This document shows positions 1-64,000 of a DNA stretch of 64,000 bases, one piece after another. A program made the position numbers and the translations under genes. The notes under the pieces were generated by a model that saw only the letters and a program-made list of their open reading frames with translations, was not told the DNA's origin and did no database searches. How positions within the stretch are numbered: position 1 is the stretch's first letter; the number at the start of each line of letters is the position of its first letter. Source of the DNA: Euglena gracilis (taxonomy: Eukaryota); contig CP154954.1 of NCBI GenBank assembly GCA_039621445.1, forward strand, positions 1,302,001-1,366,000, written 5' to 3'.

Positions 1-3011
<3,011 letters not shown>

Positions 3012-3161
3012 AATTATTATTGACGTATTGTAAATAATTTTTAACTATATCTTACTTAAAAAGCTTTTATTAATATTTATTTAGTTATGCTTTGTTGAGT
3101 AAACATAATGTTTCCACTTTGTTTTTTTAGTTTGACTACGAAAAATTATAATTTTTTTACA

Positions 3162-4987
3162 ATGACATTAGATGTATCAATTAGTACGTTACGAAGTTGC
3201 TTTTAGTTTATTAGGTATAAGTTAAAATAAAAGATAAGAAATAAAATTTTATTTATGTGTTTTTTTTAAGTTAAGTAAATTTTCCTTAAATTGTATGTTT
3301 TTGGCTATTCATATTAATTAAAAAATTGGTTAATCTAATTGGTTAATCTTAATATTTTCAATAATTTGTTAATAAGTTTAGTAATTTTTCAAGTAGAACG
3401 TAAATAGGTTTTATTTTGGATTTTTTTTTAATAAAGAATAAACTTTTGACATATTTTTATTTAAAATTAAATGTTTAAGCTGTATGTTTTTTTTTACTTG
3501 TACAGTTTTTTAAGAGAAATTTTAGTTCGCTAATATATTTCTTTTTTCATTAAATTCTAGTTTAAATCTTTTTTCTTGAGTATTTATTTTTCAAAAGTTA
3601 ATTTTTTAAATAATTTTCGTTTTTGGGGATTTTATTCTCTTTTTTAAACTTTTCTGTATGAAAAGTAAAATTATTTTATTTTTTGGTAATTGAAATTTAT
3701 TTATTATTTTAGTAGACCAATAAAAGCAAAGAGAATAGGTTTTAATTTAATTTTCTATAAATTTTTATTCTAAAGAAAATTTTACATTTTAGTTTTAATA
3801 AGTCTTGTTTTAGAGTTTTATATAATATAAAACAACCTAACCTTTTTTGCGATAGTATGTTGAAAAGCTAAATAAATCAACAATTTTTGTTTAGTTTGTG
3901 AATAAAATTTTCAAAATTGAATTTATATTTTCTACTTTACTTATTCCTGAAAGAGTTTTTTGGGAAAAACGAGTTGAAGAAATTATTCTTCCTACTTTAA
4001 GTGGTCAGATGGGGGTTCTTAAAGACCATGTGTGACACATTATTAAAACGTTTGTTAATTTTATTAATTATAATTTTTTGATAAATGCTTGTTTGAGATT
4101 TAACTTTACTTTTACTTTTAACCATATTAGTTAATTATTTTTATTTTCTGCATTAACATTTTGTTTGTGCGTGGTAGCTTTGAATATTTTCTAAAATTTA
4201 AAATTTACTTTTTTATAAATTATTTTTTATAAATAAGAAAAATTTAAAATTTTAAGATTAATATAATTTATAGTTTATTTTGAAAATGTATATTTAAGTC
4301 TTGTTTTAGAAGAATATATTTAAACTGTTATTTTATAACTATTTAAAGTGTTTTTACATGTTTTAGAAAAAATTTTTAATAGTTTTAATTTTTTTAAAAA
4401 CAATACTTGATAAACATAATTTGTAAGATATAATATTTGAATCTAAAAAATTTTTAAATTTGTATGCAATGGTAAGGAATGTGTATTTTTATGTAAATTA
4501 TTTACAAAATTTTTGTTTTTTTTTAGTACTTTTGATTCTATCACAATTTAGTTTTAGTCAATTTTTAAGCAAATTTTAAAAGATTTTTTGTTAAATGCCG
4601 TATGAGATTTAAATCTCCCGTACTGTATTGTTGGGGAAAAAATTAACTTAATTTATTAATTTTTAATGATAAATTTTTTTCTATCTAAATATTCCAATAT
4701 TGACTGGATTAGATATAGGTATAATCTTAGTTCGTCAAAAGTCTTCTTCCGATTGGACTAGTTTGGTTGTAACAGGAGGTTTTGCATTAATTAATAGCAA
4801 TAACGTTACTATATTAGTCAATGAAGCAGAATTTGGTTCCGAAATTAATGTAGAACAAGCACAGATTTCTTATAATTCATCTAAACATGCTTTAGAAATG
4901 AATAAAGATATTAAGAGAAAATTTGAATTAACTTTAAATTTAAAAAAAGCACGTGCTAGATTCCAGGTCACTCAACTTAAAAAGTAG
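3162..4987 (+). CDS. atpE: ATP synthase CF1 epsilon subunit; exons 3162-3183, 3941-4029, 4691-4987
   Basis: Spliced MTLDVSIIIPERVFWEKRVEEIILPTLSGQMGVLKDHIPILTGLDIG...; follows atpB. Confidence 0.95.
3184..3940 (+). other. atpE intron 1, group II twintron (internal intron ~3525-3926 inside domain VI of the external intron)
   Basis: Domain V-like AAGCTGTATG...TTGTACAGTT at ~3477-3507, then a second 5' splice-like GTTCG at 3525 and TTTAT end at 3926; removing it restores a short domain VI; fits the known Euglena atpE twintron. Confidence 0.7.
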
Positions 4988-5258
4988 TTTAATTTATTGT
5001 TTTATTAAATTATACGTTTTTAATTTATGTTGATAGATTTTTTATAATAAAAATTTTTTCAATTATTAATAGTTTAAAATTATGTTTGTTTTATAGTATA
5101 TTATTACTTAAACTATAAAATAGTGTAGTTAGTGTATTGAAACTGACAGTTTGATTTAAACGTTTTTGGTTTCGATTCACTCATTTATTCTTTAATTTAA
5201 TTAAATTAAAATTCAAAATTCGACTTTTAGGCAAGAATTTAAGTAAAAAAAAAATGTT

Positions 5259-5975
5259 ATGTTATCCGAATATGATAATCTAAACTTTGAAAAGAGCGTT
5301 GAAGGTAAAGGTTCTTTTCTTAATAAAAACCAAATAGAATCTTATTTGGCCTTACGAAAAAAGAAAGGAAAAATATATAATTTAGATTCTGAATTTTGGC
5401 GTGCTTTTTGTGAATCTCACAATATTAATATGGAATCTATTTTAAATTTATATATATCGAATAAATCTATTTCTAGTAAGGATTGTTAAAATACTATCTT
5501 ATATTGTTGGACGAGATTACCTTAAAGGCAGAACCGCTAACTTTTATGCTTACATTAAAGTGGATAAACGATTAGATACGCGCTCGACTCGTTTTTTGGA
5601 TTTGAGATTAAAAAAAGACTGTGAAGAGGTTACAGTTTGTGGAAATTATAGCGCAGCTAAGTCAGAAGAATATTCTATCGATTATATAATAAAAATGGTT
5701 TTAAGTCAGAGAGCATATGGTATACAAGATTTTACTGATTCGTTAGTAATTAGTCCGTGTTTGTCTGTAAAATTAGATGATCATTACCAAATGTTGTCAC
5801 TTTGGAACCGCATGATAAAACTAGCTGAAAAAGGCAATATTTTTAAGGCTCTATCTCTTTTAAAAAAAGAAAGGCCAGATTACTACATCAAAAAATTTGT
5901 AGCAATTAAAAAAATTTAAATGCAATTTTTATGTCTTTTAAAAATGATAAAAAATTAAATAGGGAGGTTTTATGA
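5259..5975 (+). pseudogene. Degenerate geminivirus-like Rep paralog (HUH-fold plus oligomerisation domain, no helicase), frameshifted
   Basis: Frame of the 5560 ORF is open from 5446: ILSYIVGRDYLKGRTANFYAYIKVDKRLDTRSTRFLDL...GNYSAAKSEEYSIDYIIK...KALSLLKKERPDYYIKKFVAIKKNLNAIF (tail from mirror copy); matches Rep GRS, motif III and central domain; 76-aa ORF at 5259 is the probable N-terminus. Confidence 0.7.
5961..5967 (+). promoter_or_regulatory. Shine-Dalgarno site for the Rep gene
   Basis: AGGGAGG 4 nt upstream of ATG 5972. Confidence 0.7.
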
Positions 5976-7195
5976 ATTTATTAAATACGAACAAAAATAA
6001 CATTGATAATAATATGAGACGTATTTCATCAAAAAAAGTTTTTTTAACCTATTCTTATTGTTCCGCAGATCTTTCAGAAATTTTAAATTTTTTTAAAAAT
6101 AAATTTGAAGTAAAATATGGACTAGTTGATTATGCGTTGGTAAGATAGTTTCATAAAACCGGATACCCTCATGTACACTCATATTTCGTTTTTATTAAAA
6201 AAATAGACACTAAGGCAGCAAATTTTTTTGATATATATGTTGATTCTAAAACTTATAGTGCATATGTTCAAACAGTTAATAACGAGAAAGATTTGTTGGA
6301 CTATTTAACAAAACAAATATTTAACTTTGTAGATGCTTCAAAAAATTTCATGGCTTCTCCATCAATTTTGAAAAAGTATGGTAAATATTTTGAATATTGT
6401 CCATTAGAAGAAAGGATGATTGAATTAGCAAAAAAAGGAGAGATAGCGGATGCTATGTTGTTGTTTGAAAAAGAAAAACCTTCTGAATTTGTATATAAAG
6501 GTGATGCTATTGAAAAACGACTTAGAAACATATATTTAAGCACAAGGTTAGGAGTTAAAGCAAAAATTAATTTTAATGACTATGTGATACCTCGAGATTT
6601 AAGGTGGATGTTAGACATTTATGAATCTTATCTGAATATGGGTGAAAATAAAGTATTTTTAATTTTAGGCGGTGAGCTTAGGTATTTAATAGATTTTTTT
6701 GAATCTTATTTGCAATTCAAAGGCTTTTATCTTCTAGTAGTTAAGGAAGCTAAGGATTTACTGCGATTTAGAAATACTTGTCATTACGATGCGATAATTT
6801 TTTCAGACTCTAGCATTTTAGAGTATCAAAATGTAGATGAGCTAAAAAATTTATTTAACTCTTTAGAAACAACGTTAAAAGTTCATAATCGAAAAAATAG
6901 TGTTAAAGTACTTTTATCTCCTGCTTTACCAAAAGCTATAATGTCGTCAAAACCTTATAAAGTTTTGGAACAATTTTTTAAAGAAAAAGGAATTGAAATG
7001 GAAGGCATACTACCTTATCAATTAAATGCCGATGATAAATTACTTCCCCCACATTTTCATAATTCAGAAATGGAAAAATCAAAGGAATACAGAGAACTTG
7101 AAAGTAAAACTAAAGTTTATATTCAAGAATTCTTAAAAAAAGCTAATATGAATGATGAAAATGAAGGAAATGATAATCAAAAAAATACTAATTAA
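5972..7195 (+). pseudogene. Geminivirus/pCRESS-like replication initiator Rep, 407 codons with one internal TAG (6146-6148); the 300-aa ORF is its C-terminal part
   Basis: ATG 5972 is in frame with 6293; motif I KVFLTYSYC (6041-6052), motif II R*FHKTGYPHVH, GRS-like NFFDI, motif III DYLTK (6302-6313), central AMLLFEKEKPSEFV...RLRNIY, eroded Walker B YDAIIFSD. Confidence 0.85.
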
Positions 7196-7273
7196 TACGT
7201 TTTTATTATATGTTATTATTTTATTAGTAATAAAAATATTACTAATTTGTTATTTGTTATAAATATGTTATAT

Positions 7274-7452
7274 TTATTCTAGGGCGGAAAATTAGTGGTA
7301 ACATTAATTTGTTAAAAAATGCCTCTTGACATCAAAAGTTCGAATTAATTTTGAAAAGCATGAGGCATTTTTTTAACAATTATTTTAAGTTTAATAAAAC
7401 TTAAAATTTTTTTTTAATAAATTTTTTTTTTTCTGTCCGCCCGGAGAATAAA
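7274..7452. repeat. Nested inverted repeats and hairpins downstream of Rep
   Basis: TTGTTAAAAAATGCCTC (7309-7325) pairs with GAGGCATTTTTTTAACAA (7362-7379); ATTTTAAGTTT/AAACTTAAAAT (7382-7407); outer TTATTCTAGGGCGGA pairs imperfectly with TCCGCCCGGAGAATAA. Confidence 0.8.
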
Positions 7453-7532
7453 AAAATTTAGAAAATTATTGCTCTATTATTTTTGGGAGAATAAAATGAA
7501 CAATTCAAAAACAAAACTTCAAAAAAAAAAAT

Positions 7533-7585
7533 AAAGTTCGCTGAGAATAAAATACCAGCGGACACGTTTTTGTTATTTTTTGTTA
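7533..7585 (+). repeat. Hairpin direct repeat, copy 1
   Basis: AAAGTTCGCTG-AGAATAAAATAC-CAGCGGAC-ACGTTTTTGTTATT. Confidence 0.85.
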
Positions 7586-7802
7586 TAAAGTTGTGATTAA
7601 AATCATTATAAATATTATTACTAGTATAATTATTATCAAATTAATTTTTATTTTATTGCTAACTTGTTATTAAATTGTTATTAAATAGCTAATTTGTTGT
7701 ATGAGCATTAAGCGTTAAATTAATTGGGTAGGTCAACAATAAACTATTGTTGAAAGAATATAGTTATAGTTAATTGGACAAATTTTTTATGGGAGAATAA
7801 TT

Positions 7803-9533
7803 ATGGTTCAAAAATTAAGAAAAAAATACAAATTCAAAATTAACACCACAAGTTCGAGATATTATGGTAGTTATAATATAACACGTAATTGGAGAATTTT
7901 AATAAGGACAAATTTTCAATCTTTAATAGAAATGGATTATTCTTTTATTAAAAAATGGCATGCAATAATAAACGACGATAAAATTTCTTTTATTATGTAT
8001 ACCATATGCAAATACGTGGATTTTCAGAAAGAAACCGATATTTTTATTAAAGCTTACCTCGAACTAAAGAAAAATTGTCGGCCAAAATATTTAGAAGACT
8101 TGTTTAGTTTTGATAAAAATACAATTATAAGTATCGAAAAAGCTAAAGGGGATAGTCCTGGCAATGTTGGTGGTTTTATTATTAATTGCCGAGACCCCGA
8201 AGAGGAACTTTTTTGGAATAGAATACCGCGCTATGAATCTAAAAATAATAACTGTTTAAGTTTTAAATTTATTACTCAATATAATTTAATTGAGAAAGCA
8301 AGGGGAAATTATTTTCTACCTAAAATTTTCCTTGAAGTTTTAAAAAAAGGTCCGGAAGAGATTGATAAAGAAAAAAGAAAAACTGTTTTAGCAAAAAAAA
8401 TCGATAATGACGAAGAAATAGAAAAAATAGAAATAAAAAAAGAAAAACAATTTGAAATTAAGAGCTTTTTCGAGGATTCAGAATTTTTAGCAATAACCGA
8501 AAAATATACAAAAAAGTGTGAGGATTTAATAAATATTAACAATAAAGGGAAAAAAATAAGAGATTTATTTTGCAATTATATTTTAGAATTATTAATTCTA
8601 GAAATAAATATTTTAAATTCTCAAAGTAAACCAAAATATTCGGATGTTTTTATTTGTACTTATAAAAAAAAAAAGAACAATAATGAAATAGAGTGGTATT
8701 TTAATTGGATGTCTATTGATAGAATCCTTAAACAATTTTTATATAAATCAATTAAACCGTGGCAAAATAAAAATATTGACGATATTAATCAAGGAGAAAT
8801 TTATAATATAATTACTAATAAATCACTTACAGATAATACAATAAATTCTGTTAAACGTTCTTTTCAAAATAGATTGAATGAAAATGTTAACTTAACGAAC
8901 GTAAGAAAATCATACAAAAAAATAAAATTTGTTTCGTTTAGTTTAACTAAGTTTTATAGCAATGAAAATAACGTTTTTTTTGTAAAATTAAAAATTGAGA
9001 TTTTCGTATGTGATAGTTTTAATACTAGCCTTATAAGAGATTTTCTTAATTTAATTACAAGTGAAGATATTCTATGGATAATGTATTCGGTAGAACCTGT
9101 AATATTAATACATACTGATTCCAAAGATAAAATTCTTCAAGAGACATATCTAAAATTAGAATGTAAAGCAGTAAAATCACAGCTATATTTAAATATATAT
9201 GTGATATTTGATGAAAAAAGAGTATGGACTAAAAATTTAGTTGAAAGCTTTTTTTCTACTATTAAAAATGGTAAAATTTTAAATATATCAAACGTACCAA
9301 AACTAGGAGGTCTTTGTTTTTGTTATGTTCTTAATAACCTTTTGCTAAAAGCAAATAAAAAAAATCAATTAGCTGAAATTAAAATATATCAGCATACAAA
9401 ATATGAAATTCCTTCCAAATATAAAATCAAATTTATCAACGAATCGCCATTATTTTTAAGAGAATATACTGGGTCTTTGAACTTCTTATATATTTTACTT
9501 AGTATGTTACTAGATAATATAACTAATAAATAA
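7803..9533 (+). CDS. Hypothetical 576-aa protein of the atpE-rbcL island, possibly with degenerate HUH/Rep-like domains
   Basis: Long intronless ORF, same translation in both copies; GGGAG SD-like site at 7791-7795. Confidence 0.75.
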   Translation: MVQKLRKKYKFKINTTSSRYYGSYNITRNWRILIRTNFQSLIEMDYSFIKKWHAIINDDKISFIMYTICKYVDFQKETDIFIKAYLELKKNCRPKYLEDLFSFDKNTIISIEKAKGDSPGNVGGFIINCRDPEEELFWNRIPRYESKNNNCLSFKFITQYNLIEKARGNYFLPKIFLEVLKKGPEEIDKEKRKTVLAKKIDNDEEIEKIEIKKEKQFEIKSFFEDSEFLAITEKYTKKCEDLININNKGKKIRDLFCNYILELLILEINILNSQSKPKYSDVFICTYKKKKNNNEIEWYFNWMSIDRILKQFLYKSIKPWQNKNIDDINQGEIYNIITNKSLTDNTINSVKRSFQNRLNENVNLTNVRKSYKKIKFVSFSLTKFYSNENNVFFVKLKIEIFVCDSFNTSLIRDFLNLITSEDILWIMYSVEPVILIHTDSKDKILQETYLKLECKAVKSQLYLNIYVIFDEKRVWTKNLVESFFSTIKNGKILNISNVPKLGGLCFCYVLNNLLLKANKKNQLAEIKIYQHTKYEIPSKYKIKFINESPLFLREYTGSLNFLYILLSMLLDNITNK

Positions 9534-9566
9534 TTAAGTTATTATATTATTCCATTAAAATTTTTT

Positions 9567-9754
9567 AAAGTCCACCAAGAATAAAATTCTAGTGGACACG
9601 TTTGTTATTAAATTGTTATTATTAGTATAATTATTATAAAATTATTTAATTAAAAATATAAATAATTTAGTTAGCTAGTTGTTATTAAAATGTTATTAAC
9701 TTTTTTAAAGTTCACCGAGAATAAAATCCTAGTGGACACGTTTTTGTTATTTTT
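9567..9754 (+). repeat. Hairpin direct repeat, copies 2 and 3 (140 bp apart)
   Basis: AAAGTCCACCA-AGAATAAAATTC-TAGTGGAC-ACGTTTGTTATT at 9567 and AAAGTTCACCG-AGAATAAAATCC-TAGTGGAC-ACGTTTTTGTTATT at 9707. Confidence 0.85.
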
Positions 9755-9788
9755 ATTGGTTTTAGTTTAAGGTCAGCAGGAACAACTT

Positions 9789-9977
9789 TTATAACCTTTT
9801 ATTATGGTATCGTACTTTAATAAATCTAAATTTAAGGAATTCTGCAACATATTCTAAAGATAAAGGGCATTTTGGAGATGTAAGAAATACTTTCCTAGCT
9901 GACAGTCGGTATTTAGCGTTTTTACCAACGTTTTTTTCAAATTTATTAAAGGAACTTTTCTTTGATTTTACTTTTTT
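9789..9977 (-). pseudogene. N-terminal Rep fragment (motif I), no start codon
   Basis: Minus-strand translation KNAKYRLSARKVFLTSPKCPLSLEYVAEFLK resembles geminiviral FRLxAKNYFLTYPKCSLxKEE. Confidence 0.75.
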
Positions 9978-10013
9978 CTAACGTAATTTTTTGATTAGTT
10001 TTATTTGGAGTTA

Positions 10014-10065
10014 TAACCTATTATTAATCTATTAACCTATTATTAATCTATTAACTTATTATTAT
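10014..10065 (+). repeat. 19-bp tandem repeat (~2.7 copies), iteron-like
   Basis: TAACCTATTATTAATCTAT at 10014 and 10033, partial copy at 10052. Confidence 0.8.
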
Positions 10066-10400
10066 ATTATTATTATTATTAGGGGGCAATTTACTTAGCA
10101 AATTCTCGGTCGTTACTGACAAAACGGGGTATGGTTTTGTAAACATTAACCACGCAATAACACAATCACAATATTGCACTAATAACTTAAAAAAGTCACT
10201 CACATGATATTATTACTAAATAAATGTAATCTGCCTCAGGCAAACGGTTTTGAACTATGTGTATGAAAAGTAATGAGAATTCTTTACAATTAAAGGGATG
10301 TAACATGTAAATCGTTAAATACGACTGCATACAACTCCTATTTAAGATACTATGTACGGGAAATAAGCAAAAAATAATACATTATTCAAGGAAAACTACT

Positions 10401-10610
10401 ATGGTACGTAAAAAAGATATATTAAATGAAAGGTTAAAAAATTACACAATAGAAACAGACGTGTCCCGTAAGGTGAGGCAAAAAGTTGCGTTCCGTTTAG
10501 CGGCTAAAAACATATTTTTGATGTATAATAAAGTTTCATCTTCATTTACTGTGGAGGATATTAGTTATTCTTTACTTGAGAAGCTGAAGCCATATGGTGT
10601 ATTATCGTAG
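10401..10610 (+). pseudogene. Truncated Rep N-terminus (69 aa, motif I)
   Basis: AFRLAAKNIFLMYNK matches the Rep motif I context; AAGGA SD-like site upstream; stops before motif II. Confidence 0.7.
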
Positions 10611-10802
10611 ATACGTATATTGACTGTGAAACTAACGTAACTGACTTATCTAGAGTAAAAGAAACTAAACGTGAGTATTATATTTTTAGACCTCAAATAG
10701 ACAAAAATTAGTAGCAAAACTTATTAATAATAATAATGTAAATTATCTATAAATAACTGTAAAGTGATTTTTCGAATATAATTTTTATTTTATTATTAAA
10801 AT

Positions 10803-12960
<2,158 letters not shown>

Positions 12961-13149
12961 TAATATAAATTTTATCTATTTTAAATTTATTAAATATTTT
13001 ACTAATAAATGTTTTATTTTATTTTTTATTTTTTATAATTAATTATTTTAAAATAATAAATTTTAAGTTTGTAATTGAATGTTATTTTGGCTTCATTTTG
13101 TTTTTGGTTGACATTTTACGGCATGCTTGTTTTTTTTCTTTTGCTTTTT

Positions 13150-17329
<4,180 letters not shown>

Positions 17330-17521
17330 ATTTTAATAATAAAATAAAAATTATATTCGAAAAATCACTTTACAGTTATTTATAGATAATTTACATTATT
17401 ATTATTAATAAGTTTTGCTACTAATTTTTGTCTATTTGAGGTCTAAAAATATAATACTCACGTTTAGTTTCTTTTACTCTAGATAAGTCAGTTACGTTAG
17501 TTTCACAGTCAATATACGTAT

Positions 17522-17731
17522 CTACGATAATACACCATATGGCTTCAGCTTCTCAAGTAAAGAATAACTAATATCCTCCACAGTAAATGAAGATGAAACT
17601 TTATTATACATCAAAAATATGTTTTTAGCCGCTAAACGGAACGCAACTTTTTGCCTCACCTTACGGGACACGTCTGTTTCTATTGTGTAATTTTTTAACC
17701 TTTCATTTAATATATCTTTTTTACGTACCAT
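17522..17731 (-). pseudogene. Truncated Rep N-terminus, mirror copy
   Basis: Same translation as 10401-10610. Confidence 0.7.
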
Positions 17732-18154
17732 AGTAGTTTTCCTTGAATAATGTATTATTTTTTGCTTATTTCCCGTACATAGTATCTTAAATAGGAGTTG
17801 TATGCAGTCGTATTTAACGATTTACATGTTACATCCCTTTAATTGTAAAGAATTCTCATTACTTTTCATACACATAGTTCAAAACCGTTTGCCTGAGGCA
17901 GATTACATTTATTTAGTAATAATATCATGTGAGTGACTTTTTTAAGTTATTAGTGCAATATTGTGATTGTGTTATTGCGTGGTTAATGTTTACAAAACCA
18001 TACCCCGTTTTGTCAGTAACGACCGAGAATTTGCTAAGTAAATTGCCCCCTAATAATAATAATAATATAATAATAAGTTAATAGATTAATAATAGGTTAA
18101 TAGATTAATAATAGGTTATAACTCCAAATAAAACTAATCAAAAAATTACGTTAG

Positions 18155-18343
18155 AAAAAAGTAAAATCAAAGAAAAGTTCCTTTAATAAATTTGAAAAAA
18201 ACGTTGGTAAAAACGCTAAATACCGACTGTCAGCTAGGAAAGTATTTCTTACATCTCCAAAATGCCCTTTATCTTTAGAATATGTTGCAGAATTCCTTAA
18301 ATTTAGATTTATTAAAGTACGATACCATAATAAAAGGTTATAA
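18155..18343 (+). pseudogene. N-terminal Rep fragment, mirror copy
   Basis: YRLSARKVFLTSPKCPLSLE starts at 18221. Confidence 0.75.
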
Positions 18344-18598
18344 AAGTTGTTCCTGCTGACCTTAAACTAAAACCAATAAAAATAACAAAAACGTGTCCAC
18401 TAGGATTTTATTCTCGGTGAACTTTAAAAAAGTTAATAACATTTTAATAACAACTAGCTAACTAAATTATTTATATTTTTAATTAAATAATTTTATAATA
18501 ATTATACTAATAATAACAATTTAATAACAAACGTGTCCACTAGAATTTTATTCTTGGTGGACTTTAAAAAATTTTAATGGAATAATATAATAACTTAA

Positions 18599-20329
18599 TT
18601 ATTTATTAGTTATATTATCTAGTAACATACTAAGTAAAATATATAAGAAGTTCAAAGACCCAGTATATTCTCTTAAAAATAATGGCGATTCGTTGATAAA
18701 TTTGATTTTATATTTGGAAGGAATTTCATATTTTGTATGCTGATATATTTTAATTTCAGCTAATTGATTTTTTTTATTTGCTTTTAGCAAAAGGTTATTA
18801 AGAACATAACAAAAACAAAGACCTCCTAGTTTTGGTACGTTTGATATATTTAAAATTTTACCATTTTTAATAGTAGAAAAAAAGCTTTCAACTAAATTTT
18901 TAGTCCATACTCTTTTTTCATCAAATATCACATATATATTTAAATATAGCTGTGATTTTACTGCTTTACATTCTAATTTTAGATATGTCTCTTGAAGAAT
19001 TTTATCTTTGGAATCAGTATGTATTAATATTACAGGTTCTACCGAATACATTATCCATAGAATATCTTCACTTGTAATTAAATTAAGAAAATCTCTTATA
19101 AGGCTAGTATTAAAACTATCACATACGAAAATCTCAATTTTTAATTTTACAAAAAAAACGTTATTTTCATTGCTATAAAACTTAGTTAAACTAAACGAAA
19201 CAAATTTTATTTTTTTGTATGATTTTCTTACGTTCGTTAAGTTAACATTTTCATTCAATCTATTTTGAAAAGAACGTTTAACAGAATTTATTGTATTATC
19301 TGTAAGTGATTTATTAGTAATTATATTATAAATTTCTCCTTGATTAATATCGTCAATATTTTTATTTTGCCACGGTTTAATTGATTTATATAAAAATTGT
19401 TTAAGGATTCTATCAATAGACATCCAATTAAAATACCACTCTATTTCATTATTGTTCTTTTTTTTTTTATAAGTACAAATAAAAACATCCGAATATTTTG
19501 GTTTACTTTGAGAATTTAAAATATTTATTTCTAGAATTAATAATTCTAAAATATAATTGCAAAATAAATCTCTTATTTTTTTCCCTTTATTGTTAATATT
19601 TATTAAATCCTCACACTTTTTTGTATATTTTTCGGTTATTGCTAAAAATTCTGAATCCTCGAAAAAGCTCTTAATTTCAAATTGTTTTTCTTTTTTTATT
19701 TCTATTTTTTCTATTTCTTCGTCATTATCGATTTTTTTTGCTAAAACAGTTTTTCTTTTTTCTTTATCAATCTCTTCCGGACCTTTTTTTAAAACTTCAA
19801 GGAAAATTTTAGGTAGAAAATAATTTCCCCTTGCTTTCTCAATTAAATTATATTGAGTAATAAATTTAAAACTTAAACAGTTATTATTTTTAGATTCATA
19901 GCGCGGTATTCTATTCCAAAAAAGTTCCTCTTCGGGGTCTCGGCAATTAATAATAAAACCACCAACATTGCCAGGACTATCCCCTTTAGCTTTTTCGATA
20001 CTTATAATTGTATTTTTATCAAAACTAAACAAGTCTTCTAAATATTTTGGCCGACAATTTTTCTTTAGTTCGAGGTAAGCTTTAATAAAAATATCGGTTT
20101 CTTTCTGAAAATCCACGTATTTGCATATGGTATACATAATAAAAGAAATTTTATCGTCGTTTATTATTGCATGCCATTTTTTAATAAAAGAATAATCCAT
20201 TTCTATTAAAGATTGAAAATTTGTCCTTATTAAAATTCTCCAATTACGTGTTATATTATAACTACCATAATATCTCGAACTTGTGGTGTTAATTTTGAAT
20301 TTGTATTTTTTTCTTAATTTTTGAACCAT
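18599..20329 (-). CDS. 576-aa hypothetical protein, mirror copy
   Basis: Same translation as 7803-9533. Confidence 0.75.
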   Translation of the reverse strand: MVQKLRKKYKFKINTTSSRYYGSYNITRNWRILIRTNFQSLIEMDYSFIKKWHAIINDDKISFIMYTICKYVDFQKETDIFIKAYLELKKNCRPKYLEDLFSFDKNTIISIEKAKGDSPGNVGGFIINCRDPEEELFWNRIPRYESKNNNCLSFKFITQYNLIEKARGNYFLPKIFLEVLKKGPEEIDKEKRKTVLAKKIDNDEEIEKIEIKKEKQFEIKSFFEDSEFLAITEKYTKKCEDLININNKGKKIRDLFCNYILELLILEINILNSQSKPKYSDVFICTYKKKKNNNEIEWYFNWMSIDRILKQFLYKSIKPWQNKNIDDINQGEIYNIITNKSLTDNTINSVKRSFQNRLNENVNLTNVRKSYKKIKFVSFSLTKFYSNENNVFFVKLKIEIFVCDSFNTSLIRDFLNLITSEDILWIMYSVEPVILIHTDSKDKILQETYLKLECKAVKSQLYLNIYVIFDEKRVWTKNLVESFFSTIKNGKILNISNVPKLGGLCFCYVLNNLLLKANKKNQLAEIKIYQHTKYEIPSKYKIKFINESPLFLREYTGSLNFLYILLSMLLDNITNK

Positions 20330-20936
20330 AATTATTCTCCCATAAAAAATTTGTCCAATTAACTATAACTATATTCTTTCAACAATAGTTTATTGTTGAC
20401 CTACCCAATTAATTTAACGCTTAATGCTCATACAACAAATTAGCTATTTAATAACAATTTAATAACAAGTTAGCAATAAAATAAAAATTAATTTGATAAT
20501 AATTATACTAGTAATAATATTTATAATGATTTTAATCACAACTTTATAACAAAAAATAACAAAAACGTGTCCGCTGGTATTTTATTCTCAGCGAACTTTA
20601 TTTTTTTTTTTGAAGTTTTGTTTTTGAATTGTTCATTTTATTCTCCCAAAAATAATAGAGCAATAATTTTCTAAATTTTTTTATTCTCCGGGCGGACAGA
20701 AAAAAAAAAATTTATTAAAAAAAAATTTTAAGTTTTATTAAACTTAAAATAATTGTTAAAAAAATGCCTCATGCTTTTCAAAATTAATTCGAACTTTTGA
20801 TGTCAAGAGGCATTTTTTAACAAATTAATGTTACCACTAATTTTCCGCCCTAGAATAAATATAACATATTTATAACAAATAACAAATTAGTAATATTTTT
20901 ATTACTAATAAAATAATAACATATAATAAAAACGTA

Positions 20937-22160
20937 TTAATTAGTATTTTTTTGATTATCATTTCCTTCATTTTCATCATTCATATTAGCTTTTTTTAAG
21001 AATTCTTGAATATAAACTTTAGTTTTACTTTCAAGTTCTCTGTATTCCTTTGATTTTTCCATTTCTGAATTATGAAAATGTGGGGGAAGTAATTTATCAT
21101 CGGCATTTAATTGATAAGGTAGTATGCCTTCCATTTCAATTCCTTTTTCTTTAAAAAATTGTTCCAAAACTTTATAAGGTTTTGACGACATTATAGCTTT
21201 TGGTAAAGCAGGAGATAAAAGTACTTTAACACTATTTTTTCGATTATGAACTTTTAACGTTGTTTCTAAAGAGTTAAATAAATTTTTTAGCTCATCTACA
21301 TTTTGATACTCTAAAATGCTAGAGTCTGAAAAAATTATCGCATCGTAATGACAAGTATTTCTAAATCGCAGTAAATCCTTAGCTTCCTTAACTACTAGAA
21401 GATAAAAGCCTTTGAATTGCAAATAAGATTCAAAAAAATCTATTAAATACCTAAGCTCACCGCCTAAAATTAAAAATACTTTATTTTCACCCATATTCAG
21501 ATAAGATTCATAAATGTCTAACATCCACCTTAAATCTCGAGGTATCACATAGTCATTAAAATTAATTTTTGCTTTAACTCCTAACCTTGTGCTTAAATAT
21601 ATGTTTCTAAGTCGTTTTTCAATAGCATCACCTTTATATACAAATTCAGAAGGTTTTTCTTTTTCAAACAACAACATAGCATCCGCTATCTCTCCTTTTT
21701 TTGCTAATTCAATCATCCTTTCTTCTAATGGACAATATTCAAAATATTTACCATACTTTTTCAAAATTGATGGAGAAGCCATGAAATTTTTTGAAGCATC
21801 TACAAAGTTAAATATTTGTTTTGTTAAATAGTCCAACAAATCTTTCTCGTTATTAACTGTTTGAACATATGCACTATAAGTTTTAGAATCAACATATATA
21901 TCAAAAAAATTTGCTGCCTTAGTGTCTATTTTTTTAATAAAAACGAAATATGAGTGTACATGAGGGTATCCGGTTTTATGAAACTATCTTACCAACGCAT
22001 AATCAACTAGTCCATATTTTACTTCAAATTTATTTTTAAAAAAATTTAAAATTTCTGAAAGATCTGCGGAACAATAAGAATAGGTTAAAAAAACTTTTTT
22101 TGATGAAATACGTCTCATATTATTATCAATGTTATTTTTGTTCGTATTTAATAAATTCAT
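20937..22160 (-). pseudogene. Geminivirus-like Rep with internal TAG, mirror copy
   Basis: Reverse complement of 5972-7195, same TAG. Confidence 0.85.
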
Positions 22161-22874
22161 AAAACCTCCCTATTTAATTTTTTATCATTTTTAAAAGACA
22201 TAAAAATTGCATTTAAATTTTTTTTAATTGCTACAAATTTTTTGATGTAGTAATCTGGCCTTTCTTTTTTTAAAAGAGATAGAGCCTTAAAAATATTGCC
22301 TTTTTCAGCTAGTTTTATCATGCGGTTCCAAAGTGACAACATTTGGTAATGATCATCTAATTTTACAGACAAACACGGACTAATTACTAACGAATCAGTA
22401 AAATCTTGTATACCATATGCTCTCTGACTTAAAACCATTTTTATTATATAATCGATAGAATATTCTTCTGACTTAGCTGCGCTATAATTTCCACAAACTG
22501 TAACCTCTTCACAGTCTTTTTTTAATCTCAAATCCAAAAAACGAGTCGAGCGCGTATCTAATCGTTTATCCACTTTAATGTAAGCATAAAAGTTAGCGGT
22601 TCTGCCTTTAAGGTAATCTCGTCCAACAATATAAGATAGTATTTTAACAATCCTTACTAGAAATAGATTTATTCGATATATATAAATTTAAAATAGATTC
22701 CATATTAATATTGTGAGATTCACAAAAAGCACGCCAAAATTCAGAATCTAAATTATATATTTTTCCTTTCTTTTTTCGTAAGGCCAAATAAGATTCTATT
22801 TGGTTTTTATTAAGAAAAGAACCTTTACCTTCAACGCTCTTTTCAAAGTTTAGATTATCATATTCGGATAACAT
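22157..22874 (-). pseudogene. Degenerate Rep paralog, mirror copy
   Basis: 138-aa ORF ends NREVL* with an ATGA overlap onto the Rep start; 76-aa ORF upstream. Confidence 0.7.
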
Positions 22875-23145
22875 AACATTTTTTTTTTACTTAAATTCTT
22901 GCCTAAAAGTCGAATTTTGAATTTTAATTTAATTAAATTAAAGAATAAATGAGTGAATCGAAACCAAAAACGTTTAAATCAAACTGTCAGTTTCAATACA
23001 CTAACTACACTATTTTATAGTTTAAGTAATAATATACTATAAAACAAACATAATTTTAAACTATTAATAATTGAAAAAATTTTTATTATAAAAAATCTAT
23101 CAACATAAATTAAAAACGTATAATTTAATAAAACAATAAATTAAA

Positions 23146-24968
23146 CTACTTTTTAAGTTGAGTGACCTGGAATCTAGCACGTGCTTTTTTTAAATTTAAA
23201 GTTAATTCAAATTTTCTCTTAATATCTTTATTCATTTCTAAAGCATGTTTAGATGAATTATAAGAAATCTGTGCTTGTTCTACATTAATTTCGGAACCAA
23301 ATTCTGCTTCATTGACTAATATAGTAACGTTATTGCTATTAATTAATGCAAAACCTCCTGTTACAACCAAACTAGTCCAATCGGAAGAAGACTTTTGACG
23401 AACTAAGATTATACCTATATCTAATCCAGTCAATATTGGAATATTTAGATAGAAAAAAATTTATCATTAAAAATTAATAAATTAAGTTAATTTTTTCCCC
23501 AACAATACAGTACGGGAGATTTAAATCTCATACGGCATTTAACAAAAAATCTTTTAAAATTTGCTTAAAAATTGACTAAAACTAAATTGTGATAGAATCA
23601 AAAGTACTAAAAAAAAACAAAAATTTTGTAAATAATTTACATAAAAATACACATTCCTTACCATTGCATACAAATTTAAAAATTTTTTAGATTCAAATAT
23701 TATATCTTACAAATTATGTTTATCAAGTATTGTTTTTAAAAAAATTAAAACTATTAAAAATTTTTTCTAAAACATGTAAAAACACTTTAAATAGTTATAA
23801 AATAACAGTTTAAATATATTCTTCTAAAACAAGACTTAAATATACATTTTCAAAATAAACTATAAATTATATTAATCTTAAAATTTTAAATTTTTCTTAT
23901 TTATAAAAATAATTTAAAAAAGTAAATTTTAAATTTTAGAAAATATTCAAAGCTACCACGCACAAACAAAATGTTAATGCAGAAAATAAAAATAATTAAC
24001 TAATATGGTTAAAAGTAAAAGTAAAGTTAAATCTCAAACAAGCATTTATCAAAAAATTATAATTAATAAAATTAACAAACGTTTTAATAATGTGTCACAC
24101 ATGGTCTTTAAGAACCCCCATCTGACCACTTAAAGTAGGAAGAATAATTTCTTCAACTCGTTTTTCCCAAAAAACTCTTTCAGGAATAAGTAAAGTAGAA
24201 AATATAAATTCAATTTTGAAAATTTTATTCACAAACTAAACAAAAATTGTTGATTTATTTAGCTTTTCAACATACTATCGCAAAAAAGGTTAGGTTGTTT
24301 TATATTATATAAAACTCTAAAACAAGACTTATTAAAACTAAAATGTAAAATTTTCTTTAGAATAAAAATTTATAGAAAATTAAATTAAAACCTATTCTCT
24401 TTGCTTTTATTGGTCTACTAAAATAATAAATAAATTTCAATTACCAAAAAATAAAATAATTTTACTTTTCATACAGAAAAGTTTAAAAAAGAGAATAAAA
24501 TCCCCAAAAACGAAAATTATTTAAAAAATTAACTTTTGAAAAATAAATACTCAAGAAAAAAGATTTAAACTAGAATTTAATGAAAAAAGAAATATATTAG
24601 CGAACTAAAATTTCTCTTAAAAAACTGTACAAGTAAAAAAAAACATACAGCTTAAACATTTAATTTTAAATAAAAATATGTCAAAAGTTTATTCTTTATT
24701 AAAAAAAAATCCAAAATAAAACCTATTTACGTTCTACTTGAAAAATTACTAAACTTATTAACAAATTATTGAAAATATTAAGATTAACCAATTAGATTAA
24801 CCAATTTTTTAATTAATATGAATAGCCAAAAACATACAATTTAAGGAAAATTTACTTAACTTAAAAAAAACACATAAATAAAATTTTATTTCTTATCTTT
24901 TATTTTAACTTATACCTAATAAACTAAAAGCAACTTCGTAACGTACTAATTGATACATCTAATGTCAT
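23146..24968 (-). CDS. atpE: ATP synthase epsilon subunit, inverted copy
   Basis: Mirror of 3162-4987. Confidence 0.95.
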
Positions 24969-25118
24969 TGTAAAAAAATTATAATTTTTCGTAGTCAAAC
25001 TAAAAAAACAAAGTGGAAACATTATGTTTACTCAACAAAGCATAACTAAATAAATATTAATAAAAGCTTTTTAAGTAAGATATAGTTAAAAATTATTTAC
25101 AATACGTCAATAATAATT

Positions 25119-28168
<3,050 letters not shown>

Positions 28169-28235
28169 TAAACAAGGCTCAAGGGTTCCTTATAATTAAG
28201 AAATACATCGTAAAAATCATAAACACAAAGAATTT

Positions 28236-30327
28236 TTATAAAGGTCCAGAAATGCCTTGTTTACGTATCATTAAAAAATGTCCTAACATAAAAGTAGCTG
28301 TTAACAAAGGTAAAACAAATGTATGTAAACTATAAAAACGAGTTAAAGTAGACTGTCCCACACTAACACTTCCTCTCAATAACTCAACAATAAAATTTCC
28401 AATTAATGGAATAGCTTCGGGAACACCTGTTACAATTTTAACTGCCCAATAACCAACTTGATCCCAAGGTAAAGAATAACCTGTAACACCAAAAGAAACA
28501 GTTAAAATTGCCAAAATTATACCCGTAACCCAAGTTAACTCTCTAGGTTTTTTAAACCCACCAGTTAAATAAACTCGGCAAACATGTAATATCATCATTA
28601 AAACCATCATACTAGCGGACCAACGATGAATTGAACGAATAAGCCACCCGAAATTAACTTCATTCATAATATATTTAACAGAAAGAAAAGCTTCTGTAAC
28701 AGTTGGACGATAATAAAAAGTCATTGCAAAACCAGTAGCTACTTGAATAATAAAACAAGTAAATGTTATGCCACCAAGACAATAAAAAATGTTTACGTGA
28801 GGAGGAACATATTTACTGCAAAAAATAGTCATTTAAAAAATGATTGTTTTACAACCCTACAAGATTAAAAAATAACTAATCAAATAATCAAAAGGCTTTT
28901 TATAAAAAAATTATTATTAAAAAATAGTTTTATCGATCTTTTATATAAACTTTTAAAAAGTCTCTGAATTATAAAAAATTTATTTAGTATTATAAAAACA
29001 ACAAATATAAATACATTCAATAAATATTTAAAAAAATAAAAATAACATTAAATAATTAAAAAACATATATATTTTAAACAATTTAGAACTTTTTAAACTA
29101 CTAATATTTTATCATAAACATTTTACTAACCAACAAATCTATAAAATTTCAAATAAAAAAGTATCTATAATTTAAAACATAAAAAATTTTATAAAACAAA
29201 TTAAAATGTAAAAAAAAATTTATTAATAAAAACAATTAATTATCTTAAAATTAAGACTAAATATTTATAAACTAAAGCATTTATTCATTAAGATTTTTGT
29301 AAATAAATAATCATAATCTAGAATTGAAAAATAATAATACAAACCAAATCGCACTAACATCGTCAGCAATCGCTTGAATCTCCAATCTTTCCTCGTACAG
29401 GTAAGCAAGCTCCCTTAAAAACAAAACAAGATATAGATAATCATTTTGCTTTATAATTCTTAAAAACGAATACCAGTTAAAATTCCATATTAACAAATAC
29501 AACAAATCGCAATTAAAATAAGAATTTTATTGAATTTTTTCCTACCTTAATAAAACCGTTTAATAGAATCCTAAATATTATTTTTTAATTTTGTAAAAAT
29601 ATAAAAGAAATGATATTCAAATTATTATATCTTAAAAAATTAATTCAGAGAAGCTACAACTTAGAAAAACACAACTACAATTATTTAAAATGAATTAAAG
29701 TATAACTTTATTATAATACTTTATTCGCAAACTGAAAAAATATTACTACATATACACAGCTTTTGTCAAAACTAAAATTATCTAAAATTAGATAAGCGAT
29801 CTTTATAACTCGTAACAAAAATAAAAATTTTTATTTTCTTTTGAAACTTACAGGTAATTTTAAATATTGATTCTTTTAAGAAATAACATTTAATTTAATA
29901 AAAATTAAAATATATAAAAAATATTATGTATTTCCAATTATTTTTAATCAATATTTAAACTTAGATTAAAATAGTACTTAGAAATTTTTATTAAATTTTT
30001 GATTCAAATTATAATATCCTAAAACAAAAACATAAAACTTTAAGTTAACCCTTTTTTCAAAAAAAAAATAGTAAAAATTATACTGTAACAAACAAAGTTT
30101 TTTCCATTACCGAAAAAGTTTAACAAGCAAAAAATTTGCTATTTAACATACAAATGCTAAATTACGGAGCAATAAAATAATTAAAATTTTATAAATAACT
30201 TTCTAAATTTATATGAAATTAGGCTTCAAACTATCAAATAGCTAAAAAACGCTAAGTAAAAATCTTCAGGAATTATAACCTAATATGCTAAATTCGGTCC
30301 GCACAACCAATCGTAAACTCGACTCAT
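28236..30327 (-). CDS. petB: Cytochrome b6, 2 introns
   Basis: MSRVYDW.../[30 protein letters not shown]...RKQGISGPL. Confidence 0.96.
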
Positions 30328-30591
30328 AAAAAGAGAAACTTATCAAACAAGAATTAAAATTTCAAGTATGCATTATAAAGATAAAAGAATTCATTATACC
30401 TAACTTCATGCAATATAAATACACAAAAAATTTTATATTAAAAACTTAAAATTCTCAAATATATACGAATATAAATAAAACACATTAAATCAAAACCAAC
30501 AATTTTCGAATTGGAATAAAAATTCTTTAATTTTAAAAAGTCAGCCAAAAATAATATACTAAAATAAAAGTAATATAAATTTTTATTTAAA

Positions 30592-30720
30592 ATAATATCA
30601 TTTTTATCAACTATTTTTTTAGGTTTTTTTATTATAAGTACAACAATATACTCAATTTACATGGGATTTGGTCCAATGTCAAGAAAACTTAAAGATCCTT
30701 TTGAAGAACATGAAAATTAA
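30592..30720 (+). CDS. psbN: PsbN (start codon unresolved)
   Basis: ...IYSIYMGFGPMSRKLKDPFEEHEN* C-terminal signature. Confidence 0.85.
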   Translation: MISFLSTIFLGFFIISTTIYSIYMGFGPMSRKLKDPFEEHEN

Positions 30721-30771
30721 AATAAAATAGGTAATTTCAAAAGAAAGTTAAAAATTATTAAATTTAATATT

Positions 30772-30984
30772 ATGACAACTATTTCAAAAAACAAAACATC
30801 AAATTCTAAAGGTAAAACAACTACTTTAGGAACAATATTAAAACCTTTAAATTCTAAATATGGAAAAGTTCTTCCTGGCTGGGGGACAGCTGGAATAATG
30901 TTAATTTTTATGACTTTATTCGCAATTTTTTTAACAATAATTTTAGAAATATACAACTCTTCAGTAATTCTTGACATTAAATAA
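30772..30984 (+). CDS. psbH: Photosystem II protein H
   Basis: [17 protein letters not shown]...EIYNSSV. Confidence 0.96.
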
Positions 30985-31129
30985 AATGAAATAAATAACA
31001 AATTAAAACTGTTGTGAAAATTTCATTTTATTTATTTTTTATTTTTTTTTCTTTTTAAAATTTTTATTAACTTTTTTATAAGTTAATAAAAATTAAATCA
31101 CATCGAAAATTGAAAGATAATAAGAATAA

Positions 31130-32577
31130 TTATTTATTAATACGTGGAGATTCACGGAAAAAAATAGCAAAAAAAATAACGCCTAAAGTACCTATCAATA
31201 GTTAAGTAAGGAAACCCTCCTAAAAGAAATTTAAAAGTATTATACTATTACAAAAAGCTAAAATATAAATTATTAAATTCAAATAATATTAACAACTATT
31301 CTAGTAGTTAAAATCCTCATATATTTTAAATATATATAATACGTTTTATAAACTTCAAAAATATTTATGAAAATTAAAAATTATATAAAACTCAATGTAA
31401 AAAAAAAGACTAAAAATAAAAAATAATTGTCACCAAACTATGCTTGATATGTATATCACAAAGCTTTATAAATACACTAGAAATTTCTAAAAAAATAAAA
31501 TTAATATAATTCGTATTGAAGAAAAATTACATATTTAAACAATTATAATTGATTTCGTTGAAAAAAATGAAAAAAACACTAATAAAGATTAAGTAATTAC
31601 AGTAAAATAAAATTATACTAAAAGACCTAACAGAACTGCATTAAAAAGGAAAACGACTACAGTAAAAAAATAATTTACAAAAAATACAAATTTTTCATAA
31701 ATTTTATTGAAACTTCAAAATTTCAAAACATATCAATATTATCAACAAAAAAAAGCAATAAAATAATATTTACAACAAAAAATAATCAATCCAAAAAAAA
31801 TCATCCTTAATTAAAATAAAAACAGTAAAATCAAATATAAGGTAAAAAAAATTCCCTAAAGAACCGGACAAGCTAATTCCTAAGCATCTGGCTCACCCAA
31901 AAAACTAAAATCATCAAAAGAATAAAGATAAAAAATCTTTACCCGCCTGAAATGATATCGTGGACAATCCAAGATTAATAAAAAATTATCGATCAATTAA
32001 AATAACCATAAAAGTAATTATATGATACCTTTAATAAAAATTATATTTTTCAGAAATCGTTTCTATCCCAAATCATCTTAATAAAAATTAATTCAAAAAT
32101 AAAAGAATTAAATGTAATTACAATTTCCTCGACAAAAAGATATAACAACCGTGTAAAAGAACAAAAAAAAAAAAGCACTTAAAAATAATTATTACATTAA
32201 AATATCGAAATTAAAAATTACAAAATAGTAAAAATTTCCTTTTCTACTAAATTAAAATAAAAAAAATAAGAAAAAATAAAATAAAAATAATAAAATATAA
32301 ATTCACTACCAAACTATAAAATCTATAAAATTAGTTTTAATTGCTTAAAGTATAAAAACTCCATAAATTAAGTAAAGTAATATGCAAAAATACAAAATTA
32401 AAACATATAATCTTGTTTTGTCCTAGGTAAACCGCACAAAAATATACCCCACAAAAAATTTAATAAAGGCGTTTATGAAAAGTCTTAATCCACCCTTTTA
32501 TTAATTTAAATTTAATTACCTAAAGTAAAAAGAATACAACTTCGTAGCACACAGAATGTATAAACTAAAGCTTCCAT
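31130..32577 (-). CDS. psbT: Photosystem II protein T with large intron
   Basis: MEALVYTF/LLIGTLGVIFFAIFFRESPRINK. Confidence 0.93.
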
Positions 32578-32640
32578 AAAAATAAAAAATTTTCACAACT
32601 TTGCACATTTCCTAAAACAAATTTACTAATTAAATAATAA

Positions 32641-34700
32641 TTAAACTAATTCTTTCTTAGTTGTATCATCACCTAATTTTTCAAAAGTACCAAATTCAAT
32701 CTCTTCCTCCAAATCAGGGTCAATACCAGCAAGCAAATATTTAAATAAAGTTCTTGCCCCATGCCAAATATGCCCAAAAAAGAAAATTAAAGCAAAAGAC
32801 AAATGACCAAAAGTAAACCAGCCTCTTGGACTACTTCTAAAAACACCATCAGACTGTAAAATAGAACGATTAAAGTCAAAAATTTCTCCAAGCTGAGCAC
32901 GTCGTGCATATCTTTTCACAGTAGCAGGATCATTAAAACTTAAAGTATCGAAACTACCACCGAAGAAACGAACAGTAACGCCTACTTGTTCAATACTATA
33001 TTTAGACTCAGCACGACGAAACGGAATATCGGCACGAACAACACCATTTTGATCTAATAATATTACTGGAAACGTTTCAAAAAAAGTAGGCATACGACGA
33101 ACAAACAATGAATTACCTTCCTTATCAATAAATACTGCATGACCTAACCATGCAGTCGCTATACCATCACCATTATTCATAGGACCAGAACGAAATAATC
33201 CACCTTTTGCTGGATTATTCCCAATATAATCATAAAAAGCTAACTTAGGCGAAATAGCACCCCAAGCTTCTGACAAAGAACAACCATCAGATAAACTAGC
33301 TTGAACACGTCTTTCTACCTGAAAATAACCTTTATCCCATTGGTATCGAGTAGGACCAAATAGCTCAATAGGTGTAGAAGCAGAACCGTACCACATAGTG
33401 CCTGAAACAACAAATGCAGACCAAAAAACCGCAGCTATACTAGAAAGAACAGTTTCAATATTCCCCATACGTAAAAGTACAAACAAGCGTTGAGAAGGGC
33501 GAACTAAAACATGAAATCCACCAGCAATAAGTCCTAAAAGACCTGCAGCAATATGATGCCTTGATAGAAAATAAATTATTATATTTCCTCAAAAAAACCG
33601 TGCATGCAAAATAAAAATGCACACGGCTTTAATTAATAATAAATTTATTAATCAATTTTCCTAATACATTTAGGACAAATTTAAAGATTTTTAAAATACC
33701 TAAACAAATAATTATTAAATCTTTAAACTCAACTTTTTCCAAAATTTTGTAAATATAAATATCATATTCGAATCAAAGTATAAAAAAAAATTTTGAAAAA
33801 CAATTAAAGATATTGTCATACACAAAAAAGAAAAACAATACAAAATTAAAAAAATAGCTCTTTAAACACAACCGCACAAAACAAAAAAGTTTTATCAAGT
33901 TAAAAACTGCAATATTATTGCAAAAAATATACTAACCTAAAACAAAATTATTTAGGAAAAAAAATCTTTAAAATTAAAATTGAAAAAGGTAAAAGTAAGA
34001 AAAGTAAAACTTTTAACTAAGTATGAACTTTTTTCAACTCGCAAAAAGCAATTCCACGAGCATAACATAAATCCGCAAAATCAACAGCTACCCCAAGAAT
34101 TAAACATCAATACTATGAAAGTAACTAATCTCGGTAAAGAAACTACAAATTATATATCAAGGACTTTTAGTGTGATTTAAGTCAATAACCGTTTAAATCA
34201 TCCCCTAAAAAAACGACAAAATGTCAAACTTTGTTGCTAATGAAATTCGGGGGACACACTTATCCACAATTTTGCTAAAAAATTAATCTTATTAGAAGAA
34301 AAATTAAAAAATTATACAATTATAAATTAACTTATGGGATAGCCAATATTTAGAAACCAATTTAATTACAGTTAAAAAATTAAATAAGTTATAAAACGCA
34401 AAATTTCAATAAAATAAAGGTTTTAATTGTAATAATTTCTACAAATAAAATAAAAAACTTAAACGATAGGTGTAAACCATAGGATCAGTGTAAGACCAAA
34501 CAAAAAAAAACAGAAAAAGTTTAACAGAGAAGAAACAGAACCCACAGAACTCAGGACAAAAACGCAAAACCCAAATAACAAAAAAAAAAATACGAGAGAA
34601 AAAAGATGTCACTCAACACCAAGGGGAACGTGTCAAAAACAAACACCTTGGCGCCACAGGAGGAACGGCAAAACAGGAAGAGCAGGGAAAACGAGAACTG
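32641..34700 (-). CDS. psbB: CP47, partial inverted copy, degraded toward the fold-back
   Basis: Last exon readable with small indels; upstream exons garbled. Confidence 0.9.
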
Positions 34701-34960
34701 AATGATAGATTGAACCTGATAAAACAAATTTCTTGTTAAATGTTATAACAAAATCGGGTAGAGTGAAAAAAGGGATAGTTATTGTTTTATAGCATGTTTA
34801 TTGGGACCTTGATTTATTTCGTGATCCAGCTAGTGGTGATTTAAAGTTAGATTTACCTAGAGTATTTGGGGTTTATTTATTCTTGTGTGGTGCATTAGTG
34901 TTTGCTTTTGGAGTTTTTCTTTTTAGGGGTGTTCTGGATCCTGGTATTTGGGTTGCTGAT
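33700..34960. other. Fold-back junction 2, degraded sequence
   Basis: Error-rich versions of psbB exon/intron sequence on both strands; orientation switches at ~34700. Confidence 0.8.
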
Positions 34961-37117
34961 CCGTATGTTTTAAGTGGGAGTGCGATTCGTTTTTAATGTT
35001 CTTGTAATAATTTTATATAGTAAAGAGAGTTTTTATTAACATTTTGTTCAATTAGGTGAAAAACCTTTTATTTTATTGAAATTATTGCGTTATCAATAAG
35101 AACGATAACTTATTTAATTTTTTAACTGTAAAAAATTAACGATTTTTGGATAGATAATCTAAATATTGGCTATGCCATAGTTATATATTTTCTAATTAAA
35201 TTTTGTATAATTTTTAATTTTTCTTCTAATAAGATTAATTTTTTTTTTTTTTTTTGGATAAGTGTGTCCTCAAGAATTTCATTTAGCAACAAAAAGCAAC
35301 GAAATAATTTAGTTTCTATCTTTGACATTTTTTGATATGTCTATTTTTAACTTTTTTAGAGGGGATGATTTAAACGGAAAAATTTTTTATTAATTTTTAT
35401 TGACTTAAATCACACTTATAAAAGTATCAAAATTATATTTTGATATATAAGTATTTGTTAAAATACAAGTACTTTATAAGTGAGTAGTTAAATGATTTAA
35501 AAATTTCATATTTAATTTCGGATGAAAGATTTTTAATCTATTCTTGCAAATTGAACCTGTTATTCCTTCTTGGGGTGCTGAAGGTTTTGATCCGTATAAT
35601 GTAGGTGGAATTGCTTCTTTGCGAGTTGTAAAAGTTCATACTTATGAGTTAAAAGTTTTTAACTTTTTCTTACTTTAATACCTTTTATTCAATTTTTAAT
35701 TTTTAGTAATAAAAAGCCAGGTAGATTTTTTTACTAAATAGCCATTTTTGTTTTAGGTTAGTTATATTTTTTGCAATAATATTTGCAGTTTATTAATATT
35801 CTTGATAAAAACTTTTTTTACAGTTTTGTGAGAGTTTGGCTGTTAAAGAAGCATAAAATTTATTTTATTTTATTTTGTTATTGTAATTTTTATTTTTTGT
35901 GTATGAAAATTATAACTAATTAATTGTATTTTTTTACAAAATTTTTTTTTACACTTTGATTCGAAATTTTTTCCTAAGTTTAGTATTTACGAATATTTTG
36001 TAAAAAAAGTTGAGTTAAAGATTTAAAAATAACTTATTTGTTTAGGTATTTTTAAATCTTTAAAATTTGTCCTAAATTTAGTATTAGGAAAAATTGATTA
36101 ATAATTTTATTATTAATTAAAGCCGTGTGCATTTTTATTTTGCATGCACGGTTTTTTTGAGGAAATATAATAATTTATTTTCTATCAAGGCATCATATTG
36201 CTGCAGGTCTTTTAGGACTTATTGCTGGTGGATTTCATGTTTTAGTTCGCCCTTCTCAACGCTTGTTTGTACTTTTACGTATGGGGAATATTGAAACTGT
36301 TCTTTCTAGTAGTATAGCTGCGGTTTTTTGGTCTGCATTTGTTGTTTCAGGCACTATGTGGTACGGTTCTGCTTCTACACCTATTGAGCTATTTGGTCCT
36401 ACTCGATACCAATGGGATAAAGGTTATTTTCAGGAAGAAATAGAAAGACGTGTTCAAGCTAGTTTATCTGATGGTTGTTCTTTGTCAGAAGCTTGGGGTG
36501 CTATTTCGCCTAAGTTAGCTTTTTATGATTATATTGGGAATAATCCAGCAAAAGGTGGATTATTTCGTTCTGGTCCTATGAATAATGGTGATGGTATAGC
36601 GACTGCATGGTTAGGTCATGCAGTATTTATTGATAAGGAAGGTAATTCATTGTTTGTTCGTCGTATGCCTACTTTTTTTGAAACGTTTCCAGTAATATTA
36701 TTAGATCAAAATGGTGTTGTTCGTGCCGATATTCCGTTTCGTCGTGCTGAGTCTAAATATAGTATTGAACAAGTAGGCGTTACTGTTCGTTTCTTCGGTG
36801 GTAGTTTCGATACTTTAAGTTTTAATGATCCTGCTACTGTGAAAAGATATGCACGACGTGCTCAGCTTGGAGAAATTTTTGACTTTAATCGTTCTATTTT
36901 ACAGTCTGATGGTGTTTTTAGAAGTAGTCCAAGAGGCTGGTTTACTTTTGGTCATTTGTCTTTTGCTTTAATTTTCTTTTTTGGGCATATTTGGCATGGG
37001 GCAAGAACTTTATTTAAATATTTGCTTGCTGGTATTGACCCTGATTTGGAGGAAGAGATTGAATTTGGTACTTTTGAAAAATTAGGTGATGATACAACTA
37101 AGAAAGAATTAGTTTAA
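34790..37117 (+). CDS. psbB: CP47, partial (3' exons)
   Basis: [23 protein letters not shown] exon at ~35550-35620; final exon HHIAAG...KKELV. Confidence 0.93.
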
Positions 37118-37180
37118 TTATTATTTAATTAGTAAATTTGTTTTAGGAAATGTGCAAAGTTGTGAAAATTTTTTATTTTT

Positions 37181-38628
37181 ATGGAAGCTTTAGTTTATAC
37201 ATTCTGTGTGCTACGAAGTTGTATTCTTTTTACTTTAGGTAATTAAATTTAAATTAATAAAAGGGTGGATTAAGACTTTTCATAAACGCCTTTATTAAAT
37301 TTTTTGTGGGGTATATTTTTGTGCGGTTTACCTAGGACAAAACAAGATTATATGTTTTAATTTTGTATTTTTGCATATTACTTTACTTAATTTATGGAGT
37401 TTTTATACTTTAAGCAATTAAAACTAATTTTATAGATTTTATAGTTTGGTAGTGAATTTATATTTTATTATTTTGATTTGATTTTTTCGTATTTTTTTTA
37501 TTTTAATTTAGTAGAAAAGGAAATTTTTACTATTTTGTAATTTTTAATTTCGATATTTTAATGTAATAATTATTTTTAAGTGCTTTTTTTTTTTTGTTCT
37601 TTTACACGGTTGTTATATCTTTTTGTCGAGGAAATTGTAATTACATTTAATTCTTTTATTTTTGAATTAATTTTTATTAAGATGATTTGGGATAGAAACG
37701 ATTTCTGAAAAATATAATTTTTATTAAAGGTATCATATAATTACTTTTATGGTTATTTTAATTGATCGATAATTTTTTATTAATCTTGGATTGTCCACGA
37801 TATCATTTCAGGCGGGTAAAGATTTTTTATCTTTATTCTTTTGATGATTTTAGTTTTTTGGGTGAGCCAGATGCTTAGGAATTAGCTTGTCCGGTTCTTT
37901 AGGGAATTTTTTTTACCTTATATTTGATTTTACTGTTTTTATTTTAATTAAGGATGATTTTTTTTGGATTGATTATTTTTTGTTGTAAATATTATTTTAT
38001 TGCTTTTTTTTGTTGATAATATTGATATGTTTTGAAATTTTGAAGTTTCAATAAAATTTATGAAAAATTTGTATTTTTTGTAAATTATTTTTTTACTGTA
38101 GTCGTTTTCCTTTTTAATGCAGTTCTGTTAGGTCTTTTAGTATAATTTTATTTTACTGTAATTACTTAATCTTTATTAGTGTTTTTTTCATTTTTTTCAA
38201 CGAAATCAATTATAATTGTTTAAATATGTAATTTTTCTTCAATACGAATTATATTAATTTTATTTTTTTAGAAATTTCTAGTGTATTTATAAAGCTTTGT
38301 GATATACATATCAAGCATAGTTTGGTGACAATTATTTTTTATTTTTAGTCTTTTTTTTTACATTGAGTTTTATATAATTTTTAATTTTCATAAATATTTT
38401 TGAAGTTTATAAAACGTATTATATATATTTAAAATATATGAGGATTTTAACTACTAGAATAGTTGTTAATATTATTTTATTTTAAAAATTTATATTTGAG
38501 CTTTGTGTAATAGTATAATACTTGTAAAGTTCTTTTAGGAGGGTTTCCTTACTTAACTATTGATAGGTACTTTAGGCGTTATTTTTTTTGCTATTTTTTT
38601 CCGTGAATCTCCACGTATTAATAAATAA
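37181..38628 (+). CDS. psbT: Photosystem II protein T; exons 37181-37205 and 38558-38628; 1352-nt intron (probable complex twintron)
   Basis: Spliced translation; GTGTG...TTAAC boundaries; internal GTGCG and GAGCC domain V-like motifs. Confidence 0.93.
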
Positions 38629-38773
38629 TTATTCTTATTATCTTTCAATTTTCGATGTGATTTAATTTTTATTAACTTATAAAAAAGTTAATAAAAATTT
38701 TAAAAAGAAAAAGAAATAAAAAATAAATAAAATGAAATTTTCACAACAGTTTTAATTTGTTATTTATTTCATT

Positions 38774-38986
38774 TTATTTAATGTCAAGAATTACTGAAGA
38801 GTTGTATATTTCTAAAATTATTGTTAAAAAAATTGCGAATAAAGTCATAAAAATTAACATTATTCCAGCTGTCCCCCAGCCAGGAAGAACTTTTCCATAT
38901 TTAGAATTTAAAGGTTTTAATATTGTTCCTAAAGTAGTTGTTTTACCTTTAGAATTTGATGTTTTGTTTTTTGAAATAGTTGTCAT
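38774..38986 (-). CDS. psbH: Photosystem II protein H
   Basis: Same as 30772 copy. Confidence 0.96.
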
Positions 38987-39037
38987 AATATTAAATTTAA
39001 TAATTTTTAACTTTCTTTTGAAATTACCTATTTTATT

Positions 39038-39166
39038 TTAATTTTCATGTTCTTCAAAAGGATCTTTAAGTTTTCTTGACATTGGACCAAATCCCATGTA
39101 AATTGAGTATATTGTTGTACTTATAATAAAAAAACCTAAAAAAATAGTTGATAAAAATGATATTAT
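39038..39166 (-). CDS. psbN: PsbN
   Basis: DPFEEHEN signature. Confidence 0.85.
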   Translation of the reverse strand: MISFLSTIFLGFFIISTTIYSIYMGFGPMSRKLKDPFEEHEN

Positions 39167-39430
39167 TTTAAATAAAAATTTATATTACTTTTATTTTAGT
39201 ATATTATTTTTGGCTGACTTTTTAAAATTAAAGAATTTTTATTCCAATTCGAAAATTGTTGGTTTTGATTTAATGTGTTTTATTTATATTCGTATATATT
39301 TGAGAATTTTAAGTTTTTAATATAAAATTTTTTGTGTATTTATATTGCATGAAGTTAGGTATAATGAATTCTTTTATCTTTATAATGCATACTTGAAATT
39401 TTAATTCTTGTTTGATAAGTTTCTCTTTTT

Positions 39431-41522
39431 ATGAGTCGAGTTTACGATTGGTTGTGCGGACCGAATTTAGCATATTAGGTTATAATTCCTGAAGATTTTT
39501 ACTTAGCGTTTTTTAGCTATTTGATAGTTTGAAGCCTAATTTCATATAAATTTAGAAAGTTATTTATAAAATTTTAATTATTTTATTGCTCCGTAATTTA
39601 GCATTTGTATGTTAAATAGCAAATTTTTTGCTTGTTAAACTTTTTCGGTAATGGAAAAAACTTTGTTTGTTACAGTATAATTTTTACTATTTTTTTTTTT
39701 GAAAAAAGGGTTAACTTAAAGTTTTATGTTTTTGTTTTAGGATATTATAATTTGAATCAAAAATTTAATAAAAATTTCTAAGTACTATTTTAATCTAAGT
39801 TTAAATATTGATTAAAAATAATTGGAAATACATAATATTTTTTTATATTTTAATTTTTATTAAATTAAATGTTATTTCTTAAAAGAATCAATATTTAAAA
39901 TTACCTGTAAGTTTCAAAAGAAAATAAAAATTTTTATTTTTGTTACGAGTTATAAAGATCGCTTATCTAATTTTAGATAATTTTAGTTTTGACAAAAGCT
40001 GTGTATATGTAGTAATATTTTTTCAGTTTGCGAATAAAGTATTATAATAAAGTTATACTTTAATTCATTTTAAATAATTGTAGTTGTGTTTTTCTAAGTT
40101 GTAGCTTCTCTGAATTAATTTTTTAAGATATAATAATTTGAATATCATTTCTTTTATATTTTTACAAAATTAAAAAATAATATTTAGGATTCTATTAAAC
40201 GGTTTTATTAAGGTAGGAAAAAATTCAATAAAATTCTTATTTTAATTGCGATTTGTTGTATTTGTTAATATGGAATTTTAACTGGTATTCGTTTTTAAGA
40301 ATTATAAAGCAAAATGATTATCTATATCTTGTTTTGTTTTTAAGGGAGCTTGCTTACCTGTACGAGGAAAGATTGGAGATTCAAGCGATTGCTGACGATG
40401 TTAGTGCGATTTGGTTTGTATTATTATTTTTCAATTCTAGATTATGATTATTTATTTACAAAAATCTTAATGAATAAATGCTTTAGTTTATAAATATTTA
40501 GTCTTAATTTTAAGATAATTAATTGTTTTTATTAATAAATTTTTTTTTACATTTTAATTTGTTTTATAAAATTTTTTATGTTTTAAATTATAGATACTTT
40601 TTTATTTGAAATTTTATAGATTTGTTGGTTAGTAAAATGTTTATGATAAAATATTAGTAGTTTAAAAAGTTCTAAATTGTTTAAAATATATATGTTTTTT
40701 AATTATTTAATGTTATTTTTATTTTTTTAAATATTTATTGAATGTATTTATATTTGTTGTTTTTATAATACTAAATAAATTTTTTATAATTCAGAGACTT
40801 TTTAAAAGTTTATATAAAAGATCGATAAAACTATTTTTTAATAATAATTTTTTTATAAAAAGCCTTTTGATTATTTGATTAGTTATTTTTCAATCTTGTA
40901 GGGTTGGAAAACAATCATTTTTTAAATGACTAGTTTTTGCAGTAAATATGTTCCTCCTCACGTAAACATTTTTTATTGTCTTGGTGGCATAACATTTACT
41001 TGTTTTATTATTCAAGTAGCTACTGGTTTTGCAATGACTTTTTATTATCGTCCAACTGTTACAGAAGCTTTTCTTTCTGTTAAATATATTATGAATGAAG
41101 TTAATTTCGGGTGGCTTATTCGTTCAATTCATCGTTGGTCCGCTAGTATGATGGTTTTAATGATGATATTACATGTTTGCCGAGTTTATTTAACTGGTGG
41201 GTTTAAAAAACCTAGAGAGTTAACTTGGGTTACGGGTATAATTTTGGCAATTTTAACTGTTTCTTTTGGTGTTACAGGTTATTCTTTACCTTGGGATCAA
41301 GTTGGTTATTGGGCAGTTAAAATTGTAACAGGTGTTCCCGAAGCTATTCCATTAATTGGAAATTTTATTGTTGAGTTATTGAGAGGAAGTGTTAGTGTGG
41401 GACAGTCTACTTTAACTCGTTTTTATAGTTTACATACATTTGTTTTACCTTTGTTAACAGCTACTTTTATGTTAGGACATTTTTTAATGATACGTAAACA
41501 AGGCATTTCTGGACCTTTATAA
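39431..41522 (+). CDS. petB: Cytochrome b6; exons ~39431-39453, 40363-40403, 40939-41522; intron 1 ~909 nt (probable twintron)
   Basis: Spliced translation; GTGCG intron starts. Confidence 0.96.
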
Positions 41523-41589
41523 AAATTCTTTGTGTTTATGATTTTTACGATGTATTTCTTAATTATAAGGAACCCTTGAGCCTTGTTTA

Positions 41590-44638
<3,049 letters not shown>

Positions 44639-44788
44639 AATTATTATTGACGTATTGTAAATAATTTTTAACTATATCTTACTTAAAAAGCTTTTATTAA
44701 TATTTATTTAGTTATGCTTTGTTGAGTAAACATAATGTTTCCACTTTGTTTTTTTAGTTTGACTACGAAAAATTATAATTTTTTTACA

Positions 44789-46383
44789 ATGACATTAGAT
44801 GTATCAATTAGTACGTTACGAAGTTGCTTTTAGTTTATTAGGTATAAGTTAAAATAAAAGATAAGAAATAAAATTTTATTTATGTGTTTTTTTTAAGTTA
44901 AGTAAATTTTCCTTAAATTGTATGTTTTTGGCTATTCATATTAATTAAAAAATTGGTTAATCTAATTGGTTAATCTTAATATTTTCAATAATTTGTTAAT
45001 AAGTTTAGTAATTTTTCAAGTAGAACGTAAATAGGTTTTATTTTGGATTTTTTTTTAATAAAGAATAAACTTTTGACATATTTTTATTTAAAATTAAATG
45101 TTTAAGCTGTATGTTTTTTTTTACTTGTACAGTTTTTTAAGAGAAATTTTAGTTCGCTAATATATTTCTTTTTTCATTAAATTCTAGTTTAAATCTTTTT
45201 TCTTGAGTATTTATTTTTCAAAAGTTAATTTTTTAAATAATTTTCGTTTTTGGGGATTTTATTCTCTTTTTTAAACTTTTCTGTATGAAAAGTAAAATTA
45301 TTTTATTTTTTGGTAATTGAAATTTATTTATTATTTTAGTAGACCAATAAAAGCAAAGAGAATAGGTTTTAATTTAATTTTCTATAAATTTTTATTCTAA
45401 AGAAAATTTTACATTTTAGTTTTAATAAGTCTTGTTTTAGAGTTTTATATAATATAAAACAACCTAACCTTTTTTGCGATAGTATGTTGAAAAGCTAAAT
45501 AAATCAACAATTTTTGTTTAGTTTGTGAATAAAATTTTCAAAATTGAATTTATATTTTCTACTTTACTTATTCCTGAAAGAGTTTTTTGGGAAAAACGAG
45601 TTGAAGAAATTATTCTTCCTACTTTAAGTGGTCAGATGGGGGTTCTTAAAGACCATGTGTGACACATTATTAAAACGTTTGTTAATTTTATTAATTATAA
45701 TTTTTTGATAAATGCTTGTTTGAGATTTAACTTTACTTTTACTTTTAACCATATTAGTTAATTATTTTTATTTTCTGCATTAACATTTTGTTTGTGCGTG
45801 GTAGCTTTGAATATTTTCTAAAATTTAAAATTTACTTTTTTATAAATTATTTTTTATAAATAAGAAAAATTTAAAATTTTAAGTATCATATAATTTATAG
45901 TTTATTTTGAAAATGTATATTTAAGTCTTGTTTTAGAAGAATATATTTAAACTGTTATTTTATAACTATTTAAAGTGTTTTTACATGTTTTAGAAAAAAT
46001 TTTTAATAGTTTTAATTTTTTTAAAAACAATACTTGATAAACATAATTTGTAAGATATAATATTTGAATCTAAAAAATTTTTAAATTTGTATGCAATGGT
46101 AAGGAATGTGTATTTTTATGTAAATTATTTACAAAATTTTTGTTTTTTTTTAGTACTTTTGATTCTATCACAATTTAGTTTTAGTCAATTTTTAAGCAAA
46201 TTTTAAAAGATTTTTTGTTAAATGCCGTATGAGATTTAAATCTCCCGTACTGTATTGTTGGGGAAAAAATTAACTTAATTTATTAATTTTTAATGATAAA
46301 TTTTTTTCTATCTAAATATTCCAATATTGACTGGATTAGATATAGGTATAATCTTAGTTCGTCAAAAGTCTATATCTTCCGAT
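44789..46383 (+). CDS. atpE: atpE partial, cut in exon 3 by fold-back 3
   Basis: Exons 1-2 and start of exon 3 (IPILTGLDIGIILVRQKS). Confidence 0.9.
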
Positions 46384-46392
46384 ATGGAATAT
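46370..46392. other. Fold-back junction 3 (microhomology-mediated inversion)
   Basis: ...TCTTCCGAT joins TGGAATATTTAGATAG, the reverse complement of sequence ~60 nt upstream. Confidence 0.85.
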
Positions 46393-47919
46393 TTAGATAG
46401 AAAAAAATTTATCATTAAAAATTAATAAATTAAGTTAATTTTTTCCCCAACAATACAGACGGGAGATTTAAATCTCATACGGCATTTCAAAAAAAAATAT
46501 TTTAAAATTTGCTTAAAAATTGACTAAAACTAAATTGTGATAGAATCAAAAGTACTAAAAAAAAACAAAAATTTTGTAAATAATTTACATAAAAATACAC
46601 ATTCCTTACCATTGCATACAAATTTAAAAATTTTTTAGATTCAAATATTATATCTTACAAATTATGTTTATCAAGTATTGTTTTTAAAAAAATTAAAACT
46701 ATTAAAAATTTTTTCTAAAACATGTAAAAACACTTTAAATAGTTATAAAATAACAGTTTAAATATATTCTTCTAAAACAAGACTTAAATATACATTTTCA
46801 AAATAAACTATAAATTATATTAATCTTAAAATTTTAAATTTTTCTTATTTATAAAAAATAATTTATAAAAAAGTAAATTTTAAATTTTAGAAAATATTCA
46901 AAGCTACCACGCACAAACAAAATGTTAATGCAGAAAATAAAAATAATTAACTAATATGGTTAAAAGTAAAAGTAAAGTTAAATCTCAAACAAGCATTTAT
47001 CAAAAAATTATAATTAATAAAATTAACAAACGTTTTAATAATGTGTCACACATGGTCTTTAAGAACCCCCATCTGACCACTTAAAGTAGGAAGAATAATT
47101 TCTTCAACTCGTTTTTCCCAAAAAACTCTTTCAGGAATAAGTAAAGTAGAAAATATAAATTCAATTTTGAAAATTTTATTCACAAACTAAACAAAAATTG
47201 TTGATTTATTTAGCTTTTCAACATACTATCGCAAAAAAGGTTAGGTTGTTTTATATTATATAAAACTCTAAAACAAGACTTATTAAAACTAAAATGTAAA
47301 ATTTTCTTTAGAATAAAAATTTATAGAAAATTAAATTAAAACCTATTCTCTTTGCTTTTATTGGTCTACTAAAATAATAAATAAATTTCAATTACCAAAA
47401 AATAAAATAATTTTACTTTTCATACAGAAAAGTTTAAAAAAGAGAATAAAATCCCCAAAAACGAAAATTATTTAAAAAATTAACTTTTGAAAAATAAATA
47501 CTCAAGAAAAAAGATTTAAACTAGAATTTAATGAAAAAAGAAATATATTAGCGAACTAAAATTTCTCTTAAAAAACTGTACAAGTAAAAAAAAACATACA
47601 GCTTAAACATTTAATTTTAAATAAAAATATGTCAAAAGTTTATTCTTTATTAAAAAAAAATCCAAAATAAAACCTATTTACGTTCTACTTGAAAAATTAC
47701 TAAACTTATTAACAAATTATTGAAAATATTAAGATTAACCAATTAGATTAACCAATTTTTTAATTAATATGAATAGCCAAAAACATACAATTTAAGGAAA
47801 ATTTACTTAACTTAAAAAAAACACATAAATAAAATTTTATTTCTTATCTTTTATTTTAACTTATACCTAATAAACTAAAAGCAACTTCGTAACGTACTAA
47901 TTGATACATCTAATGTCAT
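46385..47919 (-). CDS. atpE: atpE partial inverted copy (exons 1-2)
   Basis: Mirror of 44789-46322. Confidence 0.9.
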
Positions 47920-48069
47920 TGTAAAAAAATTATAATTTTTCGTAGTCAAACTAAAAAAACAAAGTGGAAACATTATGTTTACTCAACAAAGCATAACTAA
48001 ATAAATATTAATAAAAGCTTTTTAAGTAAGATATAGTTAAAAATTATTTACAATACGTCAATAATAATT

Positions 48070-51117
<3,048 letters not shown>

Positions 51118-51184
51118 TAAACAAGGCTCAAGGGTTCCTTATAATTAAGAAATACATCGTAAAAATCATAAACACAAAGAATTT

Positions 51185-53275
51185 TTATAAAGGTCCAGAA
51201 ATGCCTTGTTTACGTATCATTAAAAAATGTCCTAACATAAAAGTAGCTGTTAACAAAGGTAAAACAAATGTATGTAAACTATAAAAACGAGTTAAAGTAG
51301 ACTGTCCCACACTAACACTTCCTCTCAATAACTCAACAATAAAATTTCCAATTAATGGAATAGCTTCGGGAACACCTGTTACAATTTTAACTGCCCAATA
51401 ACCAACTTGATCCCAAGGTAAAGAATAACCTGTAACACCAAAAGAAACAGTTAAAATTGCCAAAATTATACCCGTAACCCAAGTTAACTCTCTAGGTTTT
51501 TTAAACCCACCAGTTAAATAAACTCGGCAAACATGTAATATCATCATTAAAACCATCATACTAGCGGACCAACGATGAATTGAACGAATAAGCCACCCGA
51601 AATTAACTTCATTCATAATATATTTAACAGAAAGAAAAGCTTCTGTAACAGTTGGACGATAATAAAAAGTCATTGCAAAACCAGTAGCTACTTGAATAAT
51701 AAAACAAGTAAATGTTATGCCACCAAGACAATAAAAAATGTTTACGTGAGGAGGAACATATTTACTGCAAAAACTAGTCATTTAAAAAATGATTGTTTTC
51801 CAACCCTACAAGATTGAAAAATAACTAATCAAATAATCAAAAGGCTTTTTATAAAAAAATTATTATTAAAAAATAGTTTTATCGATCTTTTATATAAACT
51901 TTTAAAAAGTCTCTGAATTATAAAAAATTTATTTAGTATTATAAAAACAACAAATATAAATACATTCAATAAATATTTAAAAAAATAAAAATAACATTAA
52001 ATAATTAAAAAACATATATATTTTAAACAATTTAGAACTTTTTAAACTACTAATATTTTATCATAAACATTTTACTAACCAACAAATCTATAAAATTTCA
52101 AATAAAAAAGTATCTATAATTTAAAACATAAAAAATTTTATAAAACAAATTAAAATGTAAAAAAAAATTTATTAATAAAAACAATTAATTATCTTAAAAT
52201 TAAGACTAAATATTTATAAACTAAAGCATTTATTCATTAAGATTTTTGTAAATAAATAATCATAATCTAGAATTGAAAAATAATAATACAAACCAAATCG
52301 CACTAACATCGTCAGCAATCGCTTGAATCTCCAATCTTTCCTCGTACAGGTAAGCAAGCTCCCTTAAAAACAAAACAAGATATAGATAATCATTTTGCTT
52401 TATAATTCTTAAAAACGAATACCAGTTAAAATTCCATATTAACAAATACAACAAATCGCAATTAAAATAAGAATTTTATTGAATTTTTTCCTACCTTAAT
52501 AAAACCGTTTAATAGAATCCTAAATATTATTTTTTAATTTTGTAAAAATATAAAAGAAATGATATTCAAATTATTATATCTTAAAAAATTAATTCAGAGA
52601 AGCTACAACTTAGAAAAACACAACTACAATTATTTAAAATGAATTAAAGTATAACTTTATTATAATACTTTATTCGCAAACTGAAAAAATATTACTACAT
52701 ATACACAGCTTTTGTCAAAACTAAAATTATCTAAAATTAGATAAGCGATCTTTATAACTCGTAACAAAAATAAAAATTTTTATTTTCTTTTGAAACTTAC
52801 AGGTAATTTTAAATATTGATTCTTTTAAGAAATAACATTTAATTTAATTAAAAATTAAAATATATAAAAAATATTATGTATTTCCAATTATTTTTAATCA
52901 ATATTTAAACTTAGATTAAAATAGTACTTAGAAATTTTTATTAAATTTTTGATTCAAATTATAATATCCTAAAACAAAAACATAAAACTTTAAGTTAACC
53001 CTTTTTTCAAAAAAAATAGTAAAAATTATACTGTAACAAACAAAGTTTTTTCCATTACCGAAAAAGTTTAACAAGCAAAAAATTTGCTATTTAACATACA
53101 AATGCTAAATTACGGAGCAATAAAATAATTAAAATTTTATAAATAACTTTCTAAATTTATATGAAATTAGGCTTCAAACTATCAAATAGCTAAAAAACGC
53201 TAAGTAAAAATCTTCAGGAATTATAACCTAATATGCTAAATTCGGTCCGCACAACCAATCGTAAACTCGACTCAT
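51185..53275 (-). CDS. petB: Cytochrome b6
   Basis: Same as other copies. Confidence 0.96.
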
Positions 53276-53540
53276 AAAAAGAGAAACTTATCAAACAAGA
53301 ATTAAAATTTCAAGTATGCATTATAAAGATAAAAGAATTCATTATACCTAACTTCATGCAATATAAATACACAAAAAATTTTATATTAAAAAACTTAAAA
53401 TTCTCAAATATATACGAATATAAATAAAACACATTAAATCAAAACCAACAATTTTCGAATTGGAATAAAAATTCTTTAATTTTAAAAAGTCAGCCAAAAA
53501 TAATATACTAAAATAAAAGTAATATAAATTTTTATTTAAA

Positions 53541-53669
53541 ATAATATCATTTTTATCAACTATTTTTTTAGGTTTTTTTATTATAAGTACAACAATATAC
53601 TCAATTTACATGGGATTTGGTCCAATGTCAAGAAAACTTAAAGATCCTTTTGAAGAACATGAAAATTAA
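53541..53669 (+). CDS. psbN: PsbN
   Basis: DPFEEHEN signature. Confidence 0.85.
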   Translation: MISFLSTIFLGFFIISTTIYSIYMGFGPMSRKLKDPFEEHEN

Positions 53670-53720
53670 AATAAAATAGGTAATTTCAAAAGAAAGTTAA
53701 AAATTATTAAATTTAATATT

Positions 53721-53933
53721 ATGACAACTATTTCAAAAAACAAAACATCAAATTCTAAAGGTAAAACAACTACTTTAGGAACAATATTAAAACCTTTAAA
53801 TTCTAAATATGGAAAAGTTCTTCCTGGCTGGGGGACAGCTGGAATAATGTTAATTTTTATGACTTTATTCGCAATTTTTTTAACAATAATTTTAGAAATA
53901 TACAACTCTTCAGTAATTCTTGACATTAAATAA
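53721..53933 (+). CDS. psbH: Photosystem II protein H
   Basis: Same as other copies. Confidence 0.96.
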
Positions 53934-54078
53934 AATGAAATAAATAACAAATTAAAACTGTTGTGAAAATTTCATTTTATTTATTTTTTATTTCTTTTTC
54001 TTTTTAAAATTTTTATTAACTTTTTTATAAGTTAATAAAAATTAAATCACATCGAAAATTGAAAGATAATAAGAATAA

Positions 54079-55526
54079 TTATTTATTAATACGTGGAGAT
54101 TCACGGAAAAAAATAGCAAAAAAAATAACGCCTAAAGTACCTATCAATAGTTAAGTAAGGAAACCCTCCTAAAAGAACTTTACAAGTATTATACTATTAC
54201 ACAAAGCTCAAATATAAATTTTTAAAATAAAATAATATTAACAACTATTCTAGTAGTTAAAATCCTCATATATTTTAAATATATATAATACGTTTTATAA
54301 ACTTCAAAAATATTTATGAAAATTAAAAATTATATAAAACTCAATGTAAAAAAAAAGACTAAAAATAAAAAATAATTGTCACCAAACTATGCTTGATATG
54401 TATATCACAAAGCTTTATAAATACACTAGAAATTTCTAAAAAAATAAAATTAATATAATTCGTATTGAAGAAAAATTACATATTTAAACAATTATAATTG
54501 ATTTCGTTGAAAAAAATGAAAAAAACACTAATAAAGATTAAGTAATTACAGTAAAATAAAATTATACTAAAAGACCTAACAGAACTGCATTAAAAAGGAA
54601 AACGACTACAGTAAAAAAATAATTTACAAAAAATACAAATTTTTCATAAATTTTATTGAAACTTCAAAATTTCAAAACATATCAATATTATCAACAAAAA
54701 AAAGCAATAAAATAATATTTACAACAAAAAATAATCAATCCAAAAAAAATCATCCTTAATTAAAATAAAAACAGTAAAATCAAATATAAGGTAAAAAAAA
54801 TTCCCTAAAGAACCGGACAAGCTAATTCCTAAGCATCTGGCTCACCCAAAAAACTAAAATCATCAAAAGAATAAAGATAAAAAATCTTTACCCGCCTGAA
54901 ATGATATCGTGGACAATCCAAGATTAATAAAAAATTATCGATCAATTAAAATAACCATAAAAGTAATTATATGATACCTTTAATAAAAATTATATTTTTC
55001 AGAAATCGTTTCTATCCCAAATCATCTTAATAAAAATTAATTCAAAAATAAAAGAATTAAATGTAATTACAATTTCCTCGACAAAAAGATATAACAACCG
55101 TGTAAAAGAACAAAAAAAAAAAAGCACTTAAAAATAATTATTACATTAAAATATCGAAATTAAAAATTACAAAATAGTAAAAATTTCCTTTTCTACTAAA
55201 TTAAAATAAAAAAAATACGAAAAAATCAAATCAAAATAATAAAATATAAATTCACTACCAAACTATAAAATCTATAAAATTAGTTTTAATTGCTTAAAGT
55301 ATAAAAACTCCATAAATTAAGTAAAGTAATATGCAAAAATACAAAATTAAAACATATAATCTTGTTTTGTCCTAGGTAAACCGCACAAAAATATACCCCA
55401 CAAAAAATTTAATAAAGGCGTTTATGAAAAGTCTTAATCCACCCTTTTATTAATTTAAATTTAATTACCTAAAGTAAAAAGAATACAACTTCGTAGCACA
55501 CAGAATGTATAAACTAAAGCTTCCAT
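54079..55526 (-). CDS. psbT: Photosystem II protein T
   Basis: Same as other copies. Confidence 0.93.
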
Positions 55527-55590
55527 AAAAATAAAAAATTTTCACAACTTTGCACATTTCCTAAAACACAATTTACTAATTAAATAATAA

Positions 55591-58500
55591 TTAAACTAAT
55601 TCTTTCTTAGTTGTATCATCACCTAATTTTTCAAAAGTACCAAATTCAATCTCTTCCTCCAAATCAGGGTCAATACCAGCAAGCAAATATTTAAATAAAG
55701 TTCTTGCCCCATGCCAAATATGCCCAAAAAAGAAAATTAAAGCAAAAGACAAATGACCAAAAGTAAACCAGCCTCTTGGACTACTTCTAAAAACACCATC
55801 AGACTGTAAAATAGAACGATTAAAGTCAAAAATTTCTCCAAGCTGAGCACGTCGTGCATATCTTTTCACAGTAGCAGGATCATTAAAACTTAAAGTATCG
55901 AAACTACCACCGAAGAAACGAACAGTAACGCCTACTTGTTCAATACTATATTTAGACTCAGCACGACGAAACGGAATATCGGCACGAACAACACCATTTT
56001 GATCTAATAATATTACTGGAAACGTTTCAAAAAAAGTAGGCATACGACGAACAAACAATGAATTACCTTCCTTATCAATAAATACTGCATGACCTAACCA
56101 TGCAGTCGCTATACCATCACCATTATTCATAGGACCAGAACGAAATAATCCACCTTTTGCTGGATTATTCCCAATATAATCATAAAAAGCTAACTTAGGC
56201 GAAATAGCACCCCAAGCTTCTGACAAAGAACAACCATCAGATAAACTAGCTTGAACACGTCTTTCTATTTCTTCCTGAAAATAACCTTTATCCCATTGGT
56301 ATCGAGTAGGACCAAATAGCTCAATAGGTGTAGAAGCAGAACCGTACCACATAGTGCCTGAAACAACAAATGCAGACCAAAAAACCGCAGCTATACTACT
56401 AGAAAGAACAGTTTCAATATTCCCCATACGTAAAAGTACAAACAAGCGTTGAGAAGGGCGAACTAAAACATGAAATCCACCAGCAATAAGTCCTAAAAGA
56501 CCTGCAGCAATATGATGCCTTGATAGAAAATAAATTATTATATTTCCTCAAAAAAACCGTGCATGCAAAATAAAAAAACACACGGCTTTAATTAATAATA
56601 AAATTATTAATCAATTTTTCCTAATACTAAATTTAGGACAAATTTTAAAGATTTAAAAATACCTAAACAAATAAGTTATTTTTAAATCTTTAACTCAACT
56701 TTTTTTACAAAATATTCGTAAATACTAAACTTAGGAAAAAATTTCGAATCAAAGTGTAAAAAAAAATTTTGGAAAAAAATACAATTAATTAGTTATTATT
56801 TTCATACACAAAAAATAAAAATTACAATAACAAAATAAAATAAAATAAATTTTATGCTTCTTTAACAGCCAAACTCTCACAAAACTGTAAAAAAAGTTTT
56901 TATCAAGAATATTAATAAACTGCAAATATTATTGCAAAAAATATAACTAACCTAAAACAAAAATGGCTATTTAGTAAAAAAATCTACCTGGCTTTTTATT
57001 ACTAAAAATTAAAAATTGAATAAAAGGTATTAAAGTAAGAAAAAGTTAAAAACTTTTAACTCATAAGTATGAACTTTTACAACTCGCAAAGAAGCAATTC
57101 CACCTACATTATACGGATCAAAACCTTCAGCACCCCAAGAAGGAATAACAGGTTCAATTTGCAAGAATAGATTAAAAATCTTTCATCCGAAATTAAATAT
57201 GAAATTTTTAAATCATTTAACTACTCACTTATAAAGTACTTGTATTTTAACAAATACTTATATATCAAAATATAATTTTGATACTTTTATAAGTGTGATT
57301 TAAGTCAATAAAAATTAATAAAAAATTTTTCCGTTTAAATCATCCCCTCTAAAAAAGTTAAAAATAGACATATCAAAAAATGTCAAAGATAGAAACTAAA
57401 TTATTTCGTTGCTTTTTGTTGCTAAATGAAATTCTTGAGGACACACTTATCCACAATTTTGCTAAAAAATTAATCTTATTAGAAGAAAAATTAAAAATTA
57501 TACAAAATTTAATTAGAAAATATATAACTATGGCATAGCCAATATTTAGATTATCTATCCAAAAATCGTTAATTTTTTACAGTTAAAAAATTAAATAAGT
57601 TATCGTTCTTATTGATAACGCAATAATTTCAATAAAATAAAAGGTTTTTCACCTAATTGAACAAAAATTTCATAAAAAATCTCTTAACGATATAAAATTA
57701 TTAAAAGAACATTAAAAACGAATCGCACTCCCACTTAAACCATAAGGATCAGAAACCCAAATACCAGGACCAAAAACACCCGTAACATGGAAAACTCCAA
57801 AAGCTAAACATAATGCTCCAGACAAGAATAAATGAACTCCAAATACTCTAGGTAAATCTAACTTTAACTCACCACTAGCTGGATCACGAAATAAATCAAG
57901 GTCCCAATAAACCCAATGCCAAATAGCAGCTAAAAATAAAAGACCCGATAAAATTATATGTGCTACCGCTACACCTTCGTAACTCCAAATTCCTGGATCC
58001 GAAAAAGATTCCCCTGTAACACTCCAAGCACCCCAAGATTTTGTTACCCCTAAACGTGTCATAAAAGGAAGAACAAACATTCCTTGGCGCCACATAGGAT
58101 TTAGCGCAACATCAGAAGGATCAAAAATAGCAAGTTCATATAAGGCCATAGATCCAGCCCATCCTGAAACTAATGCAGTATGCATTAAATGAACAGAAAT
58201 CAAACGACCTGGATCATTAAGAACAACAGTATGTAAAACAAATATTTTTAAAAATTTTATTAAAAAATCAAAAAATAAACTATAAGGAAATTTTTAAAAC
58301 TATAAATATCATTTATAAGTAAAAAACTAAAAATCACAACACGATACCAAGGCAGGTAAAATCAACTTTAATAATTAAAAAGTTTTTTATCCGAAACCGT
58401 ACTTGTTAATTCAATAACATACGGCTACTCAATTATATAATCTTAAAAGATTAGAAAACGCAAAAAATACTTAAAATAACTTAGATATAATTCTGATTAA

Positions 58501-58863
58501 AAAATCATCCTTATAAAATTTAATATATATTTTTCGTTTTTTTTATCCGCTTTATTATTCTTTTAATGAAATGATCATTCATTTATTAATAACAAAAATA
58601 AATTAGAGGAATAAATAAATTATTTTTTAATAAAACATGGAAACAAATAACAAAAACTACAAAATGATCGTATAAACATTTCCTACTAAAGTTCCAAATT
58701 ATTTTTCTTTATAAACATAAGAAAATTTAAAGATAAAAAAATTCTTTCGATAATAAAAACTAAACTACTAAAATATCGGAAAATTAAGAGTAAAAATTTA
58801 ATTTACATGGACAAAAAATTTTTTTAAAAATAAGATCCAAATTTTACGAATCGCACATCCCAT
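55591..58863 (-). CDS. psbB: CP47, complete; 5 exons (~58857-58863, 58340-58354, 57728-58235, 57089-57159, 55591-56519); second intron is ~104 nt, group III size
   Basis: [30 protein letters not shown]... Confidence 0.96.
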
Positions 58864-58923
58864 AGTATATTAAAAATATCATAAAAATTAAAAATTAACT
58901 TTCTATAAAGACAAAAAGTTAAA

Positions 58924-58996
58924 AGCGGGTAACGTGATTCGAACACGCGACATTGGACTTGGAAGGACCACGCTCTACCAACTGAGCTATACCCGC
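58924..58996 (-). tRNA. trnG: tRNA-Gly (UCC)
   Basis: GCGGGTA...TTCCAA anticodon loop...GTTCGAAT. Confidence 0.95.
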
Positions 58997-59002
58997 ATAA
59001 AT

Positions 59003-59075
59003 TACCCCCAGGGGAATTCGAATCCCCGTTGCCTCCGTGAAAGGGAGATGTCCTAGGCCTCTAGACGATGGGGGC
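59003..59075 (-). tRNA. trnE: tRNA-Glu (UUC)
   Basis: GCCCCCATCGTCTAG...TTTCAC...ATTCGAAT. Confidence 0.95.
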
Positions 59076-59102
59076 AAATTTAAGATAAAGAAAAAAAATA
59101 AA

Positions 59103-59175
59103 CGCGCTCTGTAGGATTCGAACCTACTACATCAGGTTTTGGAGACCTACGTTCTACCAATTGAACTAAAAGCGC
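59103..59175 (-). tRNA. trnW: tRNA-Trp (CCA)
   Basis: Cloverleaf, anticodon loop CTCCAAA. Confidence 0.95.
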
Positions 59176-59179
59176 AGTT

Positions 59180-59251
59180 TGGCTCAGACAAGATTTGAAC
59201 CTGTGACCAAGGGCTTATGAATCCCCTGCTCTACCTCTGAGCTACTGAGCC
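59180..59251 (-). tRNA. trnM: tRNA with CAU anticodon (elongator Met by convention)
   Basis: Cloverleaf, loop TTCATAA. Confidence 0.88.
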
Positions 59252-59266
59252 TAAAAATTAATAGAT

Positions 59267-59339
59267 GGTGAATGACGGGGATCGAACCCGCGAATGAAGG
59301 AGTCACAGTCCTTTGCCTTACCACTTGGCTACACCCACC
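59267..59339 (-). tRNA. trnH: tRNA-His (GUG)
   Basis: Cloverleaf, loop CTGTGAC, encoded G-1. Confidence 0.95.
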
Positions 59340-59403
59340 TATAAAAAATATAATAAAAATTTATTATAACTCGAAAACTGTCTGATTAAATATAAAAATA
59401 TTT

Positions 59404-59485
59404 TGAGTCGTGCTGGATTCGAACCAGCGAAAGATGAACTAGCGGATTTACAATCCGCCCCCATTAACCACTCGGGCAACAACTC
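59404..59485 (-). tRNA. trnY: tRNA-Tyr (GUA)
   Basis: Cloverleaf with long variable arm, loop TTGTAAA. Confidence 0.95.
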
Positions 59486-59561
59486 GCAATTAGATGTTAA
59501 ACAACAAAAACAATTAACATAGAAAAAGTTATTTAAGATCAAAAAAAATATAGATAAAACT

Positions 59562-60179
59562 ATGTCAAGATATAGAGGACCACGATTGCGAATAGTTCGT
59601 AGAATAGGAAAACTTCCAAGTCTTACAAATAAAACATCAAAGAAAAGAAAATCCCCAGGGCAACCAGCAACATCCTTTAAAAGGAAAAAAAAAATATCAA
59701 AATATAACATAAGATTAAAAGAAAAACAAAAACTGCGATTTAACTACGGAATAACCGAAAGACAACTTCTAAATTATGTAAAAAAATCTAGGAAAAAAAA
59801 AGGATCATCCGGAAGATTTTTGCTAACTTTTTTGGAAATGAGATTAGATAATATTGTACATCGAATAGGTTTTGCACCTACAATAATGGCTGCAAAACAA
59901 CTAATAAATCATGGTCACATTTGTGTAGATGACAAAGTTATCAATATACCTAGTTTTATTTGCCAACCAAAAAGTATTATAAAACCTAAAAAAAGTACTG
60001 TATCAGAAAATGTCATACAAAAAAACATAGAATCTAAAGAATTACTATTAATACCACCACATTTATCTCTTAACAAAAAAAACTTAGAAGCAAAAATTAT
60101 TGGTTTAATCAATAGAAAAGCGATATCGTTAATAGTTAATGAACTTTTAGTAATCGAATTCTATTCACGCAAGGTCTAA
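59562..60179 (+). CDS. rps4: 30S ribosomal protein S4
   Basis: MSRYRGPRLR...LEMRLDNIV...EFYSR. Confidence 0.98.
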   Translation: MSRYRGPRLRIVRRIGKLPSLTNKTSKKRKSPGQPATSFKRKKKISKYNIRLKEKQKLRFNYGITERQLLNYVKKSRKKKGSSGRFLLTFLEMRLDNIVHRIGFAPTIMAAKQLINHGHICVDDKVINIPSFICQPKSIIKPKKSTVSENVIQKNIESKELLLIPPHLSLNKKNLEAKIIGLINRKAISLIVNELLVIEFYSRKV

Positions 60180-60252
60180 TTATAAATTAATTTATAGGGA
60201 AAATTGTGAATAATATAAAAAATGAAATAAATATTAAAAACTCAAGGAAATC

Positions 60253-60899
60253 ATGCTTTTTGCAAATTTTGTTCTTAAAAAAAAATATTTATTTATAAAA
60301 AAATAAAAAAAAAAAAAAAAAAAATAATCAAAATAACAAAAAAAAAATTTCCAAAAGGAATTGTCCATATTATGGGATTAAACTTACATGCAATCAAAAA
60401 TTAATAGTATATAATGTAATATAAAGTTATTATAATTTTTATCTTTAAAAAAAAGCATTTAAAAATCAATATCTTAAAAAAACAACTTATAATAATGAAG
60501 CGATTTAATATTAAAAAAATTATACAAAAAATCATCACAATAAAACTAAAAAAAATTTTCCTTTATATTAAATAATAGAAAATACATCTAATTAAATTCT
60601 TAGTTTCGGTAAGTGATCCAAAAGGAAATGTAATCGCTTGGTCATCTTCAGGAGCATGCGGTTTTAAAAGCTCGAAAAAGGCTACACCGTTAGCTACAAA
60701 GACAACTACTGCAATTGCCGTTAAGAAAGCTATAGAACAAGGACTTCAAAAAGTTGAGATAAACATTAGTGGACCTGGAACCGGACGAGAAACAGCTTTA
60801 AAATGCGTACAAAGTTTAGGTCTACGCATAAGTTGCATAAGAGATGTCACTCCCTTACCACATAATGGATGTCGACCTAGCAAGAGACGTAGAATATAA
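60253..60899 (+). CDS. rps11: 30S ribosomal protein S11 with ~2 short group III-size introns; 5' exon sequence looks low quality
   Basis: KGIVHI...SDPKGNVIAWSSSGACGFK...RDVTPLPHNGCRPSKRRRI*. Confidence 0.9.
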
Positions 60900-60970
60900 A
60901 ATAACAAAATTTATTTAACACGTTTTAAAATAAATAAAAAACAATATTAACATTTATTAATATTGATAAA

Positions 60971-61054
60971 GCAGGCATGGCGGAATTTGGTAGACGCGCA
61001 GGATTTAGGTTCCTGTGTCTTTATGATGTGAGAGTTCGAGTCTCTCTGCCTGTA
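60971..61054 (+). tRNA. trnL: tRNA-Leu (UAG)
   Basis: Cloverleaf, long variable arm, loop TTTAGGT. Confidence 0.95.
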
Positions 61055-61099
61055 TTAAAAATTAAATGATCATAAAAAATAACGAAATTACTAATCAAT

Positions 61100-61173
61100 C
61101 GGGCAAGAAGGGATTCGAACCCCTGACTCCGTAGTTCGTAGCCACGTGCTCTAGTCCACTGAGCTACAAGCCC
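61100..61173 (-). tRNA. trnR: tRNA-Arg (ACG)
   Basis: Loop CTACGAA. Confidence 0.95.
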
Positions 61174-61176
61174 TTA

Positions 61177-61248
61177 CTCCTTAAGTAGGATTCGAACCTA
61201 CGACCGATCGGTTAACAGCCGATTGCTCTACCACTGAGCTATTAAGGA
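61177..61248 (-). tRNA. trnN: tRNA-Asn (GUU)
   Basis: Loop CTGTTAA. Confidence 0.95.
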
Positions 61249-61264
61249 TAAAGTAAATAACCTT

Positions 61265-61337
61265 TGAGGGCAAACGGATTCGAACCGCTGACATTCTGCT
61301 TGTAAGGCAGACGCTCTACCAACTGAGCTATACCCCC
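61265..61337 (-). tRNA. trnV: tRNA-Val (UAC)
   Basis: Loop CTTACAA. Confidence 0.95.
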
Positions 61338-61367
61338 AGTTACTCAAATTATAGTAAATTTTGCTAA

Positions 61368-64000
61368 TTAATTTTTAAAACCAGTACCTGCGGGAATAAT
61401 ATTTCCTAAAACTAAATTTTCTTTTAACCCAGATAACCAATCAGCTCTTCCTTGTAAAGCAGCTTTTGTTAAAACTCTAGTAGTTTCTTGAAAACTCGCT
61501 TGAGCTATAAAACTTTGACTAGATAGAGAAAAACGAGTCAATCCCATAATTATAGGCTCATAAACAATACTATTTACTAGTCTTTTATTTAATACCTCTA
61601 CTAAATTAAGATCTAAAAAATCCCCTACCATAAAGCTAGAATCACCTGGATTAGTAACAATCACTTTTGACGTTATTTGTTTAACAATAAGTTCAATATG
61701 TTTATCCGCTATTTTGACACCCTGAGATTTATAAACAGTCTGAACACCATCTATTAAATATTTTTGTATTACCTCAAAACTTTTTCGCGCAGCTACAAGA
61801 TTCTCATAATCATCTAAAAAAGTAAAAAAAGACTCCGTCAATATATCATGAGGGTTATTTATTATTTCTTTTAACGAAGAAGTCATTCGAGCTTCTAACA
61901 ATTTTTCTACTTTAGGCAATCCTTGAACTATATCATAAGTTTTTTCTCGGACAAAATTAACGCGATATAATAATTGGTTCTTTCTTATAAAAGGTTTATC
62001 TTCTATTCTCATCAATGTATCATCATTAGTCGAAAAAGGCATTACTTTTCGAAAAATCGAAAACTCTTTTCTTTCTTGTATTATTTGAGAAGAATGAAGA
62101 AGCTTAAAATTACTAATTATTTGACCCGTTTTAAGAAAACATCCAATTTTAAAATTACCAAAAATACGCTTTTGTTTTTTAAGATTTCGAAGCATTATAA
62201 CCTTATCTTGATCAAGTATACATGTAATAATATGTGAACTTCTTTTTTTTAAAACTTTCGATTTATCAACTAAACTATTAACGTTCCTAATGTTAATAAA
62301 TAATTTACCAAATTTACGAGGAAAAAGTTCTTTCTTCCTGTTAACAAATAATTCTTTTTTATGAACATTTGTAGTAGGACAAATTAATTTATTTTTAAAA
62401 GAAAATTTCTTTGTCAAATGAAAAAATAAAGAAGTAAAACTCATAATAATAGAACTTATTATCCAAAATATTTTTCCAAATTGCTTCGAATTAATTTGAG
62501 GGAAAAAGATTTGACCAGAAATTTTTGCCTTAACATCTCGAATTTCCTCAATACCAAAAACGTCATTTTTCAAGTTAGAATTTACAGATTCTCCTATTAT
62601 TTGCTTATCAAATATTTTTCTTCCTGGCTTAACATATAAAAGCGTACTAGAAGGTAAAAACATAATAGATTTACTAACGTCATTTTCGTAAATCACAATT
62701 TTTTTTTCTTGCAAAGTTAAAAAAGCTTTTTCCTTAAATTTATTATAAACTCTTCTTAACCCTGTAGTTAAAGTTGACCTATAAAAATCACTTTTACGAA
62801 GTCATACTTGATATATTATATCATACGACTACTCAATTATAATTGTGATTAATTTAATGGCTAATACTTCATATTTATTTTATAATTGCGATCTATAAAT
62901 TTAAATACTAATAATAAACATCCCCTAACCCCAAACTAATTTTAATCGTTCCTTCTATTTTAAAACATCGTTTTTTAGAACATGTTTTATCAAATAAAGT
63001 TTAAAATTATAAATTTTATTAGAAAAACCATTTATTCTCACTCTATTTACTAAAAAAATACGTAACAAAATATAAACAACATTTTGTTTATCTATTCTGC
63101 AAAATTGATTTCAATTATAAAAAAATAAACTTACAATATAAATCAATTTAAAAAACTTTAAGTTACTATCTATAACAAGTAATAAATATAAAAATTGTAA
63201 TACAATAACAAAGACAATTAGTCTAAAATAGAAAGTTTAATTCTGCCATTAAATATTGTAAAATTAAAAACGATACACACTTCAAATCGTACCATATTTT
63301 TCCATTTAAAGGAGATGTTATAACTTCTTTTGCCTTTGCAGAAAAAACACCACCCGTATGAAAAGTTCGCATTGTTAATTGCGTACCAGGCTCACCTATT
63401 GATTGAGCAGCTAAAATTCCTACACATTCACCAAGTTCTACCATTTTGCCACAGGCTAAATTCCAACCATAGCATATTTGGCATATGCCTTCCATTAATA
63501 CACAATTAAAAGGTGTACGAATATAAACCTCGGGAAAATTAATAATTTTTTTAAACGTATAGACTGAAAGTTAATATTTAATAAAAATATTTCTCATTCG
63601 AAACCGAGCATGAAAATTCTTTTTCACTCGGCTACCTAAAAATCATAAACTTTTTATGATATTTAAGAAATATATCAGCATATGCCGGTGATTACACCTA
63701 CTACTTTTCATAGAGTATTTTAAACGTTTTTATAACATCGTTCAGACCTTTTGCTTCATATTCCATCCTTATAAATAAAAATTCAATTCGTTTATACCAT
63801 AACTACTATACATAAAAGGTATGTTTTAAAATGGCTCCTAATATAACTCCCCCTTAATTTTCAATAACAAAGTGTAATAAAATATTATAAAAAAAGTTGA
63901 AGCTTTTTAGTTTCTTAATTTTCTGTAAACCATATAAAATTACTATTTCAAATACTTTTAATACTTTGAAATTTTAATCCTGTTTTTTTATTCTAATAAA
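61368..64000 (-). CDS. rpoC2: RNA polymerase beta'' subunit, 3' part (exons ~63281-63557 and 61368-62776; 5' end beyond window)
   Basis: [47 protein letters not shown]...[17 protein letters not shown]. Confidence 0.96.

What the first reader, a model, noticed from the sequence alone, without database searches (positions are those of the whole stretch)
4990..10800. The atpE-rbcL spacer is a relic cluster of geminivirus/CRESS-type rolling-circle Rep genes in a euglenoid plastid genome
Seen: at least four separate reading frames carry Rep-like motifs (5446-5975 +, 5972-7195 +, 9789-9977 -, 10401-10610 +). They are mutually divergent, intronless in an intron-dense genome, two have SD sites, and they are interleaved with hairpin and iteron-like repeats. 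Established: FLTY / HxH / GRS (RFFD) / YxxK plus a central oligomerisation domain and SF3 helicase define geminivirus-like Reps, also found on phytoplasma and red-algal plasmids. Inference: one or more rolling-circle plasmids, ssDNA viruses or HUH transposons integrated repeatedly at this locus, implying a plastid-resident replicon family in Euglena. I recall these ORFs being annotated only as hypothetical, but cannot verify prior description.
Basis: partly seen in the sequence, partly recalled or inferred. Interest (0 to 1): 0.92.

Follow-up and report, generated by a model that had tools for sequence, protein, structure and literature searches.

The report
Virus-type Rep gene relics in plastid
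The long-unexplained reading frames between atpE and rbcL in Euglena gracilis chloroplast DNA include four decayed copies of a geminivirus-type rolling-circle replication gene, so a small circular replicon once entered and integrated into this plastid genome.

Summary
The next best of 1309 frames scores E = 1.7.

Frame 5972-7195, read through its single TAG, passes Pfam Gemini_AL1 (32.2 bits, cut-off 24). It models as a geminivirus-type HUH nuclease joined to an SF3-helicase fold.

None of the copies looks able to start replication:
- Copy B has the stop codon and has lost Walker A, Walker B, motif C and the arginine finger.
- Copy A lacks motif I and the HUH histidines.
- Copies C and D are N-terminal stubs.

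The island also holds an orphan 576-codon ORF flanked by a three-copy repeat. Base composition matches resident plastid genes.

The DNA is Euglena gracilis. Public records call these ORFs "uncharacterized protein in rbcL-atpE intergenic region", and as deposited they give no Rep hit.

The closest intact relatives are 1.5-3.1 kb circular replicons with an origin hairpin.

Repeated integration and a plastid-resident replicon remain unproven. I found no paper describing this.

The parts
4985..4987 (+). Left boundary: TAG stop of atpE. TAG is therefore a working stop codon in this genome.
   Evidence: atpE exon 4700-4987 ends ...LKK*.
5089..5120 (+). Candidate origin-like stem-loop 1: perfect 9-bp A/T-rich stem with a 14-nt loop holding TATTATTAC (fits NANTATTAC). 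Alternatively the ordinary 3' stem-loop of the atpE transcript.
   Evidence: Folding energy is not exceptional (z = -0.68).
5259..5489 (+). ORF of 76 codons, unknown.
   Evidence: no family. Best is a PHROG 'transcriptional regulator' at E = 0.061, not significant.
5485..5973 (+). Rep copy A. It is 5'-truncated, equivalent to about residues 50-205 of copy B. Motif I is absent and the HUH histidines are lost (NFY). The G-N-Y and Y..K motifs and the central helical domain are kept. It ends at a TGA that overlaps the ATG of copy B when read with the A8 run of the mirror copy.
   Evidence: E = 6.8e-31, profile positions 74-207; tblastn 6e-13; 1-nt indel at 5908 between the two copies; the mirror-copy frame continues the homology.
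5962..5967 (+). GGGAGG, a Shine-Dalgarno-like site 4-5 nt before the ATG of copy B.
5972..7195 (+). Rep copy B, near full length (407 codons) with one nonsense codon, TAG at 6146-6148, where 58 of 63 homologues have Glu. Motifs I (VFLTYS), II (HVH) and III (YLTK) are kept. Walker A, Walker B, motif C and the arginine finger are lost.
7309..7379 (+). Strong stem-loop downstream of copy B. Probably a transcript 3'-end structure.
   Evidence: -16.8 kcal/mol, z = -4.48, 0 of 200 shuffles fold as well.
7532..7580 (+). Copy 1 of the island-specific repeat (hairpin plus GGACACGTTT), upstream of ORF576.
7605..7630 (+). Candidate origin-like stem-loop 2: 6-bp stem with TATTATTAC in the loop. Weak.
   Evidence: It is not part of the minimum-energy fold.
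7803..9533 (+). ORF576, an orphan 576-codon ORF preceded by GGGAG at 7791-7795. Public records hold it as ORF295 plus ORF274 in E. gracilis and as 586 aa in var. bacillaris.
9566..9614 (+). Copy 2 of the island-specific repeat, downstream of ORF576.
9706..9754 (+). Copy 3 of the island-specific repeat.
9792..9977 (-). Rep copy C: an N-terminal stub on the opposite strand, with motif I (VFLTSPKC).
   Evidence: E = 5.4e-9, profile 33-71; 8e-4; Gemini_AL1 E = 0.082, below cut-off.
10014..10064 (.). 19-nt tandem repeat (TAACCTATTATTAATCTAT), 2.7 copies, between copies C and D. Iteron-like, function unknown.
10311..10607 (+). Rep copy D: an N-terminal stub (ATG at 10401) with motif I degraded to IFLMYN.
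   Evidence: E = 9.5e-7, profile 19-77. Not found by tblastn with copy B or by Pfam.
10804..10848 (+). Right boundary: first exon of rbcL ([15 protein letters not shown]...).
   Evidence: read directly from the sequence.
17525..23140 (-). Mirror-image second copy of the whole island, created by the fold-back structure of the window. It is not an independent locus.
   Evidence: 17 differences over 12,965 aligned bases.

Best explanation
The 5.8-kb atpE-rbcL spacer of Euglena gracilis plastid DNA is an insertion island left by one or more small circular Rep-encoding rolling-circle replicons of the geminivirus-like (Gemini_AL1 nuclease + SF3 helicase) kind. Whether the donor was a virus or a capsid-less plasmid cannot be told.

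What remains:
- one nearly full-length Rep gene (B) with a nonsense codon and a catalytically dead helicase;
- a 5'-truncated copy (A) placed directly in front of it;
- two N-terminal stubs (C and D) next to rbcL;
- an orphan 576-codon ORF bracketed by a three-copy repeat.

Shown: the homology, the domain decay, the plastid-like base composition, and the position between two plastid genes.

Inferred: the DNA entered as a circular replicon, integrated by Rep-mediated or illegitimate recombination, was then duplicated or rearranged, and is now a slowly decaying passenger. It is probably co-transcribed with atpB-atpE, because A, B, ORF576 and D lie on that strand. It no longer replicates on its own.
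For: Family identity
- Copy B read through its TAG hits Gemini_AL1 at E = 1.2e-7, 32.2 bits against a cut-off of 24.
- It hits solved geminivirus Rep domains by sequence: 6q1m 2.7e-6, 7vg8 3.5e-6, 1l2m 5.6e-4.
- It has 355 homologues at E <= 1e-3 among 1.84 billion representatives, 8 of them at <= 1e-30. The best are full length: P0004, 32% identity, E = 1.3e-43.
- 10 of 10 top full-length hits, and 61 of 64 members of alignment A3, carry Gemini_AL1.

Fold
- The AlphaFold model on 64 sequences has pLDDT 88.2.
- Foldseek finds TYLCV Rep-DNA 7vg8 (TM 0.86 on the target, rmsd 2.0), wheat dwarf virus Rep and vientovirus full-length Rep. For the C-terminal half it finds SV40 T antigen, AAV Rep68 and papillomavirus E1.

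Four copies and no more
- Shown by the profile search over all unique sequence.

Decay
- At columns where 85% or more of 63 homologues agree, B keeps T26, Y27, H67, H69, Y111 and K114.
- It has a stop at E59 and lacks G97/Y99, G238/K239, D278, N326 and R343/R344.
- A has NFY in place of HxH.
- The 58-codon N-terminal piece that ends at the TAG was called on 8 Logan contigs, the longest 9159 bp, so the stop is not peculiar to this window.

Long residence in the plastid
- GC at codon positions 1/2/3 is .394/.244/.181 (B).364/.278/.216 (A) and .290/.236/.172 (ORF576). Resident rpoC2 has .363/.289/.155.
- Related viral contigs have 33-54% GC.

Donor type
- 30 IMG/VR relatives are mostly 2.0-2.8 kb. 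19 of 30 have terminal repeats and 26 of 30 carry TAATATTAC.
- 5 of 10 second ORFs tested hit capsid families at E <= 0.01 (Gemini_coat, TNV_CP or Circo_capsid); 3 of them pass the family's cut-off.
- L031 is a 3.1-kb circular contig with a TAGTATTAC stem-loop upstream of, and on the same strand as, an intact Rep. That Rep is 28% identical to B over 335 aa, E = 3e-36.

Host and locus
- Cluster members are named 'Uncharacterized 35.4 kDa protein in rbcL-atpE intergenic region, Euglena gracilis' (P31920), or hypothetical proteins of var. bacillaris.
- The 6.4-kb stretch shares half or more of its sampled 31-mers with 20 run rows of 13 studies.
Against: - The ORFs are far longer than decay alone predicts. 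300 shuffles of the island give a longest ORF of 81 codons on average and 144 at most. The island has 176 (A, mirror copy), 348 (B after the TAG) and 587 (ORF576, stop to stop).
- B and ORF576 have the only two SD-like sites followed by long ORFs. B keeps all three nuclease motifs.
- Strain variants of ORF576 stay open, with two substitutions: K51R and V350A.
- These points fit some retained function or very slow decay.
- The window is itself a chain of fold-back palindromes.
- No capsid gene, no intact Rep and no convincing origin were found. The two TATTATTAC hairpins are thermodynamically ordinary, and NANTATTAC is no commoner in the window than chance predicts (29 against 28.5 expected).
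- The genomic location of the related fragments P0007/P0008 (71 of 82 and 45 of 59 positions identical) and P0022 (46 of 82) is unknown. Both metagenome scans found nothing.
Confidence: 0.8

Rival explanations
1. Domestication: one or more island ORFs are still expressed and do something for the plastid. Candidates are the nuclease half or the helicase-dead half of copy B, the central-domain protein A, and ORF576. Possible roles are DNA binding, origin or recombination functions, or regulation. They would then be maintained by selection rather than decaying.
For: - Open frames of 176, 348 and 587 codons, against a maximum of 144 in 300 shuffles.
- SD-like sites before B and ORF576 only.
- Codon-position GC pattern like resident genes.
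- Nuclease motifs I-III intact in B.
- ORF576 is intact here and in var. bacillaris, with 2 substitutions.
- Stop/start overlap ATGA between A and B in the mirror-copy reading.
- A paper passage reports an in-frame UAG in psbC of Lepocinclis, which the authors consider still functional (PMC6207741). A UAG may therefore not always be fatal in euglenophyte plastids.
Against: - TAG is the normal stop of the neighbouring atpE.
- All ATPase motifs of B are lost and the HUH histidines of A are lost.
- The closest related fragments (P0007 and P0008, both seen on a single contig of 1379 bp, probably the same one) are separate short ORFs, and P0008 ends out of register. The gene therefore looks broken in that relative too.
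- ORF576 has no homologue outside its own cluster among 5.8 billion proteins and no predictable fold (pLDDT 32.7).
Confidence: 0.13
2. Artefact: the island is contaminant DNA, a mis-assembly, or sits only in a nuclear copy of plastid DNA, and is not part of the working plastid genome.
For: - The window is built of fold-back repeats (arms 5908-11929 and 16203-22224 are 100% complementary; further fold-backs near 34.9 kb and 46.35 kb). This is typical of chimeric long-read assemblies.
- No whole genome is held for this window.
Against: - Public protein records place these very ORFs in the rbcL-atpE intergenic region of two independently sequenced E. gracilis plastid genomes: P31920 / NP_041938.1, and AKL82393.1 / AKL82394.1.
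- GC3 and overall GC match the resident genes.
- The stretch's words occur in 20 run rows of 13 studies.
- Both junctions are continuous in both copies within the window.
Confidence: 0.02
3. The copies come from an HUH transposon (IS91/ISCR, IS200/IS605 or Helitron type) that transposed repeatedly within the plastid genome, rather than from an episomal replicon.
For: Several copies are clustered at one locus, with repeats and hairpins between them.
Against: - Pfam gives only Gemini_AL1 and REP_ORF2-G2P for copy B and its relatives, with no transposase or Helitron families.
- The second domain is an SF3 helicase fold, not Pif1.
- Relatives are 1.5-3.1 kb circular contigs with nonanucleotide origin hairpins, and some carry capsid genes.
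- No copy lies elsewhere in the 31.7 kb of unique sequence.
Confidence: 0.02

Closest known systems
Uncultured small circular Rep-encoding replicons: P0004, P0005, P0006, P0009 on 1.75-2.7 kb contigs, and L031, a 3.1-kb circular contig binned in a 'proteobacterium' MAG
   Same: - Closest by sequence over the whole protein: 28-34% identity, E down to 1.3e-43.
- Same order of parts: Gemini_AL1 nuclease, helical central domain, SF3 helicase.
- In L031 the origin hairpin lies upstream of Rep on the same strand, as does candidate hairpin 1 in the island.
   Different: - These relatives are intact: Walker A GxxGxGK[ST], Walker B DD, motif C N and the arginine finger are all present.
- They are free circles (L031 has a 26-nt terminal repeat) and have 32-36% GC.
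- Many have N-terminal RGRP (AT-hook-like) extensions that copy B lacks.
- Their hosts are unknown.
Rep of Geminiviridae / Genomoviridae (Pfam Gemini_AL1, PF00799; structures 7vg8, 6we0, 6q1m, 1l2m)
   Same: - Nuclease domain motifs I, II and III.
- Fold match with TM 0.81-0.86 on the target.
- Pfam gathering score passed.
   Different: - Only 21-25% identity.
- The geminivirus central-domain family Gemini_AL1_M is matched by 1 of 64 family members and not by copy B.
- The FHGNY (GRS-like) motif is lost in B.
- There is no coat protein gene, no TAATATTAC origin, and the copies are integrated and dead.
Geminivirus-like Rep plasmids of red algae (Pyropia/Porphyra pulchra) and phytoplasmas (pCRESS9), and plasmid-derived inserts in red-algal plastid genomes
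   Same: - Capsid-less replicons carrying a virus-derived Rep in or beside an alga.
- Foreign plasmid DNA does integrate into plastid genomes.
- Sources: Kazlauskas 2019, PMC6668415, passages; Lee 2016, PMC4814812, section 8 read.
   Different: - The plastid inserts described in the Lee 2016 passages and legends I saw are homologues of other plasmid ORFs, such as a PolB-like domain. For the replicase, section 8 names as organellar homologue only Phytophthora sojae mitochondrial orf98.
- tblastn of copy B against 72,556 PLSDB plasmids found nothing at E <= 1e-3.
- The host here is a euglenophyte with a secondary green plastid.
Endogenous CRESS/geminivirus-like Rep sequences in eukaryotic nuclear genomes (recalled from the literature; only the nuclear Nicotiana and Reticulomyxa examples were seen, in PMC4814812 section 8)
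   Same: Fossil Rep genes with stops and truncations, often in several copies at one locus.
   Different: - The compartment is a plastid genome.
- The sequence is fully adapted to plastid base composition.
- SD-like translation signals are present.
- The copies share a strand with a plastid operon.

Membership tests
HUH Rep of CRESS-DNA replicons (Gemini_AL1 type) | Motif I (uuTu, FLTY-like) | tested here: met
   B has VFLTYS, C has VFLTSPKC, D has IFLMYN (degraded). Absent from A.
HUH Rep of CRESS-DNA replicons (Gemini_AL1 type) | Motif II (HUH, metal-binding histidines) | tested here: met
   B has H67-V-H69, as do 61 of 63 homologues. Not met in A (N-F-Y). C and D end before it.
HUH Rep of CRESS-DNA replicons (Gemini_AL1 type) | Motif III (YxxK catalytic tyrosine) | tested here: met
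   B has Y111-L-T-K114 (62 and 59 of 63 homologues agree). A has Y-I-I-K.
HUH Rep of CRESS-DNA replicons (Gemini_AL1 type) | Pfam PF00799 at or above the gathering score | tested here: met
   B read through the TAG scores 32.2 bits against 24. The pieces taken separately, and the proteins as deposited, give no hit. C scores 13.3 bits, below the cut-off.
HUH Rep of CRESS-DNA replicons (Gemini_AL1 type) | Nuclease fold of geminivirus Rep | tested here: met
   Foldseek: 7vg8_A E = 9.6e-9, TM 0.86, rmsd 2.0; 6we0_A TM 0.81. The model is driven by the alignment, so it reflects the family.
HUH Rep of CRESS-DNA replicons (Gemini_AL1 type) | Active SF3 helicase (Walker A, Walker B, motif C, arginine finger) | tested here: not met
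   The fold is present (SV40 LTag, AAV Rep68, E1). The residues are not: GK is replaced by YL, the first D of Walker B by S, N by S, and RR by ME.
HUH Rep of CRESS-DNA replicons (Gemini_AL1 type) | Uninterrupted reading frame | tested here: not met
   TAG at 6146-6148 in B. A, C and D are fragments.
Circular Rep-encoding replicon (virus or plasmid) | Origin stem-loop with NANTATTAC in the loop | tested here: inconclusive
   - Two hairpins have TATTATTAC in the loop (5089-5120 and 7605-7630), against none in 25.9 kb outside the island.
- 1000 Markov simulations give P(two or more) = 0.003.
- The scan settings were chosen after a first look.
- Fold z-scores are -0.68 and +1.14, and the motif count is at chance level.
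Circular Rep-encoding replicon (virus or plasmid) | Free circular form | not testable with these tools
The longest contigs on record for the island proteins are 5850 and 9159 bp, which says nothing either way.
Geminiviridae proper | Coat protein gene (Gemini_coat) and Gemini_AL1_M central domain | tested here: not met
   No Pfam hit for ORF576, ORF76 or any island ORF. Gemini_AL1_M is not matched by B, and by only 1 of 64 family members.
Endogenous or integrated element in an organelle genome | Flanked by resident genes, host-like composition, decayed genes | tested here: met
   atpE stop at 4987 and rbcL start at 10804. GC3 is 0.17-0.22, like resident genes. Decay is shown. Public records name the locus.
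HUH transposons (IS91, IS200/605, Helitron) | Transposase-type HUH domain (Y1/Y2 transposase or Helitron RepHel with Pif1 helicase) | tested here: not met
   No such Pfam family at E <= 10 for B, or at E <= 0.001 in 64 relatives. The helicase fold is SF3.

The most novel reading that the evidence does not exclude
Euglena plastids hosted, and perhaps still host at low copy, a multipartite CRESS-type rolling-circle replicon adapted to life inside the organelle.

On this reading the island is a head-to-tail, origin-to-origin concatemer of unit-length components:
- a Rep unit of about 2.5 kb (TATTATTAC hairpin at 5099 to the next at 7613);
- an ORF576 unit of about 2.0 kb (7613 to the degenerate copy near 9614).

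Each unit would be delimited by the nick site, as expected if Rep itself catalysed integration. ORF576 would then be the replicon's second, so far unknown, gene.

The Shine-Dalgarno-like sites before Rep B and ORF576 are absent from the resident plastid gene starts that I could read. They would be the mark of a replicon that was translated on plastid (bacterial-type) ribosomes, not of a virus from the cytoplasm or nucleus.
Probability: 0.15. Interest if true: 0.85.

Novelty: new variant of a known kind. Interest (0 to 1): 0.62.

Why it matters
Plastid genomes very rarely take up foreign DNA. No rolling-circle Rep replicon is known from a euglenophyte plastid, an organelle behind three membranes (the membrane number is textbook knowledge, not tested here).

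This result gives an identity to orphan ORFs that have sat in a model chloroplast genome since 1993, in the record cited as Hallick et al. 1993 in PMC3534033. I could not read that paper itself.

The result shows that a geminivirus-like replicon reached the stroma, integrated, and stayed long enough to take on plastid base composition.

It makes three questions directly testable:
- When was it acquired? Survey the atpE-rbcL spacer across Euglenaceae.
- Do free circles still exist?
- Could intact relatives of this Rep, together with their origin, drive an episome in Euglena plastids? That would be a useful genetic tool.

It also shows how a single nonsense codon can hide a domain from routine annotation. 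None of the deposited protein pieces hits the Rep family, but the read-through does.

Tried and rejected
Searches and jobs that gave nothing
Junctions, the TAG, circular joints and expression were therefore not checked with reads. 'No RNA holder listed'.
- No whole genome is held for the window.
- The search for homologous proteins with copy B found only itself. With ORF576 it found only its own cluster. The 'shorter' search found one 129-aa fragment, P0155.
- Metagenome contig scans with the 348-aa part of B and with P0007 found no relative. The context of the related fragments stays unknown.
- A scan of viral contigs with P0005 alone found nothing. Alignment A1 was too divergent for pattern design.
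- PLSDB plasmids by tblastn: no match.
- Rfam and tRNA scans of 1-14100: nothing.
- ORF576: Pfam gave only a weak ParE_like hit, E = 0.013, below cut-off. NCBIfam, PHROGs, PDB sequences, hhalign against the Rep family (probability 0.3) and the ESM Atlas gave nothing. The single-sequence AlphaFold model has pLDDT 32.7 and is unusable.
- No ORF of the related replicons resembles ORF576 or ORF76.

Ideas considered and dropped
- Canonical TAATATTAC origin: 5 sites in the window against 3.95 expected, and the only one in the island lies inside ORF576.
- The three-copy repeat hairpins as origins: the loops lack the nonanucleotide and the folds are weak (z = -1.39, -2.41, -0.93).
- D and A as the two ends of one Rep gene opened by circular integration. 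D ends at profile position 77 and A starts at 74. Dropped because 500 bp separate atpE from A, and because I found no evidence that D and A were ever one gene.
- Single versus multiple acquisition. The quick tree separates A from the B clade, but the constrained tree is 59 log-likelihood units better and p-AU = 0.856. The careful 28-row tree leaves A unplaced. The question is unresolved.

Literature
- Searches on euglen + geminivir (10 papers, none relevant), on Euglena with Rep-encoding / ssDNA virus / endogenous (none of the 12 listed papers holds 'Euglena'), and searches found no description of this.
- Hallick 1993 (PMC331456) is not held.
- Our earlier findings: nothing.

Full report
**What is in the sequence**

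The region lies between the TAG stop of atpE (4985-4987) and the first exon of rbcL, which starts at 10804 with [15 protein letters not shown]. It is 20-29% G+C, like the rest of the window. On the + strand it holds, in order:
- a 76-codon ORF (5259-5489);
- a 157-codon open frame (5446-5916);
- a 407-codon frame (5972-7195) with a single in-frame stop, TAG at 6146-6148;
- a 576-codon ORF (7803-9533);
- a 99-codon frame (10311-10607).

A 62-codon frame lies on the - strand (9792-9977).

**Are the four frames Rep genes?**

Taken as separate ORFs, 0 of 8 pieces gave a Rep family in Pfam. Read through the TAG with X (P0001), the 5972-7195 frame hits Gemini_AL1 (PF00799) at E = 1.2e-7 and 32.2 bits, above the gathering score of 24, over residues 17-115. 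It also hits solved geminivirus Rep nuclease domains by sequence: wheat dwarf virus 6q1m at 2.7e-6, 7vg8 at 3.5e-6 and TYLCV 1l2m at 5.6e-4.

A full HMMER pass over 1.84 billion representative proteins found 355 homologues at E <= 1e-3, 77 at <= 1e-10 and 8 at <= 1e-30. The best are full-length matches, such as P0004: 450 aa, 32% identity, residues 16-392, E = 1.3e-43. All 10 top full-length hits tested carry Gemini_AL1 above its cut-off. So do 61 of the 64 members of alignment A3, at E <= 0.001.

I then built a profile from 95 of these homologues. The selection was 300-600 aa, with the window's own proteins and near-identical ones left out. I searched it against 1309 stop-to-stop frames covering all unique sequence in the window.

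| Frame | Name used here | E-value | Profile positions |
|---|---|---|---|
| 6149-7192(+) | copy B, after the TAG | 2.8e-52 | 85-410 |
| 5446-5916(+) | copy A | 6.8e-31 | 74-207 |
| 5963-6145(+) | copy B, before the TAG | 5.4e-14 | 35-83 |
| 9792-9977(-) | copy C | 5.4e-9 | 33-71 |
| 10311-10607(+) | copy D | 9.5e-7 | 19-77 |
| best other frame | none | 1.7 | n/a |

An AlphaFold model of copy B on the 64-sequence alignment has mean pLDDT 88.2. Foldseek against the PDB returns:
- vientovirus full-length Rep (9pqq, 7e-9);
- TYLCV Rep-DNA (7vg8; TM 0.86 on the target, rmsd 2.0 Å);
- wheat dwarf virus Rep (TM 0.81-0.84);
- for the C-terminal half, the SF3 helicases SV40 T antigen, AAV Rep68 and papillomavirus E1.

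The model reflects the family alignment, so it confirms family and fold, not activity.

**State of the copies**

I looked at alignment columns where at least 85% of the 63 homologues agree.
- Copy B keeps motif I (T26, Y27 in VFLTYS), motif II (H67, H69) and motif III (Y111, K114).
- It has the stop where 58 of 63 have Glu59.
- It lacks G97/Y99 of the FHGNY motif, G238/K239 (Walker A), D278 (Walker B), N326 (motif C) and R343/R344 (arginine finger).

The helicase is therefore a fold without its catalytic residues. TAG is a working stop here, because atpE ends with it. The 58-residue N-terminal piece ending at this TAG was called on 8 Logan contigs, so the stop is not an error peculiar to this window.

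Copy A starts after motif I, has N-F-Y in place of H-x-H, and keeps G-N-Y, Y-I-I-K and the central helical domain.

The window contains the island twice, as mirror images. The two copies differ at 17 positions over 12,965 aligned bases. One difference is an A7/A8 run at 5908. With A8 (mirror copy, 22160-22687 on the - strand), frame A runs 176 codons, its extra residues continue the homology (KNLNAIFMS against KRLRNIYLS in B), and it ends at a TGA overlapping the ATG of copy B. Copies C and D are N-terminal stubs of about 40-60 residues with motif I (VFLTSPKC; IFLMYN).

The copies are as different from each other as from outside relatives. A/B share 36 of 133 positions, while A's best outside match shares 45 of 132. 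B/C share 14 of 37, B/D 10 of 41 and C/D 11 of 37.

**One acquisition or several?**

This is unresolved.
- A quick tree of 98 rows puts B with two database fragments (P0007, P0022; support 99) and puts A elsewhere in the same 43-row clade. The rows were those with at least 110 of 156 columns filled, plus the four focus rows.
- The tree constrained to hold A with the B clade was 59 log-likelihood units better than the free quick search, and the AU test gives p = 0.856.
- A careful mixture-model tree of 28 rows that I picked from the top hits leaves A without a supported place.

**The rest of the island**

ORF576 has no relative outside its own 90% cluster among 5.8 billion proteins. It has no Pfam, NCBIfam, PHROG or PDB match and no similarity to the Rep profile, and its single-sequence model is unusable (the Atlas search also gave nothing).

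ORF576 is bracketed by an island-specific repeat at 7532-7580, 9566-9614 and 9706-9754 (71-90% identity). The repeat contains a short hairpin, and two stem positions change on both sides between copies, which I read directly from the sequences. It occurs nowhere else in the unique sequence. Its folds are weak (z = -1.39, -2.41, -0.93).

Other features:
- A strong stem-loop follows copy B at 7309-7379 (z = -4.48).
- A 19-nt tandem repeat lies between C and D.
- GGGAGG precedes the ATG of copy B, and GGGAG precedes the ATG of ORF576. These are the only SD-like cores in 31.7 kb that are followed by an ATG opening 50 or more codons.

**Possible origins**

TAATATTAC is at chance level: 5 sites against 3.95 expected, and the only island site lies inside ORF576. 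I scanned for NANTATTAC lying in a loop closed by a perfect stem of 6 bp or more. The scan found two hairpins, both with TATTATTAC on the + strand: 5089-5120 (9-bp stem) and 7605-7630 (6-bp stem). It found none in the other 25.9 kb of unique sequence. In 1000 first-order Markov simulations of the island, two or more occurred in 0.3% of runs.

Against this:
- I fixed the scan settings after a looser first look.
- The stems are nearly all A/T and fold no better than shuffles (z = -0.68 and +1.14).
- NANTATTAC itself is not enriched (29 sites against 28.5 expected).
- Hairpin 1 could simply be the 3' stem-loop of the atpE transcript.

I treat these as candidates only. The spacings are suggestive: 2514 bp from 5099 to 7613, and 2001 bp on to a degenerate copy near 9614 (repeat family D7). 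They underlie the novel reading but prove nothing.

**How long has it been there, and is it dead?**

Codon-position G+C in A, B and ORF576 follows the pattern of weakly expressed resident genes. B has .394/.244/.181 and rpoC2 has .363/.289/.155. Related free replicons have 32-54% G+C. This argues for long residence and against contamination.

The frames are far longer than chance allows. In 300 shuffles of the island the longest ORF averaged 81 codons with a maximum of 144. The island has 176, 348 and 587. That fits either slow decay or some retained use.

Related fragments exist in public data:
- P0007 and P0008 share 71 of 82 and 45 of 59 positions with copy B. Each was seen on a single contig of 1379 bp, probably the same one.
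- P0022 shares 46 of 82 positions and has Glu at the TAG position.

P0007 and P0008 are separate short ORFs and P0008 ends out of register, so the gene looks broken in that relative too. I could not recover their DNA, so I do not know whether they are plastid copies.

**Whose DNA is it, and what was known?**

Cluster look-ups returned public names:
- P31920 / NP_041938.1, 'Uncharacterized 35.4 kDa protein in rbcL-atpE intergenic region', Euglena gracilis. This is the first 295 codons of ORF576.
- A 274-aa second half of ORF576.
- 586-aa and 333-aa 'hypothetical proteins' of E. gracilis var. bacillaris.

The window matches the E. gracilis versions at the two variable ORF576 positions. As deposited, none of these proteins (P0156, P0002, P0016, P0157, P0159) hits a Rep family in Pfam. 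This explains why the identity went unnoticed: the nonsense codon cuts the nuclease domain in two.

atpE and rbcL are neighbours in basal euglenophytes as well (cluster 'petB atpB atpE / rbcL' in Eutreptiella; PMC5572947, passage seen). The island is therefore an insertion into an old spacer.

My literature searches found no paper linking euglenophyte plastids with Rep or geminivirus-like genes. The library covers open-access papers and bioRxiv only, and Hallick et al. 1993 is not held.

**Closest relatives and known parallels**

The nearest intact proteins sit on contigs of 1.5-2.7 kb. Thirty IMG/VR relatives are mostly 2.0-2.8 kb; 19 of 30 have terminal repeats and 26 of 30 carry TAATATTAC. 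Of 10 second ORFs tested, 5 hit capsid families at E <= 0.01 (Gemini_coat, TNV_CP or Circo_capsid) and 3 of these pass the family's cut-off. One, L008, is a true geminivirus by its coat protein.

L031 is a 3136-bp contig binned in a 'proteobacterium' MAG. It is circular (26-nt terminal repeat) and 32-36% G+C. It has a GC-rich stem-loop with TAGTATTAC upstream of, and on the same strand as, an intact 615-aa Rep with AT-hook-like RGRP motifs. That Rep is 28% identical to copy B over 335 residues.

Only 1 of 64 family members has the geminivirus central domain Gemini_AL1_M, so this is a geminivirus-like clade, not Geminiviridae.

From the literature:
- Kazlauskas et al. 2019 place geminiviruses and genomoviruses with phytoplasma plasmids, and CRESSV6 with Pyropia pulchra plasmids. 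They argue that viruses gave rise to those plasmids (PMC6668415, passages).
- Lee et al. 2016 show plasmid-derived inserts in red-algal plastid genomes. For the geminivirus-like replicase itself they name as organellar homologue a Phytophthora sojae mitochondrial orf98 (PMC4814812, section 8 read, passages).
- Copy B has no tblastn match in PLSDB plasmids.

**Verdict**

The atpE-rbcL spacer of E. gracilis plastid DNA is a graveyard of geminivirus-like Rep genes, together with an orphan ORF and element-specific repeats.

No copy has the residues needed to initiate rolling-circle replication, so the best reading is an old, integrated and now inert replicon (confidence 0.8). The unusually long open frames and the SD-like sites keep a domestication scenario alive (0.13).

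Still open:
- whether the donor was a virus or a plastid-resident plasmid;
- whether it arrived once or several times;
- whether the TATTATTAC hairpins are fossil origins.

Noticed in passing
window 1-57912: The window is a chain of fold-back (inverted) repeats of one plastid segment (rpoC2 ... psbB ... petB-atpB-atpE-island-rbcL). Arms 1-4239 and 23891-28129, and arms 5908-11929 and 16203-22224, are 100% complementary. Further turn-rounds lie near 34.9 kb and 46.35 kb (263 nt between the arms). The copies differ by a few indels, for example SSIAAVFW against SSSIAAVFW in psbB. This looks like a chimeric long-read assembly, but real palindromic plastid DNA multimers are not excluded.
   Followed up: partly
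window 12961-15170: The first fold-back is not symmetric. 2210 nt lie between the innermost arms and carry an rbcL exon on the - strand (14685-15104). The mirror copy therefore runs further into rbcL than the first copy does.
   Followed up: no
window 5902-5908 and the mirror position near 22224: An A7 against A8 homopolymer difference between the two copies changes the reading frame of Rep copy A (157 against 176 codons). The A8 reading continues the homology.
   Followed up: yes
window 7803-9533: ORF576 is continuous here and in var. bacillaris (586 aa). In the E. gracilis reference records it is held as two proteins (295 aa ending KKKRTIMK, and 274 aa from MSIDRILK), split at a lysine/poly-A run. 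This is likely a frameshift in the old sequence or a strain difference.
   Followed up: partly
P0155 (JGI metagenome protein, contig 1106 bp) against window about 8709-9002: P0155 is identical to ORF576 residues 303-400 and then diverges completely. The 31-residue tail is not encoded anywhere in the window. This could be a rearranged copy, another strain's arrangement, or a chimeric contig.
   Followed up: partly
window 5003-5094 and 7186-7277: The 92 nt just after the atpE stop and the 92 nt just after the stop of Rep copy B are 71% identical without gaps. This may be a duplicated 3' region or an old insertion boundary. Unexplained.
   Followed up: no
P0005, P0006, P0010, P0013; L031 402-2246: The closest intact Reps carry N-terminal lysine-rich extensions with RGRP (AT-hook-like) motifs. 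L031 also has a long Gly/Ser/Asn/Pro-rich C-terminal tail. This hints at a eukaryotic, AT-rich-DNA setting for these replicons. Copy B lacks these parts.
   Followed up: no
L031 (whole contig, 3136 bp): This is a circular CRESS-type replicon with a TAGTATTAC hairpin and 32-36% G+C, filed inside a MAG labelled as an uncultured proteobacterium. It is probably a binning artefact rather than a bacterial element.
   Followed up: partly
literature, PMC6207741: The authors report an in-frame UAG at codon 7 of psbC in both Lepocinclis tripteris strains and consider the gene still functional. If UAG can be bypassed or edited in euglenophyte plastids, the TAG in copy B may be less disabling than it looks (passage seen).
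   Followed up: no

Follow-up and report, generated by a model that had tools for sequence, protein, structure and literature searches.

The analysed window is a 64,000-nt stretch of DNA in which petB, atpB, and atpE are followed by rbcL, an order that PMC5572947 describes as euglenoid cluster I. The spacer between atpE and rbcL holds a reading frame of 407 codons (5972..7195, + strand) that opens with ATG at 5972, is interrupted by a single in-frame TAG at codon 59 (6146..6148), and closes with TAA at 7193-7195. It encodes an HUH nuclease followed by a central domain and a P-loop domain of the SF3 type, and we refer to it as the Rep frame; three further Rep fragments share the spacer with it. 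A first-pass annotation had proposed this frame with its one stop, and our translation agreed with the proposed one letter for letter. A second, identical copy lies on the - strand in the mirror arm of the window (20937..22160, with the TAG at 21984-21986). Within the Rep frame, a 300-aa ORF with a TTG start (6293-7195) begins 107 codons downstream of the ATG and in phase with it, and a 281-aa ORF starts with ATG at 6350; the 281-aa product is on record as P0001.

The Rep frame is open far beyond chance. Between 5972 and 7195 it contains one stop, whereas the other two frames of the + strand have 38 and 62 and those of the - strand have 38, 24, and 27; 20,000 shuffles gave a mean of 38.5 stops and a minimum of 17. 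The 348 codons 3' of the TAG are free of stops, in DNA with a G+C content of 23-27%. The Shine-Dalgarno-like site noted in the first-pass annotation is present as GGGAGG (5962..5967, + strand), 4 nt upstream of the ATG. This hexamer occurs in the window only 5' of the Rep frame and of its mirror copy; as 2.29 copies are expected by chance, it is the position alone that is notable. On 8 public contigs, a 58-aa piece ending at the codon-59 TAG has been called, which makes an isolated read error at the TAG unlikely. Sequencing runs containing half or more of the words of 5400-9600 fill 20 rows from 13 studies; three may derive from the source sample, and no RNA run is on record.

We then searched the read-through translation, with X at codon 59, for known families. 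Pfam PF00799 (Gemini_AL1) matched residues 17-115 with 32.2 bits, for a gathering cutoff of 24 bits, and also matched 11 of 13 aligned family members. Residues 120-407 matched no known Pfam family. Homologues of the Rep frame numbered 355 at an E value of ≤1e-3, 77 at ≤1e-10, and 8 at ≤1e-30. Four of them (P0002, P0003, P0004, and P0007) aligned in a single stretch from Rep residue 15 or 16 to residues 357-402, spanning the TAG. Because full-length homologues align across the TAG without interruption, the 300-aa ORF and the 281-aa P0001 represent the C-terminal part only, as had been claimed for the former. A family hidden Markov model (HMM) from whose construction the window and its near relatives were excluded matched the Rep frame at profile positions 8-392 (243.8 bits; E = 1.2e-75), and the family profile matched the solved Rep nuclease domains 6q1m, 6we0, 1l2m, and 7vg8 with E values of 9e-25 to 2.5e-21.

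An AF2 model of the read-through protein, which leans on the family alignment, reached a pLDDT of 89.5 overall and 95-98 in the blocks covering residues 21-130. It superimposed on the Rep of TYLCV (7vg8_A) with a TM score of 0.85 and an rmsd of 2.0 Å and on the WDV Rep nuclease domain with TM scores of 0.81-0.84, and it also matched the SF3 helicases SV40 T antigen, papillomavirus E1, and AAV Rep. Matches to whole geminivirus and genomovirus Reps, with E values down to 1e-18, indicated the same two-domain layout with an SF3-type P-loop domain. The N-terminal ~115 residues, on which the first-pass annotation had staked its proposal beforehand, thus carry both the PF00799 match and a predicted HUH fold (TM score, 0.85). 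Together, the alignments and the model identify 5972-7195 as a complete gene encoding a geminivirus-type initiator of rolling-circle replication.

The nuclease motifs are kept in the order and with the identity that they have in Geminiviridae Reps (motif I, FLTY; motif II, HxH; motif III, YxxK), and the predicted nuclease fold is likewise shared (TM scores of 0.81-0.85). Motif I is FLTY at residues 24-27 (6041..6052, + strand), with T26 matched in 125 and Y27 in 117 of 127 homologues. Motif II is HVH at residues 67-69 (6170..6178, + strand; H67 matched in 131/139 homologues and H69 in 135/140), and motif III, with the catalytic Tyr, is YLTK at residues 111-114 (6302..6313, + strand; Y111 in 135/139 and K114 in 134/140). 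The earlier claim that all three are intact and in geminivirus order therefore stands. The block between motifs II and III, which we take to be the geminivirus Rep sequence, had also been reported as intact, and here the claim held in part: FFD is present, but the family H-G-N, for which the solved WDV Rep chain has H-P-N, is replaced by S-A-Y (6257..6265, + strand). The family residues at these three positions occur in 110 (H), 96 (G), and 103 (N) of 139 homologues. Four places after the catalytic Tyr, where 74 of 140 homologues have D or E, the window Rep has Q.

The TAG sits just before the HUH histidines, in a column where 132 of the 137 homologues having a residue there (149 aligned) carry Glu; Glu also occupies this position in P0020, a relative that is 56% identical. 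As atpE in the same DNA ends in TAG, this codon is a working stop here, and we rejected recoding of the TAG as unlikely. Stop-free orthologues, which the first-pass annotation had suggested looking for, were not found in the protein collections searched, which covered proteins of 30-222 aa and 223-713 aa.

In contrast to the nuclease motifs, those of the P-loop domain are gone. Walker A, GxxGxGK[TS] in the family, is degenerate (GGELRYLI; 6668..6691, + strand), with L and I where 110/117 homologues have K and 108/115 have T or S. In Walker B (IIFSD; 6794..6808, + strand), the first Asp, present in 91/103 homologues, is replaced by S, and the second (96/103) is kept. Motif C and the Arg finger (6944..7003, + strand) are both lost, with S-S where 103 of 109 homologues have N and M-E where 81 and 86 of 98 homologues have R. 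The ATPase domain is thus predicted to retain an SF3 fold yet lacks all four catalytic signatures, a loss that the first-pass annotation had not noticed, and therefore a normal Rep would not be restored merely by removing the stop. P0006, which is 73% identical, reads GSEHRYL where the window Rep reads GGELRYL, a likeness indicating that the P-loop was already lost in their common ancestor. The window Rep differs from Geminiviridae Reps in the TAG at a near-invariant Glu and in the loss of H-G-N and of every ATPase signature, as well as in its location in plastid DNA without an adjacent capsid gene.

Of the three closest relatives, only short pieces are known. A 1379-nt contig carries P0005 (89 aa) and P0006 (114 aa), and a 1024-nt contig carries P0020 (91 aa). 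Identity to the window Rep was 79/89 for P0005 and 74/101 for P0006 (Fisher p = 0.0096); a 16-residue gap lies between the two pieces, and the tail diverges after about residue 302. In the Rep tree, a long stem (1.56 changes per column) leads to this plastid clade, and L002 and P0007 are among the nearest rows outside it. Related loci were found with the smaller alignment A3, A1 being too divergent for such a search, and the relatives lay on 35 contigs of viral collections. Terminal direct repeats in 24 of 36 loci indicate that these are circles. L002, for instance, is a circle of roughly 1883 nt with a G+C content of 0.32, in which Rep is the sole long ORF; the small circular replicons that encode Reps of this family measure roughly 1.9-2.7 kb.

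These uncultivated replicons (L002, L004, and L007; proteins P0002-P0010) encode full-length members of the same family with 29-32% identity to the window Rep (E = 1e-43 to 1e-29), and the N terminus of P0009, FRISSKKLFLTY, resembles MRRISSKKVFLTY of the window Rep. Their Reps are uninterrupted and keep GxxGxGK[TS], DD, N, and RR, whereas the window Rep does not; the replicons themselves exist as free circles and have an origin hairpin rich in G+C, whereas the window copy is chromosomal and degenerate. The single proteins P0003, P0008, and P0009 had no match in viral contigs when used as queries. No DNA of the close relatives was detected by scans of metagenomes and prokaryote genomes, by a scan of viral contigs with the window protein, or by tblastn against plasmids, and the scans of metagenomes, prokaryote genomes, and viral contigs revealed no contig of a free circular form.

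Besides the full frame, the spacer contains a Rep remnant, here called remnant A (5485..5916, + strand), 55 nt upstream of the full gene. Remnant A covers family profile positions 51-183 and matched the family HMM with 95.1 bits (E = 1.7e-30), although Pfam alone did not detect it; aligned with residues 51-182 of the Rep, it shows 26% identity (E = 3e-10). Its HxH is replaced (NFYAY) and its YIIK is kept. In a test of an independent origin of remnant A, grouping it with the window clade gave a log-likelihood 4.62 higher (p-AU = 0.624), a difference compatible with either origin. Two N-terminal fragments comprise the motif I region only: YRLSARKVFLTSPKCPLSLEYV (9819..9944, - strand), with 20.4 bits and an E value of 8.6e-8 in the HMM search of the window and a weak Gemini_AL1 match (E = 0.082), and FRLAAKNIFLMYNK (10470..10607, + strand), with 10.8 bits (E = 6.8e-5, window search); the latter also resembles many loci weakly in their motif I region. 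The 3' flank of atpE (5003..5094, + strand) recurs 2183 nt away as a direct repeat (7186..7277, + strand) that overlaps the last Rep codons and the hairpin 3' of them; the copies are identical at 65 of 92 positions, for a best chance match of 52-55 in 12 simulations. A further ORF in the spacer, ORF576 (7803-9533), had no family in Pfam, NCBIfam, or PHROGs, no homologue beyond itself, no atlas match, and no likeness to the ORFs of the related circles; its single-sequence fold (pLDDT, 32.9) was unusable.

The related circles L002, L003, and L004 carry the nonamer TAATGTTAC in an origin-like stem-loop, in place of the canonical nonamer, which occurs in 25 of 36 loci. In the window, TAATGTTAC is found at 7298..7306 (- strand), 103 nt after the Rep stop and on the opposite strand, as in L002. 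With 1.41 copies expected per window and a hairpin of just 6 A/T pairs (-1.8 kcal/mol), this site may conceivably be a vestige of an origin. We rejected the hairpin at 7225-7246, which contains AATATTAC, as an origin: it belongs to the direct-repeat copy that diverged from the atpE 3' flank, and its 8-mer occurs at chance frequency (12 seen versus 11.5 expected).

The reading that we favor, with a probability of about 0.7, is that 5972-7195 is the decaying relic of an integrated Rep-only circular replicon. DNA of such a small circle would have entered a euglenoid-type plastid genome by integration between atpE and rbcL, either more than once or once with later duplication. Next to the HUH histidines, on their N-terminal side, a nonsense codon would have taken the place of the nearly invariant Glu, and the ATPase domain would have kept its fold while losing every catalytic signature. 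Given the TAG and the lost ATPase signatures, the window Rep most likely no longer initiates replication. We infer that a circle encoding Rep alone was the source, that its DNA arrived by integration and not by vertical inheritance, and that what remains is a pseudogene. Some observations run against a relic. Apart from the TAG, the frame is fully open (1 stop versus about 38 expected), neither an integration junction nor a free form was seen, and the origin-like nonamer beside it is not above its chance count. The open frame, the intact motifs I to III, and the Shine-Dalgarno-like site imply either that decay is very recent or that the frame was kept by selection, and a frame that stayed open along the 1.56-change stem while the P-loop was lost may point to an interval in which the protein functioned with no ATPase activity.

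Selection could still act if the part after the stop, as the 300-aa ORF from 6293 or the 281-aa ORF from 6350, were translated alone as a putative product for which the nuclease is dispensable, with the central domain and the dead AAA+-like domain kept for a nonenzymatic role such as DNA binding or oligomerization. The 348 stop-free codons after the TAG, compared with 24-62 stops in the other frames, the existence of P0001 on record, and a Rep 3' end that shares the diverged copy of the atpE 3' flank, including the hairpin, are consistent with such an exaptation. So are the loss of the ATPase motifs before the split from the P0006 lineage in a frame that is still open and the better conservation of the central part than of the P-loop part (79/89 for P0005 versus 74/101 for P0006; Fisher p = 0.0096). 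However, this rate difference is not robust and rests largely on a 9-residue tail, the closest relative has the region in at least two pieces (P0005 and P0006) separated by the 16-residue gap, no Pfam family covers residues 120-407, and at a divergence of only about 27% an open frame could persist neutrally by luck. We therefore consider exaptation unlikely.

An initiator that is still active is less probable still. It would require a 407-residue protein, made by read-through of the TAG or from heteroplasmic or strain-specific stop-free copies, that acts as a nuclease-only Rep and borrows a host helicase. HUH initiators without a helicase of their own exist in plasmids, and we counted this in its favor, together with the intact motifs I, II, and III with their catalytic Tyr, the Shine-Dalgarno-like site upstream of the ATG, and the site of TAATGTTAC, which matches that in L002 in lying on the opposite strand, here 103 nt downstream. 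Against it, atpE in the same DNA ends in TAG, both window copies carry the TAG, the 58-aa piece ending there recurs on 8 public contigs, and the searched collections held no intact orthologue. In addition, the residue lost at codon 59 is nearly invariant, H-G-N is gone, Q stands where 74 of 140 homologues have D or E, and TAATGTTAC is at its chance count with a weak hairpin. Chance resemblance, or an unrelated gene with its stop in an intron, might come to mind in A+T-rich DNA where the euglenoid-type plastid genes of the window are full of introns. Both were refuted by the homologue alignments, the family HMM, and the stop counts: the HMM match reaches 243.8 bits (E = 1.2e-75; positions 8-392), the shuffles never fell under 17 stops, and the alignment runs through the TAG without inserted residues, on which ground an intron containing the stop was rejected.

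Foreign genes are rare in plastid genomes. The complete Rep and three fragments described here would mark repeated entry or duplication of circular Rep replicons in a euglenoid-type plastid. They explain an orphan ORF of 281 or 300 aa, tie anonymous environmental circles of roughly 2 kb to a possible algal or organellar setting, and appear to offer a natural case of a Rep whose ATPase died while its frame stayed open; existing knowledge of how such Rep proteins work is unchanged. Rep-like ORFs in plastid DNA have already been published for a green-algal plastome: in PMC5437862, orf300 and orf432 of the Pediastrum duplex plastome are reported to be similar to the Rep of circular single-stranded DNA viruses. 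Like the Rep in the window, they are plastid-borne and form two adjacent ORFs, but Pediastrum duplex is a green alga whereas the window represents a euglenoid-type plastid, and the likeness is one of description only (PMC5437862). Similarly, the replicases of red-algal plasmids are described in PMC4814812 as related to geminivirus Reps, with homologues in nuclear and organellar genomes. They share with the window Rep their geminivirus-like character and organellar copies; they are encoded on small algal plasmids, belong to another lineage, and are likewise compared by description only (PMC4814812). Among open papers and preprints, a scope that leaves out most of the older genome papers on the group, we found no report of a geminivirus-type Rep in a euglenoid plastid.

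A broader and more doubtful proposal, which we put forward tentatively, is that euglenoid plastids hosted, and perhaps still host, their own lineage of Rep-only rolling-circle plasmids, whose Rep kept its nuclease, retained the helicase domain as an inert scaffold, and used plastid helicases, with the atpE-rbcL spacer as a recurrent landing site. If true, no earlier trace of CRESS-type replicons living within a secondary green plastid would be known than the Rep frame. With regard to a recurrent landing site, the spacer holds at least three separate Rep N termini and one internal fragment.

The Rep frame runs on the forward strand from an ATG at 5972 to a TAA at 7193-7195, with GGGAGG upstream of the ATG (5962-5967), and its only internal stop is a TAG at codon 59 (6146-6148). 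The first-pass annotation had proposed an SD-preceded, full-length Rep broken by a single stop, of which a 300-aa ORF would be the C-terminal part. Both points held: the ORF returned by mechanical search (6293-7195, + strand) lies in the same frame, 107 codons past its ATG, and full-length relatives align across the stop. Third-position G+C of the frame is 0.18, compared with 0.16 to 0.23 in plastid genes. A second copy, identical down to the TAG, occupies 20937-22160 on the reverse strand as the reverse complement of 5972-7195. The 58-residue piece ending at the TAG is called on 8 public contigs, and a recorded 281-residue protein (P0001) starts at Met127 of the frame.

With the stop read as X, the N-terminal 115 residues matched the Pfam geminivirus Rep catalytic domain (32.2 bits; curated threshold, 24). 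An exhaustive HMMER search recovered 355 relatives at E ≤ 1e-3, of which 77 reached ≤ 1e-10 and 8 reached ≤ 1e-30. The top matches among full-length proteins (P0002, P0003, P0004, and P0007; 428 to 574 aa, 30 to 34% identity) each aligned in a single stretch from Rep residue 15-16 to 357-402, spanning the stop, and carry FLTYPxC, HxH, YxxK, GxxGxGK[TS], and DD. A 13-member profile matched solved Rep nuclease domains (6q1m, E 9e-25; 6we0, 1.1e-23; 1l2m, 1.3e-21; 7vg8, 2.5e-21). An AlphaFold2 model computed from 64 aligned sequences (mean pLDDT, 89.5) superposed on the TYLCV Rep-DNA structure 7vg8_A with a TM score of 0.85 (rmsd 2.0 Å, 114 columns) and on wheat dwarf virus Rep with 0.81 to 0.84, and also matched SV40, papillomavirus, and AAV SF3 helicases. 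Against a library of viral models, it matched entire Reps from geminiviruses, genomoviruses, and uncultivated circular DNA viruses over ∼350 to 400 columns (E down to 1.2e-18). Because it depends on the family alignment, the model indicates that the window sequence fits the family fold and says nothing on whether the protein is made. The proposal had been staked beforehand on the N-terminal ∼115 aa behaving as an HUH Rep domain, which they did in Pfam, profile, and predicted fold. Sequence and modeled fold place the frame among the geminivirus-type HUH Reps; it departs from functional members in its interrupted frame and its lost ATPase signatures.

To see which motifs survive, we aligned the Rep frame with 149 relatives in MAFFT. 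The window keeps T26 and Y27 of motif I (shared by 125/127 and 117/127 homologues), H67 and H69 of motif II (131/139 and 135/140), and Y111 and K114 of motif III (135/139 and 134/140). FLTY, PHVH, and YLTK are intact and ordered as first described. The GRS-like block, also described as intact, is only partly retained: it has FFD, but S-A-Y replaces the H-G-N that relatives show between motifs II and III (110/139 with H, 96/139 with G, and 103/139 with N). Four residues past the motif III Tyr, the window has Q, and 74/140 relatives have D or E. Of 137 relatives that have a residue in the TAG column, 132 have Glu, and P0020, the closest relative covering the site (48/85 identical), has VREF opposite VR-stop-F in the window. 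A figure legend in PMC7826260 gives Glu48, His57, and Gln59 as the Mn ligands of PCV2 and Glu110, His59, and His61 as those of the wheat dwarf virus protein. The stop column would be the counterpart of PCV2 Glu48, a metal-ligand role of the relatives' Glu being uncertain. The ATPase domain has lost all its signatures: Walker A, GxxGxGK[TS] in the family (K 110/117, T/S 108/115), is GGELRYLI; Walker B, D-D (91/103 and 96/103), is S-D; the Asn of motif C (103/109) is S; and the R-R of the Arg finger (81/98 and 86/98) is M-E. The P-loop is also gone (GSEHRYL), with V-N at Walker B, in P0006, which is 73% identical to the window Rep, so its loss is older than the split between the two.

Pfam placed atpB exons at 1660-3011 and atpE exons at 3895-4035 and 4673-4987 on one side of the Rep gene, and rbcL exons at 14105-14311 and 14682-15104 (- strand) on the other. 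The segment 11733-11936, which has no Pfam match, resembles the rbcL start in its motif and is a candidate for it. With petB followed by atpB, atpE, and rbcL, the gene order corresponds to cluster I in the table of euglenoid plastid genomes given by PMC5572947. A family HMM built from 145 relatives, with the window Rep and its near kin excluded, was run on the six frames of the window, and its E-values are valid for this search alone. It detected four Rep-derived stretches per arm of the inverted repeat: the full Rep (243.8 bits, profile positions 8-392); a partial copy, remnant A, 55 nt upstream (5485-5916, + strand; 95.1 bits, positions 51-183), in which the histidines are replaced and YIIK is retained; and N-terminal fragments at 9819-9944 (- strand, 20.4 bits) and 10470-10607 (+ strand, 10.8 bits). 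Three distinct Rep N-termini imply that at least three gene copies were once present in this region. An 80-codon open frame immediately upstream of remnant A (5247-5489, + strand) matched neither a known family nor the Rep profile.

The segment just 3′ of atpE (5003-5094) is repeated over the end of Rep (7186-7277) with 65/92 identical positions, the best of 12 simulated sequences reaching at most 55. Remnant A and Rep thus form a unit bracketed by a diverged direct repeat with a spacing of 2183 nt, and the hairpin 3′ of Rep is part of this repeat. Between the Rep gene and both N-terminal fragments lies a 576-codon frame, ORF576 (7803-9533, + strand; mirror at 18599-20329, - strand), whose ATG follows an SD-like GGGAG; Pfam, family and homologue searches, the ORFs of related circles, and structure prediction yielded no relative, family, or usable fold. 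ORF576 is flanked by three copies of a ∼49-nt element (7532-7580, 9566-9614, and 9706-9754), each with a 6-bp hairpin and an A-rich loop (GTTCGC/GCGGAC, GTCCAC/GTGGAC, and GTTCAC/GTGGAC); judged by eye, both sides of the stems change between copies.

Contigs of the close full-length relatives measure 1.5 to 2.7 kb. With an alignment of five of these as the query, 35/151 candidate stretches from a viral contig collection encoded Rep relatives. Scans of prokaryote genomes, plasmids, and metagenome contigs found none. Terminal direct repeats, as in circular genomes, occur in 24/36 loci, and the canonical nonamer TA[AG]TATTAC in 25/36. Many of the loci have a second large ORF; that of L001 crosses the contig ends and is taken to be a putative capsid gene. 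In L002, a ∼1883-nt circle with a G+C of 0.32, Rep is the sole long ORF, and L004 and L007 are similar. Two or three tandem Rep genes per circle or concatemer, found in L003 (474-1613 and 1975-3171), L027, and L029, recall how remnant A and Rep lie in tandem here.

In an IQ-TREE phylogeny of 36 rows, the window Rep grouped with P0005 and P0020 (SH-aLRT, 100); this clade has a long stem (1.56) and is nested within the group of P0002-P0004, P0007, P0008, and L002. Constraining remnant A to this clade was not rejected (p-AU, 0.624), which permits both duplication in place and separate entry. The sequence TAATGTTAC sits in a stem-loop of L002, L003, and L004. Its only occurrence in the window besides the mirror (7298-7306, - strand) lies 103 nt past the Rep stop, just beyond the 2183-nt bracket, and, as in L002, is downstream of Rep on the opposite strand. 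With 1.41 copies expected by chance and a stem of six A/T pairs, we treat it only as a lead to an origin-related site.

The most economical reading is that the Rep frame is a relic of an integrated circle (probability of about 0.7), probably of the Rep-only kind. A Rep-encoding circle would have integrated, and its Rep would have been disabled twice, by the stop and by the decay of the ATPase. In favor of this reading, TAG is a working stop in this DNA, since atpE terminates in TAG. The failure to find an intact orthologue also supports it: the stop-free version that the first-pass annotation had advised seeking was absent from every length class searched. Both observations make a still-active initiator very improbable. 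The relic reading is further supported by the nearest relatives being known solely as short pieces, for which short contigs may partly account. A chance resemblance is scarcely credible, because the Rep frame holds one stop, whereas the two remaining forward frames contain 38 and 62 and the three reverse frames 38, 24, and 27, and 20,000 base shuffles gave a mean of 38.5 and a minimum of 17; the frame is thus no chance product of A+T-rich DNA.

A simple old pseudogene is disfavored, since the frame is otherwise spotless, has plastid-like third-position G+C, and stayed open after the loss of the ATPase motifs, along the long stem. This openness may reflect a past function without the ATPase or current use of the part after the stop. 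It speaks for exaptation, with the C-terminal product still in use, which we nevertheless consider unlikely beside the relic reading.

Rep-like ORFs in plastids are already known, as orf300 and orf432 in the Pediastrum duplex plastome (PMC5437862), and red-algal plasmids encode geminivirus-like replicases with homologues in organelle genomes (PMC4814812). Our searches, including a Euglena-specific one, found no report of Rep in euglenoid plastids, older genome papers being mostly in subscription journals outside their scope.

The window consists mostly of long inverted and direct repeats. Positions 1-12960 reappear in reverse complement at 15171-28129, on the other side of a 2.2-kb center with rbcL exons, and rbcL ends abruptly at the left arm. 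One homopolymer is a single A longer in one arm than in the other (A7 at 5908-5914, A8 at 22218-22225), which looks like long-read homopolymer error or slippage; the A8 version extends the remnant A frame by a few codons. Blocks of petB-atpB-psbB recur 3 to 4 times in both orientations, with arms at 43961-46222 and 46486-48747 only 263 nt apart. These giant palindromes may come from a rearranged plastid molecule, or they may be an artifact of assembly or long-read fold-back. Two Rfam group II intron matches (33558-33631, - strand, and 36118-36191, + strand; 40.1 bits, gathering score 40) adjoin psbB exons in mirrored copies.
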